From: an uncultured delta proteobacterium
GTDB taxonomy: Bacteria; Desulfobacterota; Desulfobaccia; Desulfobaccales; 0-14-0-80-60-11
DNA length: 64,000 nt
Assembly: GCA_963834795.1 (NCBI GenBank)
Contig: CAWIDL010000021.1
Location: forward strand, 29,938 to 93,937
Reading direction: 5' to 3'
Shown here: one piece after another, positions 1-64,000 of the stretch
Numbering within the stretch: position 1 is the first letter of the stretch
How the letters are laid out: each line of letters opens with the position of its first letter
Position numbers and translations under genes: made by a program
The notes under the pieces: generated by a model
Database searches by the model: none
Told to the model about the DNA's origin: nothing
Seen by the model: the letters and a program-made list of their open reading frames with translations, nothing else

Positions 1-276
1 TGTACCGGGATCCAGAGTCGCAATTTCCAGGTGGGTTTCAAGCTGGGGCAGGGCCAGGCCCTGGAGCAAATCCTGGGAGCCATGACCATGGTGGCGGAAG
101 GAGTCAAGGCCTCCCGGGCGGCGCACCTGCTGGCGGAGAGGCTGGGAGTGGAAGTGCCCCTGGTGACCGCCATCTACAAGATTCTCTATGAAGGCCTGGC
201 CCCCAAGGAAGCCATTAAAAAACTGATGACCCGGGAACTCAAAGACGAACTGGAAGCCATGAGCGAAACCTGGTAA
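1..276 (+). CDS. gpsA: NAD(P)H-dependent glycerol-3-phosphate dehydrogenase, C-terminal part (5' truncated by window)
   Basis: Frame 1 is open from base 1: CTGIQSRN...VAEGV...VEVPLVTAIY..LMTR, the typical GpsA C-terminus. Confidence 0.9.
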   Translation, partial: CTGIQSRNFQVGFKLGQGQALEQILGAMTMVAEGVKASRAAHLLAERLGVEVPLVTAIYKILYEGLAPKEAIKKLMTRELKDELEAMSETW

Positions 277-281
277 TCCCG

Positions 282-1619
282 ATGACCAACGATCCCATCG
301 AAGTCCAAATTCCCGTAATCGGGGAGTGCAGGGTAAATTCCCCCATATCCCGCGCCCCCATGTGCACCCGGGATGGGCGATGCGTGCCGAAGACCTTTAT
401 CCAGGATGCCGATAAAATCCTGATCGACGACACCTTCGATTACTTGAGGAGCCTGGGGCCGGGGGAAGAGCCTCAGGCCTTTGAAATGGCCGGCCCCCGG
501 GAAAGGATCTATTTCGACCCCTCCAAGGTGCACTGCGCCATCGCCACCTGCGGCGGCCTGTGCCCCGGCACCAACGACGTCATCCGGGCCATCGTCCTGG
601 AGCTCCATTTCCTTTACGGGGTGCGCCACATCTACGGGGTACGGTACGGCCTCCGGGGATTCATCCCCCATTACGGCCATGAGCTGCAGGAACTCAACCC
701 GGAGGCGGTGGCCAACATCCACACCTTCGGGGGCACCATCCTGGGCACCTCCCGGGGCCCCCAGGACACCGGCGAGATCGCCGACGCCCTGGAGCGCATC
801 GACCTTCGCATCCTCTTTCTCATCGGCGGCGACGGCACCCTGCGGGCCGCCTACGACATCTACCAGGAGATTACCCGGCGGGAACTGCGCATCAGCGTCA
901 TCGTCATTCCCAAAACCATTGACAACGACATCCCCCTGGTGAGCCGTTCCTTCGGGTTCGACACCGCTGTGGAACAGGCCACCAGCTCCATCATGGCGGC
1001 CCATACCGAAGCGGTGGGATCCCCCAACGGCATCGGCCTGGTGAAGCTCATGGGCCGCTACTCGGGGTTCATCGCGGCCAACGCCACCCTGGCCCTGCGG
1101 GAGGTCAACTTCGTCCTGATTCCAGAAGCGGATTTTGATATCGACGGGGAGTACGGCCTGTTGGTAGAACTGGAACGGCGACTCCAGGAGCGGCAACATG
1201 CCCTGATCCTGGTAGGGGAAGGCGCCGGCCAGAAATTTTTCCGGGAGCAAGACCTGATTCGGGACCCTTCGGGGAACATCAAACCGGGAGATATCGGACT
1301 TTTCCTCCAGGAGAGGATCACGGAATACTTCCTGCAGAAAAAAATGGAAGTGAACCTCAAATACATTGACCCCAGCTACTTGATCCGCAGCATGCCGGCC
1401 AACTATAATGACCGCATCTACTGCGGCTTTCTGGGCCAAAACGCGGTGCACGCCGGCATGGCCGGCAAGACCGGTATGCTGGTGAGCCGCTGGCACGGCC
1501 ACTACGTACACATTCCCATCCAGGCCTCGGCGGGCGGGCGCCAGGAGATGGAACTCAATTCTCCCCTGTGGCGAAGCGTCGTGGAATCCACCGGCCAGCC
1601 GCCCTTGAAAAATCCATAA
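282..1619 (+). CDS. pfkA: 6-phosphofructokinase, ATP-dependent long (group X-like) type
   Basis: TCGGLCPG, GGTILGTSRG, GGDG, PKTIDND and MGR motifs; GGDG rather than GGDD points to ATP as donor. Confidence 0.9.
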   Translation: MTNDPIEVQIPVIGECRVNSPISRAPMCTRDGRCVPKTFIQDADKILIDDTFDYLRSLGPGEEPQAFEMAGPRERIYFDPSKVHCAIATCGGLCPGTNDVIRAIVLELHFLYGVRHIYGVRYGLRGFIPHYGHELQELNPEAVANIHTFGGTILGTSRGPQDTGEIADALERIDLRILFLIGGDGTLRAAYDIYQEITRRELRISVIVIPKTIDNDIPLVSRSFGFDTAVEQATSSIMAAHTEAVGSPNGIGLVKLMGRYSGFIAANATLALREVNFVLIPEADFDIDGEYGLLVELERRLQERQHALILVGEGAGQKFFREQDLIRDPSGNIKPGDIGLFLQERITEYFLQKKMEVNLKYIDPSYLIRSMPANYNDRIYCGFLGQNAVHAGMAGKTGMLVSRWHGHYVHIPIQASAGGRQEMELNSPLWRSVVESTGQPPLKNP

Positions 1620-1722
1620 AGGCGGGGGGATCCGGGGCCAGGGGAGGCAGGGCGCGCCCTGCGCACCGGGTTGGCGTACTGGGCAACCGCGTGAATTTGA
1701 AAGAAGATGTGAAGCACACCGC

Positions 1723-2124
1723 ATGGACCATACCGATAAATCTCCCGTGTTCCACTGCCGCCAATGCGGCGATTGCTGCGCCGGCCGGGGTGGCATCCAT
1801 GTGCGCCCCCAGGAAGTGGAGGCCATGGCGGCGCACCTGTCCATGTCGGTAGAGGAATTCCGCCGCAACTTCGTAGAAGCCTCCCTTACCGGGCCTCGCC
1901 TGACGGTGGCCAACGAGGTTTGCATCTTCCTGCTGGAGGGCAACAACTGCCGGGTGCACCCGGTGAAGCCCTTCATCTGCCGCCAGTGGCCCTTTCTCCC
2001 GGCACTGCTTATGGAGGCTGACGAACTGGAACACGCCAAAGGCGCCTGCCAGGGTATCAACCCGTCTTGCAGCCACGAGGAATTTGTGGCGGCGGCCTCG
2101 AGCCGGGGGCATGAGCCCAGCTGA
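1723..2124 (+). CDS. YkgJ-family (CxxCxxCC) cysteine-cluster protein
   Basis: CRQCGDCC, C-x-FL, C-x-VH-x-x-KP-x-x-C-x-x-WPF pattern. Confidence 0.85.
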   Translation: MDHTDKSPVFHCRQCGDCCAGRGGIHVRPQEVEAMAAHLSMSVEEFRRNFVEASLTGPRLTVANEVCIFLLEGNNCRVHPVKPFICRQWPFLPALLMEADELEHAKGACQGINPSCSHEEFVAAASSRGHEPS

Positions 2125-2199
2125 AACCTAATCCGTCAGCACCGCCGTCCCGCCTGAGCATTAATATATGGTGGGCAGGGGCCACCCTACAGGAGAGTC

Positions 2200-2961
2200 A
2201 TGAGAAAAATTCTAATTTGCTTTTCGATCGTTCTTTCTTTTACAGGCCTGCTGCTGGGAACCGTTCTGGCCGCCGAGCAGCCGGATGCCGTCCCCAGCGC
2301 CTTTGCGGAGGGGGTGGCGGCCCTGAACCAAGGCAATCCCGCCGCCGCCATTGATAAGTTTACTGAGGCCCTGAAGCTCAACCCGGACCTGGTGGAGGCC
2401 TACCTCAATCGGGGCGTGGCCCGCCTGAGGCTGGACCAGCCGGTGGAAGCGGTGGCCGATTTTGATAAGGCCCTGGAATTGGCCCCAACTTCTTCCGAAG
2501 CCTTATATAACCGGGCCCTGGCCTACAGCCGCAACGGCGTCTATGACAAGGCCCTGGCAGACTATACCCAGGCCTTGAAATACGCCCCCAGGGACTGGCA
2601 GATCCTATACAACCGCGGCAACACTTACCTGGATCTGGGCAAGGGAAAAGAGGCCCTGGCGGACTACGACCGGGCCTTGCAGCTCCACCCCAAGACTCCG
2701 GAGATCCTCTTTAAGCGGGGGCTGGCCCATCTGCAGCTGGGCCAGGCTGAAAAGGCCCTCAAAGACGCGGACACGGCCCAGGAACTCGATGCCGGTTTCG
2801 CCCGGGCCCAATTCCTCCGGGGCCGAGCCCTGGAAAAGCTGGATCATAAATACGAGGCCATGGCCGCCTACCGGCAATTTCTGAAGGGCGGCGACCCCGC
2901 AAAAGAAGGGACCCGGATGCAACAGGCCCTGGAGCGCCTCAAACATCTGGAAGGAAAATAA
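2200..2961 (+). CDS. Secreted tetratricopeptide-repeat protein
   Basis: Signal peptide followed by repeated AYxNRG/ALADY..AL..xP TPR units; AGGAG RBS. Confidence 0.9.
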   Translation: MRKILICFSIVLSFTGLLLGTVLAAEQPDAVPSAFAEGVAALNQGNPAAAIDKFTEALKLNPDLVEAYLNRGVARLRLDQPVEAVADFDKALELAPTSSEALYNRALAYSRNGVYDKALADYTQALKYAPRDWQILYNRGNTYLDLGKGKEALADYDRALQLHPKTPEILFKRGLAHLQLGQAEKALKDADTAQELDAGFARAQFLRGRALEKLDHKYEAMAAYRQFLKGGDPAKEGTRMQQALERLKHLEGK

Positions 2962-3061
2962 AGACAGTGGTCAGTGATTAGTGGTTCATGGTCAGTATTC
3001 AGGAAATTCCGAGAGCTACTGGCCCCGGCCACTAACCACTGTCCTGTGAACACTGGCCACT

Positions 3062-4612
3062 ATGAGCTACTACCTCACCACTCCCATCTATTACGTCAAC
3101 GCCGAGCCCCACCTGGGCCATGCCTATACCACGGTAGTGGCCGATGCCCTGGCCCGGTTTCATCGCCTCCTGGGGGTGGAGACCCGCTTCCAGACCGGCA
3201 CCGACGAGCACGGCGACAAGGTGGTAGAGGCGGCTCGCCGGGCCGGCCTGCCGGTTAAGGAGTTTGTGGATCGCATCAGCGCCCAGTTCCGCCAGACTTG
3301 GGACGAATTGGACATCAGCTACGATCGTTTCATCCGCACCACCGACCCCGACCACGTGCGGGTGGTCCAGGAGGTCCTCAGCCGGGTCCACGAGCGCGGC
3401 GACATCTACTTTGGGGAGTACGGCGGCCTTTATTGCTACGATTGTGAAGCCTTCTATCTGGAGCGGGACCTGGTGGACGGCCTCTGCCCGGACCACCGGG
3501 TCAAACCCACCTACCTCAAGGAAGAGAACTACTTCTTCCGCATGAGCAAATACCAGGGCTGGCTTCTGGACTATCTCCACGACCACCCCGGCTGGATCCA
3601 GCCGGAGCGCTACCGTAATGAGGTGCTGGCCTTCTTGCGGGAGCCCCTGGAGGATTTGTGCATCTCCCGGCCCAAGAGCCGCCTGGAATGGGGGATCACC
3701 CTCCCCTTCGATGAGCGTTACGTCACCTACGTCTGGTTCGACGCCCTCCTCAACTACCTTACGGGCTTGGGCTACCACCAGGGAGAAGCCGACCCATTCC
3801 AGAAATACCCGAATTTCTGGCCGGGCCAGCACCTCATCGCCAAGGACATCCTCAAGCCCCACGCCATCTACTGGCCGACCATGCTGGCCTCCCTGGATCT
3901 CCCGCCCTTCCAGCATCTCAACGTCCACGGCTACTGGCAGTTGGACGCCGGCAAGATGTCCAAGAGCCTGGGCAACGTGGTGGAGCCCCGGGCCCTGGCG
4001 GCCCGATACGGCGTGGACCAGGTGCGTTATTTCTTTCTCCGGGAGATGGTCTTCGGCCTGGACGCCCACTTCAGCCAGGAGGCCCTGGTCAGCCGCATCA
4101 ACGCCGACCTGGCCAACGACCTGGGCAACCTCCTGGCCCGCACCCTGGGGATGGCCTTCAAATACTGTGAAGGCAAAGTGCCGGTGCCGGGGGAGATGGC
4201 AGGCCGAGATTATAACATCCAAAACTCGGCCATGATTATTGGACCTTCTTTTTTAGAAAATTTTGAAGCCTTGGAATTTCCACGAGCTTTAGCCGACTTA
4301 TGGGATTTCATCCGCATTCTGAACCGATATATTGTAGACAACGCCCCATGGGAATTGGCCAAACGATCTTCACCCGCAGATGTCCAAAGACTGGACACAG
4401 TGCTCTACCACCTGCTGGAATCCCTGCGCTTGATCGCCGCCTTACTACAGCCAGTGATGCCCGGAAGCGCCCTCAAGATGAGCGAACACCTGGGCCTGGG
4501 TCTGCGGGACCAGCCCCTGCCCCAGGCACTGGAGTGGGGCCTCCTTCCTTCCAGGGTCTCCCTGAAACCCGGCCCGCCCCTCTTCCCCCGGATAGAGATG
4601 GAGGCGAAGTGA
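3062..4612 (+). CDS. metG: Methionine--tRNA ligase (short form, no C-terminal tRNA-binding appendix)
   Basis: YLTTPIYYVN, HLGH, GTDEHG, Zn knuckle CYDC..CPDH, YVWFDAL, KMSKS. Confidence 0.97.
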   Translation: MSYYLTTPIYYVNAEPHLGHAYTTVVADALARFHRLLGVETRFQTGTDEHGDKVVEAARRAGLPVKEFVDRISAQFRQTWDELDISYDRFIRTTDPDHVRVVQEVLSRVHERGDIYFGEYGGLYCYDCEAFYLERDLVDGLCPDHRVKPTYLKEENYFFRMSKYQGWLLDYLHDHPGWIQPERYRNEVLAFLREPLEDLCISRPKSRLEWGITLPFDERYVTYVWFDALLNYLTGLGYHQGEADPFQKYPNFWPGQHLIAKDILKPHAIYWPTMLASLDLPPFQHLNVHGYWQLDAGKMSKSLGNVVEPRALAARYGVDQVRYFFLREMVFGLDAHFSQEALVSRINADLANDLGNLLARTLGMAFKYCEGKVPVPGEMAGRDYNIQNSAMIIGPSFLENFEALEFPRALADLWDFIRILNRYIVDNAPWELAKRSSPADVQRLDTVLYHLLESLRLIAALLQPVMPGSALKMSEHLGLGLRDQPLPQALEWGLLPSRVSLKPGPPLFPRIEMEAK

Positions 4613-5209
4613 TTTTTCCGGGAGGACCCCCGGCGCCAAGGTCCGTAGCCGCGTGCCTCAGCGTAGCCTGGAAACGGAATGAAGGCGAGCAGGGCCCGCC
4701 CTGCATCTTGGGGATGGGGCGGACCCAGGTGTCCCCCCTGATTTAGGGCGTGCCCTGCACGCCGCCTGAGGTTCGGCGGCCACAGGCCGCCCTATAACCC
4801 TGATCGGAAATCACACCCTTCGCTATCCCTCCACCATCCCCTGGCTGACGGTTCTTGCCGATCAAACCGGGCTTTTCCCCTCCCCTTCCCAGGCCAGATG
4901 CCGGCCAGGTCTCGCCTTTAGACCTATTAAATTCAGAACTTATCCAGGATGGAATCAGGAAATTCCTAATTACCACTAAATAAGGCGCGTAAAATTCCTA
5001 GGTTGAGCCTTCCTGCGGAGCCTCCGAAAACCGGAAGGGGCCAGGGGCGGACCCTCGAGCGCCATCTCCGGACCGGGCCGGATGCCGGGTGGAAAATTCT
5101 CCTTGCTGCTGGGCGGGTGTGGTATAATCCAGCTAAAATAAACATCCCAAGGACCAAAGAACACCATCTTAAACCCGTGCTGAAGTTTTTTTTAAGGGGG
5201 AGATCCCGG

Positions 5210-5764
5210 ATGGCCGGGAAAACTTGGGGCGCGGTTGCCATCGTTCTGGGGTTGGCGATTTTCCTGGCGGGCTGCGCCGAGGCCCCCCTGCCGCCTGCGG
5301 CGGCGCCGCCCCAGGCGCCCCTGCCCCAGGCGCGCCGCAGCCCCCAGGAGGTCGCCCTGGAGCGGGCCCTGGGCGATTTCTACGGCGCCCCTTACCATGC
5401 CGGGGGCACCACCCCCGAGGGGGTGGACTGCTCCGGGTTGGTCCAGGCCCTGCTCCAGAGGGCTGGGGTGAAGCTGCCTCGCACCGTGGCCCAGCAGTAT
5501 GAGACCGGGCGGCCGGTGGGGCCCGGAGAATTGCGCTTCGGTGACGTGGTCTTCTTCGACCGCTACTGCCAACAACCCCAGGGCCGGGACTTTTACCTGG
5601 CCAACATCCTGCCGTCCTTCGCCGCCGAGGAAGTTTGCCACAATGGCCTCTACCTGGGGGAAGGCCGCTTCCTGCACGCCTCCCCCCGGGGGGTTTTCGT
5701 CAGCCGCCTGGACGCCGAAGTTTGGCGCGCCTCTTATAAAGGGGCCCGGCGGTATCTTCCTTAG
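5210..5764 (+). CDS. NlpC/P60 (C40 peptidase) lipoprotein
   Basis: Lipobox LAGC; PY..GG....DCSG, LPRT, GD.VFF, H.G.Y, FLHAS. Start reassigned to ATG at 5210. Confidence 0.9.
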   Translation: MAGKTWGAVAIVLGLAIFLAGCAEAPLPPAAAPPQAPLPQARRSPQEVALERALGDFYGAPYHAGGTTPEGVDCSGLVQALLQRAGVKLPRTVAQQYETGRPVGPGELRFGDVVFFDRYCQQPQGRDFYLANILPSFAAEEVCHNGLYLGEGRFLHASPRGVFVSRLDAEVWRASYKGARRYLP

Positions 5765-5935
5765 CCGTAGCCGCAAGCTCTAACCTGCGCCATCCTGGCG
5801 CGGCGCGGTAGCGCCAACGGGACTTTTCCAAACCGCAAAAACCCGCTTCGCTTTTCTCTACTGATGCCTTAAAATATATCTTAGGCTTCTGGAGTTAAGC
5901 GGCCGCCATACCCCACCAAAGATCGGGAGCGCTTT

Positions 5936-6454
5936 ATGCAAACAACTCGCCGTCCATCCCCTGCCTGGCTGGGCCTGATCGTGTTGCTCGGGATAACCAT
6001 GGGCCTTTCGGAAACCTGGGGTCAGTCTTTCCTGGGCGATTATCGCTGGGGGAATTTCGGTGAGTCCCGGGAAAGCAACCGCCTGGACCGGGAGCAGCTG
6101 ATCTCCCAGGGAAACTCTTGTCCCAGCGGCGGCTGCGTGTTGCGCCTGGACCAGGTGGAAGTGCGACCGGCCAGGATCGGCCGCGGCCAGACCGTGGTGC
6201 TGGCCACCACTTATACCGTCCTCACCCCGGAGCAGGTCGCCATCCCGGTGACCGTCTCCCGGGAGATCAGTTTCCAGGGCAAGCCCCTGGGAGAAACCAA
6301 GGACATCGGCTCCCGCCGCCTTAACGGCACCTGGAATCAGGAGGTGGACTTCACCGTGCCGGACAATGCCGTGCCCGGGATCTACACCCTGAAGACCAGG
6401 GTCAGCACCGGCTACGCCTCGGACCAGAAAGAGGTGCAATTTCGGGTGGAGTGA
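5936..6454 (+). CDS. Hypothetical exported protein (beta-sandwich-like)
   Basis: N-terminal hydrophobic signal, host-like codon usage, PG.Y.L Ig-like strand pattern. Confidence 0.7.
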   Translation: MQTTRRPSPAWLGLIVLLGITMGLSETWGQSFLGDYRWGNFGESRESNRLDREQLISQGNSCPSGGCVLRLDQVEVRPARIGRGQTVVLATTYTVLTPEQVAIPVTVSREISFQGKPLGETKDIGSRRLNGTWNQEVDFTVPDNAVPGIYTLKTRVSTGYASDQKEVQFRVE

Positions 6455-6602
6455 ATTTTTTTGTTTTTTTTGTTTTTTTGTAACTGGGAGTCGGAGGACC
6501 GGAGAAGGGGGATCTGGTAAGGGACCGGAGTTAAATAAAATTCCCCGTCTCCTGTCTCCCTAACAAAAAAACAAAAATTCCCGGTCCAAAGGTGGAAGAA
6601 TT

Positions 6603-7568
6603 TTGCTTTGCGATATCAATTACCTGCGGGTTTCCATCACTGACCGTTGCAATCTCCGCTGTTTTTACTGCACTCCCTGGGGGGGGTGGCAGAAGCTGCC
6701 GGCCCCGGAAATCCTGCGTTACGAGGAGCTGCTCCACCTGGCCGGAGTGGCTGCCGGAGTGGGCATCCGCAAGGTTCGGGTCACCGGGGGCGAACCCCTG
6801 GTGCGCCGGGGAGTGGTGGAGTTCATCCGGAACCTGGGCCAGGTTCCGGGGCTCGAAGAGGTCTGCCTGACCACCAATGGGGTGCTGCTTACGGAGCTGG
6901 CCCCGGAGTTGTACGCCGCCGGGCTGCGCCACCTCAACCTGAGCCTGGACACCCTGCGCCGGGAGCGCTATCGGCGCCTCACCGGGGGGGACCACCTGCC
7001 GCAGGTGTTGGCGGGCATCCAGGCCGCGGCGGCCCTGGGATTCAGCCCCTTGAAGATCAACTGCGTGGTGCTCAAGGGCGCCAACGACGATGAATTGTTG
7101 GAGTTCGCCTTGCTGACCCGGGACCATCCCTTTCAGGTAAGGTTCATCGAATTCATGCCCACGGTAAGCAGAGAGTGCTGGCAAAGCCATTTCTTGCCCA
7201 TGGCCCAGGTGCGCCGCCGCCTGCGAGGGCTGGGCTCCATGGCGCCGGTGGACCGGCCCGCCACCGCCGGCCCGGCCAGGACCTTCCGCATCGCAGGATT
7301 CCAGGGAGAGTTGGGCTTCATCAGCTCCGTGAGCGAGCACCACTGCCCCAACTGCAACCGCCTGCGCCTCACCGCCGCCGGCCATCTCCAGCCTTGCCTG
7401 TTCGCGGCCCCAGAGGTCGATGTCAAGGGCCCCTTGCGCCGGGGGGCCGATGATCGGGCCTTGGGCCGCCTGTTCCAGGAAGCCATGGCGATGAAAAAGT
7501 TTAAGGCCAAAACCGGAGTGTCCGGCGACCTCTTCCGCGGCCGGGCCATGGTCAGCATCGGCGGCTAA
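6603..7568 (+). CDS. moaA: GTP 3',8-cyclase (molybdopterin biosynthesis); exact start uncertain
   Basis: YLRVSITDRCNLRCFYC, TGGEP, C-terminal CxxCNRLRL..C and terminal MVSIGG. Confidence 0.95.
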   Translation: MLCDINYLRVSITDRCNLRCFYCTPWGGWQKLPAPEILRYEELLHLAGVAAGVGIRKVRVTGGEPLVRRGVVEFIRNLGQVPGLEEVCLTTNGVLLTELAPELYAAGLRHLNLSLDTLRRERYRRLTGGDHLPQVLAGIQAAAALGFSPLKINCVVLKGANDDELLEFALLTRDHPFQVRFIEFMPTVSRECWQSHFLPMAQVRRRLRGLGSMAPVDRPATAGPARTFRIAGFQGELGFISSVSEHHCPNCNRLRLTAAGHLQPCLFAAPEVDVKGPLRRGADDRALGRLFQEAMAMKKFKAKTGVSGDLFRGRAMVSIGG

Positions 7569-7811
7569 AAGAAAAATCCTCCGGCGCCGACCCTGGCAAA
7601 AAAGATAAAATAAGACAAAAAAAGATAAAAAAAGATAAAAAAAGCGGGTCGCTGAGTTACTCGCCGATTTCGAAGATATAGCATCTCCTCGGAAACCTAG
7701 TTAACGGCAGTAGTATCCGGCAGGGTTTTTGCTGTGAGGCAGGCATTAGGCATTTGTTTGAACTTAGACATGCCCACTAGCTAATAAATTCATGAAATTT
7801 GCAAGCTATTT

Positions 7812-7914
7812 CCCTCTCCCCCCTTGGGGGGAGAGGGCAGGGTGAGGGGGGGGTATGAAACGGCCGATGAAGCCACCCCTCACCCTAACCCTCTCCCCTC
7901 GCAGGGGAGAGGGG
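7812..7914. repeat. Palindromic repeat element (CCCTCACCCTAACCCTCTCCC...GGGAGAGGG family)
   Basis: Two inverted hairpin units; related copies at ~25452-25571, 56560-56610, 57630-57680, 59631-59748, 59836-59875, 61087-61191. Confidence 0.8.
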
Positions 7915-8165
7915 ATTTAGTTGCATCGATATAATATGTTGATATCGTTGAAATTACAATGGTCTAGCGTTTAACTGCGAGATAGTGTAATCTTCCCCTC
8001 GCCATTTTGTTGCCAGACACTACTAAGTTAACGGAGGTTAGCCCACCGGCGGGGGCGCGCATCCTGGAAGAGCGGGCAGCTCTTGTTGCCCGCCCGGCTG
8101 GTTTGGTGGACATTTGCCGGGAGAAATGATTAAGATGCCGAAAATTTATGGGAAAGGGGGTAGTC

Positions 8166-8651
8166 ATGGCCAACAAGATGCTGATTGCGCTGGATAGTTC
8201 GGAAGGGGCCTGGGGCGCGGTGGAATACGTCGCCAAAACCTTTGGTAAGACTCCTGGGGTTGGGGTCACTCTGCTTCATATCCTGCCGGGTCTGCCTCCG
8301 GGGTTCTGGGATCATGGTCATATTGTTGTGAGCGATAAAGAAAAAAGATCCTTGCAGCGCCTGGTGGCCAACTGGGAAGCAGAGCAAGAGAAGCAGTGGC
8401 AAAGCCTTGTGAAAAAAGCCCATAGTCGCCTTAACAAGGCGGGGATTCCCAAAGACGCGGTGACCGACAAGTTCAAACCCAAATATTACGATGTGGCAGA
8501 AGATATCCTTAATGAAGCCGAAACGGGGGGCTTCGACACCATCGTCATGGGCCGCCGCGGCCAGGGAACGGCCAAGGCGCTACTCCTGGGGAGCGTTACC
8601 AACAAGGTAGTCCAGAAAGCCAAGGGCTGCGCGGTCACCATTGTGGAATAG
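8166..8651 (+). CDS. Universal stress protein
   Basis: KMLIALDSSE N-terminus; DTIVMGRRG..LLGSVTNKVV C-terminal USP motif. Confidence 0.92.
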   Translation: MANKMLIALDSSEGAWGAVEYVAKTFGKTPGVGVTLLHILPGLPPGFWDHGHIVVSDKEKRSLQRLVANWEAEQEKQWQSLVKKAHSRLNKAGIPKDAVTDKFKPKYYDVAEDILNEAETGGFDTIVMGRRGQGTAKALLLGSVTNKVVQKAKGCAVTIVE

Positions 8652-8845
8652 CGCCTAAACCAGGTGGTCATCTGCCTCAGGATCTGGTCCCCCTGCCGGT
8701 GCTCAAGCCTGGATACCAGGATATACCGCCGCCAAGCTTCACCCCCACACCAGGATCGAGTCTGAGTAACGATATTGATAGATTCACCACCGCGAACGGC
8801 AGTCCAGAGAATATGCTCTAAAGAGCTTTCTGTATTGGAAGCCAA

Positions 8846-9967
8846 TTATAAGCTGGTCTTGCTCCGCTTCTGATCCATGGTCACGCAGTAAATGCCCCTA
8901 CCATCGAATGCAGGGGCGAAACATGCATTGTCTGAAACACATTCCGCTTTGCGGCGGTCACCCTCCCGCCAGCGCTTGACGAGCCCTGGCTCGCAAATCA
9001 GTGGCCGGCTCATGGAAATGTAGTCGGCCGTTCCATCCCGGACTAACCCCTCGGCCACCCCGAAGGAGCGTATGCCGCCCACCAGAATTAGCGGAATTGT
9101 GACTTTCTGCTTATAGAGCCTCGCAGCTTTCCGGTAATAGACCTCTTGCTTTGGGGTCTTCAGCCTGCCTGGGCGCACTGGCAGGAACTTTTCGGGGGAG
9201 TTCATCGTCCCGCCAGAGAACTCAATTGCATCGATGGATGCCTTCTCGAGCATACCCGAGACCTCTACGGCCTCTGGGCACGTCATACCCTCATCCAAGA
9301 AATCCTCGGAGTTGATTTTGATGAGAACTGGATATTCTGGTCCTACCGCCTCGCGGACGCTCCGTACTACTTTGAGAAGAAGCCGCGCCCGGTTCTTGAG
9401 TTCGCCTCCATATTCGTCTGTCCTCTTATTGAACGCGGGCGCGAGGAACTGGCTGAGCAGAAAGCCATGGGCAGCATGGATCTGTACCGCGTCGAAGCCT
9501 GCCTGTTTCGCTCGGTATGCGGCCTGAGCGAAGGCGAATACGACGTTCGCAATATCCTCCCTACCCGCCGGACGGCAGGTGGGCCGGCCGTTTTTCTCGA
9601 CTGCGGACGGCCCGATAGACTCCAAGCCGCTCAACTCGGAATTCGCCCTACATCCTCCGTGAGCCAGCTGCAGAGCGATCTTTCCTCCGGCTGCATGCAC
9701 CGCCCTGACCATACCCCGAAGCCCGGGCAGGAAACGATCAGCGTAGGCAGCCAGCTGTCCAGGACCGGCTTGGCCCTCGGGACTGACGAAGGTGTGACCG
9801 CTGATGATCAATCCAACTTCTCCTCTAGCCAGCTCGACCATCATCTCAATGAGTCTGGGGGTAACGGCGCCATCCTTGTCCGCCAAACCCTCCCAAGTCG
9901 CAGATCGTACGAATCGGTTGGCCAGCCTCATACCGTTGATAGAAGTGCATTCAAACAATTCAGCCAT
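8846..9967 (-). CDS. NADH:flavin oxidoreductase (old yellow enzyme family)
   Basis: NRFVRSATWE, QLAHGG, GFDAVQIHAAHGFLLSQFL.P..NKRTDEYGG, GGIR, SRP. Confidence 0.93.
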   Translation of the reverse strand: MAELFECTSINGMRLANRFVRSATWEGLADKDGAVTPRLIEMMVELARGEVGLIISGHTFVSPEGQAGPGQLAAYADRFLPGLRGMVRAVHAAGGKIALQLAHGGCRANSELSGLESIGPSAVEKNGRPTCRPAGREDIANVVFAFAQAAYRAKQAGFDAVQIHAAHGFLLSQFLAPAFNKRTDEYGGELKNRARLLLKVVRSVREAVGPEYPVLIKINSEDFLDEGMTCPEAVEVSGMLEKASIDAIEFSGGTMNSPEKFLPVRPGRLKTPKQEVYYRKAARLYKQKVTIPLILVGGIRSFGVAEGLVRDGTADYISMSRPLICEPGLVKRWREGDRRKAECVSDNACFAPAFDGRGIYCVTMDQKRSKTSL

Positions 9968-10137
9968 GGTGATCGTCCTTTTGGTGTTCTTGCCTTCTTG
10001 TTATGCCAATGGGCAGAGCCATACCCCTTTTTGATAGGTATACTTCCTTGTAGCAAACGGTTGGCGAAGGTTTCATCAATTTTCGCCGCATAATCCGGGA
10101 TAAGAGGTTCCAAGCAATCCTCTTATCCCTGGTGTTG

Positions 10138-10407
10138 TCATTTCTTCTGCGGTTCCCATTGACCGGAGGCAGAATTATATACCCTAACTTGGCCATTCAT
10201 GTCGCACATCCACTGATTGCCGACTTTTCGTATATTTTTGGCTTCGGCTGGTGCAAGTGGAGACAACTCGTCTGAAGTTCCCACGGCACTCTTCATATGG
10301 CTCGTTTCTGCGGGTTGTGAGGTTGACGATGATGCACATCCGCCCGCTAAGATCATCAACATGGCAGCCACTACCGCCATTCCGGAAAGATGAATCTTCA
10401 TCTGCAT
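10138..10407 (-). CDS. Small hypothetical lipoprotein
   Basis: GGAGG RBS before ATG at 10407; lipobox LAGGC followed by a Ser-rich linker. Confidence 0.7.
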   Translation of the reverse strand: MQMKIHLSGMAVVAAMLMILAGGCASSSTSQPAETSHMKSAVGTSDELSPLAPAEAKNIRKVGNQWMCDMNGQVRVYNSASGQWEPQKK

Positions 10408-10579
10408 CTCTTTGACCTCCTGACATTGATTATTATTCACAAAATCCTTGACAAGATGAACCTTATGGCAAATAAGTTACATACTTTTATCCACTATGTC
10501 AAAGAGAAAGGAGAATTTCCATGGCCACCGAAATCATCAAAATCACCGCCCAGATTGTAATTTCTCATGCCTCTATTGA

Positions 10580-10885
10580 CCTGCCCCCGCTTTGGCTGCT
10601 TTTGGGGCACCTTCAGCCCTTCCTGTCGCCGGATTCGTTCCATTCGCTTGTGGTTCACTACCCAGCCGTCACCTCGTAGCATCGCCAAGATGCGGCGATA
10701 GCCGTATCGTCCATACCTGGTGGCATAGCCAATGATGGCAGCGGTCAGCCCCACCTCGTCATCAGGCTCGGTGGCTCGGTAACGCTGGGTCGCCCGCGGT
10801 TGCCCAAGCACCCCGCAGACCCGGCGTTCCGACACCGGAAGAGCCTTCCGGATATCCTCGATGCATTGCCGGCGACGGCTCGGGC
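10580..10885 (-). pseudogene. IS3-family OrfB, truncated after KQPKRG
   Basis: SERRVC..LGQPRATQRY, RYGYRRI, VNHKR..RI.RQEGLKVPQKQPKRG then runs straight into the terminal IR. Confidence 0.85.
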
Positions 10886-11164
10886 TTAGAAGTTTCCCCT
10901 TACCGCCTCCTGGAGAATCAGTTTATCCAGGGTGAGATCCGCCACCGCCCGTCTCAGCCGGGTATTCTCTTGCTCCAGGACCTTGAGCCGTTTGGCCTGT
11001 TCAACCTTTAAACCACCGTACTCCCGGCGCCAGCGATAGAAGGTCTGTTCGCCAATCCCCAGGGTACGGCATACCTGGGCCGCCGTCCCCCCCTGTGCCA
11101 GGGCTACCTCTGCTTCCCGCAGCTTCCCGATGATCTGCTCCGGTATGTAACGCCTCCTGCTCAT
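10886..11164 (-). CDS. IS3-family transposase OrfA
   Basis: EQIIGKLRE...GIGEQTFYRWRREYGG...LEQENTRLRRAVADLTLD; ends at a GGGAAAC frameshift-type window. Confidence 0.92.
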   Translation of the reverse strand: MSRRRYIPEQIIGKLREAEVALAQGGTAAQVCRTLGIGEQTFYRWRREYGGLKVEQAKRLKVLEQENTRLRRAVADLTLDKLILQEAVRGNF

Positions 11165-11820
11165 CTCCCTGCCTCCCTTCGATCCACTACTCTAACATAA
11201 CTCGTGGATCAGTTTTTGGGGGGCAGGTCAGTAAAAAGTTGCTAAAATCTGGTCAATTTTTCATGGTAAAACAGCTTAATATGTTGTAATATCAGGGTGG
11301 CCCTGGTGGTGAATCTCAAACGCTGGGTCACCCTCTTAAAGCTGCGAAGTCCGGCCTGCTCATGGGCTAACGCCGCTTAACCTGGAACCGAGGCTCCAAA
11401 CAAGAGAAAAGAACCATCAAACCTTTAGAATTTCGAGGTGAATTCTTTATCAGTACTCAGAATCGTTAACTTGAACTTCATAGCGGCGCCTCTCCAACAA
11501 AAGAAACGCCGGAAATTAACCCTTTTGCAACGGTCTCAAGTTTATATCACTCTCGTGTAAAAGTCTCATTAGCTTCGGGTAATGTAAGCCTATTCCCCTC
11601 ATGTGCTATTGACATATTTCCATAATTTCCTTGACAGCTTTACCAAGTTGTGCTTTAAATATATCCCACGTGGAAGGGAACAGACGGACCGCAAGGATTT
11701 GCTGCGGGGTAAAGGCAAGGCAGGGCGTCAGGATAAAGCAGAGCCACTGCCACCAGCAACCGTTCAAGCACGCTAAGTGCAGCAGCTATATGCCCAGCAT
11801 CTTTTCAAAAGGAGGATAAA

Positions 11821-12270
11821 ATGAAAGGTAAGCTCATTTTCAAGCTCGGGGCACTCTCCACCATCTTGAGCTTTCTGCTGGTGATCCCCGCCTTGGGTCA
11901 GGTGAATGAGGATTTGGGGAAAAAACTCTGTGCATATAAAGCCAAGACGCTCAAAGAATTGAAGATTGGCCCGGATAAAGAAAAGGCGCTTTTAGGAGAG
12001 GAAGAAAAGTGTAATACAGAGCGCCAAGCAATCATCGCCGGCTTGAAGAAATCTAAGGAGGATTTGCAGGCCGCGTTAGCCGCGCCCAGCCCTGACGAGG
12101 CGAAGGTCAAGGGTCTGGTAGACGGCTTCATTGCCGCGCAGCTTAAATTGTTTAATTCTTTTCGGAATGAGCTGAACGAGGAAATGGCCCAAATGAGCCC
12201 GATACAACAAGGCAAGTATCTGATGGCCATGGAACGCTGGCGCCAAGATATGTGTCTGCCGGTACACTGA
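11821..12270 (+). CDS. Periplasmic Spy/CpxP/heavy-metal-sensor-like helical protein
   Basis: Signal peptide; helical hairpin with PDEAKV and a MSPIQQ (LTxxQ-like) motif; AGGAGG RBS. Confidence 0.75.
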   Translation: MKGKLIFKLGALSTILSFLLVIPALGQVNEDLGKKLCAYKAKTLKELKIGPDKEKALLGEEEKCNTERQAIIAGLKKSKEDLQAALAAPSPDEAKVKGLVDGFIAAQLKLFNSFRNELNEEMAQMSPIQQGKYLMAMERWRQDMCLPVH

Positions 12271-12280
12271 GGAGGACACC

Positions 12281-12463
12281 ATGGCTGGAAAAAGTCAAGA
12301 TACAAAAGTTAAGAACAAGGTCCTCTGTGAACTCCTGGAGGAGATCCGCCAGGAAAAGAAGAGGCGGGTAGCATTCCCGTTCTGGGGCAACTGGGGCAAC
12401 TGGGCCCGGCGCCACTGGCACGACTGGCAAAACTGGCAAAACTGGCTCAACTGGTGGACGTGA
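12281..12463 (+). CDS. Putative RiPP precursor peptide with Trp-X-X repeat core
   Basis: GAGGAGG RBS; helical leader KNKVLCELLEEIRQEKKRR; core with 9 Trp in the last 26 residues; lies directly upstream of two rSAM/SPASM genes. Confidence 0.85.
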   Translation: MAGKSQDTKVKNKVLCELLEEIRQEKKRRVAFPFWGNWGNWARRHWHDWQNWQNWLNWWT

Positions 12464-12548
12464 TATGAGAACCTATTTCTCAACTTGTCTTAGGCGGTAA
12501 ATACGTGTTCTCACCCACTTAAAGGTTGGGATACGGAGATTTGAAGCG

Positions 12549-12629
12549 CCCCTTTCCTAAGGGGGGATTTAGGGGGATTGTCAAGCTATTAGATAATCCC
12601 CCCATACCCCCCCCCTTTAGAAAAGGGGG
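12549..12629. repeat. Palindromic repeat (CCCCCCTTT..AAGGGGGG family)
   Basis: Paired hairpins; similar copy at 61418-61500. Confidence 0.75.
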
Positions 12630-12794
12630 TATTTATTTGCAAACTTAAACCCCCTTGGATGATTCAAGTTGACGTCAGAATGCGGTTTTGAAATGACTTC
12701 TCGTCGTTCAGTATTTTGATCACGCACATCACCTGGCGTTAGACTTTTCAAAACTGGTGAATACGTCCAGTGCCTCACATTCCTTTTCATTCCC

Positions 12795-14060
12795 ATGGTG
12801 AAAAATCTCTCTCCCATACAATCATACGGTCCCGATTGGGAAAAACATCTACCGGTGGTGCCCCAAATCCAGGTAACTCGGAACTGCAACCTGGCGTGCG
12901 GGTATTGCTTCCAGGAGCATTCCGGGGGTATTATCGGCCTCTCGACGGTTGAGACGATTCTACGCCGCGTCATCGCCCATAATCTGACCATTGATCCTCT
13001 CACCAAGGTAATTCAGATCTACTGGCACGGCGGTGAGCCCCTCCTGGCGGGCCTCGATTTTTTTCGCGCCATCATCGGCTTCGAGGCTCAGTATCCCGAG
13101 CTTTCTTTTGAAAACCGGATTCAGACCAACGGGACCCTCATGAGCGATGATATGGCTCGATTGCTCGCCGAATATCAATTTCAGGTGGGCTTCAGCCTCG
13201 ATGGGCCCAAGGAGATTCACGATCGGTACCGGTGTTTTCACGGGTCGCGGTCCGGATCTTTTGATGCCGCCCTGCGCGGCATTGAATGTTACCGTGGTCG
13301 CGCCATGGTAGACCGCGTGGCAGTGATTGCCGTGGTTACCCGGGCGAGCATCGACCACGCTTTCGACCTGTTTGAATTCTTCAAGGCCTTGAGAGCAGAG
13401 GTCCAGCTGGATATCTATGATGTGCGCTGGCTGGACCTGATTTCGGAGGCCGGCGAGGTTGCAGGGTTGTCAGACCTTGCCCCTCTGCCGGAAGAAGTGG
13501 GACGGTTTCTGATCGAATTGTTTGATCTTTGGTTCTGGGACCAGGAGAGGCAGGTGGATTTCAAAGAGTTGCGGCAAGAACTCAAGATGGTCCTGCAGCC
13601 GGAAATCGATCGGGGCGACCCATTCCACAAGAAACGGTGCGACTTCCGGCGCCTTATTTTCGCCCCCAATGGCAGGGTGTTCAGCTGTGACCAGTGGGTG
13701 AATGATGAGAAGACGGCCCTGGGAGATATCCACCAGGATTCCCTGGCGGCCATTTTGACGAACAAGGGCGTCCTGTGGGAAAAGATTAAGCAGAGGATTC
13801 GGCGGTCCGGGAAATATATGGCCTGTGGAGGCTGTGAATGGGGCCGGCAGTGTGGCGGCGGGTGTTTCACCTGCATGAAATACAACGCGATGCTGCTCCG
13901 CGCCCGGTCAGAGGGACTGCCTGACAACCGCTGGGCCGACGCCGTCCTCCCTCCCGCTTGGGATGAGGTCCGCGGGGAGACGTACTTCTGTGAGGGGCTG
14001 AGAGCTTTCCGTCACCACCTGCGGGAAGTCGTCCGGCGGGAGCTCGCCAATGCCGGTTGA
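12795..14060 (+). CDS. Radical SAM/SPASM protein 1 (anSME-like; putative peptide maturase)
   Basis: CNLACGYC, WHGGEPLL, QTNGTL, SLDGP..HD; C-terminal C..C and CxxC-x5-C-x3-C..C. Confidence 0.92.
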   Translation: MVKNLSPIQSYGPDWEKHLPVVPQIQVTRNCNLACGYCFQEHSGGIIGLSTVETILRRVIAHNLTIDPLTKVIQIYWHGGEPLLAGLDFFRAIIGFEAQYPELSFENRIQTNGTLMSDDMARLLAEYQFQVGFSLDGPKEIHDRYRCFHGSRSGSFDAALRGIECYRGRAMVDRVAVIAVVTRASIDHAFDLFEFFKALRAEVQLDIYDVRWLDLISEAGEVAGLSDLAPLPEEVGRFLIELFDLWFWDQERQVDFKELRQELKMVLQPEIDRGDPFHKKRCDFRRLIFAPNGRVFSCDQWVNDEKTALGDIHQDSLAAILTNKGVLWEKIKQRIRRSGKYMACGGCEWGRQCGGGCFTCMKYNAMLLRARSEGLPDNRWADAVLPPAWDEVRGETYFCEGLRAFRHHLREVVRRELANAG

Positions 14061-15159
14061 TGCCAACGACGCCTTCACCCTTATCCTGGAGCCGGTGAAG
14101 CGCTGCAATCTAAGGTGCCGATATTGCTATTCGGACGGTGCCGGGGCCGGCGTCATGAGCCGGCATACGCTGCAGACGGCCTTGGAAAAAACGGCCCGCT
14201 ATGCCGAGCGACATGGGTTCAGGGAAATCCATATCCTCTGGCATGGGGGAGAACCCCTCCTGGCGGGCCTCGGGTTCTTCAGGGACGCGATGAAAATTCT
14301 TGACGGGCTTTCCTCGGACCTGAGATTCCATCATTATCTCCAGACCAACAGCCTGCTCCTCGATTATTACTTTTGTGCCTTTTTCCATGACCACGAGTTC
14401 CAGATTGGTATTAGCCTCGACGGCCCCCAAGTCTTGCACGACTCGATGCGAATCGGTGCAGATGGGCAGGGAAGCCACGCGGCGGTTTTGGAGAAAGTTC
14501 GCCTTTTGGAAGAACAGGGCGTGTCAGCGGGGTTCAACGCGGTCGTTATCCGGCGGAGCCTGGGTCAGGAGAAGGCAATCTACCGGTACTTTCAGGGCCT
14601 AGGGTACGGTTTCCGCGTTAACCCGATGGTTCCGGGGCGCAACCCAGAGACCTCTGCACCATACTTGCTTCAGCCAGGGGAATATGGCTCATTTCTTTGC
14701 CGCTTATTCGACGAATGGGCCAGTACGGATGGCCAGCGGGTCACAGTGTCGCCTCTGGACCTTTACCTGGAGGCAATTCTTGGTGGTGTGCCTTACGAAT
14801 GTCAGCAGCAAGGCACCTGTGCCGGGTCGCACCTCGGAGTGAAACCCTCTGGGGATGCCGTGCTGTGCAGCCGGTTTGAGACCCACCCCTTAGGGAATAT
14901 CCACGACAGTGAAATCCAGGAATTGGTAGCTTTACCTTTTTGCGAAGATATTCGCCGGCGCGCAGAGACGCTTTCATCCTGCCACACCTGTATGTACTGG
15001 TCAATCTGCCACGGCGGGTGCCCCCTCAACGCCTTGGTGTTTTGTCATGACCATATGGCAAAGGACCCTTTCTGCAAAGATTATCAGCTCATATTTGCAA
15101 GAATCCATCGAGCTCTGGCAGCTCTGCAAAGAAAGTCCCAAGCCTACCCAGAGCCATGA
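14050..15159 (+). CDS. Radical SAM/SPASM protein 2 (anSME-like; putative peptide maturase)
   Basis: CNLRCRYC, WHGGEPLL, SLDGP..HD; C-x5-C..C and CxxC-x5-C-x3-C..C; overlaps the upstream gene by 11 nt. Confidence 0.92.
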   Translation: MPVDANDAFTLILEPVKRCNLRCRYCYSDGAGAGVMSRHTLQTALEKTARYAERHGFREIHILWHGGEPLLAGLGFFRDAMKILDGLSSDLRFHHYLQTNSLLLDYYFCAFFHDHEFQIGISLDGPQVLHDSMRIGADGQGSHAAVLEKVRLLEEQGVSAGFNAVVIRRSLGQEKAIYRYFQGLGYGFRVNPMVPGRNPETSAPYLLQPGEYGSFLCRLFDEWASTDGQRVTVSPLDLYLEAILGGVPYECQQQGTCAGSHLGVKPSGDAVLCSRFETHPLGNIHDSEIQELVALPFCEDIRRRAETLSSCHTCMYWSICHGGCPLNALVFCHDHMAKDPFCKDYQLIFARIHRALAALQRKSQAYPEP

Positions 15160-16835
15160 GACCCTGGATTACTGGCATCATCTCACGCTACCGCTTCCCT
15201 CTGACGCTATTAGTTTTCGTGCAGCTCGGCTGCGGGGTGCTCATCGCGCTGCAGCCGCGCTACTATCAACAGCTGGTAAGCCTTGCCATCAATGGCCAAT
15301 ACGCCAATCTTTGGACCTCGGGGCTGCCCTTGCTCCAGCAACTGACCCTTATCTTCCTTGCCATCGCAGTGCTGCAAGGGATTAGCGGGTATATTGGCAC
15401 CGTCTTTTCTTTCAACCTGCTCAAGCAGCTTCAAACCGATTTTTTCGATAAGGCAAGCCACCTGCCCTTGACCTATTTCCAGAAGCAATCCGCCGGCGAA
15501 TTTTTCACCAAGTTCTCCAGCGATATTGCGCAAGCCCAGCGGTTCTTCGCTGATTTTCTTCCAGGGGTCGGGCGCGAACTCATCACCGCGATGGCGGTGA
15601 CGGTCGTCCTCTTCTATTTCTGCCCAGCCTCGCTTACCATGGCGGCCCTTGGCATCGTGGGCATCACCGCGATCCTCGTGACCGTCCTCAACCGAATTAT
15701 GGGTGTTTATGCGAGGGCTCAGCGGGCCACGTGGAGCGAAATACAGCGGGTCTTCGACGAAACAATTCAGGGAATCGACACAGTCAAGGTACTGGCTGCC
15801 GAGGGGCAGCAAGCAGCACATTTCCAGAGGCACACCACCGGACTGAAGAAGCTTTCTGTGCGAGCCGGGGCGGTGCTCTCGGTGTTTTCCCCCGGTATTG
15901 AGCTTCTCACCCAACTGGGCGGCTTAGGGTTGGTGGCCATGGCCTATTACCTGATCGCCAGAGGTAAGTTGCGTCTCGATCCTTTTTTGCTTTTTTTCTT
16001 TTACGCCAGCCTATTGCAGATGTCGGTCACCCAACTCACCAGGTTGGTGGCCAACGTGCAGACCGAATTCACCGGGATTCAACATCTGGCCGGATTTCTA
16101 GCTGAAGCCCCTGAGGCAGAAGATAGCCACCCCACGGTAACTCTGCCAAGCCAATCCGTCGCCATCGAGTTATCCAGTCTGACATTCGGTTACCCGGGAG
16201 GGCGGCGGCTCTACAACCGGGCGCACCTGCTTATTCCAGGAAATTCCGTCACCGTCATTGGTGGCGAAAGTGGAAGCGGTAAATCCACTCTCATCAATTT
16301 GCTCCTACGCCTTTATGCACCCGAGGAAGGAGTCATCTCCATCGGCGGGATCGACATCCGGCGGATTTCACGCACTGAGCTTCGGAGGAAAGTTGGGGTT
16401 GTCACCCAAAATCACTTTATTTTCCAGGAGACGCTGAGAGACAACCTCCTCATCGCTCAGCCGGACGCGAGTGACCGACAGATTTTGCAGGCCCTTGAAC
16501 GCGCCCAGTTAAAGGACTTTTTGGCGCGTTTGCCTCAGGGCATTGAAACAGTAATGGACCCGCGTGGCATAGGTGCTAGCACCGGTGAGAGGCAGCGGAT
16601 TTGCATTGCCAGGCTGCTATTGAGAGAGTCGCCGATCATGATTCTAGATGAACCATGGTCAAACCTCGACGACAGGGCACGCAAACTCCTTGCCGAGGTC
16701 ATCAACGCTTGCAAAAGTACCGCAACCATTTTAATTCTAACCCATGAGCGCCATCCGGCACTCGCCGTTGATCGACTGTACCATTTAGACGGGGCCCAAG
16801 GGATCTTAATCCAAGAGGACCCTGCTGCAGCCTAA
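15156..16835 (+). CDS. ABC exporter, fused permease/ATPase, no C39 peptidase domain
   Basis: N-terminal TM domain, Walker A GESGSGKST, Walker B ILDEP, H-loop; ATGA overlap with rSAM 2. Confidence 0.93.
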   Translation: MRPWITGIISRYRFPLTLLVFVQLGCGVLIALQPRYYQQLVSLAINGQYANLWTSGLPLLQQLTLIFLAIAVLQGISGYIGTVFSFNLLKQLQTDFFDKASHLPLTYFQKQSAGEFFTKFSSDIAQAQRFFADFLPGVGRELITAMAVTVVLFYFCPASLTMAALGIVGITAILVTVLNRIMGVYARAQRATWSEIQRVFDETIQGIDTVKVLAAEGQQAAHFQRHTTGLKKLSVRAGAVLSVFSPGIELLTQLGGLGLVAMAYYLIARGKLRLDPFLLFFFYASLLQMSVTQLTRLVANVQTEFTGIQHLAGFLAEAPEAEDSHPTVTLPSQSVAIELSSLTFGYPGGRRLYNRAHLLIPGNSVTVIGGESGSGKSTLINLLLRLYAPEEGVISIGGIDIRRISRTELRRKVGVVTQNHFIFQETLRDNLLIAQPDASDRQILQALERAQLKDFLARLPQGIETVMDPRGIGASTGERQRICIARLLLRESPIMILDEPWSNLDDRARKLLAEVINACKSTATILILTHERHPALAVDRLYHLDGAQGILIQEDPAAA

Positions 16836-16841
16836 CGAAGA

Positions 16842-16955
16842 GAATATGAGGATTTTTTTGCATACAGTCAACTGGCATGGGCATATATTTTTCTCGGTCG
16901 TGATAACGATGCCCTAACAGCCTTAAAAGAGGCCGTACGTCTGAGACCCGATTAA
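16842..16955 (+). pseudogene. Single-TPR gene remnant
   Basis: Translates to EYEDFFAYSQLAWAYIFLGRDNDALTALKEAVRLRPD*, a TPR-consensus unit with no start codon. Confidence 0.55.
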
Positions 16956-17490
16956 TGATCACTACTATGACTGGAAACTTATCAAGGTGTCAAAAACTTG
17001 TCATATCCAAATCATATCCACAATTTTTAGCGCCCCACTCATAAGGGTCTATTGTGGCAAGCTAGTGCGCATCGACCTTTTTCATGGATTATTTACCTGC
17101 GGCCCCACCTTAGCGGGGAACCACGAATAGGAGACTGGCTTGGATTCTAAAAGAATACTGGAGCACTTTGCCAACTTGACTTTGCACATAGGAGATATGC
17201 CCAAAATTCATAAAAAAAAGTATCCTTTCAAAAAAATTTTTGTTATAGTTGCGTCCACGAGAGGAGTTGGCTTCAAGAACAGAAACATTCGTCGATTTTC
17301 CTCGGGCTACGAGGTCTAAAGAACCATTATTAAACTGCAGTGGCCAGTGCTGCAATATAATCTTGGTTTTTAGGGAATATTTAATTCAAATAGACTAAAA
17401 AGAACGCCAAAAGCTGGACCCAAGATAAATATATAATAAGAGGGTTTTACAAGAACTGGAACTATCTTTTTAACTGATGTAAGTTGATTC

Positions 17491-19053
17491 ATGACAATGA
17501 AGATACAAAGCCTATGTAAGCAGTATGCTGCTGTGAGTCTTAAGAAAGATATTAGCATACTAACCGAAAACGAGCGTAAGATGATTTCATTGCTTATCGA
17601 AGCGGCACAAGTAATGGAAGAAATTTTTTGGGTGCAAGCTTATGGAGAAAAGGAGACGTTGCTTGCGTCAATTGAAGATCCCCTGATAAGGCGTTACGTA
17701 CAGATGAACTTTGGGCCCTGGGATCGCCTACGTAACAACCAGCCGTTTATCAATGGTGCTGGATCGAAACCACTTGGAGCGAACTTCTATCCATCAGACA
17801 TGACAAAAACAGAATTCGAAGCCGCAGCAACAATAAGCCCTGAACTCAAGGGGCAATACTCGATGGTGCTCAGGAAGGACAATGAACAACTTGTTGCCAT
17901 TCCTTACCATGTATTTTTCCAAAGTCAAGTAAGGTTAGCTTCCAATAAGTTGAAAGAAGCTGCTAACCTAAGTGATGATGAAAACCTAAAACGTTTTCTA
18001 ACAATGCGGTCTGAAGCCCTTTTAACAGATAATTACCAACTTAGTGATCTAGCTTGGATGGACATGAAGGAAAACACGATTGATATTGTAATTGGACCAA
18101 TCGAGACTTACGAGGATCAGCTTTTCGGTTATAAGTCTTCCTATGAGGCTTTTATTATGGTCAAGGATTGGCAAGCGACTAAGAACCTTGATCGATATGT
18201 TGATCTCCTATCACACTTACAACAAAATCTTCCTATGCCCAATTCTTATAAACTTGAAGGAGCTGGTTCAAGTAGCGATTTGAATGTCTACGATCTTATC
18301 TATTGTAGCGGTGAGGCCAATTCCGGGGCCAAATTCATAGCACTTAACCTGCCTAACGATGAGGATGTTCAGGTTGCAAAGGGTTCACGGCGATTGTATT
18401 TCAAAAACGTAATGAATGCGAAATTTAATAAGATTTTATTGCCATTTGCTAATAAGATAATAGCAAAAGATCAGCGTATACATATTACAAATTATGCATT
18501 TTTCTACAATATTATCTTTCATGAAGTTTCACATGGTCTTGGTATTAAGCATACAATTACTAATAAATTAGCGGTTCATACATCTTTAAAAGATATAGAT
18601 TCCCCAATTGAAGAATGTAAAGCTGATATTTTGAGCCTGTACTTGCTGGAAAAACTAAGCGAATGGGGTGAGTTAATCGAAGTTAACCTACTCGACAACT
18701 ATGTTACGTTTTTAGCTAGTATATTACGTTCAATACGACTAGGAATGTGTAATGCTCACAGTCGTGCCAACCTGATTCATCTCAACTTTTTTAAAAACTT
18801 TGGTGCGGTTTTGCGAGAGCCAGAAACAGGGTTGTACCGCGTTGTTTTTGGGAAAATAAGAGAAGCTGTACATATACTATCCGAACGCATCTTGCGCTTT
18901 CAAGGTGAAGGGGACTACGAGGGTGTTTTATCATTTATGGATATTTATTGTAAAATTGATGATGAACTTAAGCATGATCTTGATCCCATCAATTTGGCAG
19001 AAATTCCTACAGACATTACCTTTAAGCAGGGTTTAGAGTTGATGGGTCTTTAG
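17491..19053 (+). CDS. Dipeptidyl-peptidase III-like (M49) zinc peptidase, HEXXH type
   Basis: GPWDRL, GANFYP.DM, GPIETYED.LFG.K, NLPND, HEVSHGLG and EECKAD; AT-rich. Confidence 0.88.
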   Translation: MTMKIQSLCKQYAAVSLKKDISILTENERKMISLLIEAAQVMEEIFWVQAYGEKETLLASIEDPLIRRYVQMNFGPWDRLRNNQPFINGAGSKPLGANFYPSDMTKTEFEAAATISPELKGQYSMVLRKDNEQLVAIPYHVFFQSQVRLASNKLKEAANLSDDENLKRFLTMRSEALLTDNYQLSDLAWMDMKENTIDIVIGPIETYEDQLFGYKSSYEAFIMVKDWQATKNLDRYVDLLSHLQQNLPMPNSYKLEGAGSSSDLNVYDLIYCSGEANSGAKFIALNLPNDEDVQVAKGSRRLYFKNVMNAKFNKILLPFANKIIAKDQRIHITNYAFFYNIIFHEVSHGLGIKHTITNKLAVHTSLKDIDSPIEECKADILSLYLLEKLSEWGELIEVNLLDNYVTFLASILRSIRLGMCNAHSRANLIHLNFFKNFGAVLREPETGLYRVVFGKIREAVHILSERILRFQGEGDYEGVLSFMDIYCKIDDELKHDLDPINLAEIPTDITFKQGLELMGL

Positions 19054-19219
19054 GTGTAGAGTATTATGGATATAAATTTATATATAAATGGAAGCTGATA
19101 GTTATCATTTTTGTATGAAATGAAGTGTACAAATGTATTGGATCCAACGTTATGGCTTCAGGATGATTTTGCTTTTATCAGTTACAATAACTAATGCTTA
19201 AGAGATACAGGAGGCAGCA

Positions 19220-19837
19220 ATGACGTATCACGACAACATTAAACTTATCTCGTTGGCCGTCAACATATTATCTTTGCTGGTTATTGGTATTACTGCATTT
19301 TATATTAAAAAGCAAGCCGAATTATTTCGTAAACAAATATCAGAAAACCACGAATGGAATCGCAGAAAAACAACTCAGGAAGTTTTAATGGATCTATCAT
19401 ATGGGGAGTTTCCTAATAAGGTCCAAAAATTAAAGAAAGAGTATGGCTTAGAGTTCTCAGATAAATGCAACCCCTATACTAAACTCGCCGAATCACTGGA
19501 AGGCGATAAACTGAAAGATTTTGAGTTAATTATCGAAAGTATATGCAATATCTTAGAATCTTTTTGTATAAATATGAAAAATAAAATTATTGATCCAGAG
19601 ATCTGTTATGATTATATGTCCCTTATAATGACCGAATGCTATAAATTTTGTACTCCATTTATAGAAAAGAGGAGAAAACTATACGATGATGAACTAGTTT
19701 ATTTCGAATTAGAGGTTCATGCTAAAGAATGGCTAAAACGAATTAATAAAGAAAAAGAGTTTATAGATGACAAGAAGAAAGAGTTGAAAAATCAGATAAT
19801 TGATGCAATCAGACCAAAAGGAAAGGAAAAACTTTAG
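19220..19837 (+). CDS. Membrane-anchored hypothetical protein (DUF4760-like)
   Basis: N-terminal TM helix, N.LE..C, Y.ELE..A..W; very AT-rich; GGAGG RBS. Confidence 0.7.
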   Translation: MTYHDNIKLISLAVNILSLLVIGITAFYIKKQAELFRKQISENHEWNRRKTTQEVLMDLSYGEFPNKVQKLKKEYGLEFSDKCNPYTKLAESLEGDKLKDFELIIESICNILESFCINMKNKIIDPEICYDYMSLIMTECYKFCTPFIEKRRKLYDDELVYFELEVHAKEWLKRINKEKEFIDDKKKELKNQIIDAIRPKGKEKL

Positions 19838-20230
19838 TAAGGTTGAATTTTTTATTTCATTAATAATGATTAGCCATTATGGTCAACTGTAAATCTAGTT
19901 TCGAGACATTAGCTTAACTTTGCTTGCCAGGATGGTTGGTGAACTTTGTCCCATGTTAATGTTAGGCATTCATTATTGAATGCTGGGCACATTTGCAAGA
20001 AGACACAATATTATAAATAAAATAGGTTTACAACTATTTTTATTTTGAGGCAGGGCTTCAAGACTGCCCTGCTGTTTGTTTAATAAAGAACAAGTTTGCA
20101 TACTCATTATCTGCTATAAATCACCTACTTACTGATTGCATAAATTGGTTTTGATAAGCAAATCATATATCTAAATATAGGTGCGCCTCCAGCCTAACTC
20201 CCCATTGATTATTTTTAGAGGATACGCCGC

Positions 20231-20920
20231 ATGAATCTGAGCATCGTCATCCCGGTTTACAACGAAAAAGGCACCCTGGAGGAAATCTTCCGGCTGGTGC
20301 AGCTGGCCCCCTACGCTAAAGAGATCATCGCGGTGGACGACGCCTCGGTGGACGGCTCCCGGGAGCTTCTCGCCCGCCTGGCGGCGGAGTACGAAAACGT
20401 CAAGGTTTTCCACCACCGGCAAAACCAGGGGAAGGGCGCGGCCCTGCGCACCGGCTTTGAACAGGTGAGCGGGGACGTGGTCATCATCCAGGACGCCGAC
20501 CTGGAATACCGCCCGGCGGATTATCCGGCCCTGTTGGAGCCCATCCAGCACGACCTGGCGGACGTGGTTTACGGTACCCGCATGGTGGGCGGCCAGCCCC
20601 ACCGCGTGCTGTTTTTCTGGCATTACCTGGGCAACCGCCTGGTCACCACCCTGTCCAACATGTTCACCAATCTGAATCTCTCCGACATGGAGGTGGGCTA
20701 CAAGGTCTTCAAGGCGGAGGTCCTCAAAGGCCTTCGCATTAAGAGCAACCGTTTCGGGGTGGAGCCGGAACTCACCGCCAAGATCGCCAAGGGGGGTTGG
20801 CGCATCTACGAAGTTCCCATCCAGTACCACGGCCGCGATTACGCCCATGGCAAGAAGATCACCTGGAGGGACGGCATCGCGGCGCTCTATCACATTATTC
20901 GCTTCCACTTCTGGGATTAA
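20231..20920 (+). CDS. Glycosyltransferase family 2 (polyprenol-phosphate glycosyltransferase-like)
   Basis: SIVIPVYNE, VDDAS.DG, NQGKGAAL, QDADLEY, GKKITWRDG. Confidence 0.93.
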   Translation: MNLSIVIPVYNEKGTLEEIFRLVQLAPYAKEIIAVDDASVDGSRELLARLAAEYENVKVFHHRQNQGKGAALRTGFEQVSGDVVIIQDADLEYRPADYPALLEPIQHDLADVVYGTRMVGGQPHRVLFFWHYLGNRLVTTLSNMFTNLNLSDMEVGYKVFKAEVLKGLRIKSNRFGVEPELTAKIAKGGWRIYEVPIQYHGRDYAHGKKITWRDGIAALYHIIRFHFWD

Positions 20921-21004
20921 CCGGCTGGGGTTAACCAGGAAAAGGAGGCTGGAAGGTTGGCGAAACTTCCAGATCTTTTGGTTATTGAGCCGTTTCCTCC
21001 AACC

Positions 21005-21502
21005 ATGTCAAGAAATTGGAAATTCTGCCTGACCAGGGCGCTCTATGTGCTTTGGGGCGCCCAACTCATCTGGCTGGCCTGGCATTTCGCCCCGGAGGCT
21101 CGGGACCTGGCCCGGAGGATCGGCTTAGGGGAGGTGGGCGCCGCCGTCCGCCAGGAAGACCCCTTGTACCTGTGGTCCGCATCCTTGTCCGCCGTTATCC
21201 CCCCCGACGCCGCTTACGTCTTTGTGGATAATTATGAGTCCGGCAAAGAGATCGAGGTCCGTTACTATCTGGCTCCCCGGCACCACATCCTGGTGTCCCC
21301 GGAATCGCCGGCGGCCTTTCTTTTTCACACCTTGCATGAGGAGCAGGCTGCTTATTTAATCGTGCGGGACCAACAAAAGCCCCCCGGACCGGGGGTCCAG
21401 GCGGCCGTCCGCTCTCAGGCGGTGCTGCCACTTAAGATCCAAGGCCCCGGCCGGGTCTATCGGGTGGACCACCTTCGCTTTCACTGGGGCTTCTATGATT
21501 GA
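21005..21502 (+). CDS. Hypothetical membrane-anchored protein
   Basis: ORF with N-terminal TM segment that overlaps the next gene. Confidence 0.7.
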   Translation: MSRNWKFCLTRALYVLWGAQLIWLAWHFAPEARDLARRIGLGEVGAAVRQEDPLYLWSASLSAVIPPDAAYVFVDNYESGKEIEVRYYLAPRHHILVSPESPAAFLFHTLHEEQAAYLIVRDQQKPPGPGVQAAVRSQAVLPLKIQGPGRVYRVDHLRFHWGFYD

Positions 21503-22901
21503 GGCGGCCTTGAGTCTGCTGCGGCTGCTGGGAGGCCTGGCGGCCCTCTGCTGCTTGGGATCTGGGCTGCTGGCGGCGTTGCTCCCCCAGCCCCGGGAGT
21601 TCCGGGTCCTGGAGCGGCTGGTCCTGAGTTTCGGGATCGGCGCGGTCTTCCTGACCCTGTGGATGCTGGCCCTCACCTGGCGGGGCCTGCCCTTCGGTTT
21701 GGGGTTGATCTTGGGACCGTCCCTGGGACTGGCCGCGGCCCTGCTCCTCACTCCCCGGGGCCGCCGGGCCCTCTCCGGGGACCTAAGGGCGCTGGCCTGG
21801 CCCCGGCGTCCCGGCCTCCAGGGGTGGGACTGGCTCTTCGCCGGACTGCTGGCGACGCTGTTCCTGTATGCCTTCCTCAGGGCCACCCTTTACCCCATGT
21901 GGGCCTGGGACGCCATCGCCACCTGGGGCTGCAAGGCCAAGGTCTTTTATATCAGCCGCGGCCTGGACCTCACTTGTATCGACGCCCACAACTACTATCC
22001 CAACCTGGTCCCCTTACTGTTGAGCTATCTTTATTACTGTCTGGGCCAGGTCAACGACCACCTGGCGCAGGGGCTTTTCCCCCTCTGGGGGGCGCTGCTG
22101 CTGGGACTGCTCTATTCCCTGGCCCGGCGCCTGGGTCTGAGCCGGCGCCTGGCCCTGGGGCTCACCGCCTTCCTGGCCCTGAACGGCACGGTGTTCGTGG
22201 TTCATCTTTACATCGCTTACGCCGACCTGCCCCTGGCCTATTTCACCCTGGGGGCCACCGGCCTGGTTTACCTGTGGCTGGCGGGTCAGGCGCCCCGGGG
22301 GAGCCTCTCCCTGGCCGCCCTTTTTCTGGCCGGTATGGCCTGGTGCAAATACGAAGGCCCGCCCCTGGCCGCCACGGTGATCCTGGCCGCGGTCCTGACC
22401 CTGGCCTGGCTGCGTCCCCCCGGGACCTGGCGCCGCCTTTTCAGCCTGAGCCTCCCCCTGGCAGGGCTGGCCCTGGGCTATCTCCCCTGGCGCCTCTTTA
22501 TCAGCCAGCAACATCTTGAAGTCGGCGCCGACCATATCCAGAATATTTATCCGCAGCAGTTGGCCCAGGCCTCCGCTTACCTGGCGGCGGCCCTGATCCA
22601 GCCTTACTTCTTCGGCCTCCTCTGGCCGGCGGTGCTACTGGCGGTCATCGCCGTGGGCCGGCGCCTCTGGACCTCCCCTGCCCTCTTCCTGCTCCTCTTC
22701 CTCGGGGGCAACCTCCTGGCCATCCTCCTGGCCTACGCCGTGGCCCCTACTTCCCCGGCGGAGTTCCCCAGCTACGTCCGAGCCTCCCTGGACCGGCTGC
22801 TGCTGCACCTCACCCCCAGCGCCGCCTTGCTGCTGGGCCTGGGACTGAAGGAACAGTGGCCTTCGACGCACCGTGGAACATTCAACCAAGTCAACTCGTA
22901 G
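21495..22901 (+). CDS. Polytopic membrane protein, probable GT-C fold glycosyltransferase
   Basis: About a dozen TM segments, WDA...W..KAK loop, YP, YADLP and K.EG motifs; downstream of a GT2. Confidence 0.7.
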   Translation: MIEAALSLLRLLGGLAALCCLGSGLLAALLPQPREFRVLERLVLSFGIGAVFLTLWMLALTWRGLPFGLGLILGPSLGLAAALLLTPRGRRALSGDLRALAWPRRPGLQGWDWLFAGLLATLFLYAFLRATLYPMWAWDAIATWGCKAKVFYISRGLDLTCIDAHNYYPNLVPLLLSYLYYCLGQVNDHLAQGLFPLWGALLLGLLYSLARRLGLSRRLALGLTAFLALNGTVFVVHLYIAYADLPLAYFTLGATGLVYLWLAGQAPRGSLSLAALFLAGMAWCKYEGPPLAATVILAAVLTLAWLRPPGTWRRLFSLSLPLAGLALGYLPWRLFISQQHLEVGADHIQNIYPQQLAQASAYLAAALIQPYFFGLLWPAVLLAVIAVGRRLWTSPALFLLLFLGGNLLAILLAYAVAPTSPAEFPSYVRASLDRLLLHLTPSAALLLGLGLKEQWPSTHRGTFNQVNS

Positions 22902-22904
22902 GTT

Positions 22905-23927
22905 TTATCCTTTCCCCTGACAAAAAATCTCCCCCCGTTCCCCCAGGTTGCCCTTCATCTGAAAGGTGGGTCCCAGAAATTGCTCGATGACCCAGAGGTT
23001 GGTGAGCAGATGTGAGGTGATCTCCGAAGTGATCAGGGTGGAAGGCCCCTGGGCCTGGGCCAGATATAAGACGATCTGGTCCGCCAGGTGCGGGTCCACC
23101 GCCCCGCGGCGCTGCCGAAAGGTGAGATAGGCGCCGGCCGCTTCATCCGCCACCTGCTCGGCGGGTTTACCCCGGGCCCCCAGGGCGTCGAAACCGGCCC
23201 GGGGCCCCCAGAGGAATACCAGGCTGCCGGGGTCCAGACCGAAGGCCGCCACCTGCTCCACCGGCAACTCCTGCCCCAGGCGCTCCCGGAGGCGGGCTGC
23301 CTGGCGCCGGGAGACGTGCTCCGGAAGGCGGGAAGCGGCGGAGATGGCCCGGAAATCGGAGGGGTCCGGCGGGTTTCGCCAATCCACCCCGGTAAGCGCC
23401 TGGCCCGATTTAATAGCCAGGCGCACCTCGCCGCCGCCCCGGGGATACCAACCCCAGCCTTCCAGGGTCATGCTCACCTGCGCCCCCAACCGGGCCAGGG
23501 CCGGGAGAAAGACCTGGATCAGATAATGGGCCGTGGGGCTCCAGGGCACGTGGGTGCCGCCCCGGAGAATCAGGGTGGAAGGCCCGGCGATGAGGAGTGG
23601 AGGCAGGAGGGCCTGGGCGATGAGGGTGACGGAACCGGCGCTGCCGGACTTCTCCGCCACGTCGACTAGATAATGACCCGGTTGGGGGGGCCGGGGCTTG
23701 AAGGTCAACTCCCGGCTGTGCAGCTCCACACCGGTCACTTCAGCCCGGGTGATTCGGGCCAGGGCCCGCACCGCGGTGAGGTGCTGGGGCCTCAACCCGG
23801 GCCGGGGGCGGCCGGCCCGGATCTGCTCAAGGCGCAGCGGCGCCCCCAGCATGGCCGACAAGGATAGGGAGGTGCGGAGAATCTGGCCGCCCCCCTCCCC
23901 GTAAGAGCCATCCAGCCGTAGCATCAC
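22905..23927 (-). CDS. rtcA: RNA 3'-terminal phosphate cyclase
   Basis: DGSYGEGGGQILRT, R..PGLRPQH, GGTHV.WSP, YPRGGG, HLADQ, SHLLTN. Confidence 0.96.
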   Translation of the reverse strand: MMLRLDGSYGEGGGQILRTSLSLSAMLGAPLRLEQIRAGRPRPGLRPQHLTAVRALARITRAEVTGVELHSRELTFKPRPPQPGHYLVDVAEKSGSAGSVTLIAQALLPPLLIAGPSTLILRGGTHVPWSPTAHYLIQVFLPALARLGAQVSMTLEGWGWYPRGGGEVRLAIKSGQALTGVDWRNPPDPSDFRAISAASRLPEHVSRRQAARLRERLGQELPVEQVAAFGLDPGSLVFLWGPRAGFDALGARGKPAEQVADEAAGAYLTFRQRRGAVDPHLADQIVLYLAQAQGPSTLITSEITSHLLTNLWVIEQFLGPTFQMKGNLGERGEIFCQGKG

Positions 23928-24127
23928 TCGAGGATAAAGATCACCTCAAATTTCACCCGATAGGTGGCGATTTTATTATCCTTGACCGAAATCCGCTTTT
24001 CTATCAGCCGCAGGCCGGTTATTCCCCTTAAGGTCTCGGTGGCCCGCTTAAAGCCCACCTGGAGAGCATCTTCGAAGCTGACCGGAGACTCGGCGATGGC
24101 TTCGCTGACTCTGGCGACACGGGTCAT
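23924..24127 (-). CDS. Dodecin-family protein
   Basis: 67 aa, ES..SFEDA...G..RA..TLRGI..Y.V...V.F; GGAGG RBS. Confidence 0.85.
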   Translation of the reverse strand: MTRVARVSEAIAESPVSFEDALQVGFKRATETLRGITGLRLIEKRISVKDNKIATYRVKFEVIFILE

Positions 24128-24181
24128 AAATTCTCCTCCTTCATGGATTGGGCACCAGCCTCTAGGGTGGACCGGGATACC

Positions 24182-24394
24182 CTAATCCAGGATGAAGATC
24201 ACCTCCAGCTTCACCCGATAGGTATTGATCTGGTTGTCTATGACGGAGACCCGCTGCTCCGCGATCCGCAGGCCGGTAATGCCCCGCAAAGTCTTGGAGG
24301 CCCGGTCGAAGCCGACTTGCACCGCGTCATCAAAACCTTTGGGAGATTCCGCGATGATGTGGGATACCCTGGCGACCTTGGTACTGGTGGACAT
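24182..24394 (-). CDS. Dodecin-family protein (tandem paralog)
   Basis: 70 aa, closely similar to the adjacent dodecin. Confidence 0.85.
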   Translation of the reverse strand: MSTSTKVARVSHIIAESPKGFDDAVQVGFDRASKTLRGITGLRIAEQRVSVIDNQINTYRVKLEVIFILD

Positions 24395-24656
24395 AGCTAT
24401 GCCTCCCGTTAGATTTGGTCCGGCCTGTGCCGCCGGCCCGAACCTCCCGCGGCTGCCGTGAGGTCCGGCTGGTTAAAAACTAATTCCATTTATCCGCGAT
24501 GCAAGGGAGTCAAGCGGTTTTCTTTTTTCGCTTTCAATTGACCGGGTAACAGAATTTCAGTCCCGGTCCTATTCCCGGATGGAAAAAACTCCAATTTTCA
24601 GGTATGCGGAAAACAAGACCGCAGATCCCGCCGGGGTTTTTACCGAAAACCGAAAA

Positions 24657-25397
24657 CTATCTTTTATAGGGGATGGGGTCGGCCAGACCCGCGGCGGCAA
24701 ATCCTTGGAGGCGCAGCCGGCAGGAGGAGCATTGGCCGCAGGCCGCCTCCCCGGCCTGGTAACAGGACCAGGTGAGCGCCAGTGGCGCCCCCAGCTTAAA
24801 ACCCAGGCGGATGATGCCGGCCTTGTCCAGCCGGATCAGGGGAGTGTGAATGCGGATGTGGGTTTCCGGGCGGGTGCCCAATTCGACCAGGCGGTTGAAG
24901 GCCTCATAATACTCCGGCCGGCAGTCGGGGTAGCCGGGATTATCCAGGATGTTGGCGCCGATGAAGACCGCCTCGGCCCCCAAGACCTCGGCCCAGGCCA
25001 CCGCCGCCGCCAGCAAATTGGTGTTGCGGAAGGGGACATAAGTAGAGGGAATCCCCGGAGGCTCCTCGCCCAGGGGGATTGGCCGGCTGGCATCCGTGAG
25101 GCTGGAGCCGCCCATAACTCCCAGGTAAAGAAGGTCGGCCTCCAATACCCGGGACGCCCGGAAGAAGGCGGCCTGGGCCCGGAAGGCCGTCAGCTCTCGG
25201 GCTACGCTGCGCTGGCCGTAGTTGGCGTGGAACAGGGCCAACTCGAAGTTCTGCCGGGCCATCGCCGCGACCACGCAACTGTCCAGCCCGCCGCTCAGCA
25301 GGACCACGGCCAGGGGGGCGGTTTTCGGCTTCCGGTTTCCGGTTTCCGGTAACTTAACAGAAGCGCTCTGCCCTGAAAAATTTTTACCGGGTGCCAT
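24657..25397 (-). CDS. queC: 7-cyano-7-deazaguanine synthase
   Basis: SGGLDS, YGQR, TYVPFRN, YPDCR, TWSCY..CGQCSSC. Confidence 0.96.
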   Translation of the reverse strand: MAPGKNFSGQSASVKLPETGNRKPKTAPLAVVLLSGGLDSCVVAAMARQNFELALFHANYGQRSVARELTAFRAQAAFFRASRVLEADLLYLGVMGGSSLTDASRPIPLGEEPPGIPSTYVPFRNTNLLAAAVAWAEVLGAEAVFIGANILDNPGYPDCRPEYYEAFNRLVELGTRPETHIRIHTPLIRLDKAGIIRLGFKLGAPLALTWSCYQAGEAACGQCSSCRLRLQGFAAAGLADPIPYKR

Positions 25398-25607
25398 ATG
25401 GGCCTCTTGTAAAAACTAGATAACGACGAAATCGAAGATGCTGGCATAGTTCCCTCCCCCTTGAGGGGGCGACACCGGTTGGGGGTGGCAAAAATATTTT
25501 GTATTATCCAGTAGTTTTAAAAGGGCTTATGCCCCCCTCCCCCTAGCCCCCTCCCCCCGTGGGGAGGGGGATTAAAAGCCGAGACTGGATAGACTAGATT
25601 TTTCCTC

Positions 25608-25663
25608 TCGTTCCCAGGCTCCTGCTTGGGAACGCCGTGTGTCTTGCCAAGCTCCTGCTTGGC
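25608..25663. repeat. REP-like repeat (CGTTCCCAAGCTCC.GCTTGGGAAC family)
   Basis: Related copies at ~34723-34866 and ~52275-52302. Confidence 0.75.
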
Positions 25664-25694
25664 TGTGATAGCAGAGGTGCTGCGGGGCCGCCTT

Positions 25695-26354
25695 TCATTT
25701 GCCCCGCGCCTCCGGCCCCCAGAGGTATTTGTGCAGTTGCAGATTGAGCCGCAGGGGCAGCCGGCTCTCCAGGATCCAGGCCGCGGCCTCCGGAGCCGGA
25801 ACCTGGCCGCACACCGGAGAAATCAGCAGGGGGAGCCGGCCGCACAAGCCGTGGTCCCGAATCACCTCCAGTGCCCAAAGAAAATCGCGGCGATCGCTCA
25901 CGACAAATTTGACTTCGTCCCGGGGGGTCAGGGATTCCAGATTCGGCCAGTAATTCTCCCCGGCCATGCCGCTGCCCGGACATTTCAGGTCCAGGATGCG
26001 ATGTGCCCGGACATCCACCGGGGCGATGGGGCGGGAACCGTTGGTCTCCAGACAGACTTCCCAGCCGGCATCCGCCAGGGCCGCCAACAGCGGCAAGGTC
26101 TCCTCCTGCAACAAGGGCTCGCCGCCGGTCACCAGCACCAGCCGGGTATTTTGTATATTTTGTAAGAGGCATCCCCTGGCGGCCTTCAGAAGGTCCGCCA
26201 CCTCCATCTCCCGCCCCCCTTCATAGGCATAGGTGGTGTCGCAGTAGCGGCAACGCAGATTGCAGCCGCGGAGGCGGATGAAGAAGGCCGGCAGGCCGGC
26301 CCGGGTGGACTCACCCATGAGACTGAAAAAGGTTTCGCAGACCTGAAGCGCCAT
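25695..26354 (-). CDS. queE: 7-carboxy-7-deazaguanine synthase (radical SAM)
   Basis: E.F.S..GE, FIRL.GCNLRCRYCDT, TGGEP, ETNG, QLHK; adjacent to queC. Confidence 0.93.
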   Translation of the reverse strand: MALQVCETFFSLMGESTRAGLPAFFIRLRGCNLRCRYCDTTYAYEGGREMEVADLLKAARGCLLQNIQNTRLVLVTGGEPLLQEETLPLLAALADAGWEVCLETNGSRPIAPVDVRAHRILDLKCPGSGMAGENYWPNLESLTPRDEVKFVVSDRRDFLWALEVIRDHGLCGRLPLLISPVCGQVPAPEAAAWILESRLPLRLNLQLHKYLWGPEARGK

Positions 26355-26472
26355 AAGTGAGAGCCGAATCTAACGGCCGGATGGTTCCGCCGGATTTTTC
26401 TTAAATTATCCGCCCTGGACCCCGTTTAAGCAATAGAGACCCCTGCAAAAAAAACAATCCCCCCAGATTGCG

Positions 26473-26500
26473 TAGGGGCGGGTTTTAAACCCGCCCCTAC
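26473..26500. repeat. GTAG-type REP palindrome
   Basis: GTAGGGGCGGGTTTTAAACCCGCCCCTAC; other GTAG-initiated hairpins at ~5767, 34614, 52213, 56393, 57319. Confidence 0.8.
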
Positions 26501-26679
26501 GGCTTGCAAGCATAAGGAGAGGCCCTGGCGCGCCTGTTTTTGAGGTTCACCGCGGTTGATCTTAAATCTTCTTTCTTCTACACCCTGGCAGGACAGTAAT
26601 TGTGCGTGATTTCACATAATTTTCCCTTGCCTTCCGCTAATCCCTGGCTTAAAATTAACACCGTTTCCGAGGAGGGGGA

Positions 26680-27213
26680 ATGAGCCGGCCGGGTCCGCCG
26701 CTGCCGGTGAAACCGGTGGTCAGCATAATTCTGGCCCGGCAAGATTTGGGTCCGGCCGTGGTGGAGCGCCTGAGCCACTATTGGGGACCGCCGGACCTGG
26801 TGGGCCCTTGGTGGCCCTTCACTGCCACCGAATATTATACCCCGGAGATGGGCCCCGGTCTGGGGCGACTCCTGGTCGCTTTCCTCCATCTGGGCGATCC
26901 GGCCCAACTGGCGCAGTGGAAGGTCTTTACCAACGGTATCGAAGAGAGGTTCAGCCTGGATGGCCGCCGGCTGGTCAACCTGGACCCGGGGTACCTGACC
27001 AGGGAACGGCTGGTCCTGGCCACCGGAAAAAACTTCTCTCACCGGCTCTATCTCGGTTGCGGCATTTACGGCGACCTCACCCTGATCTACGCTCAGGGGA
27101 CCTTTCAACCCCTGGCCTGGACCTATCCCGATTACGCCCGGGGCCCGCTGCCGGAATTATTGCTCCTGGTGCGGAAAAAATATCTGTGGCAACTTAAATT
27201 GATGGGCGGCTGA
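26680..27213 (+). CDS. DUF4416-family protein
   Basis: YY..EMG, K..TN..E, R.VNLDPGY, LATGKNFSHR.YL, WTYPDY. Confidence 0.85.
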   Translation: MSRPGPPLPVKPVVSIILARQDLGPAVVERLSHYWGPPDLVGPWWPFTATEYYTPEMGPGLGRLLVAFLHLGDPAQLAQWKVFTNGIEERFSLDGRRLVNLDPGYLTRERLVLATGKNFSHRLYLGCGIYGDLTLIYAQGTFQPLAWTYPDYARGPLPELLLLVRKKYLWQLKLMGG

Positions 27214-28094
27214 TGATCAGGAGCATGACCGCATATGGCCGGGGGGAGGCCGAGGGTCCCAGCCAGAAGTGGGTGGTGGAATTTAGGAGCCTCAACCACC
27301 GCTTCCTGGAGCTCTCCTTGAATCTCCCCAAGCGCCTCTGGGGCCTGGAGGACCGGCTCCGGAAGCTTATCAAGGGCCGCATTCCCCGGGGCCGGGTGGA
27401 GATGCAGCTCACCTGGGAGAGCACCGGGGAAAAGGCGCTGACCCTGAAGGTGGACCAGACCCTGGCCCGGCAGACCGCGGCCATGCTGGAAGAGGTACGG
27501 GCGGCGGGCGGCCTGAAGGAGCCTCTGCATCTGGAGGATCTCCTGCACTTCTCGGACCTGTTCCTTATCAAGGAGACCCAGGAGCTGACCCTGGAGGAGA
27601 CCTGGGAGACGGTCGAAAGGGCGGTGAACGGGGCGCTGGAGGACCTGGACCAGATGCGCCTCACCGAAGGGCAGGCCCTGGCCGCCGACCTGGCTAAGAG
27701 CCTGGGTGCCATCGGCGGAGAGCTGGAACGCATCCGGGGGCAGGCCCCACTACTGCCCCAGCTTTGGCGAGAGAAGCTTTCGGCCCGGCTGGCGGAGCTG
27801 GGGGGCGAAACTGGGGTGGACGAAGCCCGGCTGGCCCAGGAGGTGATTCTCCTGGCCGAGCGCCGGGACCTGTCCGAGGAGTTGGCCCGCCTGGAGAGCC
27901 ATCTGGCCCAATTTGAGGAAACCCTGGCGGCCCGGGGGCCGGTGGGCCGGAAACAGGAATTCTTAGTTCAGGAGATGCTGCGGGAGGCCAACACCATCGG
28001 CTCCAAAGCCGGCGATCTCCTGGTTACGCAAGCGGTGCTGGAGATCAAAGGCTACCTGGAGCGCCTCCGGGAGCAGGTGCAGAATATCGAATGA
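27213..28094 (+). CDS. yicC: YicC/YloC family endoribonuclease
   Basis: MIRSMTAYGR, S.NHRFL, EELARL.SH, QE..REANTIGSK, EQVQNIE. Confidence 0.95.
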   Translation: MIRSMTAYGRGEAEGPSQKWVVEFRSLNHRFLELSLNLPKRLWGLEDRLRKLIKGRIPRGRVEMQLTWESTGEKALTLKVDQTLARQTAAMLEEVRAAGGLKEPLHLEDLLHFSDLFLIKETQELTLEETWETVERAVNGALEDLDQMRLTEGQALAADLAKSLGAIGGELERIRGQAPLLPQLWREKLSARLAELGGETGVDEARLAQEVILLAERRDLSEELARLESHLAQFEETLAARGPVGRKQEFLVQEMLREANTIGSKAGDLLVTQAVLEIKGYLERLREQVQNIE

Positions 28095-28115
28095 GCTCAC
28101 CGCAGGGGAGAAATT

Positions 28116-28397
28116 ATGGAAGGCAGGTTGATCAACATCGGTTTTGGCAACACCGTGGTCTCCCACCGGGTAGTGGCGGTGGTGATGCCGGGCTCGGCGC
28201 CCATGAAACGCCTGCGGGAAAAGGCCACCCGGGCCGATCGCCTCATCGACGCCACCCAGGGCCGCAAGACCCGCTCCATTATCATCACCGACAGCAATCA
28301 CGTCATTCTTTCGGCGGTCCATGCTGATACCCTTTCCCTGCGCCTGAACGGCAGTCACACCCTCGCGGCGCGCCAGGACCTGGAAAAGGCCGACTGA
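28116..28397 (+). CDS. remA: RemA/DUF370 family protein
   Basis: [39 protein letters not shown]. Confidence 0.92.
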
Positions 28398-29003
28398 GTG
28401 CCCGGAGAAGTCTTCATCATCAGCGCCCCTTCCGGAACGGGGAAAACCACCCTGCTGAAAGAGCTGCTGGCCGGCGATCCCCGGTTGGGCTTCTCCATTT
28501 CCTTCACCACCCGCCCCCCCCGTACCGGCGAGGTGGAAGGAAAGGACTATTTCTTCGTCACCCCGGAGGAGTTTGCCCGCCTTCGGGACCGGGGCGACCT
28601 GGCGGAATGGGTGGAACAGTATGGCTACGGCTACGGCACCTCCCGCCAGCGGGTGCAGGAGACCCTGGACTCCGGAGCGGATGTGGTCTTCGACATCGAG
28701 CCCCGGGGGGCCCGGGCCCTGAAGCGGGAATTTCCCCAGGGGACTTTCATCTTTATCCTGCCTCCCAGTTGGGAACAGTTGGAGCTTCGGCTGCAGTTGC
28801 GGGGCAAGATGGAGCCGGCGGAAATAGCCTGGCGGTTGGAACGGGGCCGCGCTGAGGTTAAGGAAGTCTCCTGGTACGATTACCTGGTAATCAACGATAA
28901 TCTGGAAACCGCCCTTTCGCAGCTCAGGGCCATCGTCACCGCCAGCCGCTGCCGCACCGCCCGCTTGTGGCCCGGCCTGGCCCCGCAGTTTTTACCCGCC
29001 TGA
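28398..29003 (+). CDS. gmk: Guanylate kinase
   Basis: SAPSGTGKTT, TTRPPR.GEVEG.DYFF, YGT, FILPPS. Confidence 0.96.
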   Translation: MPGEVFIISAPSGTGKTTLLKELLAGDPRLGFSISFTTRPPRTGEVEGKDYFFVTPEEFARLRDRGDLAEWVEQYGYGYGTSRQRVQETLDSGADVVFDIEPRGARALKREFPQGTFIFILPPSWEQLELRLQLRGKMEPAEIAWRLERGRAEVKEVSWYDYLVINDNLETALSQLRAIVTASRCRTARLWPGLAPQFLPA

Positions 29004-29288
29004 GGTATCTAGGTTGAGGGCATTTGCCACCGGCAGCCATCGGACCACGTTTGATCCTCCCCCCGTTTTTTGCCCGCCCTAATTCTGGTATATTGTAGGC
29101 GTGAGGTTTGGCTGCGCCGGCACAGGCGAGCCTCTTGCCTGCGCCGCCAGGAACGTATGGGGCACGGTAAGCAGCGCCCCGACAATTTTCCCTTCCCCTT
29201 ATGGGGGTTGGGTTTCCGGGGGTTTGGTAAGCTGCGGGCAGCGGCCCCCAGCACCCTCCCTGAAAAACCATCTTTCAGGAGTCAGGCC

Positions 29289-31766
29289 ATGCCAGAGCAA
29301 GCGGCCGTGGAGGCGGCGGCCCAGGGTCCGCAGAAGTCCCGGGAGGATGAGCACCGGCGGGAATTCTATCTTATCAACACCATAGCCACCATCAGCGCCC
29401 ATAGCCTGGACTTGCAGGAGATCATGGACAAGGTCCTGGCCGCGGTCCTCGATTTCTTTCAGATCGACGCCGGGCTCCTGCTCCTGTGGAGCCGCAAGCG
29501 GCAACTCCTCAGCTATGCGGCCTCCCGGGGTTTCCCCGGCGAATACCTGGTGAATATCGCCCGGAACGGCCTGGAGGCGGTGGTGGGCTCCAACATCTCC
29601 CAGGCCGGCCAGCCCCTGATCATCGAGGACGTGCGCCAAGACCCGCGGCTGCATACCTCCTCCTTTACCGAGCTGATCCGGCAGGATCCCCGTTTCCGGT
29701 CCCTGGCGAGCATCCCCTTGAAGTATCGCGAGGAGGTCACCGGCTTCCTCAACCTGGCGGCGGAGTCTGTCAGGCCCTTCCGCAGTTCCCGGCGCAAACG
29801 CTACTTCCTCAGTACCCTGGGCAACCAGATCGGCCTGGCCATCGAAAACGCCCGCCTGTATCATGAGCTGCGGCGCTCCGAGCACCTTTACCGGCGCATC
29901 TTCGAAGGCTCCAAGGACATGATCTTCGTCACCGACCGGGAAGGCCGCCTGTTGGACCTCAATCCCGCCGGGGTGGAACTCCTGAAATTCCCCTCCAAGG
30001 GCGAGGCCCTGGACCTCTCCCACGTCCGGGAGATCTTTCACAACCCCCGGGATTGGGAACGCTTTCAGCTCCAGGTGGAGGTGAAGGGCTATATCCGGGA
30101 TATGGAGTTGACCCTCAGCACCCAGGGCGGCAGGGTGGTGCACACCCTGCTTACCGGCATCGTGCGCCGGGATCAGGATGGGCGGATCACCGGCTATGAG
30201 GGGATTTTTAAAGATATCACCCAACGCAAACGGGGGGAATGGGAAATCCTGCGGGAGAAGAAGACTACCGAAGGCATCCTGGAGGGCATGCCGGTGCCCA
30301 CCTTCGTCATTGATCGGAGCCACCGCATCATTTACTGGAACCGGGCCTGCGAAGAGCTGACCGGCTTTTCCCGCCGCGAGATGGTGGGCAGCTACCGCTA
30401 CTGGCTGCCCTTTTACACCCATGAACGCCCCAGCATGGCCTCTCTGGTGGTGGAGCAAAACATCAAGGCCCTGGAGAAGTTCTTCGGGGACAAGAACCTG
30501 AAACCGTCCCCCAACCTGCCGGGGGCCTATGAGGCTTATGAGTATTTCCCCAATTTCCGGGGCCGGGAGCGTTACCTGTACCACACCGCCTCGCCCATCT
30601 ATGACGAGGAAGGTCGCATCCAGGGGGCGGTGCAGGCCATCCTGGACATGACCGAACGGGAGCAATTATCCCGGGAGTTGAAGGATTCGGAGGAAAAATT
30701 CCGGCGCCTGGTGGAGACTTCCCTGGACGGTATCGCCCTGCACCGGGACATGAAGCTGCTCTATGTCAACCTGGCCTGCCTGGAGATGTTCGACTACCAG
30801 GAGCCCTCCCAGATGCTGGGGCGCTCCCTGCTGGAGTTTGTGGATCTCAGCTACCGCCAGGCGGTGTCCCGCTGGCTGGGGCAGATGGAGCGGGGGACGC
30901 CTCGCCCCCGCATCTTTGAGATGAAGGCCTTGAAGGGCGACGGCCGCAATTTCGACCTGGAGGGGGTTTCTTTTCCCACCACTTATGAAGGCTTGCCCGC
31001 CATCCAGACCCATATCCGGGATATCACCCACAAAAAGCACCTGGAGGAGCACCTGAGCCGCACTGAGAAGCTGGCGGCTCTGGGCCAACTGGCCGCCGGG
31101 GTGGCCCACGAAATCAATAATCCCTTGGGGGGCATCCTGGTTTACGCCTACCTCTTGCTGGAGGACCTGGAACCGGGGAAGCCGGAGCGGGACCAGGTGG
31201 AGAAGATCGTCCGGGAGGCCACCCGCTGCAAGGAGATCATCCAGGGGCTGCTGGAGTTCTCCCGGCACATGCCCTCCAAGATGACCCCACTGAACCTCAA
31301 CACCGTCCTGGAGGAAGTCTTTTCCCTGGTAGCCGATCATCTGCTGTTCCAAAACATCAACCTGGTGCAGAGATTCGACCCGCAACTGCCTCTGGTCCTG
31401 GGAGACAAGAACAAGCTGGAACAGGTTTTCATCAATCTCCTGATGAACAGCGGCGAGTCCATGAAGGGAGAAGGACGGCTGCTGGTCAACACCGCACTGA
31501 CCCGGGAAGAGGGGACGGTGCGCCTCAGCTTTGAGGACAACGGCCCCGGCATCCCGGCCAACTATCTCAGCCGGCTTTTCGATCCCTTCTTCACCACCAA
31601 GGAGGTAGGCCAGGGAGTGGGCCTGGGGCTGTCCATCAGCTACGGCATCATTCAGAAACACCTGGGCCGGATTTACGTGGAACGCACCGGCCCGGCCGGC
31701 ACCACCTTCGTCATCGAACTGCCGGTCTACCAGGGTGGCCAGGAAATCAGGGGCGCCAAGACTTAA
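29289..31766 (+). CDS. Cytoplasmic GAF-PAS-PAS-PAS sensor histidine kinase
   Basis: GAF (AIENARLY), three PAS/PAC units, H-box AHEINNPL, DNGPG, FDPFFTTK, GLGLS; start set at the ATG after AGGAG. Confidence 0.93.
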   Translation: MPEQAAVEAAAQGPQKSREDEHRREFYLINTIATISAHSLDLQEIMDKVLAAVLDFFQIDAGLLLLWSRKRQLLSYAASRGFPGEYLVNIARNGLEAVVGSNISQAGQPLIIEDVRQDPRLHTSSFTELIRQDPRFRSLASIPLKYREEVTGFLNLAAESVRPFRSSRRKRYFLSTLGNQIGLAIENARLYHELRRSEHLYRRIFEGSKDMIFVTDREGRLLDLNPAGVELLKFPSKGEALDLSHVREIFHNPRDWERFQLQVEVKGYIRDMELTLSTQGGRVVHTLLTGIVRRDQDGRITGYEGIFKDITQRKRGEWEILREKKTTEGILEGMPVPTFVIDRSHRIIYWNRACEELTGFSRREMVGSYRYWLPFYTHERPSMASLVVEQNIKALEKFFGDKNLKPSPNLPGAYEAYEYFPNFRGRERYLYHTASPIYDEEGRIQGAVQAILDMTEREQLSRELKDSEEKFRRLVETSLDGIALHRDMKLLYVNLACLEMFDYQEPSQMLGRSLLEFVDLSYRQAVSRWLGQMERGTPRPRIFEMKALKGDGRNFDLEGVSFPTTYEGLPAIQTHIRDITHKKHLEEHLSRTEKLAALGQLAAGVAHEINNPLGGILVYAYLLLEDLEPGKPERDQVEKIVREATRCKEIIQGLLEFSRHMPSKMTPLNLNTVLEEVFSLVADHLLFQNINLVQRFDPQLPLVLGDKNKLEQVFINLLMNSGESMKGEGRLLVNTALTREEGTVRLSFEDNGPGIPANYLSRLFDPFFTTKEVGQGVGLGLSISYGIIQKHLGRIYVERTGPAGTTFVIELPVYQGGQEIRGAKT

Positions 31767-31982
31767 GGAAATAATGCACAAGTTTCCGGCCCGGCCCCGG
31801 TCCCGGAAGCCCCTCCAGTAATCACCCATAAAGATAACTATCAAATATTTCTATTCTTTTGGCTAGTGATTTTTCTTCCAGCCGGGCCCCAAAAATCAAT
31901 TGACTAACTTTCAGTGGTATGATACGAAGGCACATGTGAAAAGAATCATTTTCTCCCGCCTGGACTCCGGGGAAGGGCGCCT

Positions 31983-32204
31983 TTGAAGGAAGATACCAAA
32001 AAGTTTTTAAAAGAACTGTTTCAAGGGGGTTACCGGGCCAGCACCATCGGCCTGGTCCTGGTCATCTCCATCCTTATCGGCGGTGTCGTCGGTTACTGGC
32101 TGTCCAAGGTCTTTAACAGCAGTATTTTTTTCATCCTCGGGCTCATCGTGGGGATTATCGCCGGCTTCCGGCAAGTCTACCTCCTGGGGCAAAAATATAA
32201 ATAA
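31983..32204 (+). CDS. atpZ: ATP synthase accessory protein AtpZ/gene 1 family
   Basis: Two TM helices, G...GYWL, G..AGF; first gene of the atp Fo cluster. Confidence 0.8.
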   Translation: MKEDTKKFLKELFQGGYRASTIGLVLVISILIGGVVGYWLSKVFNSSIFFILGLIVGIIAGFRQVYLLGQKYK

Positions 32205-32210
32205 GTTCCC

Positions 32211-32642
32211 ATGGAGATCCTGACCCCGCGACGGCTGAAGATAGCCAACTGGCTGGTCTTGGCCGTGCTGGTAGTGGCCGGCTTCATCTGGCAGGGGCAA
32301 GAGTTCGCCCTGGGGATCCTGGCGGGCGGCCTGGTGGCGGTTATCAACTTCCACCTGCTGCATCAGGCGCTGATAGGCATGCTGGAAAGGGCGGCGGCCG
32401 GCAGCCCCGAAGAGGCCAAGGGGCGGGCCCGGGCCTTTTTTGCGGCCCGGCAGTTGTTGCGCTTCTTCGCCCTGTTGCTGGTTATCTATTTGTTGGTCAG
32501 TCACGGCTGGGTGAACATCTTCGGTCTGGTGCTGGGCCTGTCCACCGTGGTCTTGACCCTGATCCTGGCCGCCATCATCGAGGTGTTTAAGCTTAAGAAG
32601 GAGGCAAACAGGTCCCATGGAACATCCGATTCTCTTTCTTGA
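32211..32642 (+). CDS. atpI: ATP synthase subunit I
   Basis: Four TM helices, G...G.L....NF, GLS; lies between atpZ and atpB. Confidence 0.85.
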   Translation: MEILTPRRLKIANWLVLAVLVVAGFIWQGQEFALGILAGGLVAVINFHLLHQALIGMLERAAAGSPEEAKGRARAFFAARQLLRFFALLLVIYLLVSHGWVNIFGLVLGLSTVVLTLILAAIIEVFKLKKEANRSHGTSDSLS

Positions 32643-33294
32643 TCTATTCTTTGAGAAGTTCGGCTTACATATTCCCCCGCATGTCAGTTATGCCGTGTTG
32701 GCCGCGCTTATCCTGCTGGGATTGGGCTGGCTGGCCGGCCGCCGGATAAGCCTGGTGCCCAAGGGCGCCCAGAACGTCTTTGAGCTGGTGGTGAGCGGCC
32801 TGGAAGAATTCATGGTGGACGTCACCGGTGAAGAGGGCCGGGCCTTCTTCCCGTTCATCGCCTCCTTCTTCCTGTTCATCATGCTCTGCAACCTCATCGG
32901 CCTGATCCCGGGGTTCTATTCTCCCACGGCGAATGTCAATACCACCCTGGCCCTGGCCCTGTGCACCTTCATCTATACCCATTACCTGGGGGTCAAGTAT
33001 CACGGGGCCAAATACATCAAGCACTTTTTGGGGCCTATTCCGGCCCTGGCGCCGTTGTTTTTCATCATCGAGATCGTCGGCCATTTCGCCCGGGTGCTGT
33101 CCCTGACTTTGCGTCTCTTCGGCAATATCATGGGAGAGGACCTGGTGCTGACCATCTTGCTGTTCCTGGCCGGCATGTTCCTGGCCCCATTGCCCATGAT
33201 GTTCCTGGCGGTCTTCACCAGCGTGGTGCAAGCCTTCGTCTTCACCCTGCTGTCCATGATGTACTTCGCCGGGGCCATGGAGCACGCCCATTAA
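32617..33294 (+). CDS. atpB: ATP synthase Fo subunit a
   Basis: P...QN..E, N..GLIPG..SPTAN, SLTLRLFGNI, QAFVF..L..MY. Confidence 0.96.
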   Translation: MEHPILFLDLFFEKFGLHIPPHVSYAVLAALILLGLGWLAGRRISLVPKGAQNVFELVVSGLEEFMVDVTGEEGRAFFPFIASFFLFIMLCNLIGLIPGFYSPTANVNTTLALALCTFIYTHYLGVKYHGAKYIKHFLGPIPALAPLFFIIEIVGHFARVLSLTLRLFGNIMGEDLVLTILLFLAGMFLAPLPMMFLAVFTSVVQAFVFTLLSMMYFAGAMEHAH

Positions 33295-33490
33295 GGCGGT
33301 TTTCGGTTTTCGGTTTTCGGTTGAAAGAAGGTGTAGTGAAAGGGGCTGGCTATCATTCTCATAAGGCAGCCTCAGGCCCTAATAAAAAAAACCAAAAACC
33401 GGCATCAGCGCCGGCTGCAAGCCGGTACCACTAAAATCTGGAAGAAGGCCAATCTTCATATATCCAACATCTTTGAGGAGGTTTTAGTCA

Positions 33491-33865
33491 ATGAGAAAAT
33501 CCCTGGTAGTTGGCTTGAGCATGCTGGTCACCTTGCTGTGGGCCTCTCTGGCCATGGCGGCTGAAGCCGGCGGCGCCTCGGCCCCCGGTTTGGGCACCTT
33601 TTTCAGCTATGCGGTGTTGGCCGCCGGCTTCGGCATCGGCATCGCCGCCTTCGGTACCGGCATCGGGCAGGGCCTGGCAGTGAAGAGCTCGGTGGAAGGC
33701 ATTGCCCGCAACCCCGAGGCTTCCGGGAAAATCACCGTGACCATGCTCATCGGTCTGGCCATGATCGAATCCCTTTGTATTTACGCCCTGGTGGTGGCCC
33801 TGATCATTCTGTACGCCTACCCCATGGCCAAACCCATCGCCGCGGCCTTGGGAATGCATCTCTAA
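33491..33865 (+). CDS. atpE: ATP synthase Fo subunit c with N-terminal signal-like extension
   Basis: GxGxGxG repeats, [15 protein letters not shown]. Confidence 0.96.
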
Positions 33866-33975
33866 TCTTTTTTGCCATCAGGGGGGCCTGCGGCCCCCCC
33901 TTTATTTACCTCGACTATTGTCCCTTTATACACAAGTGCGGTAGGACCGAACCACCAAGGATAATGCGCGCGGCC

Positions 33976-34611
33976 ATGAAATTTTCCAAGATTCCCACAG
34001 CGACCATCACCCGCCTATCTATCTATTCCAGGTACCTTGAAGCCTTGTCTCAGGAGGGGGTGAAGATTATCGCCTCGGACAAGCTGGCCCAAAAATGCGG
34101 CATCAATCCGGCTCAGATCCGCAAAGACCTGGCTTACTTCGGGGAGTTTGGCATCCGCGGAGTGGGTTATTTTGTCAGGGAGTTGCTCTTCGAAATTAAG
34201 CGCATCCTGGGCCTGAATAAGACCTGGAAGATGGCCCTGTTGGGCATCGGCAACCTGGGCTCCGCCCTGTTGGCCCATCAAAACTTCATCCGCCAGGGTT
34301 ACGAATTCGTGGCGGTCTTTGACGTGGACCCGGCCAAGGTGGGCCGCCGGGTGCCCAGCGGCCAGATCATCCATCACATGGACGACCTGGAGACGGTGAT
34401 CAGGGAAAAAGGGGTGGAGATCGGGGTGCTGGCCACCCCCGCGGCCAAGGCGCAAATGGCGGCCCTGCCGCTCATCGCCGCGGGCGTCAAGGCCATCCTC
34501 AATTTCGCCCCCATCCAGTTGCAGCTGCCGGAAGGCATGGCGGTGGAAAACGTCGACTTCACCGTCAAGCTGGATAATCTCGCCTATAATCTGACGATGT
34601 CGGAAGGGTAG
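33976..34611 (+). CDS. rex: Redox-sensing transcriptional repressor Rex
   Basis: IP.ATI.RLS.Y.R.L, QIRKDLAYFGEFG.RGVGY, G.GNLGSAL, ILNFAP. Confidence 0.96.
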   Translation: MKFSKIPTATITRLSIYSRYLEALSQEGVKIIASDKLAQKCGINPAQIRKDLAYFGEFGIRGVGYFVRELLFEIKRILGLNKTWKMALLGIGNLGSALLAHQNFIRQGYEFVAVFDVDPAKVGRRVPSGQIIHHMDDLETVIREKGVEIGVLATPAAKAQMAALPLIAAGVKAILNFAPIQLQLPEGMAVENVDFTVKLDNLAYNLTMSEG

Positions 34612-35083
34612 TTGTAGGGGCGACCCGCTGGGTCGCCCAGTTTCGAGTTTCGAGTTTTCTGTTTGCCGGTTTTGATCAAATTGGGACGGGTTTGGTGATC
34701 CAAGCCTGTTTTCCACTTTTCTCTCGTTTCCAAGCTCCAGCTTGGGAACGCACCCTTGGTGCCAAGCTCCGCTTGGCGAGAGCCAGTTTGCCCTAAGGAT
34801 TGCGGCTTCTGAGCAAAGCAGGAGCTTTGCATTAAAATGGGTTCCCAAGCAGGAGCTTGGGAACCAGAAAAGATGAAGAACAGCCGCCCTCGGCTGTTTT
34901 TTTTTGTGGTTTTGAGGGATCAACAGGACAGCCCCCGGGCGGCTGTCTTAGGCCGACTCAGGTTATGTGAAAAACGGCAGTCGTTCAAATGGATTTGGGG
35001 GTTGCTGGGGCATGGATGCTATGCCAGGACAGGCATGTTATGATTACCAAGTACTCCAAAATAGGCGCTATAAAGGGAAAACT

Positions 35084-36151
35084 ATGTCAAAAGTCATGAT
35101 CCATCCTGCTACCTATGAGAATGTCCGTCAAGCAGTGGACCGCGCTTTTGAACTTTTCCCCCTGGAAATCCGTGGGAAAAGTGTGTTGATCAATCCCAAT
35201 GTGCTGCGGATCTCGGAAGCCGGTGAAGGCATCGTCACCCATCCTGCGGTGCTGCGCGCCGTGGTGGAAAAGGTGGAAACCATGGGGCCCGCCGCCATTG
35301 TAGTCGGCGACAATCCTGGTCTGTTTAATTATGGAGCCAACGAGGAGAGCTTTCAAAAGACCGGCCTGATGGAAGCAGCTAAGGGTTATTACCAGAACAT
35401 CGGCAACAATTCCCTCCAGGTTGACTTCAATCCTGATTTCATGCCCACGGTGAGCCTGTCCCGGATTGTCCGTGATGCCGATATCATCATCAGTCTGCCG
35501 AAATTCAAAACCCATGGCCTGACGGTCATGACGGGGGCCATCAAAAACAGTTACGGTTTTTTGCCCGGCGCCCAAAAGGCCAAGCTTCACAAGGCGGCTG
35601 GCAACCCCGAACGCTTCCACGAGGTGATCGTCGAGGTGTTCCGGCTGCGGGTCCCCGACTTTTTTCTGGTGGACGCGGTAGTCGGTATGGAGGGAAATGG
35701 TCCGGCTTCCCCCGACTTGAGGGACATCGGTCTGATCCTGGCCTCTGACAATGCGGTGGCCCTGGATGCCGTCATGGCCACGATGATGGGTTGTGAACCG
35801 GGGCAGTTGCTATTCCTGCGAAAGGCCAGGGAAGCGGGCTTGGGGGACTACGACCTGAGTCACATTGAGATCATGGGGGAGTTGAAACAGCTGCCCGATT
35901 TCAAGCTGCCGCCGTTAAGCGGTGAAGCAGTGTTTCACAACGAGACCATCCAGGCGCTCATCCACGATCGTACGCTCCTGCGCCCCCAGGCTAATCCGGA
36001 TTGGTGCACCGGCTGTGGCACATGCATCGAGCAATGCCCGGTATCGGCTTTGTCCATGTGTGACAACCTGCCCCAGGTGGACCCCGATACCTGCATCACC
36101 TGCTTTTGCTGCCAGGAAATCTGTCCTGAGAAAGCCATTACCCTTAGTTAA
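35084..36151 (+). CDS. DUF362 domain protein with C-terminal 2x[4Fe-4S] ferredoxin
   Basis: THP, PKFKTH...TGAIKN, GMEGNGP, CTGCGTC..QCP and CITCFCCQEICP. Confidence 0.9.
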   Translation: MSKVMIHPATYENVRQAVDRAFELFPLEIRGKSVLINPNVLRISEAGEGIVTHPAVLRAVVEKVETMGPAAIVVGDNPGLFNYGANEESFQKTGLMEAAKGYYQNIGNNSLQVDFNPDFMPTVSLSRIVRDADIIISLPKFKTHGLTVMTGAIKNSYGFLPGAQKAKLHKAAGNPERFHEVIVEVFRLRVPDFFLVDAVVGMEGNGPASPDLRDIGLILASDNAVALDAVMATMMGCEPGQLLFLRKAREAGLGDYDLSHIEIMGELKQLPDFKLPPLSGEAVFHNETIQALIHDRTLLRPQANPDWCTGCGTCIEQCPVSALSMCDNLPQVDPDTCITCFCCQEICPEKAITLS

Positions 36152-36241
36152 TAAAACCATGGGACCTGGAGTGCCAAAGATTTTCTTGACAGCGGGAGGC
36201 TATTTCCTCATTAATCAAATTAAGAAACGGCGTTACCTATT

Positions 36242-36428
36242 ATGAAACAAAAACCCACCCCACCCAATGCAGTGCTGAAGGCCCTCAGCGTCCTTAAAGC
36301 CGCCGCCGGTCTTTCCCAAACCATGGCCTACCGCGCCGCCGAGCCAAAATCAGCCACCCGGGTTTAAGCGCAGGCCCGCGAATCAGCAACCGTTAAGCGA
36401 CATCAAGGTATTGGATCTCTCCCGCGTC
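36242..36428 (+). pseudogene. Deletion scar: IclR-like HTH fragment followed by CoA-transferase III N-terminal fragment
   Basis: 36242-36367 reads MKQK..NAVLKALSVLK..GLSQTMAYR; 36390-36428 reads PLSDIKVLDLSRV. Confidence 0.5.
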
Positions 36429-36525
36429 CGCCGTCTGCGTGCAGAGGAGAGGGGGAAATACCTGGAAAAAAATTTTCTAACTGGCTTGGTCTGCTATTCT
36501 GGGAGAGGGAACCCGGGGGGGCGTG

Positions 36526-38049
<1,524 letters not shown>

Positions 38050-38131
38050 CTTCCGGGAGCGCGGCCGCTGGGCCGCCAGTCCCCAATCGGCGCCGCCAAC
38101 TGCAGTGGCGGCGACTTACTCCCGGAGAACC

Positions 38132-38776
38132 TCAATAACCCAAATCCTCACCCACCAGTTTGACGTGAATCCGATTTTCCAACATATGGCCTTCGATAAT
38201 TAACCACATGTTGCAGATGCGCTGGGGGCTTTTACAATCCTGACACACCCCGGTTTCCCCGCATGGCGTCGGCATATGCAAACGCATGGCATTGAGGGGA
38301 GCGGCGTAATGTTTCACCCGGGCCATGGCGGTATCCAGATCGGGGGTCACCTTATTCATCCCCACCACCAGGATGACCTTCTTGGGCCCGAAGCACATGG
38401 CCGCCACCCGGTTGCCGGTGGCATCCAGGTTGACCAGTTGGCCGTCCAGGGTCAAGGCGTTGGAACTGGCGATCATATAGTCGGCGGTCAGTCCCTGCAG
38501 CCGTCGGGCCATGATCTCTTCCGGCGTCAGCCCCGGAATAAACGGATCAATCACCGTCACCCCGGGTTTTTGGGCCAGGGCCTCCCACAACCCCATTTCC
38601 ACCAGGGACATGGAGCCGCACCGGCTGACCGTGGCCCCCGCCGGAATCATATTGATGATCTCTTCCCGGGCCGCAGCCGCGGTGGGGGCATAGCTGGCCT
38701 CCATCCGCCGCTTGGTCAGGCGCTTGATCAAATGTTCCGCCAGCTTTTCCCGGTACTGGACCTGAGGAGCGTCCAT
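38132..38776 (-). CDS. LUD-domain (lactate utilisation/YkgG-like) protein
   Basis: NA.T.DG.LVNLD.TGNRVAA..FGP, G.NK, PC...G.C.DC.SP.RIC. Confidence 0.88.
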   Translation of the reverse strand: MDAPQVQYREKLAEHLIKRLTKRRMEASYAPTAAAAREEIINMIPAGATVSRCGSMSLVEMGLWEALAQKPGVTVIDPFIPGLTPEEIMARRLQGLTADYMIASSNALTLDGQLVNLDATGNRVAAMCFGPKKVILVVGMNKVTPDLDTAMARVKHYAAPLNAMRLHMPTPCGETGVCQDCKSPQRICNMWLIIEGHMLENRIHVKLVGEDLGY

Positions 38777-38840
38777 GATCTCCCTTTTCTGCCGCATCCA
38801 GGGCGGCTAAGGCGAGCCGGTAATCTTGCCAAACCCGCCA

Positions 38841-40046
38841 TCAGTCCGGCTGGTCGATGGGCTTGGTTTCCGGAATCATATAGATGTCGGCGCGGGTCAG
38901 GGCCAAACAGCCCAAGGCGGCGATGAAGGCCACCGCCCCCATGACAAAAAAGCCGCTGATAAACGTCCCGGTGACATCCACCAGGCGTCCGATAATGGGC
39001 GGAAATACCATGACCCCAATGGCTCCCCAGGTATTGACAAACCCCATGGCCACCCCGGGACAATCCGGACAGTTGTCCCGGGCGGCGTTAAAGATCCCGG
39101 CGAAGGGCAATCCTGCCATAATGCCGGTAAAGATAATGGCAAGCAGGGCCACGCCCATGGTGGACGACAACCCCATCCAAATGAATCCCAGCGCCAGCCC
39201 GGCACAGGAGGCCGCCAGCAGCTTTTTGGTCGTCATAAATTTGTGGCCCAGGATGAAACCGCCCAGCGGACGAGAGAAGATCCCCAGGAGCAAGACGATG
39301 GAGCCGATCATGCCGGCAACCTTGGGAGGCAGGTGGATGCTCTTGATCAACAGCGTATTAACCCAGACGCCGCAGGCAATGATCTCGCCAAAAGTGGCCA
39401 GCTGCGCCAGGGAGAGCAGCCAGATATTGCGACTGCCGAAAACGCTGGACCAGTCGATTTTAGGGGTGGTCACCGCCCGGGGCGTATCCGGGGCAAAGAG
39501 GTACCACAGGACTAACAGCACCCCCGCCATGCCGCCGGTGACCATGAAGATATTGTGCCAGCCCACCAGCGGCAGGAGTTGCGGGATGCCGTAAATCACA
39601 AACCCAGACCCTAAGAGGATCGACCCGCCGTAAACCCCCTGGGCCCGCTGGATTTCCTTGCCGAGAAAGAAGGTGGTGACGTAACGCGCCCCGGAGATAA
39701 AACAGGTGCCGGTACCGATGCCGATGATGAACTTCAATACCAGAATGGCATGATAGGAATTGGATAGCCCGATGATGACATTGCCGGCGGTGATGATCAG
39801 GAGCGCGACATTGATCAGTTTCTTGGACCCGAATTTATCTGCCAGCGCCCCTCCCGGGATCTGCAAGGCCCCATGGGTCAGGAAAATGGCGGTAGTCAGA
39901 AACCCCGCCATCGCGAAGGTGATCTCCAGCTGCTTGACCAGGGTGGGGATCAAGGGACCGTGGTTGGTATAGTTGGCCGAAAAGATAAAACCCAGGAGGG
40001 CGACGAACCACAGCGCTTTCCATCTTTGCGCCCATAATTCTTCCAT
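38841..40046 (-). CDS. MFS transporter
   Basis: About 12 TM helices, G.LADKFGSK motif A, G..SRPLGG; GAGGAG RBS before MEELW. Confidence 0.92.
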   Translation of the reverse strand: MEELWAQRWKALWFVALLGFIFSANYTNHGPLIPTLVKQLEITFAMAGFLTTAIFLTHGALQIPGGALADKFGSKKLINVALLIITAGNVIIGLSNSYHAILVLKFIIGIGTGTCFISGARYVTTFFLGKEIQRAQGVYGGSILLGSGFVIYGIPQLLPLVGWHNIFMVTGGMAGVLLVLWYLFAPDTPRAVTTPKIDWSSVFGSRNIWLLSLAQLATFGEIIACGVWVNTLLIKSIHLPPKVAGMIGSIVLLLGIFSRPLGGFILGHKFMTTKKLLAASCAGLALGFIWMGLSSTMGVALLAIIFTGIMAGLPFAGIFNAARDNCPDCPGVAMGFVNTWGAIGVMVFPPIIGRLVDVTGTFISGFFVMGAVAFIAALGCLALTRADIYMIPETKPIDQPD

Positions 40047-40729
40047 TTTTTCCTCTCCTCTTAGCAAAGAAGGGATTACCCGTTGCAGAAAATTTTCCCG
40101 GGACCCTGCCGGCCGGGACCATCATCTCTGGGAGACGCCCCCGGCGGTTATCGAACCCCGCCCCGGGGGACCATCAAAGCCCCACCCTTGATGGCAGGGT
40201 TTACCGGCCAGGGCGATGGCGGGACCGCCGTCGATCGCCTTTAGGTCCTGCTGTGGTTCAACTGGCTGAAAATATGACGAATTTTATTAGGCCGACGTCC
40301 TCACCTCCTCCTTGGGATATTGTGCCTGAAATACCCCGGACCACGGTGGCCGGGACTTCGACCCCAGGCCCGGGGCCTTCCCTGACAACGGGGTATAAAC
40401 CATCTGAGCCGCCCCTGGCCCCGGAGGCACCCCGGACGTCACGGGGGCGGCCGCCAGGATCACCGCGTTGGAAAGAATTGGAAAAATTTGTTTATTTTGT
40501 TTTGTTTATTTTGTTAGGGTCAGCAATTAATCCGGAAAATCGCCATAGCACCCCAATAAAAAACCCCCCATATCCGGCCCCGGTAAGGGACCGCCACAGG
40601 AGTATCCAATAAACCTTGACAAGAATCGGCAAAGGTTTTAACAAAAAACATGCGCGGTACCCAGCCCCGGCGGTGTTCCCAGCCATAATCTATAATTATG
40701 AATTATCTGTCAATGAAATTTTATTATCG

Positions 40730-41025
40730 GGAATTGGTGGAGGTGTTTAAGGCTAGGCCCCGGGGTTTCCCTCAAGCCCCGGTCTTCACTTACAAAGGGC
40801 GGTCCATGGCGGATATGAAGCGGAGCTTTGCCACCGCCTGCAAGCAGGCAAGGATTGAAGATTTCACCTTTCACGGTCTGCGACATACTGCCATAAATAC
40901 TGGCGGAGGCAAGGCACTACTTTAGGATCATGGCAGCAAGCGGCCATCGGACCTTGAGTGTCTTCCAGCGGTAAAATACCGTGAGCAAGGATGAGTTGAA
41001 GGCCCTGGCAGGAGGAAATCGGTAG
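40730..41025 (+). pseudogene. Tyrosine integrase C-terminal remnant
   Basis: F..ACKQA.I.DFTFHGLRHT, then a frameshift, IMAASGHRTLSVFQR*NT with TAA at the expected catalytic Tyr. Confidence 0.85.
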
Positions 41026-41089
41026 ACCTAGGCACCAATATGGACACCAAAGGAAAAAGGGATTGGCTCTATAAGGGCTAACCCCTTGT

Positions 41090-41125
41090 TTTTTCTGGCT
41101 CCCCTTCGTGGACTCATTTCGAACC
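41090..41125 (-). other. att-like duplication of the tRNA-Asn 3' end
   Basis: TTTTTCTGGCTCCCC identical to 42630-42644, continuing as an imperfect GGACTC..GAACC match. Confidence 0.8.
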
Positions 41126-41230
41126 GAATTGCTGACCCATTTCGAGGAAATATTTATACTTTTCGGTATGTTTCCCCAAGAAGGCCCTATTAATGTATAA
41201 TAGGATTGACTACTTGCACAGGAGGCGAAA

Positions 41231-41458
41231 ATGCATAATCTGACTCGCATAACCTTTAATCCCGAGGTCATGGGTGGTAAACCTTGCATACGTGGAATGC
41301 GGGTGACGGTGGGGACGATTGTGGGATTGGTCGCTTCCGGCAAAACGGTTGACGAAGTGCTTAAGGAATATCCTTATCTAGAACGGGAGGATGTGCTTCA
41401 AGCCTTGTCGTATGCCGCTTGGAGGGCGGAAGAAAGGGAAGTCCCGATAGCTTCGTAA
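41231..41458 (+). CDS. DUF433 antitoxin (VapB45-like)
   Basis: RIT.NPEVMGGKPCIRGMRVTV..I, YPYLE.EDV..AL.YAA. Confidence 0.93.
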   Translation: MHNLTRITFNPEVMGGKPCIRGMRVTVGTIVGLVASGKTVDEVLKEYPYLEREDVLQALSYAAWRAEEREVPIAS

Positions 41459-41832
41459 TGAGGATTTTGATTGACATGAATTTGCCGCCCCGGTGGGTGG
41501 AGATATTTGCCAAAGCGGGCTGGGAGGCGCTTCACTGGTCCCAGGTGGGCGCGCCTACTGCCAGTGACCAGAAGATCATGGCATGGGCCAGGGATAACGG
41601 CTATGTAGTCTTTACCCATGACCTCGATTTCTCAGCCCTGCTGGCGGCTACCCAAGGAGAAGGCCCGAGTGTAATCCAGGTTCGCACACAAAATATTCTC
41701 CCGGAAGCCATTGGGAACCTGGTTATCGCTTCCCTGAAACGATTCCGCAGCGAACTGGAAAAAGGTGCCATAATAACGCTTGATCCCGGCCGAGCGAGGG
41801 TTCGCATCTTACCTTTTAAGCCAATAAGTTGA
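41458..41832 (+). CDS. DUF5615 PIN-like toxin (VapC45-like)
   Basis: ILIDMNL, A.H, D..I..WA, T.DLDF; TAATG coupling to DUF433. Confidence 0.9.
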   Translation: MRILIDMNLPPRWVEIFAKAGWEALHWSQVGAPTASDQKIMAWARDNGYVVFTHDLDFSALLAATQGEGPSVIQVRTQNILPEAIGNLVIASLKRFRSELEKGAIITLDPGRARVRILPFKPIS

Positions 41833-41839
41833 CAATATT

Positions 41840-42565
41840 ATGAAAGATGATGAAGTTGTAGAGGCTTTTATTGCGTATCTTGGTGATAATGGATACCCGG
41901 GTCTTCGCATTGATCGCCGACCTGACACAGAAAATCCCCAGTCAAAAGACATTGACGCGATTGCCGGACAATTCGCTATCGAACACACCTTTATTTCCAC
42001 CTTTCAAAAACAAAAAACCCAAGATGATTGGTTCAGGCAGGCCATGTCTGGCCTTGAGCAAGAATTACCTGCTCCTCCATATGAGTTGAACATTAGTTCA
42101 GGTTTTTATGACATTCAAAAAGGGCAGGATTGGCAGTCGATTCGAAACGCGTTTAAGACTTGGATCACTAAAGAATCCGATCAATTAGCCGATGGTGAAT
42201 ACACTTTAGACAACGTTCCAGGTATTCCATTTCAATTTAGAGTAGAAAAGTTGAGTAATGCTACCCCAGGTATCTTTTTTATACGTCGCGTGCCTGGAAA
42301 TAATGATTCGCTCCCGTTAAGAATCCGTGAGCACTTGACCTCCAAAGAAAAAATAGAAAAACTTATTCCTTATAAAAGGCGTGGATTAACCACTATCCTT
42401 CTGATTGAAGGTCTTTTGAGCCCCAATAAAATGCGTGCTGCAATCCTGGGGGCGTTTCCCGATGGTCTTCACCCCCATCTCGATGAGGTTTGGTATGTCT
42501 CGACTTGGGGAAACGAGGCCGATAACTTCACCAAACTCCGGAAATGGGTTGGGAACAAGAAATGA
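41840..42565 (+). CDS. Hypothetical island cargo protein (possible PD-(D/E)xK-like fold)
   Basis: AT-rich ORF; RPD....DIDA....AIEHT acidic motif. Confidence 0.65.
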   Translation: MKDDEVVEAFIAYLGDNGYPGLRIDRRPDTENPQSKDIDAIAGQFAIEHTFISTFQKQKTQDDWFRQAMSGLEQELPAPPYELNISSGFYDIQKGQDWQSIRNAFKTWITKESDQLADGEYTLDNVPGIPFQFRVEKLSNATPGIFFIRRVPGNNDSLPLRIREHLTSKEKIEKLIPYKRRGLTTILLIEGLLSPNKMRAAILGAFPDGLHPHLDEVWYVSTWGNEADNFTKLRKWVGNKK

Positions 42566-42595
42566 CGGTTGATTGACCCGAAATATATGAGCAAT

Positions 42596-42630
42596 TTAAA
42601 AAACCCCTTGAATTATCAAGGGGTTTTAAT
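42596..42630 (-). terminator. Hairpin terminator downstream of tRNA-Asn
   Basis: AAAACCCCTTGA-ATTA-TCAAGGGGTTTT inverted repeat flanked by A/T runs. Confidence 0.75.
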
Positions 42631-42635
42631 TTTTC

Positions 42636-42711
42636 TGGCTCCCCGGGACGGACTCGAACCGCCGACCAAGTGGTTAACAGCCACCCGCTCTACCAGCTGA
42701 GCTACCGGGGA
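42636..42711 (-). tRNA. tRNA-Asn (GTT)
   Basis: TCCCCGG..TAGCTCAG, anticodon loop CTGTTAA, GGTTCGAGTCC, CCA end. Confidence 0.97.
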
Positions 42712-42725
42712 GTGATGTCTGCTGC

Positions 42726-42799
42726 TGGCTGGGGGACCAGGATTCGAACCTGGATAGGCAGATCCAGAGTCTGCAGTCCTGCCGTTAGACGATCCCCCA
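42726..42799 (-). tRNA. tRNA-Gln (CTG)
   Basis: TGGGGGA.., anticodon arm GCAGA-CTCTGGA-TCTGC, GGTTCGAATCC, CCA end. Confidence 0.96.
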
Positions 42800-42816
42800 G
42801 TGGATGAGTCCCATTT

Positions 42817-42845
42817 TTTATATGAAGTTGGCGGGGGTTTGTCAA
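42817..42845 (-). promoter_or_regulatory. Sigma70 promoter of the tRNA pair
   Basis: TTGACA-N17-TATAAA on the minus strand. Confidence 0.8.
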
Positions 42846-43024
42846 GAAGCCCATCCGCATCCGGATTATCCCTAGCTCGGTTTAGCCTGGCGGTTTCCAT
42901 CCCAAGGCAGTTGCAGTCAGGGCGGCAGCCTGCCAGGATCGCGGCTTACCCGGAAAAAAAACGGAATGGCCAACCATCTTCAACCGGGCGCTGTTTCCGA
43001 TAGATGCAGGGTCTGAGGGCCATG

Positions 43025-44002
43025 CTAATCCAACCCCCCTGTTGCCTGGCAGGGGACGCAAGCCTGCTGCCATCGGCGCTTCACCCTGAGCAGGGCTCGC
43101 AGGCGCGTATCCTGCGCGCGGAGGTCTTCCGGCTGCTCCAGGCGTCGGGCGATCTCCTCTTCGATCTCACAGGCGGCCTCACACTTTACTGCGACGAGGA
43201 TGTCCTCGATATCTTTCCGCAGGCGCCATGAGTTCGAAGACAGACACCCGATCACCCGGTGTGCCATCAGCCTTCGGTCCTCTCCCGAAGCGAACCTTAT
43301 CCCCAGCTTCGAAGCTTCTATGACGAGCACCGCATCCGGCTCATAGAGCAGACCGCGCAAGGTTTGCCAATGGGCCGCGGAAATTTCAATACCGGCCAAA
43401 AGTTGGACCGCACTCCGTCGGCGTTTCATACTGCCCGGAGTCTCCATGGTCGAACTTGGACTGGGAGTCACTACTGAACGCGACAAGGCCTCGCAAGCCA
43501 TGGGGCCCAGCTTCAGGAAAGCATTTTCTGCCGCGGATCGGTAAAAGTCGTCCTCAAGGGCGCGCTCGAAATAAGGGATGGCCTCCAAGGCCTTGAATTC
43601 CGCCAGGGCATCAATCAGGCCATTGAGCAGGCCATGTTCTGAGAGCTTCAGGAGTAATTGGTATATATCTTCATCCCGCCAGGCCGCGAGGAACCGGGCG
43701 GCGGCGCTTTCCACCGCCTCTTCGCCAAAGCGCTCCTCCGGGTCGGCAATTTCTTTTTCCCGGAACAGGTAGGCGATCAGAACCTCCCTGGCCCCCAGGC
43801 GGGCCAGTGCCTTCACCGCCCCCAGGCGGGGCTGGAATACCTTGCTGGGCTTGCCTTCCAGCAGAAAATCGCTTAATGGCCCAATAGCTACCGGACCCAA
43901 TCCCACCAGGAATTCAACCGCTTCCTCTCCGCTACATAAAGATTCCAACTTGCGGATGAGGCGGTGAACCTCGTCGAGCGGAGTTGCCATACCTTCTTCC
44001 AT
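43025..44002 (-). CDS. HEAT/PBS-repeat-like helical protein
   Basis: Repeated A...L..LG..A..L helical units; follows eno on the same strand. Confidence 0.7.
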   Translation of the reverse strand: MEEGMATPLDEVHRLIRKLESLCSGEEAVEFLVGLGPVAIGPLSDFLLEGKPSKVFQPRLGAVKALARLGAREVLIAYLFREKEIADPEERFGEEAVESAAARFLAAWRDEDIYQLLLKLSEHGLLNGLIDALAEFKALEAIPYFERALEDDFYRSAAENAFLKLGPMACEALSRSVVTPSPSSTMETPGSMKRRRSAVQLLAGIEISAAHWQTLRGLLYEPDAVLVIEASKLGIRFASGEDRRLMAHRVIGCLSSNSWRLRKDIEDILVAVKCEAACEIEEEIARRLEQPEDLRAQDTRLRALLRVKRRWQQACVPCQATGGLD

Positions 44003-44085
44003 ATCAGCCGTGTATCGCTTTTGGCCACTGCCGGGAAGTGAGGTATTAGCCCGGAAATAAAGATTGCCAAGCTAAATCTCTTTCA

Positions 44086-45366
44086 TCAACTCTTCTGCAA
44101 TGGGTTGGCAAAAATGGCCGCGCCTCCCAGTTCCACCTCAATCTCCAGCAGCCGGTTATACTTGGCGATGCGCTCGCTGCGGCACACCGAACCGGTCTTG
44201 AGTTGGCCCCCGCCCATGGCTACGGCGAAGTCGGCGATAAAGGGGTCTTCCGTCTCCCCGGATCGATGGGAAATAACGAAGCCCCAGCCTGCCTGCCGGC
44301 ATAGATGGATGGCCTCCATGGTCTCGGTGACGGTGCCGATCTGGTTGAGCTTGATGAGTACGGCGTTGGTGGATTTTTCGGCGATCCCCCGGGCGATGAA
44401 CCGAGTGTTGGTCACGTAGTTGTCATCCCCCACGATTTGGATCCGATCCCCGAGAGCCGCGGTAAGCTCTTTGAACCCCTGCCAGTCATTTTCCGCCAGG
44501 CCGTCTTCGATGGAAACGATGGGGTATTTTCCAACCCAGACTTCATAAAGGTTAACCATCTCGGCGCTGATCTTCTGTCCCTGCTTGGATTTGCTGAGGT
44601 TATAGACCCCTTCCTCGTAGAAGGAACTGGCCGCGGGGTCCAGGGCGATGGCCAGGTCCTTGCCCGGCTGGTATCCCGCGGCGGAGATACCCTCCAGAAT
44701 CACCTCGCAAGCTTCCTCATTGCTCTGGAGATCAGGGGCGAACCCGCCTTCGTCGCCCACGTTGGTGGCATAGCCCTTTTTCTTGAGAATGGCCTTCAAG
44801 CTATGAAAGGTCTCGGAGCAGTACCGCAGAGCTTCAGTGAAAGTTGGAGCCCCGATGGGCACAATCATAAATTCCTGGAAGTCGATGCTGTTGTCGGCGT
44901 GCTTGCCGCCGTTGATCACGTTCATCTGGGGCATGGGTAAGCGTCCGGCTCCAGGGCCTCCCAGATATTGATAGAGTGGCAACCGGGCGGAGATAGCCGC
45001 GGCCCGGGCCACCGCCATGGACACCCCCAAGATGGCATTGGCCCCCAGGTTGCCTTTATTGGGGGTGCCGTCCAGGTCGATCATGAGGCGGTCGATTTCA
45101 CCCTGGCGAACGGGGTCATGGCCGACGAGATGAGAAGCGATGACCGTGTTGACGTTGTCCACGGCTTGCAGCACGCCCTTGCCGCCATAGCGTTTCTTGT
45201 CCCCATCCCGCAACTCCACGGCTTCGTTCTCGCCGGTGGAGGCGCCGGATGGCACAGACGCGGTGGCAGTGATCCCGCGGTCCAGGGTTACATAAGCCCG
45301 CAGTGTCGGGTTGCCCCGGGAATCCAGGATTTCCAGGGCCCGGACGGACACGATTTTATCACTCAT
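44086..45366 (-). CDS. eno: Enolase
   Basis: [51 protein letters not shown]. Confidence 0.98.
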
Positions 45367-45529
45367 GCTTGCTCCTTTCTTTGTTCAGAGGATAGGCGGA
45401 CGCGGGTCCGCCCGGCAGTAGAACCTCACGTTTGCTCTCAAACCTCCTTTAACTGGGATGGGCGCTTCCATCCGCATAACTCAAGATAAGTCCACCTTTT
45501 TGATTCCGCCAGGAGCGAAATGCAGGCAG

Positions 45530-45733
45530 TTAAAGAATGTCGGGCGGGACAAACTCCTTGCCGCCGATGGCGGCCCTGTCTTCGGGCTCTTCCACCTTGG
45601 CCTCATCCCGCACCCTTTTGGCGATGCGGCGCCGGGTAATGGCTTCGGTTTCAGCGGCCTTGAAGCCCTGGGTGGCGTCCTGGGTAGCTATTTCATGGGG
45701 AATAGCTGACCCCGGGTCCAAGTCCGGGATCAT
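45530..45733 (-). CDS. Small hypothetical ORF or gene remnant
   Basis: Coding-like composition between two same-strand genes; frame stays open upstream of the ATG; no recognisable motif. Confidence 0.35.
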   Translation of the reverse strand: MIPDLDPGSAIPHEIATQDATQGFKAAETEAITRRRIAKRVRDEAKVEEPEDRAAIGGKEFVPPDIL

Positions 45734-45782
45734 TGCCTTGAGCTTTTGAAAGACGCCCCCCCAGTCGGATTCAGCCCCGGAA

Positions 45783-46229
45783 TCAGCCTGAAGAGCCTGC
45801 TTTGGTCAGTAAGGCCTTGAGGTGATCTAAATATTGGAGGATTCGATAGGCCTTGGGGTCCAGGTAATTAACCAATTCCGGCGCTGGTTCGCCAAAACCT
45901 CTTAGATATTTGCCGGTCATTTCCATGACGTCCACCCAGAGAATATAACAGTGCCCCTGTATGGTTTTGGTTATGTCCTGAGAACTTTCCTTAAGGTGCA
46001 GATCATCTTTTAGTTCCTGGATGATGCCACGGATGGCGGCAATATCGGCTAGTAATAAGGCACGCCTTTCGGGATCAAGGTTATTGGTTTCATGGTAAAG
46101 GATGGAGTGCACTTCCCGCCCCTGGGCCCACTCCTCGAATTTAACCAGGGCCTCATCGAGAAGGGTGAGCGTTATCCTGATTCTGCTGTGGTGTGCCTCA
46201 CTAAGGTTTGGAATAGATCCTACCGGCAT
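45783..46229 (-). CDS. Hypothetical helical protein, first gene under the left fluoride riboswitch
   Basis: L.E.H..RI..TL..LD, YLRGFGE motif; start set at MPVG (46229). Confidence 0.75.
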   Translation of the reverse strand: MPVGSIPNLSEAHHSRIRITLTLLDEALVKFEEWAQGREVHSILYHETNNLDPERRALLLADIAAIRGIIQELKDDLHLKESSQDITKTIQGHCYILWVDVMEMTGKYLRGFGEPAPELVNYLDPKAYRILQYLDHLKALLTKAGSSG

Positions 46230-46449
46230 TATGCAGACATCCTTGCAGCCCTTTGCATCATTGCGGGGCCTCATAACTTAAATCATCCGCTGAATTAACA
46301 CTGTAAGATTATATTTAATGTAATTCAAGTCATCGTGGTCATGGCTTTTTCGCCTCTTATCAAAGGCATTCTCACCCGTTTAAAGGACAGTGCGGCGTGC
46401 CAGACTTGTCCACTATGGTCCTCCCGAAACCGGTGCAGCCGCAGCCCAT

Positions 46450-46490
46450 AAAAAAAAGCTCCTGATCTCACCAAAGGTGAAATCAGGAGC
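46450..46490 (-). terminator. Intrinsic terminator of the left fluoride riboswitch
   Basis: GCTCCTGAT-TTCACC-TTT-GGTGAG-ATCAGGAGC then T8 on the minus strand; overlaps the aptamer 3' strand. Confidence 0.88.
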
Positions 46491-46547
46491 CATCAGTGTC
46501 ATCACATTTCGGGCAGATTATCCTCGCCCCGGCGGACTCCATCGCCC
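46484..46547 (-). ncRNA. Fluoride (crcB) riboswitch, left copy
   Basis: GGCGATGGAGTCCGCC...CTGATGGCTCCTG: P1 plus GGAGU/GCUCC pseudoknot, matching the crcB consensus. Confidence 0.88.
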
Positions 46548-46552
46548 TGGAT

Positions 46553-46581
46553 AACTTAACCCCGGTCCCCGGCTTGGTCAA
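46553..46581 (-). promoter_or_regulatory. Sigma70 promoter for the left riboswitch
   Basis: TTGACC-N17-TAAGTT, 5 nt upstream of the aptamer. Confidence 0.7.
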
Positions 46582-46620
46582 GGAAAATGTGCCATAATTC
46601 ACAAATCCTCTCTTTTAAAG

Positions 46621-46650
46621 TTGACATCAAGGCTCTTTTGGAGAAATAAT
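46621..46650 (+). promoter_or_regulatory. Sigma70 promoter for the right riboswitch
   Basis: TTGACA-N18-AATAAT. Confidence 0.65.
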
Positions 46651-46661
46651 TTAAGCTACGA

Positions 46662-46717
46662 GGGCGATGAAGTCCGCCTTAATTGTTCGCGGTGGCCCGT
46701 GGGCTGATGACTTCTGC
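46662..46717 (+). ncRNA. Fluoride (crcB) riboswitch, right copy
   Basis: GGCGATGAAGTCCGCC-TTAA...GCTGATGACTTCTGC with GAAGUC/GACUUC pseudoknot. Confidence 0.9.
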
Positions 46718-46744
46718 TCATTTTAAGGGGCAGAAGTTTTTTTT
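46710..46744 (+). terminator. Intrinsic terminator of the right fluoride riboswitch
   Basis: ACTTCTGC...GCAGAAGT followed by a T run; sequesters the pseudoknot strand. Confidence 0.88.
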
Positions 46745-46767
46745 GCCCCTCATAACCGGGAGAAGTT

Positions 46768-48522
46768 ATGGGAGTTTACCGGGAACTGAAAGAAGACCTG
46801 GAAGGGGAGCTGCGCCGACTGGCCGCGCTACCTGAAGTGAGGGAGCCGCGCCTGGCGCAGCTGCTGGACAAGTTGCGGGAAAACCGCTTCAATCTGGTGA
46901 TCCTGGGCGCCTTTAAACGGGGGAAAAGCACCCTGATCAACGCCTTGATGGGTGAGGCCGTGCTGCCCACGTCCATCATCCCCCTCACTTCGGTGGTTAC
47001 CATCCTGGGTTACGGCGAACGCCTGGAGATCCTCGTCCATTTTCAAAACGGCCAACGCACCGTTATTACCCAGGGGGAATTGGCGGCTTATATCACCGAG
47101 AAGGGCAATCCCAGGAACCATAAAGGGGTGCGGGAGGTGGAGATCGCCTATCCCTCAGATTATCTCCGGGACGGGGTGCGCATCATCGACACCCCGGGGG
47201 TGGGCTCGGTCTATAGTCACAACTCTGAAGTCGCTTATAATTATCTCCCCCAGGTGGACGCCGCCGTCTTCGTGGTTACCGTGGACCCGCCCCTGTCCGC
47301 CGCTGAAGAGGATTTCTTGAAGGATATCCGGGAATATGCCCACAAGCTATTCTTCGTTCTGAATAAGATCGACTATGTGGCTGAGGCTGAGCGGCAAGAG
47401 GCCCTGGACTTTACCGCGGAGGTCCTGCGCGGCAACCTGGCAGGCCAAAGGCTGATGATCTTTCCGCTCTCCGCCAAGCTGGGCCTGGAAGGCAAGGCCA
47501 ATGGCGGCTCCGCAATGTTGACTGCCAGTCTCCTCCCCCAATTTGAAGATTACCTGCGCCGGTTTCTTTATCAGGAAAAGGGCCGGGTATTGCTGATTTC
47601 CTGTATCAACGGGGCCCTGAAAGCCCTGAATGACTCCACCCTGGCCCTCAAGGTGGAACGCCAGGCCGGCGCCATCCCTCTGAAAGAGCTGGAGGAGAAA
47701 ATCGCCCGCTTCAACCAGGAATTGCAGGGACTGGAGAAGGAACGGGAGATGTCCCTCTTCCTGTTGGATGGGCGAGTCAAAGGGCTATTGGAGGAGTTGA
47801 ACCGCGACCTGGAAGCCTTTAAGCGGGAAACCGACGCCCAGCTGCGCCGGGAAGTGGAGGCCGAGTTCCACCGGAAAAGCCGCCTGGCCCTCGACCTGCG
47901 GAAGGAGATGGAAGGATACCTGTTCGCGGCGTTGCGGGATGTCTTCCTGGATTGGCGGCGCCGCGAAGTTGAGAAACTGGCGCTGTCGCTGGCCGACACC
48001 CAGCAGGAGTTCGCCGCCCGGATTAACGGCATCCTGGAGCGCCTGACGCAATTGACCGCCCGGATCTTTGACTTTTCCCTGCGGGGTTTCGCGGCGGAGG
48101 AAACCTTCACTGAAAAGAGCCACTTCGGGTTCAAATTTAAAGAAGAACCGGTGGGCCTGGAAATCCTGCAAATGACCGTGGCTTCCTTGCTCCCCCGGGC
48201 CCTTACCACGGGCCTGCTGCTCAAAAAGCTTCTGGAAAACGTGGCTGAATTGGTGGATAAGCATTGCGGCCGCCTGCGTTACGATTTCCAGCAGCGACTC
48301 CAGGAATTGACCCGGGATTTTCGGAAAGACTGGCTCTCCAGGATCGATGACACCACCCAAAGCATTCGTCAGGCGCTGGAGCGGGCCAGGGCTCTGAAGC
48401 AGAGCAGCGCCCAGGCGGCGGCGCGGCGGGCCGGAGAAATGGAGCAAAGATTAACCGAAATCTCCCGGGGTGAAGGCACTTTATTGGAATTGAAGGCCCG
48501 GGTTGAAAAGTCCCTACCCTGA
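46768..48522 (+). CDS. Bacterial dynamin-like GTPase
   Basis: G1 GAFKRGKST, G2 P.T, G3 DTPG, G4 NKID, SAK; long helical C-terminal stalk. Confidence 0.92.
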   Translation: MGVYRELKEDLEGELRRLAALPEVREPRLAQLLDKLRENRFNLVILGAFKRGKSTLINALMGEAVLPTSIIPLTSVVTILGYGERLEILVHFQNGQRTVITQGELAAYITEKGNPRNHKGVREVEIAYPSDYLRDGVRIIDTPGVGSVYSHNSEVAYNYLPQVDAAVFVVTVDPPLSAAEEDFLKDIREYAHKLFFVLNKIDYVAEAERQEALDFTAEVLRGNLAGQRLMIFPLSAKLGLEGKANGGSAMLTASLLPQFEDYLRRFLYQEKGRVLLISCINGALKALNDSTLALKVERQAGAIPLKELEEKIARFNQELQGLEKEREMSLFLLDGRVKGLLEELNRDLEAFKRETDAQLRREVEAEFHRKSRLALDLRKEMEGYLFAALRDVFLDWRRREVEKLALSLADTQQEFAARINGILERLTQLTARIFDFSLRGFAAEETFTEKSHFGFKFKEEPVGLEILQMTVASLLPRALTTGLLLKKLLENVAELVDKHCGRLRYDFQQRLQELTRDFRKDWLSRIDDTTQSIRQALERARALKQSSAQAAARRAGEMEQRLTEISRGEGTLLELKARVEKSLP

Positions 48523-48633
48523 GTTTAGGAAAGATTTAACAAGGGCGAAAAGAAGGAAATCCACCCTTGAAACTTAAAAAACCATGCTTATTTTCATGGC
48601 AAGCCCTAAGCATTCTCCCCCTGGAGGTGACCT

Positions 48634-48915
48634 ATGAAAGACTTTGAAGAAATCATCCGGCAGCAGAAGCTCCCCGAAGTAGGGCAGGTGGTGCGCAGCA
48701 GGAAATACGGCACCAAATGGCGCGTCATGGAGAAGAAAGAGGTTTGGCAGAACGTCGACCCCGACCCCAAAACCGGGGAGTCCCGCATGATCCCGGCCGT
48801 CTATCTCAATTTCTGGAGGGTCCAGGAAGGGGTCATGCCGGGGGTGGGCAGGATGATGGGGTTTCTGTACACCCTTTACGACAACACCTTCGAACTCAAC
48901 TGGGAACTCACCTGA
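48634..48915 (+). CDS. Hypothetical protein
   Basis: GGAGGTGA RBS, host-like codon usage. Confidence 0.75.
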   Translation: MKDFEEIIRQQKLPEVGQVVRSRKYGTKWRVMEKKEVWQNVDPDPKTGESRMIPAVYLNFWRVQEGVMPGVGRMMGFLYTLYDNTFELNWELT

Positions 48916-49010
48916 GCGCTCACCTTCCAGAGCGAATCCTTACGGGGCCAATTTTCCAAATTTGGCCCCGTTTTTCATAATTTTTCATATTTTTCATAGG
49001 CGGAGGGAAC

Positions 49011-49646
49011 ATGACCCGGATCATCCTGGTGCGCCACGGCCAGACCCCCTGGAACAAGGATAGGATCTTTCGCGGCTCCCGGGACATCCCCCTGAACGAC
49101 ACCGGCCGGGAAGAAGCCCGGCTGGCGGGGGAATGGCTCAAGGGAGAGGCCATCCAGGCCGCCTACTGCTCCCCCCTGTCCCGGGCCCGGGACACCGGCG
49201 AGGCCATCGCCCGGCACCACGGCCTGCGGGTGGAAGATTTGCCGGGACTGAGCGATCTCTGCTACGGAGATTGGGAAGGCCTGCCCCTGACGGAGGTCAA
49301 GGTGAAATACGCCGACCTCTACCATCGCTGGGAGACCGCCCCCCACACCGTGCGCTTTCCCCAGGGTGAAACCCTGGAAGAGGTGAAGCAACGGGGGCTG
49401 GCCGCGGTGGCCGGGGTGGTGGCCCGCCACCCGGACCAAACCGTCCTGCTGGCAGCCCACCGCGCGGTGAACAAGGTCCTCATCGCCGCCTTCATCGGCC
49501 TGGATAACTCGAACTTCTGGCGCATCGGCCAGGACACCACCGCCATCAACCGCTTCCATTGGACGGGCGGCACCTGGCAGATCGTGTCACTCAACGACAC
49601 CTGCCACCTGCGAGGCCTGAGTCGCGGCGAGTACGTGGATTTTTAG
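49011..49646 (+). CDS. Histidine phosphatase (phosphoglycerate mutase/CobC family)
   Basis: LVRHGQT.WN, SPL.RA..T, G.WEG, LNDT.HL. Confidence 0.93.
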   Translation: MTRIILVRHGQTPWNKDRIFRGSRDIPLNDTGREEARLAGEWLKGEAIQAAYCSPLSRARDTGEAIARHHGLRVEDLPGLSDLCYGDWEGLPLTEVKVKYADLYHRWETAPHTVRFPQGETLEEVKQRGLAAVAGVVARHPDQTVLLAAHRAVNKVLIAAFIGLDNSNFWRIGQDTTAINRFHWTGGTWQIVSLNDTCHLRGLSRGEYVDF

Positions 49647-49997
49647 AGAGAAAGGGAGGATTCCGGGGGGAGGCTCGGGGGACACCGGCAAGACACCGGT
49701 GCTCCTGTCCCAGCCCCTTCCCCAGTCTTCCCTTCCCCGGCGTAAAACCTGCCGATTCCTCCAACTGCCGGAATAATTCAGCCGGACAAGTAGAAAATGA
49801 AAAATTAGGCATTAACTTTTAAGCAAGCTTTTCAGCTGAATTACGAATCGGCGATTTTACCAGAAAATCACGGTTGCCTTAAAAGGAGAATCCACCGGGG
49901 GTGCGTCCCTTCGGGAAAATCACTTGGATGGCGACCGGTTCCAGATGGTTCATCCCCGCCCCGGGACCAGGGGCGCCACCAAGAGAGGCGATCTCTG

Positions 49998-50519
49998 ATG
50001 GAAAGATATAAAGAACGCAAATGGAGTGGAGAAAAAGGCAAGAAGTTCGGTCATGCCGGCCGGGTCAACGACCCCTACGAGCTGGCGGCTGGCCAGCAGG
50101 CGGCGGTGTGCCAGGACTGCCACGGGGTCTACCAGAGCAAGCGCTGGTTCTTTGATGGGAACCTTTACGACAAACTGGCGGGCGCCGGCAAGGTGCGGCA
50201 GGTGGTCTGTCCCACCTGCCGCAAGATCAAGGACCATTACGTGGAAGGCTACCTCACCCTGAGCGGTGAGTTTTGGGTCCAGCACCAGGAGGAGATCGTC
50301 AAGCTGCTGGAAAAGGAAGCCGGCAAGGTGGGGAAGCGCAGCTTCGCTGACCGCATTGTCCAGATGATTCCGGAGGCGGACAGTAAGCTGGTAGTGGAGA
50401 CCACCACCGAGAAGCTGGCCCAACACCTGGGCCGCACCATCTTCAAGGCCTACTCAGGCGACCTGAGCTTCCGCTGGAGTGAACCCAGCCGGTTCGTGCG
50501 GGTTTACTGGACCCGGTAA
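49998..50519 (+). CDS. BCAM0308-family Zn-ribbon protein
   Basis: DPY, CQDC...Y..KRW, CPTCRKI.D, TT.EKLAQHLGR, RV.W.R. Confidence 0.8.
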   Translation: MERYKERKWSGEKGKKFGHAGRVNDPYELAAGQQAAVCQDCHGVYQSKRWFFDGNLYDKLAGAGKVRQVVCPTCRKIKDHYVEGYLTLSGEFWVQHQEEIVKLLEKEAGKVGKRSFADRIVQMIPEADSKLVVETTTEKLAQHLGRTIFKAYSGDLSFRWSEPSRFVRVYWTR

Positions 50520-50619
50520 GGGAAGAAAGTTTACTACTGGGTGGGCGTCCCTGTCAGCCTATGTCTCCCGGGCGCCGTCGCGGCTGCTGACCGCGGCCAG
50601 GCCGGTGGACTAATTTCCG

Positions 50620-52097
50620 CTACGAGCCTCCCTGGCCGTTTTTGATGCGCTGGATGAGGTTCGAGACCGATACGGGTTCGGTGACCGGGAGGAGCCGGAC
50701 CTCCCCGCCGTAGGCCTGGACGATCTCCCGCCCGGCCACCTGGGCCTCCGGGTAATTGCTCCCCTTGGTAAGGATGTCCGGTTTGAGGCCGGCCAGGATT
50801 TCCGGCAGCCGGGAGCTTTCAAACAGGGTGACGTAGTCTACGGCTTCCAGGGCCGCCAGGATGCGCAAGCGTTGAGCTTCGCCGATGACCGGGCGGCCCT
50901 CCCCTTTCACCAGACGCACCGAGGCGTCGCTGTCCAGGGCCACCACCAGGAGGTCTCCCAGGCGCCGGGAATCCTCCAGGAACTTGATGTGGCCGGCGTG
51001 GAGCAGGTCGAAGCAGCCGTTGGTGAAGACCACCTTCCGACCCTGGGCCTGGAGATGGGACACCTTGAGGCCCAATTCGGCCAACCCCAGGATCTTATCC
51101 TCCGGCCGGCGGACCGGCGTCCCAGCTCCCGCTCCAGCTCCGCCCGGAAGATGGGGGCGGTGCCCACCTTGCCCACCACCACGCCGGCGGCGATGTTGGC
51201 CACGGTGGCGGCCAGCACAGGACTGCCCCAGCAGGCCAGCCCCAGGGCTACGACCGCGGCCACCGTGTCCCCGGCCCCGGAGACGTCGAAGACCTCCTGG
51301 GCCCGGGTGGGGATGTGCAGCTCTGGGCCTTGCCGGGGGAAGAGGAGCATGCCCTCGGCCCCCAGGGTAATCAGCAGATGGTCCAGGCCCAGGTCCTCCC
51401 GGAGTCCGGCCCCGGTCCGGACCAGTTCCTCCCAGCGGGACAGGGAGTGGCCGGCGGCCAGTTCCGCTTCCTTGCGGTTAGGGGTGATGACCGTGGCCCC
51501 GGCGTAACTGGAGAAATCCGGCCCCTTGGGGTCCACCACCACTGGCACCCCCTGACTGCGCCCCCGTCTGATGACCTCCTGCAGCAATGGGGCGGTGAGG
51601 GCCCCCTTGGCGTAATCGGACAGGACGATGGCGGAGAGCCGGGGCAGGCGGTCCTGGAGAAAGCTGGCGGCCGCCGCCAGGAAATCCGGGCCGGCCAGGC
51701 TGCGGGATTCCCGGTCGATGCGCACCACCTGCTGGGTGTTGCCCATGACCCGGGTCTTGCGGGAGGTACGCCGCTGCGGGTCGGCGAAGAGGCCGGCGTC
51801 GTCCACTCCCAGCCGACTAAGCTCCCGGCGCAACAGGCTGCCGGGATGGTCGTCGCCCACCAATCCCAGGACTTCCGCCTGGGCCCCCAGGGCCACCAGG
51901 TTGTTGACCACGTTGCCGGCGCCACCCAGGGTGCGGGTTTCCCGCTCCACGTCCACCACCGCCACCGGCGCCTCCGGGGAGATGCGCGAAACCCGCCCCC
52001 AGAGGTACTCATCCAGCATGAAATCCCCGGCCACCAGGACCCGCAGGGCGGAGAAGCCGGAGAGGTCCAGGCGCCGCAACTCCTCCCCGATACCCAA
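50620..52097 (-). pseudogene. hldE: Bifunctional heptose 7-P kinase / heptose 1-P adenylyltransferase, split by a frameshift near 51100-51120
   Basis: Kinase (GD.MLD, RISPEAP, GGA.NV, SDYAKG, TPN, DVSGAGD) and transferase (FTNGCFDLLHAGH) lie in different frames. Confidence 0.85.
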
Positions 52098-52362
52098 ATC
52101 TTCGCTACCGCCGCCTGACTTGCTCCGGAACACTGCCGGCTCCGCTCCTTGCTTCGTAATATATGGCCCAAGCAGGCCGTAGGTCAAGATGCAGGATAGA
52201 TAATCCTATTTGGGTAGCCGCAGGCTTTAGCCTGCGCTTACGCAGGCGAGACGCCTGCGCCACCGAAAACCGAACGTTCCCAAGCGGGAGTTTGGGAACG
52301 AGAAACCGAAATGCCAAACCTGGCCGGACACTACTGCGGGTATTCCCCCGGGAACGCCTGGC

Positions 52363-53697
52363 TTATTGGCCGTTCACCGGCTGGCCGACGTAAAAGTACC
52401 TGAACCCCAGCTTGGCCATCTTATCGGCCTGGTAAAGGTTACGGCCGTCGAAAATCACCGGGGCCTTCAGCAGGGATTTGATCCGGTCGAAGTCCGGCTC
52501 CCGGAACCTAGCCCATTCGGTACAGATGATGAGGGCATCGGCCCCCTCCAGGGCCTCGTAGCTGGAGGCGGCAAAACTGACGGCCTGCTGGTTTCCCAGG
52601 TATTGGCGGGTGGCCGCGATGGCCTCGGGGTCGTGGGCCTGAAGGCGCGCCCCGGCTGCCGCCAGGCTGGCAATGAGGGCGAGGGCCGGGGCCTCCCGAA
52701 TGTCGTCGGTCTGAGGTTTAAAGGAGAGGCCCCACAGAGCAAAGACCCGCCCCTTCAGGTCGCCGTGGTAATAATCCGCGATGCGTTCAACAAAGATCCG
52801 CCGCTGATCCTGGTTGATGGCCTCCGCGGCTTCCAGGATGCGGGGGGCGTAGCCCCGGGACCTGGCGGTGTGGATCAGGGCCTGCATGTCCTTGGGAAAA
52901 CAGGAACCGCCATAGCCCAGGCCCGGGAACAGGAAGAGGGGGCCGATGCGGCGGTCGGAGCCGATGCCCTGGCGGATCATTTTGATATCGGCCCCGGTGC
53001 GGCTGCAGATGTTGGCCATTTCGTTGATGAAGGAGATCTTGGTGGCCAAAAAGGCGTTGGCGGCGTACTTGGTGAGTTCGGCGGAAACCACGTCCATGAT
53101 GATGATGGGGGCGTTGGTGCGCACGAAGGGTCCATAAAGCTCCTTCATCAACTCCCCCACCCGGACGTCGTCGCAGCCCACCACCACCCGGTCCGGCTTC
53201 ATGAAGTCGTCCAGGGCGGTGCCTTCCTTGAGGAATTCCGGGTTGGAGACCACGTCAAATTCCAGGACCTCGCCCCTGGCGGCCAGCTCCTCCTGGATGA
53301 CCTGGCGCACCTGGACCGCGGTGCCCACCGGCACCGTGGATTTCTCCACGATCACCTTGTAGCCGTTCATGTGGCGGCCGATCTCCCGGGCCACCTGCAG
53401 GACCATGGACAGGTCGGCCGAGCCGTCCCGGTCCTGGGGGGTGCCCACCGCGATGAAGCAGACCAGGCTCTGCTGCACCGCAGTGGCCAGGTCGGTAGTG
53501 AACCTCAGGCGGTTGTCCCGGACATTGCGCTTGACATAGTCCTCCAGCCCCGGCTCGTAAATGGGGATACTCCCCTGCTCCAGGGCCTCCACCTTGGTGA
53601 CCTCGGCGTCCACCAAAATGACGTCGTTACCCATTTCGGCAAAGCAGGCCCCGGTCACCAGACCGACATAGCCTGCCCCGATGATGGCCAATTTCAT
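52363..53697 (-). CDS. ugd: UDP-glucose 6-dehydrogenase
   Basis: GAGYVGL, PIYEPGL, KSTVPVGT, SNPEFLKEG, GYGGSCFPKD, FKP.TDD.REAP, DGRN. Confidence 0.96.
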   Translation of the reverse strand: MKLAIIGAGYVGLVTGACFAEMGNDVILVDAEVTKVEALEQGSIPIYEPGLEDYVKRNVRDNRLRFTTDLATAVQQSLVCFIAVGTPQDRDGSADLSMVLQVAREIGRHMNGYKVIVEKSTVPVGTAVQVRQVIQEELAARGEVLEFDVVSNPEFLKEGTALDDFMKPDRVVVGCDDVRVGELMKELYGPFVRTNAPIIIMDVVSAELTKYAANAFLATKISFINEMANICSRTGADIKMIRQGIGSDRRIGPLFLFPGLGYGGSCFPKDMQALIHTARSRGYAPRILEAAEAINQDQRRIFVERIADYYHGDLKGRVFALWGLSFKPQTDDIREAPALALIASLAAAGARLQAHDPEAIAATRQYLGNQQAVSFAASSYEALEGADALIICTEWARFREPDFDRIKSLLKAPVIFDGRNLYQADKMAKLGFRYFYVGQPVNGQ

Positions 53698-53959
53698 TAG
53701 GGTCTACCTCCTTGGGAATTCTCAGGCGGTCGGTGTCGGAACCGATTTAATCCGGAATGAGTCGAAAAAAACTCCCCTTACAAAAAATACGAAAAATACG
53801 AAAAACCTCGGAATCAGGGGTTGCGGCCCCCTGGCCCCCCGCCTGGCCCTCTGAGGGGTGGAAGAATTGCATATTTCTGAACAGTCGCTCATGAGCCCTT
53901 GGCTCACCCGTAAATCATGAAAATGTAGCGCCGCCGCTCCCGGGGCCGCAGACCTCTCC

Positions 53960-56248
53960 TTAAAAGTAATCGGGGGCCTCCTCTTTGCCTTTGGTTCCCG
54001 AGAAGTGCACCGGGGAGTGATTCATCTTCTCTCCCAGGCCGGGAATGAATACGACGGCCGACACCCGCTTGTCGTCCGGGCGGTCGGTAAAGGAGAGGGC
54101 CACCCCCCAACACTGGCGCTGAAAAATCAGCCCGTAATTGTTTTCCAATTGTTTATTGGTCTGAAAGGTATGCCCGTAGGTGAGCCAGGTCTTTACGGAT
54201 TGCATCAGATTCAAATAGGTTTGGACGTTTATCTGTTTGGCGAAGTCTTCGAGGAAAACATAATTCACACTGAAGAAGTTCTGCCGGTTGGCGTCCAGGA
54301 GGGTCATTTTAACATTGGCTTGCTCGAAACCGCCCTGGTAGGGTGTGACTGCCAGGTCTAGACCCAGGGTGACCTGCCGGCTGGGATAAACCTCCGTCTC
54401 CCCCAGAAAGTCGGAAAAGGGATGATGGCGCTGGGGGGTGCCGTCCAGACCCATGGAATCCTTGTTAAAAAAGCTGCTCTGGCTCAGGCGAAACCAGACC
54501 AGGTCTTTGACGTTGGCCTGTCCCTCCTTGTTGAGGCTCCGCCAGAGGATGCTGTTGGAGAGGCCGTAGGTCAAGGCATTGACGCCGCCGATGGGTTCGT
54601 CCCCATCCCGTACCGGCAGGTTGCGGTTGGCGCGGACCGTCCAGCCCACGTCGTTGAGGTCAAAGCCGGGGTAGCGCTGCGGGTTATAGTTGCTGATATT
54701 CCAGTAGGTCAATTCCGGCCGGATAATGTGCCGGAAGTAATTGCTGGCCCCATCATCCCGGCCATAATCCCGGTCCCAGGCGCTGGACAGGCCCACCCGG
54801 GAATCGAATACCTGCCGGTTCAGGAACCCTTCCGGTGGGCTATCCGAGACACTTTGGTCGACGCGGAAAATGGTCTCCCGGAATCCTGCCTCGGAACTGA
54901 AGGCCAATGCCGGCAACGGCTGCCCCTGGAGCGAGAACTGCGGATGGAGATCCAGGCGGTCGCCGTTCAGGCCTTGGTGCTGCAAAAAATAGTCATAGCT
55001 GCCATTCATCCCGAAATATAAGGGCAAATTGGCCACTAAGGGCAAATTGGCCACCGGCAAGGGCAGGGAAGTCAGGGACATCCCGGGGAGCCGGTGCCAG
55101 ACGCTGGGGTCGGCCGGGTTAAGCCTTTCGTAATAGCTGCCGTAGGCGGTGAAGTTGGCCCAGGAGAAATTGCGGCTCAGTTGGAAGGTGGAGACCCGGG
55201 TGCTAACCTCCTGCTGCTCCAGATTCCGGCCGAAAGTGTCCAGCAGGTCCCGGGAATAGCGGTTCAGGCCCATGTAGCCGAAGTTGAAGTCACTGAGGTA
55301 GTTGAAGTCGCTCACCCGGTCCACCGTCAAGCGCAGCTTCCAGTCCTCGGGCAGCGGTTGGTTTACCATCCCCGATACCCAATAGCGGTGGTCGGTGGGC
55401 TCCTGGGGTTTGCCGTCATCCAGATAGAAAAAGCGGAAATTGGCGGCCGCGTCGTCGTGCCCCTGGCGGCGGAACTCGACCCCCTGCATGTAGCCCCGGT
55501 TGGAAAGCATTGTCTGATACAGAGTGGCGTCAGCGTTGTTGCTTATGGCCCAATAAAAGGGGAGTTCTATTACGGTGCCGCCGGCCTTGTGCTGCAGGAA
55601 GGACGGCAGCAGAAAGCCGCTCTGCCGCTCATTCATCACCGGCAGCACCGCAAAAGGCAGATGGAGGACCGGCGCCCCCCCCAGGTTAAATGTGGAGCCC
55701 TTGCCGGTGGCATAACCTTCCAGCAACACCGACAACTGCCGAACCGAGAAGCTCCATACCGGACGGTCGGCGTCGCAGGTGGTCACCGTGGCCTCTTCGG
55801 CAAAATAGGTGTTGTCCCCGGTGCGGCGGATGAGTTTGCCAGCCACCCGGAAATGGTTCCTCTTCAAGAAGAGGCGGCCGTCCTGCAACTCGCCGCTGCG
55901 GGTGGCCAGGTTGAAGTGGCCCTTCGTGCCGGTGAAGACGTCTTCCTCCATAACCATGACCACGTTGCCGGTGAGGGTCGCCACCTTGGTGACTTCGTCC
56001 ACCTGCGCCTGGTCCGCGGTGATGCGCCGGTCGGCCTGGCTGATCTCCACCCGCCCCCGGGCGACATAGAGGTGGTTGGCGGCATCATAGGTGAGACTCT
56101 CGGCCCGGATACGCCAGGGGCCCCCCTGGAAGCGCTCGGCCTTGAACAGATCCATTTCTGCGGCGCCGGCCAGCCCGGCCCAAAGCAAGATGGGGAGAAC
56201 CCCGCAGATTTTGACCCAGCGCCTGGCCATACCCATCCGTTGTCTCAC
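53960..56248 (-). CDS. lptD: LPS-assembly outer membrane protein
   Basis: Signal peptide, OstA-like N-domain, TTC....P.W, R.SGFL.P, PFYWAI, QCW; start may be 56230. Confidence 0.9.
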   Translation of the reverse strand: MRQRMGMARRWVKICGVLPILLWAGLAGAAEMDLFKAERFQGGPWRIRAESLTYDAANHLYVARGRVEISQADRRITADQAQVDEVTKVATLTGNVVMVMEEDVFTGTKGHFNLATRSGELQDGRLFLKRNHFRVAGKLIRRTGDNTYFAEEATVTTCDADRPVWSFSVRQLSVLLEGYATGKGSTFNLGGAPVLHLPFAVLPVMNERQSGFLLPSFLQHKAGGTVIELPFYWAISNNADATLYQTMLSNRGYMQGVEFRRQGHDDAAANFRFFYLDDGKPQEPTDHRYWVSGMVNQPLPEDWKLRLTVDRVSDFNYLSDFNFGYMGLNRYSRDLLDTFGRNLEQQEVSTRVSTFQLSRNFSWANFTAYGSYYERLNPADPSVWHRLPGMSLTSLPLPVANLPLVANLPLYFGMNGSYDYFLQHQGLNGDRLDLHPQFSLQGQPLPALAFSSEAGFRETIFRVDQSVSDSPPEGFLNRQVFDSRVGLSSAWDRDYGRDDGASNYFRHIIRPELTYWNISNYNPQRYPGFDLNDVGWTVRANRNLPVRDGDEPIGGVNALTYGLSNSILWRSLNKEGQANVKDLVWFRLSQSSFFNKDSMGLDGTPQRHHPFSDFLGETEVYPSRQVTLGLDLAVTPYQGGFEQANVKMTLLDANRQNFFSVNYVFLEDFAKQINVQTYLNLMQSVKTWLTYGHTFQTNKQLENNYGLIFQRQCWGVALSFTDRPDDKRVSAVVFIPGLGEKMNHSPVHFSGTKGKEEAPDYF

Positions 56249-56319
56249 CCGCTCCCCGGAGTCGGTGAATCATACCATGCCCCCCGGCATCTTTCAACAA
56301 CCGGAGGCCTGAGGGCTTC

Positions 56320-56540
56320 GGCTGGGATTGGCGGGCCTTTCCGGTTAATTTTTGATCTTTTTGGGGTACCGCCCCAGGATTATTATTTTCCCGTAGGGTG
56401 CGTCTCACGCACCAATAATGGCTGGGATTGGCGGGCTTTCCGGTTAATTTTTGATCTTTTTGGTGTACCGCCCCAGGATTATCATTTTCCCGTAGGGTGC
56501 GTCTCACGCACCTCGAAATGGCGCGTAAGACGCGCCCTAC
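56320..56540. repeat. 100-bp tandem duplication containing GTAG-REP units
   Basis: 56320-56413 is nearly identical to 56420-56512; inverted REP partner at 56520-56540. Confidence 0.9.
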
Positions 56541-56874
56541 GCCTTGCTGGGGATTATGGTCTTTTCTCCCTCCCCCTGAGAGGGGGGAGGGCTGGGGTGG
56601 GGGTGATTAGAAACGGTTTTCGGTTTTCGGTTTTCAGTGAGAGGCAAAATCAAAGTCAAAGGCCCCTTGGCAGAGGCAAAAAACAGACAACCGGAAACAG
56701 AAAACCGCCTTCTCGCTCCCCCTTGCGCCCCGGGCGAACCTGGCATATTATTCTCACCAGTGGGACTTTACCCTTGATGAGGGCGGGTTTCAGGCGCCGA
56801 CCGCATCAAGTGGGGCGCGTCTCAGGCGCCAACTGCAAACGCACCTTATTCTAGAGGCAACCTCGTGGCCCTGC

Positions 56875-56953
56875 GCCCCCGTAGCTCAGAAATGGACAGA
56901 GCAAAGGATTCCTAATCCTTGTGTCCCGAGTTCGAGTCTCGGCGGGGGCGCCA
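56875..56953 (+). tRNA. tRNA-Arg (CCT)
   Basis: GCCCCCG..TAGCTCAG, anticodon arm AAGGA-TTCCTAA-TCCTT, GTTCGAGTC, CCA end. Confidence 0.95.
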
Positions 56954-57164
56954 ATAAAGGCAAATACTCAAAGGCTGCCTGGGGCCGCCTTCTTTTTTAT
57001 CTAGGGGAATTTACCGCACCAGAGCCCAGGAAAAGACAAAACGCAGGCTTGGGACCTTTCCCGGGCCTGCGTTTTAGTTAAGTTAGCGGTTGGCCGGGAC
57101 CGGCCGTAGCCGCCCTTGCTCTTTCCCTTAAGTCCATACGGTTCACTTAAGCGGTTCTTTTCTA

Positions 57165-57589
57165 AGGAATTGGTGGGCTCGAGCCCACCCTACATTTTTT
57201 TGTCATGCATCGCTTCGCTCCGTATCTCGTATTTAGAGATTCTTCGGTCGCCTCGGCTCCCTCAGAATGACAAAAGAAATCACTTCGCATCAGCTCCTGG
57301 TGCTTAAATGAACAGCCCGTAGGGCGGGAAAGCGAAGCGCATCCCGCCTTGAGCATTATTCCATTTAATACCAAGTTGCCGTCAAAAGCAGAAGAATCTT
57401 TTGTAGGGGCGCACCGGGTGAGAGGGCCTCGTCGCTCAGGAATTGGTGGGCTCGAGCCCACCCTACATTTTTTTGTCATGCATCGCGAAGCGAAGCATCT
57501 CGTATTTAGAGATTCTTCGGTCGCCTCGGCTCCCTCAGAATGACAAAAGAAATCACTTCGCATCAGCTCCTGGTGCTTAAATGAACAGC
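57165..57589. repeat. Two 152-bp direct repeats (57165-57316 and 57438-57589) of a composite REP/MITE-like unit
   Basis: Near-identical copies containing GGTGGGCTCGAGCCCACC and GATTCTTCG..CTCAGAATGAC. Confidence 0.9.
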
Positions 57590-57769
57590 ATTACCCTTAA
57601 ATCTCCAAAACTGAAAACCGAAAACAGTTTCTAATCACCCCCACCCCAGCCCTCCCCCCTCTCAGGGGGAGGGAGAAAAGACCTTTTCGTCCCGGTAAAT
57701 TAGGACCGGCGGGGTGGTGGGGCGCACCAGGTGAGAGGGCCTCGTCGCTCAGGACCTCCCGGTGGCTCC

Positions 57770-58132
57770 TCAATCTCCCAGGGCCTTTTTTACCGACTTT
57801 TTCAATTCCTCGATCTTCACCGGCTTGGGAAAAAAGTCGAAGATGCGTTCCCGGATGGCCTCGATGGTGGCGTCCAGGGTGGCGTAGGCGGTCAACATGA
57901 TCACCTTGGTGTTCGGATAAAGACGGTTCACTTCCCGCAGGATATCCATGCCGCTGATCTGTTCCATCATTAAATCGGTGACCACGAGATCATAGGGCGT
58001 ATGCTGGAGGGCTTCCAGGGCCAGTTGGCTGTCGGTGAAGGTCTCCACCTCATAGCCTTCGTTTTGCAAAATGACTTTGGCCATGTCGCATACGATCTTC
58101 TCATCGTCCACCACGAGAATCTTTTTTGCCAT
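57770..58132 (-). CDS. Single-domain response regulator
   Basis: ILVVDDE, DLVVTDL.M, TAY, KP. Confidence 0.93.
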   Translation of the reverse strand: MAKKILVVDDEKIVCDMAKVILQNEGYEVETFTDSQLALEALQHTPYDLVVTDLMMEQISGMDILREVNRLYPNTKVIMLTAYATLDATIEAIRERIFDFFPKPVKIEELKKSVKKALGD

Positions 58133-58143
58133 CTTCCGCCCCC

Positions 58144-59577
58144 TTATCCGGTTAGTGAGGGTAACTTGATGATGAATCTGGTCCCTTTGCCCTCTTCGCT
58201 TTCCACGAAAATATCGCCATGATGCTCCCGGATGATTCCGTAGCTCACGGAAAGGCCCAAACCAGTGCCCTTGGTGCCTTTGGTGGAGAAGAAGGGATCG
58301 AAAATGTTGGGCAAAATCTCTTGGGGAATGCCGGTCCCGGTGTCCCTGACCTCCAGGATGAGATTGCCGGTCTCTGAGTCGTGACCGGCGCTGATGAACA
58401 AGTCTCCGCCCTTGGGCATGGCTTGAATGGCGTTAATAAACAGATTGACCAGAACCTGCTCGATTTGGGAGGCGTCCACGTAAACGGGGGGCAGGTCCTG
58501 GGCCAGGACCACGTGCTGGTTTACCCCGGCCAGTTTCAATTGGTTGCCCACCAGGAGGAGGCTGACGTGGATGATATCCTTTAAGTCCGCCTCCTTAAGC
58601 TCTTGTTTCTTTTGGCGGGAGAAATCCAACAGCTTTTCAACGATCTTGTGAATCCGCTCCGTCTGGTTATAAATATCCCCCATATAGATCTTTTTCTCTT
58701 CATCCCCCAGCATATCATAGATGCTGAGGTAGGTCTGAGCCATCAAGGAGATATTGTTCAGGGGATTGCCCAGCTCATGGGCGACGCCGGAGATCATGAC
58801 CCCCAGGGAGGCCAGCTTCCCGGCTTGCAGCATCTCTTCTTCACGCTTCGCCAGTTGCCCGGCCATGTCTGAGATGGCCTTAATGGCTATTTCGATTTCA
58901 TTTTGGGGTGAGATGGTTTTCACCGCCACCTCCTGGAACCGCCCTTCCGACACTATTTTAATCATGCGCGCCATGATATTCATTTCTTCGATAATCAGCC
59001 TGAAAAAGTATTTCCAGAGGATTAACTGAATAATAAAAATAATTCCCAGGGCGGCTATCAGCATTAAGACGTTGTTATTTATGGTGCGGCTGACATTTTC
59101 CCTCTCCAGTTTGAGAAGCCCCTCGGATACCAGGGTTAACTCCTGCCCCCGGCTCCTCAGCTCCTCCCCGAAATCCCGGGGAGCCGCCTTGCCGTCCACG
59201 AGGTTATTCACCAGGGAGCGGTATTCCTTGAGGATATCCAGTAAGCGATCATAGTTCTTCCGGCCCGGACCGCGCAAGATCGGCCCCATAAAGGATTTTG
59301 ATGACAAAATAATATGATATTCTTCCTCACCCAGCTTGGCCGATTCTTTCAAGGCATTAATGTCGTTATATAAGAAGTAATTCTTCTCCGCCTTGCGCAT
59401 CTCCAGAAGGGCAATATTGATATCATCTATTCTTTCTATGGACCGTAATTTTGATAAAACATCTTCAAATGAAAAATAGACGAACAAGCCGATGACACAG
59501 ATCATGATCGCCTGGATCACGGCCGACACGATGATTCTTTGTCTAATCGTCATCTTGGGGAAATGAGGAAGTCTCAT
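58144..59577 (-). CDS. Membrane sensor histidine kinase
   Basis: Two TM helices with periplasmic domain (R..EKNYFL), AHELGNPL, NLFINA, DTGTG, GTGLGL. Confidence 0.93.
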   Translation of the reverse strand: MRLPHFPKMTIRQRIIVSAVIQAIMICVIGLFVYFSFEDVLSKLRSIERIDDINIALLEMRKAEKNYFLYNDINALKESAKLGEEEYHIILSSKSFMGPILRGPGRKNYDRLLDILKEYRSLVNNLVDGKAAPRDFGEELRSRGQELTLVSEGLLKLERENVSRTINNNVLMLIAALGIIFIIQLILWKYFFRLIIEEMNIMARMIKIVSEGRFQEVAVKTISPQNEIEIAIKAISDMAGQLAKREEEMLQAGKLASLGVMISGVAHELGNPLNNISLMAQTYLSIYDMLGDEEKKIYMGDIYNQTERIHKIVEKLLDFSRQKKQELKEADLKDIIHVSLLLVGNQLKLAGVNQHVVLAQDLPPVYVDASQIEQVLVNLFINAIQAMPKGGDLFISAGHDSETGNLILEVRDTGTGIPQEILPNIFDPFFSTKGTKGTGLGLSVSYGIIREHHGDIFVESEEGKGTRFIIKLPSLTG

Positions 59578-59799
59578 GAGCCTCTTGCAAAAGTCATATC
59601 AATGGCGAAATCAACGTTATTGACTTGTTCCCTCCCCCTCGAGGGGGCGACACCGGGTGGGGGTGGCGAAAATAAATATGTTTGATCCAATAGTTACCAA
59701 CGACTGACGCCCCCCTCCCCCTAACCCCCTCCCCCCGTGGGGAGGGGGAAAAGACGCCTTAACCGGTTTAACCGGACTTTTGCAAGACCCTCTCATGAG
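59572..59799. mobile_element. MITE-like element
   Basis: 13-bp perfect IR TCTTGCAAAAGTC (59583/59787), internal palindromes, flanked by direct TCTCATGAG. Confidence 0.65.
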
Positions 59800-59989
59800 A
59801 CAGAATATTAATGGGAGCGGAAAAGAGATTAAATTCCCCCTCACCCTTACCCTCTCCCCCAATGGGGGAGAGGGGATAAAGATGGAACCCCTTTCATGCT
59901 TCCGTTAATAAATAATAGAGATCCCATGGTTCCCCGCCCTGAAGGGCGAGGCGGCTGCATCTTGACCACCCCGACCGAAATCAGGCCGG

Positions 59990-60922
59990 CTAAAAAGCAC
60001 TGAAACGGTGGGACTGAATGGCCTCTTCCAGCCGCTTCTCCACCGCCTCCGGGGCCATCTCCTTTTCCAGTTGGGGCAACAGCTTTTTTTCCTCTCTGTA
60101 GGATTTGAGAAACAGTTTGATGGCCATGGCGATGCTGGCAAGGCCCGCCAGGGTGATGATCGCATCGATGATGGACCAGTAGCCCAAACCGAACATGCGG
60201 GTGAAGATAGTGCCAATGGCGATCAAGGTCAGGCCGGTTCTTAAATAAGAGAGTTCCGTGCGCTGCTTGGCCAGGATGGTGCGATATTGGGAGAGATTGG
60301 TGCGCGCCTGGGCCAGACTGGTGCGGCCCCCACTCATGCGGGTGCGGACTTCGGCGAGCTTATTGCGCATCTCTGCCCATTCGGTGCGGCTCTGGGCCCA
60401 ATCGGTGCGGCTCTGGGCCAGGACGTTGCGCTCCTCCGCCAGGTTTGTCCGCTTCTCAGCCAGTTCGGTGCGGTTCCCGGCCAGTTCGGTGCGTCGGTTG
60501 GCCAACTCCGTGCGGCCCTGGGCCAGCTCGGTGCGCTTCTCGGCCAGTTCGGTGCGTTTGTCGGATAGTTTGGTGCGCCGGTTGGCCAACTCCGTGCGGC
60601 CCTCGGCCAGCTCGGTCCGCTTCTCGGCTAACCGGGTCCGGTCCCCGGCCAACCTGGTGCGTTTATTGGCCAGTTCGGTGCGTTTGTCGGCCAACTCCGT
60701 GCGACCGCTGGCCAGTTCGGTGCGCTTTTCCGCCAATTTGGTACGGCGGTGGGCCAGAGCGGTCCGTTCCTCCGCCAGCTTGGTGCGGAATTGGGCCAGT
60801 TTGGTGCGGTCTTCGGCCAGATGTTCCCGCCGGTCGGCCCATTCCTCCATGGCCTTGATGAGATCTTCCCCGGCCAGAGCTGAAATATTTTTGCTTTCGT
60901 CGTCGGTCATAGCCAAATCCAT
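59990..60922 (-). CDS. DUF202-like membrane protein with long heptad (RTxLAxx) coiled-coil repeat
   Basis: 27-28 heptads running into RTELSYLRTG and two TM helices. Confidence 0.85.
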   Translation of the reverse strand: MDLAMTDDESKNISALAGEDLIKAMEEWADRREHLAEDRTKLAQFRTKLAEERTALAHRRTKLAEKRTELASGRTELADKRTELANKRTRLAGDRTRLAEKRTELAEGRTELANRRTKLSDKRTELAEKRTELAQGRTELANRRTELAGNRTELAEKRTNLAEERNVLAQSRTDWAQSRTEWAEMRNKLAEVRTRMSGGRTSLAQARTNLSQYRTILAKQRTELSYLRTGLTLIAIGTIFTRMFGLGYWSIIDAIITLAGLASIAMAIKLFLKSYREEKKLLPQLEKEMAPEAVEKRLEEAIQSHRFSAF

Positions 60923-61040
60923 TTAACCTGGCCCTTTTCGAGCCCGGTTGTTTCAGGGGGCGCAACGCGCCCCAGGTGTTCGCCATTCCGGAGGCATTTT
61001 CCTTTGATGGCCTTTGGAGACCCCTTCCCAGTCGGAAGAC

Positions 61041-61567
61041 CTAAGTAGTGTTTCAGAAAAACCTTGAAAAAAGAAATCCCTTTATCCCCGCCCCCTTGAG
61101 GGGTCGACACCGGGTGGGGGTGATTATTTTTCTGTTATTTTAAAATGTTATCACCCTCCCCCCCAACCCCCTCCCCTCTCAGGGAGGGGGAGTTTTAGGG
61201 CCAAGATATATAAACATATTCCCGAAACACGATACTAGAAGCTATTGGAAAATCCCATTTCACTGTCATCCTGAACGAAGTGAAGGATCTCAAGTCACTA
61301 AAAATACGAGATTCTTCGCTTCGCTCAGAATGACATTTTAGGACAGACCGGGGTTTTGCAATAGCTTCTAGTGTAATGCTTTATAATTGCTATAACATTT
61401 CAAACTACGGTTTTTTAACCCCCCCTTTGAAAAAGGGGGGCAGGGGGGATTTAAAATAACCTCCTGAAATCCCCCTAAATCCCCCTTTTCCAAAGGGGGA
61501 CTTTAATACTCTTGGAACTTAGGTTTTCTTGATTTAATGCCATACTATTTACGAAGCGCAACACTAG
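61041..61567. mobile_element. Tandem array of CTAG-bounded MITE-like elements
   Basis: IR pair ACTAGAAGCTATTG at 61234 and 61372; CTAGTGT..ACACTAG at 61368 and 61567; each unit has a palindromic core. Confidence 0.65.
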
Positions 61568-61570
61568 CGG

Positions 61571-62356
61571 TTAATACAACACCAGCATCAAGGGCGCCTT
61601 CACCTGGGCCAGCCATTGCAGCCTGGGGCTGTCCTTCTTGACGGCCCGCTCCAGGGCCACCACCACCAGGCCGTAGTCCTTCATGGCCTCCGGGGCCGGA
61701 CCGCCGCCGGCCATGGGGCAATCATCCCGCAGGAGCGTTTGGCAGCCGGCCGCCTGCAGGGTCTCCCGCCCCTGCAAAACCTCCTGCTGCACCGCATCCC
61801 CAGCCCCGGGCGCCAGACAAAAGTGCAGGGGGGTGGAACAGCCCGCCCAGATTTTTTGTAAGCTCTGGATCGCAGACCGGGCGCCGGCCGGGTCGAAGCA
61901 GGGCGCCAGCACCTGGTTGATTCTCCTCAGGATCCGGAGCCAGATGAGGGGCGTCCCAACTCGCTGATAAAACCTGGCATTGAGCCGCCGCTGGATGTTG
62001 GCCGGGGTGAAGGGGTAAGGCGCCCCTTCCACGTACAAGTCGAAGGGCTCGTGTTCCATGATCTTGAGCAGCTCATATTGCCGATCCCCATAGAGCACAC
62101 GGGGTGCCTGCAGTTGGGGGCAGGACTCCTTCTCGCCGGCCAGCATCTCCTGAATCTCTTCCTTGCCCATCTCCAGGATTTCCCGCTCCCAGGTGTGCCG
62201 CACCCAGCCGGTGCCGGTGGCCGGCACCTCGGGCGGCGGCTCTTTCACATAGACGGGGTACAGCTCCAGCTCGATTAAGCTGCTCAATTGACAGGCGTAG
62301 CGGATGGCAAGGCTGGAGGCCAGATCCACTTCGATGGCTACCAGAGTCTTAATCAT
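61571..62356 (-). CDS. Universal stress protein-like protein
   Basis: IKTLVAIEVDLASSLAIRYA USP-type N-terminus, G....ELL. Confidence 0.7.
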   Translation of the reverse strand: MIKTLVAIEVDLASSLAIRYACQLSSLIELELYPVYVKEPPPEVPATGTGWVRHTWEREILEMGKEEIQEMLAGEKESCPQLQAPRVLYGDRQYELLKIMEHEPFDLYVEGAPYPFTPANIQRRLNARFYQRVGTPLIWLRILRRINQVLAPCFDPAGARSAIQSLQKIWAGCSTPLHFCLAPGAGDAVQQEVLQGRETLQAAGCQTLLRDDCPMAGGGPAPEAMKDYGLVVVALERAVKKDSPRLQWLAQVKAPLMLVLY

Positions 62357-62452
62357 ATCTTCAGTATCCTTTCAAATTAGTATGTTGCTTATCTGGGGCA
62401 GGCGCCCTCCCCTGCCCGGGAACAGCCGAGGCGGCTGGCGGTTCTCAACCTT

Positions 62453-62842
62453 CTAAGCCGCGCTCCCCCGAATCTTGGCGGCGGCCCGGTTCACCACCTC
62501 CTGAATCTCGCTCAATTTAAAGGGCTTGGCGATGAAATCGAACACCCCCTTTTGAAGGGACTGTTTGGCGGTTTCCATGGTGGCGAAGCCGGTGATCACG
62601 ATGACTTCCGTGTCGGGATGGCGTTTCTTGGCCTCGCTCAGAAACTGCATGCCGTCGATCTCCTTCATCTTGAGATCGGTGATGATGATGTCGTAGCTGA
62701 TCCGCTGAATCTGACGCATAGCCTCGGGGCTCTGGGTAAAGGCGTCCACTTCGTAACCAAGCTTCTCCAAGGCCGGCTTTAACCGCTTGCAGACGATGGG
62801 CTCATCGTCCAGCACCATGATCCTCAGCTTATCCGGACTCAT
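62453..62842 (-). CDS. Single-domain response regulator
   Basis: IMVLDDE, DIIITDLKM..IDG, ITGFAT, KPF. Confidence 0.93.
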   Translation of the reverse strand: MSPDKLRIMVLDDEPIVCKRLKPALEKLGYEVDAFTQSPEAMRQIQRISYDIIITDLKMKEIDGMQFLSEAKKRHPDTEVIVITGFATMETAKQSLQKGVFDFIAKPFKLSEIQEVVNRAAAKIRGSAA

Positions 62843-64000
62843 ATTTTCCTCCTGTATCAGGGGTATCCGACCTTAGCATTTGCTGCAAGAAGGCCTCCGC
62901 AAATTCCGGGATATCTTCGTCGTGGCGCAACTGAATGTCCAGTTGCCGGGTGAACCCGATAAGCCTTCCCACGACCTTGAGGCGCTCCTTAACGTCCTCC
63001 TGGGGCAGGTGCAGCACTTTGGCCACTACCAGGTCTCCCTTGATGTCCACCTTGAAGTGGTACCGGGAGAGAATCTTAGCCAGCAACTGGGAGCGGCGGG
63101 ACCGCCGGGTCAAATCCGTAACCCCTCCCACAAAGCGAAAATAGATGTGGTTGCGATGGGGTTCGGGATCCATCCTGGCGTCTATGAGGTTGAAGTGGTA
63201 GCCCAGGTGCAGGTGCAGGTTCAAGTAGGTCTCGTTGATCACCGCCAGGTTGAATGCCGCCGCCGGGCCGGCCCCGGGAGTCGCGGCCATGGTCTTGGTG
63301 AGACTGGACATCATCCCTTTAAAGTCCACCGGCACCGGCTGGGTGCTCCAGACCCCCGGTTCGGAGAGGCCCTCCCACAGGGCCTGCAGAGGGAGCGACC
63401 TGATCTGTTCCGGAAATAACTTGGCGCCGCGAGGCTTTGCTTCGACCCCTCCGCCCAGATCAATGACTTTGAGGCCCAGGGGTATATCCGAAACCAGGGT
63501 CCAAATCTGCACCCCTTTGAAGCGCTTGACGAAGCGGGGCAGGTCCATCAATTCCGCCACCGCCTTTTCATGAATGAATCTGATCACGTCGTGGACGGTT
63601 CTACAGCCCTCCGGGGTGAAATCCTGGTCCTGGGGATCGCTCAAATAGAGGGGCGCGATGCGGGTCAGCAGACGCCTCAAAAGCCGGAACTCCGGGGCGT
63701 CTTCGAAGGCCATAGCCTGCATCAGTTCATACTGCAGCAGTTCCTTGACCCGGCCGGCATAAATGATCCGTTGCTTGGTGTCCACCGTCACCTTCATGCC
63801 TTCCGCCAGAATTTCGCTGGCCCGCTCCACTCCCACCAGGGTAGGGACCCGGAATTCCCGGGCGATGGTGGCCAAATGACCCGCCGCCGAGCCCCGCTCC
63901 GCCACGATGGCCGCGGCCTTGGGCACGATACGGGCCAGCCAGGGCGCGGTATATTTGGTCACCAGGACCGCCCCCTCCGGGAAGCGGTTCATGCCCTCAT
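62829..64000 (-). CDS. PEP-utilising enzyme (pyruvate,water dikinase-like), C-terminal part; 5' end lies outside the window
   Basis: Phospho-His domain GSAAGHLATIAREF.VP; C.T.HD..RF.HE, LGYHF..ID, F.GG, GFTRQLD. Confidence 0.85.
   Translation of the reverse strand, partial: EGMNRFPEGAVLVTKYTAPWLARIVPKAAAIVAERGSAAGHLATIAREFRVPTLVGVERASEILAEGMKVTVDTKQRIIYAGRVKELLQYELMQAMAFEDAPEFRLLRRLLTRIAPLYLSDPQDQDFTPEGCRTVHDVIRFIHEKAVAELMDLPRFVKRFKGVQIWTLVSDIPLGLKVIDLGGGVEAKPRGAKLFPEQIRSLPLQALWEGLSEPGVWSTQPVPVDFKGMMSSLTKTMAATPGAGPAAAFNLAVINETYLNLHLHLGYHFNLIDARMDPEPHRNHIYFRFVGGVTDLTRRSRRSQLLAKILSRYHFKVDIKGDLVVAKVLHLPQEDVKERLKVVGRLIGFTRQLDIQLRHDEDIPEFAEAFLQQMLRSDTPDTGGKYESG

What the first reader, a model, noticed from the sequence alone, without database searches (positions are those of the whole stretch)
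11821..16835. Candidate new RiPP system: poly-(W-X-X) precursor with two radical SAM/SPASM maturases and an ABC exporter
Seen: the genes run periplasmic Spy-like protein, 60-aa peptide, rSAM1, rSAM2, ABC exporter on one strand, and the last three overlap by 11 and 4 nt. The peptide has a helical leader and the core FPF-WGN-WGN-WAR-RH-WHD-WQN-WQN-WLN-WWT. Established: rSAM/SPASM enzymes of the triceptide class (e.g. XyeB on WIN/FGN/WER motifs) crosslink an aromatic residue to the i+2 residue to form three-residue cyclophanes. Inference: the product may carry up to eight cyclophanes in two back-to-back blocks (3+5), an unusually dense architecture, in an apparently anaerobic Desulfobacterota-like host and with two maturases rather than one.
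Basis: partly seen in the sequence, partly recalled or inferred. Interest (0 to 1): 0.93.

Follow-up and report, generated by a model that had tools for sequence, protein, structure and literature searches.

The report
Poly-Trp-x-Asn peptide with two radical-SAM maturases
A small mobile gene cassette of sediment-dwelling sulfate-reducer relatives encodes a conserved 60-residue peptide whose tail is an unbroken run of Trp-x-Asn triplets, next to two different radical-SAM enzymes and an exporter, and it most likely makes an undescribed, very densely ring-locked peptide natural product.

Summary
Five + strand genes lie at 11821-16835: a periplasmic Spy/CpxP-like protein, a 60-aa peptide, two radical SAM/SPASM enzymes and an ABC exporter, with overlaps of 11 and 4 nt.

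The peptide is a real, conserved family. It has 40 other protein clusters and 12 further loci. The leader is invariant, and the core is usually a perfect (W-x-N)7-8 array ending in WWT.

In every locus long enough to show it, the order precursor, rSAM1, rSAM2, ABC is kept, even at 42-51% enzyme identity in the cultured Desulfospira joergensenii DSM 10085. The two enzymes are separate, non-sister clades. Both are below every curated family cut-off, and their nearest models are the dynobactin maturase and anSME. They co-occur exactly, in the same 3 of 401 genomes sampled from the phylum.

The cassette (11593-16835) is a mobile 5.2-kb unit inside a 9.6-kb strain-specific island.

Independent support for cyclophane chemistry: an alphaproteobacterial W-x-N array sits beside a bona fide GrrM/OscB cyclophane synthase, and OscB and XncB are reported to link Trp to Asn-Cβ.

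The chemistry, the division of labour between the two enzymes, leader removal and biological function remain untested.

Verdict: a genuine, apparently undescribed RiPP family, and a new variant of the triceptide kind.

The parts
11593..11820 (+). Conserved upstream non-coding leader of the cassette (presumed promoter region)
   Evidence: Homology between the window and the cassettes of G008 and G002 begins at 11593 and 11626 respectively, although the surrounding genes differ. The consensus scan found no sigma-70-like site here.
11821..12270 (+). Secreted 149-aa helical protein of the Spy/CpxP/ZraP type (PF13801-like); proposed periplasmic chaperone or immunity partner
   Evidence: ORF. The N-terminal signal-peptide-like segment is read from the sequence. 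PF13801 scores 21.4 bits against a cut-off of 29.2. 9 of 11 orthologues hit PF13801 at E<=0.01, best 1.2e-6. The gene is present upstream of the precursor in 10 of 12 other loci. No credible PDB relative by profile.
12281..12463 (+). 60-aa precursor peptide: conserved helical leader ending in AFPF, then the core WGN-WGN-WAR-RH-WHD-WQN-WQN-WLN-WWT
   Evidence: ORF and GGAGGA RBS. 41 family proteins were found and aligned as A1 and A2. 9-nt tandem repeats lie at 12382-12404 and 12414-12454. There is a single copy in the genome.
12464..12794 (+). 331-nt spacer holding a dispersed palindromic (REP-like) element, a terminator-like hairpin (12611-12629) and a promoter-like site (12688-12717)
   Evidence: The fold has z = -3.75 and none of 100 shuffles folds as well. 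The element matches 12 other places in the genome. The terminator-like and promoter-like sites come from the consensus scan. No Rfam match. The spacer is only 19 nt in L016, so it is not an essential part.
12795..14060 (+). rSAM1: radical SAM/SPASM enzyme of a narrow, cassette-specific clade
   Evidence: Pfam Radical_SAM plus SPASM. The best NCBIfam scores are anSME 178 and DynA 177, both below cut-off. C31, C35 and C38 plus seven or eight C-terminal Cys are conserved. Only three full-length 50%-identity clusters score above 340 bits, then scores drop to about 160. The group forms one clade with 100 support.
14050..15159 (+). rSAM2: radical SAM/SPASM enzyme, anSME/DynA-like with eight SPASM-region cysteines; translationally coupled to rSAM1 (11-nt overlap)
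   Evidence: Pfam. DynA scores 247 against 450, and anSME 233 against 349. C19, C23 and C26 plus C251, C257, C273, C311, C314, C320, C324 and C342 are invariant in 18 sequences. The best PDB relatives are anSME 4k37 and then the triceptide synthase ChlB 9gm3. The group forms one clade with 100 support and is not sister to rSAM1.
15156..16835 (+). ABC half-transporter (transmembrane domain fused to ATPase) without a peptidase domain; proposed exporter of the modified peptide across the inner membrane
   Evidence: ABC_membrane covers residues 17-291 and ABC_tran 355-501, with no C39 peptidase hit. The best NCBIfam hits are MsbA and CydD types, all below cut-off. The gene is conserved after rSAM2 in 8 of 8 loci that reach that far. 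Cassette homology with G008 and G002 stops exactly at its stop codon.

Best explanation
This is a self-contained, horizontally mobile RiPP cassette.

1. The 60-aa gene product is a precursor peptide. Its conserved amphipathic leader (...VKNKVLxELLEEIRQEKKRRVAFPF) is the handle recognised by the maturases.
2. Its core is an array of Trp-x-Asn triplets. Each triplet is converted into a three-residue cyclophane by a radical mechanism: the 5'-deoxyadenosyl radical abstracts the Cβ-H of the third residue (mostly Asn), the carbon radical adds to the indole of the Trp two residues upstream, and a SPASM auxiliary cluster takes up the electron. Each ring costs 2 Da.
3. The window's peptide could carry up to 8 such rings. 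Typical family members could carry 7-9 contiguous rings.
4. Two non-redundant, translationally coupled rSAM/SPASM enzymes share the work. They either act on different triplets (the invariant leader-proximal WGN-WGN versus the variable distal repeats) or install two different kinds of link.
5. The ABC half-transporter moves the product into the periplasm. There the co-transcribed Spy/CpxP-like protein binds it, as a chaperone or for self-protection.

Shown: the gene content, the conservation, the synteny, the co-occurrence, the mobility, and that both enzymes keep their cluster ligands.

Inferred: the type of cross-link, the number of rings, the split of labour, the roles of the ABC and Spy-like proteins, leader removal (no protease is in the cassette), and the biological activity. 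The likeliest activity is an antagonistic, envelope-directed peptide, by analogy with darobactin, dynobactin and xenorceptide.
For: Anatomy and coupling.

Precursor family:
- 41 clusters were found. W and N positions are invariant or at least 90% conserved while the middle residue varies among G, R, L, H, Q, F, Y and others.
- Leader dN/dS has a median of 0.35 over the 54 of 78 pairs with usable dS.

Synteny outside the window:
- rSAM1 follows the precursor in 11 of the 11 loci that extend past it.
- rSAM2 follows in 9 of 9, and the ABC gene in 8 of 8.
- This includes Desulfospira joergensenii DSM 10085, where the proteins are 51%, 42% and 46% identical.

Co-occurrence: rSAM1 and rSAM2 are found in the same 3 of 401 genomes sampled from the phylum.

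Catalytic competence: both enzymes keep CX3CX2C, GGEP and the SPASM cysteines.

Nearest relatives: the nearest curated models are peptide cross-linkers and anSME. For rSAM2 the DynA model scores 247 bits and the second-best PDB relative is the triceptide synthase ChlB.

Independent link between W-x-N arrays and cyclophane chemistry: in L017 a 153-aa protein ends in ...WPNWRNWPNWHNWRNWGNWFHNW and lies directly before an rSAM that passes the GrrM/OscB cyclophane-maturase model (408 bits against a cut-off of 310).

Literature (passages read):
- Triceptides are aromatic-to-Cβ links on Ω1-X2-X3 motifs (PMC11499958).
- XncB links Trp-C6 to the Cβ of Asn or Arg, OscB links Trp-C7 to the Cβ of Asn or Asp, and dynobactin has a Trp-C6 to Asn-Cβ bond (PMC11002830).
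- The WVN ring of xenorceptide A2 is Trp-C6 to Cβ (bioRxiv 10.1101/2024.12.16.628070).

Weak evidence: contigs of four wetland or sediment RNA libraries, 90-100% alike, lie on the cassette, including the precursor. Contigs cannot prove transcription, and DNA carry-over is possible.
Against: - Neither enzyme reaches the cut-off of any cyclophane-forming family. For rSAM1 and rSAM2 respectively: GrrM/OscB 116 and 125 against 310, XyeB 72 and 81 against 450, FxsB 88 and 117 against 370, YhhB 104 and 132 against 445, AmcB 102 and 125 against 425, DynA 177 and 247 against 450. The chemistry is therefore extrapolated across families.
- The anSME model scores almost as well as DynA.
- Known triceptide systems named in the papers read use one maturase. 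Nothing here explains why two are needed.
- No protease and no outer-membrane component are in the cassette.
- The Spy-like gene was not found in the two most distant loci, L015 and L016, so it is not essential to the chemistry.
- The window's own core is interrupted (WARRH), and three of its triads end in R, D or T rather than N.
- No mass-spectrometric, structural or docking evidence exists. The structure and complex predictors were unavailable.
Confidence: 0.6

Rival explanations
1. The same cassette and precursor, but different chemistry. One or both enzymes install something other than Trp-to-Cβ(i+2) C-C cyclophanes. Examples are larger rings (Trp to Trp, i to i+3), C-N or C-O links, epimerisation, or Cβ oxidation of Asn. 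The product would then not be a triceptide.
For: Both enzymes fall outside every curated cyclophane-synthase family and sit between anSME and DynA. Relatives in this part of the superfamily are reported to make C-C, C-O and C-N links (PMC11499958; PMC11002830). The presence of two distinct enzymes suggests two chemistries.
Against: The only positions conserved throughout the core are W and the residue two places after it, N. This is exactly the donor and acceptor pair of known Trp-x-Asn cyclophanes. A bona fide GrrM/OscB enzyme accompanies an analogous W-x-N array. Whether oxygen-dependent ether formation is unlikely in an apparently anaerobic host is an inference, not tested.
Confidence: 0.22
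2. Only one of the two rSAM/SPASM proteins is the cross-linker. The other is a non-catalytic or accessory partner, such as a leader-binding scaffold, or an enzyme that acts on the leader or on the Spy-like protein.
For: rSAM1 is a very narrow clade on a long branch. It has one Cys fewer in the first auxiliary-cluster region than rSAM2, and position C353 is not Cys in L016. Neither enzyme has an RRE-type domain hit, so leader recognition is unexplained.
Against: Both proteins keep the CX3CX2C triad and the GGEP SAM-binding motif invariant across all orthologues, which argues for two active enzymes.
Confidence: 0.1
3. The rSAM genes are anaerobic sulfatase-maturase-type enzymes acting on a protein substrate, and the small ORF is not their substrate.
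For: The anSME model is the best or second-best hit for both enzymes (178 and 233 bits), and anSME is the best PDB relative.
Against: Both score below the anSME cut-off of 349. In the tree a protein that does pass that cut-off (P0183) lies across a 97-supported split from both clades. The only genes conserved across the cassette loci are the five described, and no neighbour beyond them is shared. The core has no Cys or Ser. The peptide gene is strictly linked to the pair.
Confidence: 0.03
4. The 60-codon ORF is a chance frame in repetitive DNA and is not translated.
For: The core is built from 9-nt tandem repeats. Three database entries read the same DNA in another frame (QLAQLAQ...).
Against: The ORF has a strong RBS. 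The non-repetitive leader is conserved down to 53% identity in Desulfospira. The W and N codons are kept while the middle codon varies. Leader dN/dS is about 0.35. The gene keeps a fixed position before rSAM1 in all loci.
Confidence: 0.02

Closest known systems
Triceptides made by the GrrM/OscB family (TIGR04261)
   Same: The precursor carries repeated aromatic-x-x motifs. OscB is reported to link Trp-C7 to the Cβ of Asn or Asp at i+2 (PMC11002830). The enzyme is an rSAM/SPASM protein without an RRE hit. An OscB-family enzyme accompanies a W-x-N array in L017.
   Different: The window's enzymes score only 116 and 125 bits against the cut-off of 310 and form separate clades. There are two maturases instead of one. 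The leader family is different, with no NCBIfam hit for the precursor. The triads are contiguous with no spacer. A Spy-like gene and an ABC half-transporter are attached.
Xenorceptides (XyeA/XyeB = XncB/SmcB; TIGR04496)
   Same: W-x-N triads (WVN in xenorceptide A2) are cyclised from Trp-C6 to Cβ. There are three adjacent rings in a 12-mer, and export is dedicated (bioRxiv 10.1101/2024.12.16.628070).
   Different: XyeB scores are 72 and 81 bits against a cut-off of 450. Xye clusters have a Gly-Gly leader with a protease-transporter, an HlyD protein and an Asp protease, none of which is here. They make 3 rings against up to 8-9 here. They occur in Enterobacterales, not in Desulfobacterota-like anaerobes.
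Dynobactin maturase (NCBIfam NF041298 'DynA'; called DynE in PMC11002830)
   Same: It is the best-scoring curated model for rSAM2 (247 bits) and nearly the best for rSAM1. It is an rSAM/SPASM enzyme that makes a Trp-C6 to Asn-Cβ C-C bond and needs no RRE or cluster protease.
   Different: The scores are far below the cut-off of 450. Dynobactin is described as a 10-mer with two different rings made by one enzyme. The review gives that Trp-Asn link as i to i+3, whereas here Asn is always at i+2. The precursors are not related.
Darobactin (DarA/DarE)
   Same: It is a Trp-rich C-terminal core (WNWSKSF) cross-linked by an rSAM/SPASM enzyme, with ABC export genes and no cluster protease (PMC9055067; the ABC genes and the lack of a protease are recalled, not from a call).
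   Different: DarE scores 99 and 92 bits against a cut-off of 650. Darobactin has fused ether and C-C rings on a 7-mer. There is one enzyme, with a long N-terminal extension that is lacking here.
Anaerobic sulfatase-maturating enzyme (anSME, TIGR03942; PDB 4k37)
   Same: It is the closest solved structure and has the same short architecture with a full SPASM domain. rSAM2 has the eight-Cys pattern.
   Different: The scores are below cut-off. The core has no Cys or Ser target. The neighbours conserved with the pair are a peptide gene and an ABC exporter. The clades are phylogenetically separate from a protein that passes the anSME model.

Membership tests
Triceptide RiPPs (three-residue cyclophane peptides) | Precursor with aromatic-X-X (Ω1-X2-X3) motifs in the core (definition from PMC11499958) | tested here: met
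   The window core has 8 W-x-x triads, 5 of them W-x-N. 23 of 38 family members are perfect (W-x-N)n arrays of 7-9 triads.
Triceptide RiPPs (three-residue cyclophane peptides) | Maturase belongs to a recognised 3-residue cyclophane-forming rSAM/SPASM family (XyeB, GrrM/OscB, FxsB, YhhB, AmcB) | tested here: not met
   All NCBIfam scores are far below the curated cut-offs for both enzymes. The best is YhhB at 132 against 445 for rSAM2, and GrrM at 116 against 310 for rSAM1.
Triceptide RiPPs (three-residue cyclophane peptides) | Aromatic carbon to Cβ(i+2) cross-link in the product | not testable with these tools
   This needs MS/MS and NMR of the modified peptide.
Dynobactin maturase DynA (NF041298) | Score at or above the equivalog cut-off of 450 bits | tested here: not met
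   rSAM2 scores 247.1 bits and rSAM1 177.4 bits. The Desulfospira orthologues score 239 and 158.
Anaerobic sulfatase maturase (TIGR03942) | Score at or above 349.45 bits | tested here: not met
   rSAM2 scores 232.8 and rSAM1 178.2 bits.
Anaerobic sulfatase maturase (TIGR03942) | A Cys- or Ser-type sulfatase substrate | tested here: not met
   The core has no Cys or Ser. The only genes shared between cassette loci are the five of the cassette.
Darobactin maturase DarE (NF038005) | Score at or above 650 bits | tested here: not met
   The scores are 98.8 and 92.4 bits.
Darobactin maturase DarE (NF038005) | WNWxKxF-type core | tested here: not met
   The core contains no such motif (motif from PMC9055067).
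Radical SAM/SPASM superfamily | CX3CX2C cluster motif | tested here: met
   Radical_SAM is above cut-off for both enzymes. C31/C35/C38 in rSAM1 and C19/C23/C26 in rSAM2 are invariant.
Radical SAM/SPASM superfamily | C-terminal Cys-rich SPASM domain | tested here: met
   SPASM is above cut-off for both enzymes. The CX2CX5CX3C block and the flanking Cys are conserved in both, except that C353 of rSAM1 is not Cys in L016.
Spy/CpxP/ZraP periplasmic proteins (PF13801 / PF07813) | Pfam score at or above the gathering cut-off | tested here: inconclusive
   The window protein scores 21.4 bits against 29.2. 9 of 11 orthologues match PF13801 at E<=0.01 and 1 of 11 matches LTXXQ. The PDB profile search finds no Spy or CpxP chain. 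No structure prediction was possible.
Spy/CpxP/ZraP periplasmic proteins (PF13801 / PF07813) | Secreted helical protein | not tested
   The signal-peptide-like N-terminus is read by eye from the sequence.
Peptidase-containing bacteriocin ABC exporters (C39 type) | N-terminal C39 peptidase domain before the transmembrane domain | tested here: not met
   The transmembrane domain starts at residue 17. No peptidase family is among the 10 Pfam hits. The bacteriocin_ABC model aligns only from its position 179 onward.

The most novel reading that the evidence does not exclude
Two unrelated rSAM/SPASM enzymes act on one contiguous (Trp-x-Asn)8-10 array and install two different, interleaved kinds of link. 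This yields a rod in which essentially every core residue is locked in a ring, a cross-link density beyond that of any cyclophane peptide named in the papers read here. In addition, the co-transcribed Spy/CpxP-like protein is a dedicated periplasmic carrier or immunity factor for this product. No such accessory role was met in those papers, and it would point to an action inside the Gram-negative envelope, for example on outer-membrane biogenesis.
Probability: 0.25. Interest if true: 0.82.

Novelty: new variant of a known kind. Interest (0 to 1): 0.62.

Why it matters
Cyclophane peptides made by radical SAM enzymes include darobactin, dynobactin and the xenorceptides. These are antibiotics against Gram-negative bacteria that act on BamA.

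This cassette would extend the class in several ways:
- It offers a new precursor family whose core is nothing but back-to-back Trp-x-Asn triplets. This is a natural test bed for how many adjacent strained rings an enzyme can install.
- It adds two new maturase clades that always travel together. That raises a tractable question: why two enzymes, when the systems described in the papers read here use one?
- It has an unusual periplasmic partner protein.
- It comes from anaerobic Desulfobacterota-like bacteria of sediments and wetlands, whereas the cyclophane producers named in the papers read here are mostly Enterobacterales, Actinobacteria and a cyanobacterium.

The work can start without metagenomic guesswork. 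A divergent but complete cassette is present in a cultured strain, Desulfospira joergensenii DSM 10085, and the cassette is only 5.2 kb.

Tried and rejected
- Rfam scan of 11100-17500: no match at E<=1. The long hairpin in the spacer is therefore not a known RNA family. It turned out to be a dispersed repeat.
- A dedicated leader protease: none is in the cassette. The M49-like peptidase at 17491-19053 is not conserved next to any other cassette, so I rejected it as part of the system.
- Conserved flanking genes: none was found across loci. The TIR and STAND genes beside L015 and L016 are neighbours only.
- L018 and L025-L027 from the pattern scans are not family members. They are repeat DNA or other frames.
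- The profile search of the Spy-like family against PDB gave only chance-level helical matches, with E>=0.016.
- RNA evidence. Contigs from four RNA libraries cover the cassette. The lack of cover beyond 16838 and the thin cover before 11682 cannot be read as transcript ends, because these flanks are strain-specific and contigs cannot show ends.
- Literature. Six searches, including sequence strings of the core, found no description of this family. One search returned only irrelevant geology and dentistry hits. The two founding triceptide papers (PubMed ids 32807886 and 35729768) are not held, and supplements are closed. The published networks of about 3900-5400 putative cyclophane synthases may therefore already contain these enzymes as uncharacterised nodes, which I could not check. 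PMC10180388 gave no structural detail on dynobactin.
- Tree building. The first maximum-likelihood run with 155 rows did not finish. I repeated it with FastTree on 100 rows, taking every second representative plus three labelled ones. 57 representatives of suitable length were thus left out, and so were those outside 340-470 aa.
- In the dN/dS script the L019 leader is shifted by one residue, which inflates its values. 24 of 78 pairs were dropped for saturated or near-zero dS.

Full report
**1. The observation.** One search confirms five consecutive + strand ORFs at exactly the stated coordinates:
- 11821-12270 (149 aa)
- 12281-12463 (60 aa)
- 12795-14060 (421 aa)
- 14050-15159 (369 aa)
- 15156-16835 (559 aa)

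The last three overlap by 11 nt and 4 nt. The first two are 10 nt apart, and both are preceded by strong Shine-Dalgarno sequences.

Pfam gives these results:
- Both enzymes match Radical_SAM plus SPASM.
- The exporter matches ABC_membrane (residues 17-291) plus ABC_tran, with no peptidase domain.
- The first protein gets a sub-threshold Metal_resist (PF13801) match. At family level, 9 of its 11 orthologues match PF13801 at E<=0.01 and one also matches LTXXQ. 'Spy/CpxP-like' is therefore a fair but weak label.

**2. The peptide is a conserved gene family.**
- A search of the 5.8-billion-protein collection returned 41 clusters, one of which is the window's own.
- Three of the 41 are the same DNA called in another frame.
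- In the remaining 38, L15, E17, E21, I22, F32, P33, W35, N37 and N40 are invariant, and most other W and N positions are at least 90% conserved.
- 23 of the 38 cores are perfect (W-x-N)n arrays, nearly all ending in WWT, with 7-9 triads.
- 8 of 38, including the window's, carry a W[AG]RR(R)H interruption. 6 of 38 carry an HH(H) insertion. One is truncated.
- The middle residue of the triad is free: G 79, R 58, L 30, H 30, Q 14, F 11, Y 9 and others.
- The core is encoded by 9-nt tandem repeats, which explains the variation in repeat number.
- The non-repetitive leader evolves under constraint. Median dN/dS is 0.35 over the 54 of 78 pairs with usable dS, across 24 codons.
- The genome holds a single copy.

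What is general is a nearly invariant leader-proximal WGN-W.N followed by a variable number of W-x-N triads.

**3. Synteny and co-inheritance.** Pattern scans gave six genome loci (L011-L016) and six metagenome loci (L019-L024) with a leader-bearing precursor. By tblastn with the window's proteins:
- rSAM1 follows the precursor in 11 of 11 loci that extend beyond it. L019 ends just after the peptide.
- rSAM2 follows rSAM1 in 9 of 9 loci.
- The ABC gene follows in 8 of 8. In L015 the rSAM2 and ABC genes are split into pieces.
- The Spy-like gene precedes the precursor in 10 of 12 loci. It was not found with this query in L015 and L016.

L016 is Desulfospira joergensenii DSM 10085, a cultured strain. 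Its proteins are 51%, 42% and 46% identical to the window's, and its core reads WNNWMNWMNWRNWVNWNNWGNWVNW.

Among 41 related genomes, rSAM2 orthologues of at least 74% identity occur as follows:
- in 6 of 14 other genomes of the genus, one of which (G005) is broken by a TGA and frame changes
- in 1 of 10 genomes of other genera of the family
- in 0 of 16 more distant genomes

In an even sample of 401 genomes of the phylum, rSAM1 (E<=1e-70) and rSAM2 (E<=1e-60) are found in the same 3 genomes.

**4. The cassette is mobile.**
- A cassette-free genome of the same genus (G007) is collinear with window 2278-10570 and then continues at 20204-30000. The window therefore carries a 9.6-kb island.
- The island begins with a truncated IS, with HTH_Tnp_1 and HTH_21 fragments and no catalytic domain.
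- The island ends with a low-GC stretch (0.345) that holds an M49-like peptidase and a DUF4760 protein.
- Two other species of the genus share with the window only 11593 (or 11626) to 16835, ending exactly at the ABC stop codon.
- In those two species the window's left-hand neighbour gene lies about 246 kb and about 950 kb away from the cassette.
- Flanking genes differ in every locus. In L015 and L016 they include TIR and STAND NTPase genes.

**5. The two enzymes.** Both keep the CX3CX2C triad and the GGEP motif in all orthologues.
- rSAM2 has eight further invariant Cys (C251, C257, C273, C311, C314, C320, C324, C342), the anSME-like full SPASM pattern.
- rSAM1 lacks the first of these. It has C282, C298, C344, C347, C353 (not Cys in L016), C357, C360 and C399, plus a longer C-terminal tail.

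Against NCBIfam, neither enzyme reaches any cut-off:

| Model (cut-off) | rSAM2 | rSAM1 |
|---|---|---|
| DynA (450) | 247 | 177 |
| anSME (349) | 233 | 178 |
| YhhB (445) | 132 | 104 |
| GrrM/OscB (310) | 125 | 116 |
| AmcB (425) | 125 | 102 |
| FxsB (370) | 117 | 88 |
| XyeB (450) | 81 | 72 |
| DarE (650) | 92 | 99 |

Further points on the two enzymes:
- The best solved relatives are anSME (4k37) and then the triceptide synthase ChlB (9gm3).
- rSAM1 is a very narrow clade. In 1.84 billion representatives, only three full-length clusters score 348-458 bits, and the next ones score about 160.
- rSAM2 has many metagenomic relatives: 521 at E<=1e-20 among the 8000 candidates scored. Of the 120 listed, none carries more than a generic name.
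- The two enzymes are only 28-31% identical to each other.
- A FastTree of 100 rows puts rSAM1 (13 rows) and rSAM2 (18 rows) each in one clade with 100 support. The clades are not sisters, and both lie across a 97-supported split from a protein that passes the anSME model.
- The tree is quick, unrooted and biased in sampling, because its rows are hits of rSAM1. It argues against a recent tandem duplication but does not date the pairing.

**6. Why cyclophanes are the best guess.**
- The published definition of triceptides is an aromatic-to-Cβ link on Ω1-X2-X3 motifs made by rSAM/SPASM enzymes (PMC11499958, passages).
- XncB links Trp-C6 to the Cβ of Asn or Arg. OscB links Trp-C7 to the Cβ of Asn or Asp. 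The dynobactin enzyme makes a Trp-C6 to Asn-Cβ bond (PMC11002830, passages).
- The WVN ring of xenorceptide A2 is Trp-C6 to Cβ (bioRxiv 10.1101/2024.12.16.628070, passages).
- In this family the only conserved core positions are W and the N two places later, which are the donor and acceptor pair of those reactions.
- Independently, the scan found an alphaproteobacterial locus (L017). There a 153-aa protein ends in ...WGNFRWGWGWPNWRNWPNWHNWRNWGNWFHNW and is followed at once by an rSAM that passes the GrrM/OscB cyclophane-maturase model (408 bits, cut-off 310). W-x-N arrays are thus found with a recognised cyclophane synthase in another lineage.

This is an argument by analogy. The window's enzymes fail the membership tests, so 'works like a triceptide system' is my reading at about 0.6, while 'is a member of a known maturase family' is not supported.

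**7. Operon details.**
- The 331-nt spacer after the precursor folds strongly (z = -3.75). Its core is a palindromic element with matches at 12 other places in the genome and no Rfam match.
- The spacer contains a terminator-like hairpin at 12611-12629 and is followed by a promoter-like site at 12688-12717. Both are consensus matches only.
- This could raise the ratio of precursor to enzyme, as in many peptide operons. However, the spacer is 19 nt in Desulfospira, so it is not essential.
- Contigs from four wetland or sediment RNA libraries, 90-100% alike, lie on 26-29 of the 30 bins of 11300-17000, including the precursor. This is compatible with expression in nature but is not proof of it.

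**8. What remains open.** The following are unknown:
- the cross-link type and number of rings
- which enzyme does what
- how and where the leader is removed, since the cassette has no protease and the ABC has no peptidase domain
- how the product crosses the outer membrane, if it does
- what the Spy-like protein does
- the biological activity

I propose export to the periplasm and binding by the Spy-like protein, as chaperone or self-protection, with an antagonistic, envelope-directed function by analogy with the BamA-binding cyclophane peptides. All of this is inference.

The search of earlier findings, complex prediction, structure prediction and the protein atlas were unavailable.

**9. 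Novelty and score.**
- Six literature searches found no description of a poly-(W-x-N) precursor or of this enzyme pair.
- The founding triceptide papers and all supplements could not be read, so prior cataloguing as an uncharacterised network node cannot be excluded.
- I rate it a new variant of a known kind. The logic (rSAM/SPASM, aromatic-x-x motifs) is known, but the precursor family, the two obligately paired maturase clades, the contiguous array of up to 9 triads and the periplasmic partner are new.
- Interest is 0.62. It is a solid and readily testable discovery lead for natural-product enzymology, not a conceptual surprise.

Noticed in passing
window 12530-12660; also about window 61421-61506 (G000:C21:91358-91443): A G/C-rich palindromic element of about 130 nt (REP- or MITE-like) sits in the spacer between the precursor and rSAM1. 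It matches 12 other places in the genome at 73-86% identity. It has no Rfam family.
   Followed up: partly
window 10570-20204: This 9.6-kb strain-specific island is absent from a collinear genome of the same genus, G007. It runs from a truncated IS (10494-11164, HTH_Tnp_1 and HTH_21 only), through the cassette, to a low-GC (0.345) segment with an M49-like peptidase (17491-19053) and a DUF4760 protein (19220-19837).
   Followed up: partly
L017:7617-9302 (Alphaproteobacteria MAG): This is a different system with the same kind of core. A 153-aa protein with a signal-peptide-like segment and a C-terminal W-x-N array is followed by a single rSAM that passes the GrrM/OscB cyclophane-maturase model. 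The precursor has no NCBIfam family.
   Followed up: partly
L008 (G005:C31:116683-117792): In one species of the genus the rSAM2 orthologue is in four pieces with an internal TGA. This is either a decaying cassette or an assembly error in a 68%-complete genome.
   Followed up: no
L015:9652-12396: In this MAG the rSAM2 and ABC genes are split into several ORFs while the precursor and rSAM1 are intact. Frameshifts from long-read assembly are one possible cause.
   Followed up: no
L016:3776-7955 and L015:3908-5707: TIR-domain and STAND NTPase (nSTAND1, nSTAND2) genes lie directly upstream of the cassette in the two most distant loci. The cassette may tend to land in variable or defence islands.
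   Followed up: no
window 10138-10440 (- strand) and L012:12828-13172 (- strand): A 100-aa protein with no Pfam family lies near the cassette in the window and has a 52% identical homologue immediately after the ABC gene in L012. From the sequence it looks like a small secreted protein or lipoprotein. This may be a loosely linked sixth gene.
   Followed up: no
P0037, P0039, P0041 (database proteins): Three gene calls share the family leader but continue as QLAQLAQL..., the same 9-nt repeat DNA read in another frame. They are probably indel errors in the repeat, and a warning for automated precursor mining.
   Followed up: no
P0166 (567 aa): A representative protein carries the C-terminal 150 residues of rSAM1 (69% identity) at its positions 418-566, after an unrelated N-terminal part. 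It may be a fusion or a mis-assembly.
   Followed up: no

Follow-up and report, generated by a model that had tools for sequence, protein, structure and literature searches.

Back-to-back fluoride riboswitches in a sediment bacterium, predicted to turn on an operon for a dynamin-like GTPase and, probably, a second copy of enolase

Fluoride riboswitches are usually taken as signposts to fluoride exporters. The window analysed here, a stretch of 64,000 nt from a sediment bacterium of the Desulfobaccales, contains two intact switches of this class situated back to back, in a genome without a recognisable exporter; a closed relative shows the same condition. The features of the locus are collected in Table 1.

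Table 1. Features of the divergent riboswitch locus (window coordinates).
Feature	Position	Strand	Evidence or remark
Fluoride riboswitch aptamer, class I	46654..46723	+	RF01734 37.8 bits, fold, pair counts, 18-orthologue alignment
Fluoride riboswitch aptamer, class II	46477..46555	-	RF01734 33.1 bits, fold
Intrinsic terminator of + switch	46709..46746	+	Stem 46709-46738 then T run; -22.8 kcal/mol, z -5.2
Intrinsic terminator of - switch	46449..46491	-	16-bp stem 46491-46457 then U8 (T8); -27.5 kcal/mol, z -7.6
Promoter of + switch, TTGACA-18-AATAAT	46621..46650	+	11/12 matches, scanner
Candidate promoter of - switch, TTGACC (46581-46576)-17-TAAGTT (46558-46553)	46553..46581	-	By eye
Dynamin-like GTPase, 584 aa	46768..48522	+	Pfam Dynamin_N 96.2 bits (cut-off 27)
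Orphan 93-aa protein (orf93)	48634..48915	+	No Pfam or NCBIfam family
Histidine-phosphatase/phosphoglycerate-mutase-like protein, 211 aa	49011..49646	+	Pfam His_Phos_1 216 bits
BCAM0308-family protein, 173 aa, 4 Cys	49998..50519	+	NCBIfam NF040826 128 bits (cut-off 100)
Inverted scrap of NuoH/HycD-like gene 5' end (about codons 13-41), 84 nt	46304..46387	+	Rearrangement scar in - leader
Orphan 148-aa protein (163-aa ORF possible from 46274)	45783..46229	-	No Pfam
67-codon frame, uncertain status	45530..45733	-	92-94% conserved in two strain variants; no family found
Second enolase, 426 aa	44086..45366	-	Pfam, TIGR01060
325-aa protein, weak HEAT_2 match	43025..44002	-	Neighbour of enolase in G012, G009, L268

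Two divergent members of the fluoride riboswitch family

An earlier note on this DNA had quoted a crcB motif string for each strand and proposed two divergent fluoride riboswitches with the layout of transcriptional ON switches. Both strings are present in the sequence and a covariance-model search with RF01734 produced a match on each strand, which supports the proposal. With respect to the gathering score of Rfam (34 bits), the result was divided: the plus copy passed it (37.8 bits, E 7e-9), whereas the minus copy missed it by 0.9 bit (33.1 bits), with an E-value of 2.2e-7 in a search of 601 nt and of 3.0e-7 in the genome-wide search. The sub-threshold score of the minus copy is the sole point in favour of the idea that both elements are merely chance look-alikes of the fluoride motif. 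We regard this idea as already refuted, because of the E-values (7e-9 and 2e-7), the gap to the third-ranked match in the 3.43-Mb assembly (just 18.6 bits), the covariation of the orthologues and the position of both terminators in register with the aptamers. That third match (L003) and the following one (L004, 16.3 bits) were rejected as further switches and attributed to chance, since both lie within long reading frames; additionally, the tail motif is absent from L004. A regular-expression search for half-riboswitches at the contig ends of the genome yielded hundreds of chance matches and was set aside in favour of the covariance model.

The minus copy scores below the cut-off because it belongs to a subclass, designated class II, with an extra hairpin of 18-20 nt and a very short P2, and not because of decay. 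In its alignment to the RF01734 model, an 18-nt insertion and the shortened P2 account for the shortfall; orthologous class II copies reach 34.7-38.4 bits in genomes G014, G007 and G013, and the aligned class II members, mostly situated ahead of Na+/H+ exchanger genes, span 31-39 bits. The AAAU linker of the minus copy, which in most relatives reads AACC or AACU, was discarded as a mark of decay, given that orthologous class I copies vary among U, G, C and A at this place. Natural variants under the Rfam cut-off also form the 'divergent' cluster beside crcB (2026 preprint, 10.64898/2026.10.21.760802), although, in the available part of that source, its members attain at most 28.9 bits and are found ahead of crcB; class II is set apart from them by description.

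The plus copy contains a P1 formed by 46663-46666 and 46675-46678, a P2 of 8 bp at about 46685-46704, and a pseudoknot between 46669-46673 and 46710-46714 (GAAGU/ACUUC). In the minus copy, P1 (46546-46543 with 46534-46531) is followed by the extra hairpin (46529-46511) and by a P2 of only 3 bp (46505-46496), with the pseudoknot joining 46540-46536 to 46490-46486 (GGAGU/GCUCC). The linker before P2 is A-rich, and P2 itself is recognisable in both copies. Among 57 distinct related aptamers, P1 was paired in 98.2% and the pseudoknot in 100% of the cases (99.2% together), against 38-57% for slid controls; these two helices included 28 doubly changed cells, and none of 500 shuffles reached their covariation score. 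One pseudoknot pair, for example, is AU in 34 aptamers, GC in 20 and GU in three, and is never unpaired. The compensatory exchange of GAAG/CUUC for GGAG/CUCC between the two pseudoknots, which the earlier note had pointed out, is thus real and represents one case of a family-wide covariation. The four helices of class II were jointly paired in 95%, with double changes in six pairs and no match in 500 shuffles. Separately, the extra hairpin was 91% paired, with double changes in three of its four pairs, and the 3-bp P2 was 92% paired, with a UA/CG exchange in nine of the 20 class II sequences. The class II inserts from metagenomes (95 distinct sequences) fold with a mean of -10.1 kcal/mol, as compared to -3.8 for shuffles, and at least 120 metagenome contigs carry the variant with the covarying extra hairpin and the 3-bp P2.

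As had been claimed, the terminator overlaps the pseudoknot in both copies, the 3' strand of the latter lying inside the 5' arm of the former. P1, P2, a pseudoknot that joins the loop of P1 to the 3' tail, and a terminator overlapping the motif are also common to the crcB-motif riboswitches, as described in the available text on the Bacillus cereus crcB leader (PMC8752731) and on the motif in general (Weinberg 2010, PMC2864571); such an overlap implies that ligand binding should raise expression. The window differs from these in the head-to-head arrangement and, for one of the switches, in the extra hairpin of the P1-P2 linker and the 3-bp P2. The claim that each switch has its own sigma70-like promoter holds well for the plus copy, whose TTGACA box is kept in eight of nine congeners. 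It holds less well for the minus copy, for which we could only propose by eye a weak candidate with 8/12 matches, below the threshold of the scanner, its -35 box being kept in eight of nine aligned congeners.

Back-to-back pairs are the rule in Desulfobaccales. From the hit coordinates we counted 28 divergent RF01734 pairs in 22 of 41 genomes, which comprise 56 of the 85 hits and have 72-121 nt between the hits of a pair; the back-to-back promoters of the window pair are about 40 nt apart. We consider it likely that both window elements are divergent ON fluoride riboswitches, the plus one serving the GTPase operon and the minus one serving, most likely, the genes for the 148-aa protein, enolase and the HEAT-like protein. 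The ligand of this riboswitch class is a Mg-F complex. In the absence of fluoride, the 3' tail would pair into the strong terminator and transcription would stop; with fluoride, the tail would stay paired to the loop of P1 as the pseudoknot, and transcription would continue. The class I switch would in this way direct transcription of the genes for the GTPase, orf93, the phosphoglycerate-mutase-like phosphatase and perhaps the BCAM0308-family protein. The class II switch, having lost its usual cargo by rearrangement, would act by read-through of a scarred leader into the genes for the 148-aa protein, the second enolase and the HEAT-like protein. Of the bidirectional fluoride-inducible locus proposed in the earlier note, the divergent pair with ON layout stands, whereas inducibility on both sides is better worded as a prediction, the native cargo of the minus side having been destroyed.

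A genome without recognisable fluoride exporter genes

The earlier note was right that the window contains neither crcB nor eriC-F, and this absence extends to the whole assembly (32 contigs, 3.43 Mb, 97.5% complete). A search for CrcB (PF02537) gave no matches in the assembly, the control search being positive in 11 of 14 named genomes, and a profile search of the assembly for Na+/H+ exchangers (Na_H_Exchanger) found none. Likewise, no CLC-F was identified in the assembly: its sole CLC protein (601 aa) has a CLC domain of about 343 residues, followed by a long C-terminal extension that looks CBS-like by eye, and reads GSGGS/GKEGP at the signature places. The CLC-F signatures given in the available text of PMC11139923 are GNNLI/GMGLI, GREGT/V and GEVTP.

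The absence could be an assembly artefact, with a gene for CrcB, CLC-F or an exchanger located in the unassembled 2-3% of a genome that is split into 32 contigs. There is one place where this might apply, since only 182 nt separate the start of the gene for formate-tetrahydrofolate ligase, which is riboswitch-led in relatives, from the end of contig C2, and its upstream part is consequently missing. Nevertheless, we think such an artefact improbable. In G008, a congener whose genome is closed in a single contig, neither CrcB nor Na_H_Exchanger had a match, and the only CLC is the same frame, of 604 residues; G009 and G012 follow this pattern, and CrcB is absent in 12 of 14 congeners. Besides, decay of the riboswitch-linked exchanger gene can be seen within the genus, with a stop codon in G011 and fragments in G003, G005 and L268.

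Orthologous switches in relatives precede genes for CrcB, Na+/H+ exchangers, USP, MutS-like, NuoH-like and H+-PPase proteins and FTHFS. Among these relatives we found the enolase, mutS-like, formate-hydrogen-lyase and Na+/H+ antiporter cargo that the available text of PMC2864571 reports for crcB-motif riboswitches, and in the window itself a gene of the fluoride regulon, that for enolase, lies downstream of the minus copy. The difference is that here neither switch is followed by an exporter gene, none was found in the assembly, and a gene for a dynamin-like GTPase makes up the main cargo. The same holds in comparison with the FRM fluoride-resistance operon of Enterobacter cloacae (PMC5533749): according to the available part of its description, a multi-gene, riboswitch-controlled response with enolase is common to both, but the operon includes crcB whereas the window has the GTPase and orphan genes instead.

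The minus side: a scarred leader ahead of a second enolase gene

In congeners, the usual cargo of the minus switch is a Na+/H+ exchanger gene or an operon resembling formate-hydrogen lyase (FHL), and it has been lost here. The leader (46385-46546) is 88-93% identical to leaders situated ahead of NuoH-like or Na+/H+ exchanger genes, and it runs into a scrap that matches, with 93-94% identity, the beginning of the gene led by the riboswitch in G012 and G008, but in the opposite orientation with respect to the leader. No second copy of the scrap sequence was found elsewhere in the genome, and both strain variant L158 and one contig of run X3 lack it. An assembly chimera is ruled out as the source of the junction by a 648-nt contig from the independent run X2, which spans 45941-46588 with 0 differences.

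Control of the enolase unit would thus depend on read-through of about 220 nt of rearranged leader between the minus terminator and the next start codon, the native cargo having been destroyed by the rearrangement. The 148-aa protein has 114 homologues, mostly of 142-148 aa, and belongs to riboswitch-led operons in relatives. The genome contains two enolase copies, 60% identical to each other, the other one on contig C4. Orthologues of the window enolase are located in riboswitch islands and are riboswitch-led in G012 and G009, and enolase is a published fluoride-riboswitch cargo, as stated in the available text of PMC11139923. Short matches to RNA-library sequences at 44141-44933, within the enolase gene, were rejected as matches to a conserved gene with long unlike ends.

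A different reading is that the minus switch is an orphan relic, still able to fold but with no useful control over any gene. Transcription of the 148-aa gene and the enolase gene would then begin independently, within the scarred leader or further downstream. The leader does contain a perfect TATAAT at about 46313-46308 of the minus strand, without a -35 box at 16-18 nt, such that transcription of the enolase unit could begin independently of the switch; and the length of the leader, together with the reduction of the native cargo to an inverted 84-nt scrap, points in the same direction. Related loci also offer examples: in strain variant L225 nothing but two tRNA genes lies in front of the same switch, and in G008 a sister switch precedes a 53-codon fragment of the exchanger gene. 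However, no terminator was predicted between 46449 and the enolase gene, and all pairs of the aptamer, as well as its terminator, are intact. Moreover, the switch adjoins the 148-aa gene or the enolase gene in three junction forms: that of the window, that of L158 and the X3 contig, where it lies directly ahead of the 148-aa gene in L158, and that of L268, where it is about 1.3 kb ahead of a 97.7%-identical enolase gene. The relic, although a real possibility, seems to us the less likely reading, and we favour a minus switch that probably reads through into the spare enolase.

The plus side: a dynamin-like GTPase tied to the riboswitch

The first gene after the plus switch codes for a GTPase with motifs G1 (GAFKRGKS, at residue 47), G3 (DTPG, at 141) and G4 (NKID, at 199), which are invariant in 11 orthologues aligned across Desulfobaccales, with a mean column identity of 80%. 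A GTPase domain of the dynamin type with G1, G3 and G4 is common to this protein and to Nostoc BDLP (2J68), Campylobacter DLP1/2 (5OWV), mycobacterial IniA (6J72) and SynDLP. The PDB entry of IniA calls the protein 'isoniazid inducible', which is a precedent for induction by stress. Profile matches to bacterial dynamin-like proteins had E-values from 1.7e-27, for BDLP in a search of PDB profiles, to 1.7e-11. A hydropathy scan of the GTPase revealed no transmembrane-like segment. We know of no link to fluoride for BDLP, DLP1/2, IniA or SynDLP.

Downstream of the GTPase gene, orf93 has 192 homologues, with no Pfam domain in any of the 120 listed and with the named ones annotated as 'hypothetical'; in relatives, it is often the first gene after a fluoride riboswitch. 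The gene for the phosphatase-like protein, whose NCBIfam matches are all below their cut-offs, follows the GTPase gene in most relatives. Membership of the BCAM0308-family gene in the operon is uncertain because of the 350-nt gap ahead of it; it is a neighbour in G014, G003 and G008. Neither Pfam (E up to 0.1) nor NCBIfam gave a match to orf93, to the 148-aa protein or to the 67-codon frame, and DUF6062 was not matched by any of the five window proteins scanned (E up to 0.1; 0.01 for the GTPase).

We examined the association with the riboswitch in 40 loci chosen by homology to the GTPase alone, 20 close and 20 distant (35-42% identity). An above-cut-off RF01734 match was situated directly upstream of the GTPase gene, on the same strand, in 19 of the 20 close loci and likewise in 17 of the 20 distant ones; in one further distant locus, the match was about 1.2 kb upstream. 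The GTPase gene, with 36/40 loci in several phyla, is thus the one tied most tightly to the switch. The titles of the distant records include Desulfobacteraceae, Bacillota, Aquificales, Actinomycetota and Desulfofundulus, and these loci pair the GTPase gene with genes for CrcB, enolase, an MFS protein and H+-pyrophosphatase. In locus L141, from the cultured Desulfofundulus thermobenzoicus DSM 14055, the order is riboswitch, GTPase, riboswitch, H+-PPase.

It is possible, if doubtful, that the module formed by the GTPase, orf93 and the phosphoglycerate-mutase-like phosphatase, with the nearby 148-aa and HEAT-like proteins, constitutes a real and undescribed arm of the fluoride response for which an exporter is not needed. 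Fluoride would then be met by remodelling or repair of membranes and by replenishing fluoride-sensitive enzymes, instead of by export of the ion. If the link were functional, a membrane-level branch would be added to fluoride defence, and bacterial dynamins would gain a defined inducer, testable with NaF. To our knowledge, the natural triggers of bacterial dynamins are mostly unknown. In the literature that our searches reached, we found no report linking dynamins to fluoride.

Strain variants show that the cargo on both sides is eroding. The plus switch and the GTPase gene are absent from L225 and L228, and in L225 the entire enolase block is gone as well; these strain-level deletions on either side argue for weak selection. 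The locus could accordingly belong to a fluoride regulon in decay under little fluoride pressure, and not to a working defence without exporters, with the switches and the GTPase operon as its remnants. Such a decay, which is a serious possibility although we would not expect it to be the correct explanation, would fit with the exporter and exchanger genes lost or broken across the genus, with the gene scraps behind switches and with the fairly high ratio of non-synonymous to synonymous differences in the GTPase codons. In crude counts, synonymous and non-synonymous differences were 24:23 against G007 and 59:44 against G008, a looser ratio than the 20:10 of the enolase gene. Against it, the window aptamers, the terminators and the motifs of the GTPase are all intact, and both the column identity of the GTPase orthologues and the association with the riboswitch across phyla are high. 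RNA-library contigs from two studies (X16 and X17), 97-98% alike, match only on the GTPase gene (46841-47245, 47628-47806 and 48047-48181); being uninformative elsewhere and showing no transcript starts or ends, they are a weak hint that the gene is not a remnant. The deletions themselves, around a riboswitch core that stays constant, show how cargo is swapped or lost in riboswitch cassettes at the level of strains.

Identity and subclasses of the two riboswitches

Both divergent elements contain the crcB aptamer strings quoted in the earlier note and are almost certainly fluoride riboswitches (RF01734), the RNAs belonging to a known class. The + copy passed the Rfam covariance-model check (gathering score, 34 bits), and the − copy scored 0.9 bit under it, because the model reads an extra hairpin as an insertion and because its P2 is shortened. 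There was no third good match in the whole source assembly (3.43 Mb in 32 contigs, 97.5 % complete), where the next best reached 18.6 bits; the two next-best matches were rejected, both being inside reading frames. As the earlier note had proposed, the 3′ strand of the pseudoknot lies within the 5′ arm of the terminator in both copies, which is the ON-switch layout described for the crcB class in Weinberg 2010 (PMC2864571). The sigma70-like promoter attributed to each switch is near-consensus for the + copy and weaker for the − copy (8/12 match, read by eye), the −35 box of the latter being conserved in eight of the nine congeners aligned. With this layout, both elements are most likely independent termination ON switches.

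Coordinates of features in the window and, where a contig (C) or locus (L) is named, in other sequences of the source genome (G000) or its relatives
Feature	Position	Strand	Remarks
+ switch aptamer	46654-46723	+	Rfam fluoride model, 37.8 bits
− switch aptamer	46477-46555	-	Rfam fluoride model, 33.1 bits, E 2.2e-7
+ promoter	46621-46650	+	TTGACA-18-AATAAT
+ terminator	46709-46738	+	Stem, then T run; strong, intrinsic; fold z-score -5.2
− terminator	46491-46457	-	16-bp stem, then T8; strong, intrinsic; fold z-score -7.6
Leader of − side	46385-46480		86-89% match to leader of NuoH-like, FHL-type gene in congeners G012 and G008
Inverted start of that NuoH-like gene	46304-46387		84 nt; 93-94% against G012, G008
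Two tRNA genes	42639-42711; 42729-42799	-	Just past the HEAT-like gene
Extra stretch upstream of enolase	L158 ~1078-1425; L268 ~1283-1754		350-470 nt more than at window 45414/45415
USP gene and partial paralogue of 148-aa gene	C17:42601-43317		Outside window; paralogue 97 residues, 71% identical
Formate-tetrahydrofolate ligase gene	C2:34489-36273		Outside window; starts 182 nt from contig end
Exchanger fragment (G008)	L062 12373-12531		N-terminal, 53 codons
490-aa protein	L124 4633-6105		Distant Deltaproteobacteria metagenome locus; orf93-like stretch, 40% identity
PfkB-type kinase frame	50907-52187	-
Cytidylyltransferase-like frame	50620-51084	-	By eye
Radical-SAM/SPASM to ABC transporter genes	12795-16835	+

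An alignment of 58 aptamers from the window and relatives' loci had P1 and the pseudoknot paired at 99.2 %, against 38–57 % in slid controls. The pseudoknot pair in which the two window copies differ was AU in 34, GC in 20, GU in 3 and unpaired in none, with a covariation score reached by 0 of 500 shuffles; the compensatory pairing (GGAG/CUCC versus GAAG/CUUC) noticed earlier in the two copies is therefore borne out as one case of family-wide covariation. Two classes can be told apart among the aptamers. Class I, with GAAG/CUUC and a long P2, takes in the window + copy and all 18 GTPase-side orthologues, and class II (GGAG/CUCC), which includes the window − copy, has a P2 of about 3 bp and an additional hairpin that separates P1 from the A-rich linker and is 91 % paired over 20 distinct sequences, with double changes in three of the four counted pairs. 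A pattern scan found class II in at least 120 metagenome contigs, and 95 distinct inserts among the matches listed folded at −10.1 kcal/mol on average, compared with −3.8 for shuffled sequences. Among those matches, 112 class II switches were followed by 200 nt or more of sequence, and the first gene that could be recognised was a Na+/H+ exchanger in 69, a NuoH-like gene in 11, USP in seven, orf93 (see below) in seven and other genes in seven; the remaining 11 received no label. Published consensus figures aside, we did not find in print a linker-hairpin subclass tied to Na+/H+ exchangers.

Fluoride riboswitch matches occurred in 30 of 41 related genomes, the source genome included. Judged by match coordinates, 56 of the 85 matches form 28 divergent pairs across 22 genomes, spaced by 72–121 nt, although two of these pairs, at the starts of two contigs of one genome (G031), may be a single pair recorded in duplicate. 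We did not find head-to-head pairing described in print as an architecture that is conserved.

The GTPase operon behind the + switch

The + switch is followed, after a 21-nt gap, by four genes. The first codes for a dynamin-family GTPase of 584 aa (Pfam Dynamin_N, 96 bits) with G1, G3 and G4 motifs, whose profile matches start with BDLP (2J68, E 1.7e-27) and continue with Campylobacter DLPs, IniA, SynDLP and mitofusins. The second, orf93, codes for an orphan protein of 93 aa with 192 homologues; a Pfam domain was present in 0 of the 120 matches listed, and those with a name are called hypothetical. It is followed by genes for a phosphoglycerate-mutase-like protein (His_Phos_1) and, 350 nt further on, a BCAM0308-family protein. 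Separately, a 490-aa protein after the riboswitch-led GTPase of L124 has an orf93-like stretch, indicating that the orf93 family also occurs as a domain within a larger protein.

In relatives' loci, 21 of 21 GTPase homologues are directly behind a switch, a sample biased by selection since it was fetched via riboswitch matches. For an unbiased test, 20 close and 20 distant loci were picked by GTPase homology alone. An RF01734 match above the cut-off was directly upstream, on the same strand, in 19 of the 20 close loci (67–82 % identity, newly examined genomes) and in 17 of the 20 distant ones (35–42 % identity); one further distant locus has a match ca. 1.2 kb upstream, and the two without a match have less than 800 nt of upstream sequence. 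By record titles, the distant loci come from Desulfobacteraceae, Syntrophobacterales, Bacillota, Aquificales, Actinomycetota and Desulfofundulus. There the GTPase is found alongside classical fluoride genes, as in L131, where two crcB genes are divergent from a riboswitch-GTPase-enolase-MFS unit, and in L141, from a cultured Desulfofundulus strain, with the order riboswitch-GTPase-riboswitch-H+-PPase. That the + switch would control the GTPase operon is thus well supported by comparison of sequences. RNA-library contigs 97–98 % alike cover the GTPase gene in two studies, a weak hint of its expression.

The cargo named in the relevant part of a 2024 review (PMC11139923) comprises exporters, Na+/H+ antiporters, pyrophosphatase, HAD-type enzymes, enolase, formate hydrogen lyase and chorismate mutase, the GTPase not being among them. 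A full-text literature search returned no link between fluoride riboswitches and dynamins, and no mention in print was found of a dynamin-like GTPase as this riboswitch's most faithful cargo.

Strain-variable genes behind the − switch

Homology with the nearest congeners, G007 and G013 (94–95 %), spans the GTPase operon through both switches and ends at 46451 or 46392, just beyond the − terminator, at the place where these genomes have a Na+/H+ exchanger and a USP gene. The window has instead the leader and, inverted, the start of a NuoH-like gene, with no second copy of this gene in the source genome. Past this scrap lie an orphan but conserved gene of 148 aa, a frame of 67 codons, a second enolase, which shares 60 % identity with the genome's other copy on contig C4, and a HEAT-like gene of 325 aa; no terminator was predicted between that of the − switch and the enolase. 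The junction is real, because a contig from an independent run (X2) spans 45941–46588 with 0 differences.

Other strains have different junctions at the same leader position. In L158 and one contig of another run (X3), 46385 is joined to 46303 via 8 nt, with the 148-aa gene directly behind the class II switch; in L268 the switch is followed by the first 104 exchanger codons, the 67-codon frame, an enolase with 97.7 % identity and the HEAT-like gene. In L225 the class II leader is joined straight to the two tRNA genes (ca. 42.6–42.9 kb), so the 43.0–46.3 kb block behaves as a cassette that is either present or absent. L225, L228 and a joint of depth 28 in X3 lack the + switch and the GTPase as well, 46641 being joined to 48479. 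Hence the riboswitch core stays constant and the cargo varies between strains. The extra stretch upstream of enolase in L158 and L268 matched no Rfam family. On contig C17, the USP gene and the partial paralogue of the 148-aa gene keep the order seen behind class II switches in relatives, here without riboswitch or exchanger.

Enolase is published fluoride riboswitch cargo (PMC11139923), and in G012 and G009 the orthologous enolase is led by its own switch. Given the scar, the length of the leader and the orphan variants, the − switch may be a relic, but three different junction forms keep it adjacent to the 148-aa gene or the enolase, which makes its control of both genes, on balance, plausible.

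Absence of known exporters and other observations

The genome-wide search for exporters called for in the earlier note found no CrcB, and no Na_H_Exchanger of any kind, in the 97.5%-complete source assembly. Its sole CLC has GSGGS and GKEGP motifs, and its CLC domain is followed by a long tail, CBS-like by eye; it lacks the CLC-F signatures quoted in PMC11139923. The proteins behind either switch have no membrane-span-like segment. The closed congener G008 likewise has no CrcB or exchanger, and its one CLC match of full length falls in the same 604-residue frame. Overall, CrcB is absent in 12 of 14 congeners, and the riboswitch-linked exchanger is intact in four (G007, G010, G013 and G014), has a stop codon in G011, consists of fragments in G003 and G005, and is absent from G000, G008, G009 and G012. 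Intact fluoride switches in genomes without any known exporter were not found in print.

The exporter-free state may be a working alternative defence or may reflect a fluoride regulon in decay. Strain-level deletions at the locus are in line with decay, as are the rather loose GTPase codon counts, by a crude estimate 24 synonymous to 23 non-synonymous changes against G007 and 59 to 44 against G008; however, RNAs and motifs are intact, and the linkage of riboswitch and GTPase crosses phyla.

In locus L062 of G008, the exchanger fragment has a class II riboswitch on one side and two MutS-like genes on the other, and the partner switch is followed by the NuoH-like gene, which is read in two frames. 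In relatives, a riboswitch and orf93 precede the formate-tetrahydrofolate ligase gene, whose upstream region is unassembled in the source genome, so that some riboswitch-led sequence may be missing from the assembly.

Elsewhere in the window, the PfkB-type kinase and cytidylyltransferase-like frames overlap by ca. 180 nt in different frames, and the region (50620–52187) looks like a split or frameshifted hldE/rfaE-type gene. A gene for a radical-SAM/SPASM protein, one further ORF and a fused ABC transporter could be a peptide-maturation cluster. Finally, a 13-nt word with one mismatch to the riboswitch tail motif has at least 12 copies across many contigs of the source genome, and may be part of a dispersed repeat.

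Follow-up and report, generated by a model that had tools for sequence, protein, structure and literature searches.

Fluoride riboswitches recur upstream of a family of bacterial dynamin-like GTPases with a putative role in membrane protection

The classical operons under fluoride riboswitches encode CrcB/Fluc, EriC-F/CLC-F, Na+/H+ antiporters, enolase, pyrophosphatase, HAD proteins, or formate hydrogenlyase. The locus that we describe here shares with them the RF01734 aptamer and, by prediction, an ON design in which the terminator overlaps the aptamer, as set out in the available text of PMC2864571. It differs in the regulated gene, which encodes a GTPase of the membrane-remodelling type. 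This class of GTPase is not named as a target of fluoride riboswitches in the available portions of PMC11139923, PMC7266159, and PMC2864571, and the words “dynamin” and “GTP” are absent from that portion of PMC11139923, which is a 2024 review of the fluoride response. Literature on fluoride riboswitches and GTPases, judged by title and abstract, included nothing on a pairing with dynamin-like proteins (DLPs), and “dynamin-like” is absent from the crcB motif papers among the matches listed. A preliminary description of this DNA had suggested that the gene belongs to a little-studied arm of the fluoride response. This agrees with our search: we found no paper that joins dynamin and the fluoride riboswitch, in a scope without Baker et al. 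2012 and its supplements, where this gene class may be listed.

Several bacterial DLPs are useful for comparison with the protein encoded at this locus (P0001; 584 amino acids; positions 46768–48522, + strand). The best fold match to its predicted structure is IniA from Mycobacterium smegmatis or tuberculosis (PDB 6j72/6j73; Foldseek E = 1.2e-22, TM about 0.46), which is also a match by sequence (2.6e-12). Both have a G domain, a helical neck and trunk, and a loop at the tip, but they are just 19–20% identical in the structural alignment. The iniBAC operon, which is induced by cell-wall drugs via protein regulators, encodes IniA together with another DLP, IniC. There are two DLPs in that operon, whereas this locus has a single DLP with a fluoride riboswitch. 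The available text of PMC6715688 describes IniA as drug-induced and as mediating membrane fission. IniA is induced by chemical stress and acts on membranes, and by analogy, the riboswitch-linked DLP might do likewise.

Among solved structures, the best match by sequence is BDLP from Nostoc punctiforme (PDB 2j68/2j69; 7.8e-22, residues 35–290). BDLP is also the second-best fold match (3e-21) and shares the G motifs and the trunk architecture. BDLP exceeds our DLP by about 100 residues and carries a defined hydrophobic paddle, whereas the tip of our DLP is a low-confidence loop with an aromatic cluster. We know of no link between BDLP and fluoride.

DynA from Bacillus subtilis is a member of the same superfamily, and a role in membrane integrity under stress has been proposed for it; the accessible part of PMC8844932 describes membrane surveillance and a reported role in phage resistance. 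DynA has two heads fused in one chain of about 1,190 amino acids, as compared to 584 for our DLP. Because the DLP scores 77.4 bits against the DynA equivalog model (NCBIfam NF052648), whose cut-off is 1600, it is not an orthologue of DynA. Nor is it a LeoA/HP0731 equivalog (NF041922; 25.6 bits versus a cut-off of 325). According to the portion of PMC6104087 that is available, most of the described bacterial DLPs act in pairs. Paired DLP operons (DLP1/DLP2, IniA/IniC, and LeoABC) have an adjacent second DLP, but there is no second Dynamin_N ORF among the neighbours of our DLP that were scanned in the window (the whole stretch of 64 kb that we analyzed). We count the lone DLP as a point against our reading of the locus.

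The preliminary description identified the ORF as a dynamin-like GTPase, and both the domain content and the predicted fold bear this out. Residues 44–200 match Pfam’s Dynamin_N (E = 2.9e-27, 96.2 bits versus a cut-off of 27), and the G1–G4 motifs (GAFKRGKST, T74, DTPG, and NKID) do not vary among the 46 members of the family that were aligned. In the AF2 model (pLDDT 83.3, pTM 0.71), a G domain is joined to a long helical trunk, with long helices across residues 271–582, as in the BDLP/mitofusin fold, whose helical neck and trunk fold back onto the G domain. Foldseek gave a probability of 1.00 to IniA, BDLP, the DLP1/2 pair of C. jejuni, SynDLP, and mitofusins. The DLP belongs to the BDLP class of the dynamin superfamily. 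No transmembrane segment is evident in the AF2 model. The tip of the trunk (residues 439–471) is a loop of about 33 residues with pLDDT below 50, and in the family alignment, this region has a conserved aromatic/hydrophobic cluster of the S-x-F-Y-Y type.

The leader of the DLP gene has the parts that would be expected of a riboswitch-controlled transcript, all on the + strand. A promoter-like sequence (TTGACA-18-AATAAT, 46621–46650; 11/12 in a consensus scan, which is a pattern match only) lies immediately 5' of the aptamer. The aptamer (RF01734, 46654–46723) was identified with the Rfam covariance model at 37.8 bits, as compared to a gathering score of 34 (E = 7.2e-07 for the whole window). 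Alignment to the Rfam consensus and to 34 sequences (alignment A2) showed that the columns of the core, namely the P1 helix (GGCGAUG..GU.CGCC) and the 3' tail (CUGAUGACU.CU), are invariant or nearly so. Matches to mir-1538 and mir-2001 in the E-value scan were far below their cut-offs, and we attribute them to chance.

An intrinsic terminator (46709–46744) is the putative ON-switch expression platform. Its hairpin of 11 pairs spans 46709–46738, and its run of eight T's is at 46737–46744. The hairpin begins 15 nt before the aptamer match ends, and its 5' arm shares nucleotides with the 3' end of the aptamer. A terminator that overlaps the aptamer in this way is present in 41 of 54 proximal loci. 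The available text of Weinberg 2010 (PMC2864571) states that a terminator of this kind implies more expression with ligand. The leader is more stable than shuffled versions of itself (z = -4.3), with 0 of 200 shuffles being equally good. The preliminary description put the start codon about 24 nt past the terminator, and the ATG at 46768 is indeed 23 nt beyond the last T, with a Shine-Dalgarno-like GGGAG 5–9 nt upstream of it.

Contigs from metatranscriptomes of two studies cover parts of the DLP gene. One of these (contig X2 record 5, 94% alike) corresponds to 46697–46907 and so crosses the terminator into the coding region. As these are assembled contigs, whose strand, ends, and level cannot be read and which could include carry-over of DNA, they are a weak hint that the gene is expressed. 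The RNA runs contain a fraction of just 0.05–0.17 of the words of the stretch. Gaps in the coverage by contigs are uninformative either way.

A second fluoride riboswitch, which the preliminary description did not mention, lies divergently on the opposite strand (46477–46555, - strand). Its score of 33.1 bits is just under the cut-off of 34; its counterparts at the same position in relatives score 34.7–53.6 bits. It has its own terminator (46457–46491, - strand; a 16-pair hairpin and a T-run) and leads into a 163-aa ORF (45783–46274, - strand) and an enolase (44086–45366, - strand; TIGR01060, 6.5e-194). The 163-aa ORF has no match in Pfam or NCBIfam. A homologue of it (33% identity) adjoins a riboswitch-led enolase in Syntrophobacter (locus L041). 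The enolase is a second copy, presumably fluoride-regulated: the same genome has another enolase, on contig C4.

The pairing of the riboswitch with the DLP is strongly conserved within the Desulfobaccales. Among the close loci from this order that include the 5' end of the DLP gene, all 23 have a riboswitch upstream, with the aptamer at the same place. Across 83 genomes of the order, 54 copies of the DLP include the N-terminus, and when we compared coordinates by hand, 53 of these had a same-strand match to RF01734 at 40–50 nt upstream.

The pairing extends to distant homologues (33–48% identity), whose records are labelled as Thermodesulfobacteriota, Nitrospirota, Actinomycetota, Bacillota, or Aquificota. 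We scored the 68 assessable distant homologues with our own riboswitch model (R1) and found a proximal match on the same strand for 42 of them. Another 7 have a match 0.9–2.3 kb upstream, and in 6 of these 7 cases the intervening genes are on the same strand. Two have weak matches only. The remaining 17 have no riboswitch in the 2.5 kb that was fetched, which we count against our main explanation. Rfam confirmed 18 of 20 R1-positive loci that we chose; L049 and L103 are R1-positive but fall under Rfam’s cut-off. In a tree of 78 members of the family, riboswitch-linked proteins are found in all of the major branches. The riboswitch-linked DLPs form a separate and widespread family of about 590 amino acids.

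The genes near the DLP in related loci encode CrcB, DUF190, Na_H_Exchanger, Usp, enolase, HAD hydrolase, and MutS_V. These are classical genes of the fluoride regulon. In one locus, a cyclopropane-fatty-acid synthase is directly 3' of the DLP. Because both the riboswitch-DLP pairing and these neighbours recur, the predicted control of the DLP by fluoride is well supported. The preliminary description placed the DLP directly under a fluoride riboswitch, a view that an association unique to this genome would have weakened. The comparative evidence from across the order and across phyla supports this view, and the association is clearly not unique, given the pairings found elsewhere (23/23, 53/54, and 42 + 7 of 68).

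Could the link be incidental? In that case, the DLP would be a dynamin for general stress or for defence against phage, its place in a fluoride island would be accidental, and the riboswitch would exert no meaningful control over it. Some members of the DLP family do lack a riboswitch, and DynA is reported to have a role in phage resistance (in the available part of PMC8844932). But the DLP has its own riboswitch and terminator directly upstream, not merely nearby. Also, the arrangement is maintained in 53 of 54 copies from the order and from one phylum to another, even as the adjacent genes vary. Finally, the two fluoride riboswitches at this locus are the only ones in this genome. We consider an incidental link to be very improbable.

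The DLP may be transcribed together with two downstream genes. A conserved ORF of 93 amino acids (orf93; 48634–48915, + strand) begins about 110 nt past the DLP in 22 of 25 loci from the Desulfobaccales. We found no + strand terminator in the gap between the DLP and orf93, and they are probably on one transcript. Orf93 does not belong to a known family: it has no match in Pfam, and its only matches in a protein atlas are clusters of hypothetical proteins without names. In two loci (L039 and L062), orf93 is fused to the C-terminus of a Na+/H+ exchanger. This fusion points elsewhere than to binding between orf93 and the DLP. The next gene encodes a phosphoglycerate-mutase-like histidine phosphatase (His_Phos_1, Pfam 3.8e-64; 49011–49646, + strand), and it comes after orf93 or the DLP in most loci from the Desulfobaccales. 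A weak terminator-like site lies at 49622–49638. It is possible that His_Phos_1 is the last gene of the unit, as a predicted member of the operon.

These neighbours raise the question of whether the DLP might organize, insert, or cluster CrcB or Na+/H+ antiporters, or else carry out membrane remodelling that is linked to the septum or the cell wall, instead of repair. Na_H_Exchanger, CrcB, and MFS genes do occur within the same riboswitch-led units, and the fusions of orf93 to Na+/H+ exchangers in L039 and L062 fit with a role that involves transporters. As for the envelope, a clade of riboswitch-less paralogues in the Syntrophobacteraceae adjoins a lytic transglycosylase (SLT_2). On the other hand, neither of the riboswitch units in the window includes a transporter, and no partner gene is constant across phyla. 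A helper function of either kind seems unlikely to us.

Another possibility is that the DLP compensates for the inhibition of GTPases by metal fluoride, as the preliminary description had also considered. An extra or fluoride-tolerant DLP would replace a GTPase function that is trapped by GDP-metal-fluoride (a mimic of the transition state, with Mg2+ or trace Al3+), much as a second enolase would replace the first. GDP-AlF4- is known to trap GTPases of the dynamin family. Enolase gives a clear case of dosage or replacement within this regulon, as the copy led by the riboswitch is the genome's second. The genome also encodes a second Dynamin_N protein, of 739 amino acids, on another contig and without a riboswitch. 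(Further matches to Dynamin_N on contigs C25 and C22 are weak and cover the P-loop only.) However, the 739-aa protein is only remote kin of the DLP (E = 3e-09; 88 residues surrounding the P-loop align at 34% identity), so the DLP is no duplicate of that protein. Also, the riboswitch-linked DLPs form their own widespread family, and we did not see essential GTPases among the neighbours that we examined. We give compensation a low probability, and it ranks below a role at the membrane as the less likely of the two.

We found no CrcB in this genome, which is 97.5% complete, or in 12 of the 14 other genomes of the genus that were searched, including a genome in one contig. The riboswitch-DLP unit was found in all 14 of those genomes. 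The sole CLC of this genome has a GKEGP motif and C-terminal CBS domains, which we take to be the signature of a canonical chloride-type CLC; with these features, it is unlikely to be a hidden fluoride exporter.

The retention of the unit in 14 of 14 congeners, along with the scarcity of CrcB and the canonical CLC, would fit with a more direct effect of fluoride, in which it would act not just on the RNA but on the DLP too. Specifically, GDP-metal-fluoride might dimerise the G domains of the DLP, leading to a stable membrane coat or to vesicles, and this would be a defence that does not depend on exporters. If so, the fluoride-assembled DLP would protect the membrane from damage linked to HF by sealing it, or would shed fluoride-laden vesicles. 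But we can only infer such an effect, as the G motifs are ordinary and nothing in the sequence marks binding of fluoride. Also, many of the carriers have CrcB adjoining the DLP. We think that assembly triggered by fluoride itself is improbable.

Our preferred explanation is that the locus is a fluoride-inducible unit that produces a putative membrane-protective DLP, and as a whole, we think this is somewhat likelier to be right than wrong. The RNA element, the protein’s family and fold, the conserved pairing, and the gene neighbourhood are observed. When fluoride is low, the terminator (46709–46744) would form and transcription would end before the DLP gene. When fluoride is bound, the aptamer (46654–46723) would hold the 5' arm of the terminator, so that RNA polymerase would read into the DLP gene and probably onwards into the genes for the 93-aa protein and the histidine phosphatase. 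The family of about 590 amino acids appears to be wired by default to fluoride riboswitches, among the genes for defence against fluoride.

The DLP would most likely act on the cytoplasmic membrane, contacting it via the loop with aromatic residues where the helical trunk ends. GTP-driven assembly would then seal or reshape the membrane during stress from acid and from fluoride, which would enter as HF. This role can be likened to those of IniA and DynA under stress from drugs, pores, or phage. The most likely function of the DLP is to maintain or remodel the membrane under fluoride or acid stress; fluoride induction, the ON logic, membrane binding, and a protective role are the predicted parts of this explanation. 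A link between fluoride and membrane damage is described in just general terms in the available text of PMC11139923.

Fluoride riboswitches have been reliable pointers to genes that are important under fluoride stress: according to the available part of PMC7266159, these riboswitches led to the recognition that CrcB and CLC-F export fluoride. In the accessible text of PMC11139923, the response to fluoride has so far been explained by export, by pH and ion homeostasis, and by enzyme dosage. A family of DLPs that keeps the switch across phyla would add an arm at the level of the membrane. This might also bear on engineered microbes that tolerate the fluoride from the breakdown of organofluorines, which is a theme of the same text. 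And bacterial DLPs, few of whose natural triggers are known, would gain a defined inducer that is easy to apply in experiments.

The ORF at 46768–48522 (+) is open throughout and encodes a dynamin-like protein (DLP) of 584 residues. Residues 44–200 match the Dynamin_N GTPase domain from Pfam (E = 2.9e-27, 96.2 bits, cut-off 27), and the protein matches the NCBIfam models for DynA, LeoA, and CrfC only below their thresholds. Just upstream on the same strand, Rfam identifies a fluoride riboswitch aptamer (RF01734) at 46654–46723 (37.8 bits, gathering score 34). A promoter-like site, near consensus (11/12), ends 4 nt 5' of the aptamer, and an 11-pair hairpin (46709–46738, +) that is followed by eight T overlaps the aptamer's 3' end. 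The ATG of DLP is 23 nt beyond this T-run and is preceded by a GGGAG stretch. The preliminary description had reported a riboswitch, a terminator, and a dynamin-like GTPase ORF with its ATG about 24 nt further on, and it was right in every detail that could be checked.

A second fluoride riboswitch, which was absent from that description, points the other way (46477–46555, −; 33.1 bits, slightly below the cut-off) and comes with a terminator of its own (46491–46457, −). The 3.43-Mb genome has no RF01734 match besides these two. The first gene behind the divergent riboswitch is an ORF of 163 aa that belongs to no known family (45783–46274, −), and enolase follows (44086–45366, −). The 163-aa protein and a riboswitch-led enolase are also paired, in reversed order, in a Syntrophobacter locus (L041: 83–559 (−) and 556–1869 (−)). 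The window's enolase is a second copy; the other is on contig C4. Because the two copies are similar, dosage compensation, in which an extra copy offsets inhibition by fluoride, suits the enolase. The same explanation fits DLP poorly, because its only relative in the genome is remote: the one other protein with a Dynamin_N domain (739 aa, contig C19) is hardly related to DLP beyond the P-loop.

The pairing of riboswitch and DLP is conserved. The 5' end of DLP is present in 23 of 25 related loci (57–96% identity; it is missing in L011 and L028), and all 23 have RF01734 above the cut-off, on the same strand, just 5' of the gene. Across 83 genomes of the order Desulfobaccales, 64 have a fluoride riboswitch and 54 have the DLP protein (E ≤ 1e-40). 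Comparing coordinates by hand, we found RF01734 on the same strand and 40–50 nt 5' of 53 of the 54 DLP copies with an N-terminus, among the matches listed; the sole exception among these is in genome G036, whose RF01734 match may be one of 23 further matches. Because the 83 genomes are kin and overlap with the 25 loci, the counts for the order measure conservation, not independent events. A riboswitch also precedes some DLP genes that are broken by stops or frameshifts (G066:C24:39649–41389, G005:C4:88051–89603, L026, L046, and L074), which may reflect decay or assembly errors.

At E ≤ 1e-30, an exhaustive profile-free search with DLP gave 2,231 cluster representatives, of which many are full-length (~590 aa, 30–45% identity). 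From an alignment of 46 representatives (A1), we retrieved 80 loci, 69 of them distant (33–48% identity), and searched all 80 with a covariance model (R1) built from 34 local riboswitches. We assessed 68 distant loci, as L060 has no upstream DNA. In 42 of these, R1 matched on the same strand less than 300 nt from the predicted start of DLP (21.9–56.1 bits). Seven more had a match 0.9–2.3 kb upstream (the intervening genes are on the same strand in 6 of the 7), two had weak matches only (L093 and L103), and 17 had no R1 match in the upstream DNA searched. As R1 derives from local sequences, we checked 20 hand-picked R1-positive distant loci against Rfam: 18 reached its gathering score with matching coordinates, and L049 and L103 fell short. 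By NCBI record label, the proximal pairs come from Thermodesulfobacteriota, Nitrospirota, Actinomycetota, Bacillota (Thermovenabulum), and Aquificota. Counted across genomes, the association first described from the window thus extends well beyond it.

We also inferred a quick maximum-likelihood tree from 78 members of the family, omitting L046, L074, and L095 (broken or cut) and the first set of close loci (L004–L028), six of which recur as L029, L030, L033, L035, L037, and L048. Riboswitch-linked members are found in all major branches, and at least 7 state changes are needed. One starred clade, of 11 Syntrophobacteraceae members, lacks a riboswitch. It seems to be a paralogue, since L045 (with a riboswitch) and L107 (without) share one MAG. 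In seven loci of this clade (L066, L076, L083, L089, L100, L104, and L107), DLP is transcribed away from a gene for an SLT_2 lytic transglycosylase, which lies upstream on the minus strand.

In 41 of 54 proximal cases, including the window, a hairpin and T-run begin 13–20 nt upstream of the 3' boundary of the aptamer match. Another 8 have a terminator-like hairpin further downstream, and no such hairpin was found in the other 5. An overlapping terminator was noted for the crcB motif by Weinberg et al. 2010 (PMC2864571, in part) and is the classical ON arrangement. Given this anatomy and the established behaviour of the RF01734 class, fluoride would bind the aptamer and prevent the terminator from forming, which would switch the DLP gene on. 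Metatranscriptome contigs from two studies match parts of DLP and orf93, a 93-aa ORF just 3' of it, at 90–99% identity (two runs are labelled peat metagenome), and one 212-nt contig spans the terminator and start codon (46697–46907). The contigs are assembled from RNA libraries of relatives. They indicate presence only and are a weak hint of expression.

Across the Desulfobaccales, DLP is followed by conserved orf93 (48634–48915 (+) in the window; unnamed family) and then usually by a His_Phos_1 phosphatase. We found no + strand terminator between DLP and orf93 in the window. Relatives of orf93 stand alone directly behind other fluoride riboswitches (L017:1102–1509 and L049:1368–1652); in L017, a third riboswitch leads the orf93-like gene and then formate-tetrahydrofolate ligase (1089–3724, +). 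The fusion of orf93 to the C-terminus of Na+/H+ exchangers (L039:236–1948 (−) and L062:4304–5797) suggests that it acts as a cytoplasmic domain regulating fluoride-linked antiporters.

In relatives, the divergent riboswitch unit encodes a Na+/H+ exchanger and Usp, or CrcB, DUF190/CBS, and a Na+/H+ exchanger, or a pair of MutS_V genes. In one close relative, L007, two MutS_V-domain genes (503–3651, +) separate the region of the DLP riboswitch from another fluoride riboswitch (28–106, −); MutS-related genes are an old, unexplained associate of the riboswitch (PMC2864571, in part). Units that hold DLP in distant loci include riboswitch, Na+/H+ exchanger, Usp, DLP, HEAT_2, and HAD in Thermodesulfovibrionales, and CrcB, DUF190, riboswitch, DLP, and enolase in Nitrospirota. 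In single distant loci, DLP precedes an MFS transporter or a HIT protein. Single cases also place a cyclopropane-fatty-acyl-phospholipid synthase directly 3' of a riboswitch-led DLP (Desulfonema, L049:4214–5323 (+)) and a MoxR-type AAA_3 ATPase with a DUF58 protein 3' of DLP (Thermovenabulum, L091:4161–6294 (+)). Most of these neighbouring gene classes are named as riboswitch-associated in portions of a 2024 review (PMC11139923). A less favoured possibility is that DLP helps the co-regulated transporters.

Two adjacent tRNA genes ~4 kb upstream of DLP mark the edge of a variable fluoride island in relatives (window positions: 42639–42799 (−) and 56875–56950 (+)). Two related loci (L021:7860–8047 and L020:7551–7718) hold a cobalamin riboswitch and a fragment of a group II intron.

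The riboswitch-DLP unit is kept in all 14 other genomes of the genus. Searches for CrcB (PF02537) gave no match in this genome (97.5% complete) and none in 12 of those 14 (G001–G014), including the one-contig G008. The genome's one CLC (L003), which has GKEGP and CBS domains, appears canonical. The scarcity of CrcB keeps alive a bolder idea, that fluoride also acts on the DLP GTPase itself, as a metal-fluoride complex, but nothing in the sequence directly supports this.

DLP should be an active GTPase, as G1 (GAFKRGKST), the switch-I Thr74, G3 (DTPG), and G4 (NKID) do not vary across the 46 aligned members. The AlphaFold model (pLDDT 83.3, pTM 0.71) shows a G domain together with long, paired helices. 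Its tip (residues 439–471) is modelled with low confidence and, in the alignment, has a conserved cluster of aromatic and hydrophobic residues. The best Foldseek match is IniA (1.2e-22), followed by BDLP (3e-21) and then SynDLP, the C. jejuni DLP pair, and mitofusins; a sequence search of the PDB agrees.

Among the papers searched, none joins dynamin with fluoride riboswitches, and the portions read of the 2010 discovery paper (PMC2864571) and of the 2020 and 2024 reviews (PMC7266159, PMC11139923) do not mention such a gene; a bare listing in Baker et al. 2012 or in supplements is possible. The riboswitch class and the dynamin superfamily were each already known. Their conserved coupling, and a DLP family dedicated to fluoride, appear not to have been described before. 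As for the role of DLP, our preferred reading is that it maintains or remodels the membrane during fluoride and acid stress, because of the protein's fold and closest relatives, its membrane-centred gene neighbours, the stress-inducible precedents IniA and DynA (portions of PMC6715688 and PMC8844932), and a general statement in PMC11139923 that the structure and integrity of membranes change under fluoride stress.
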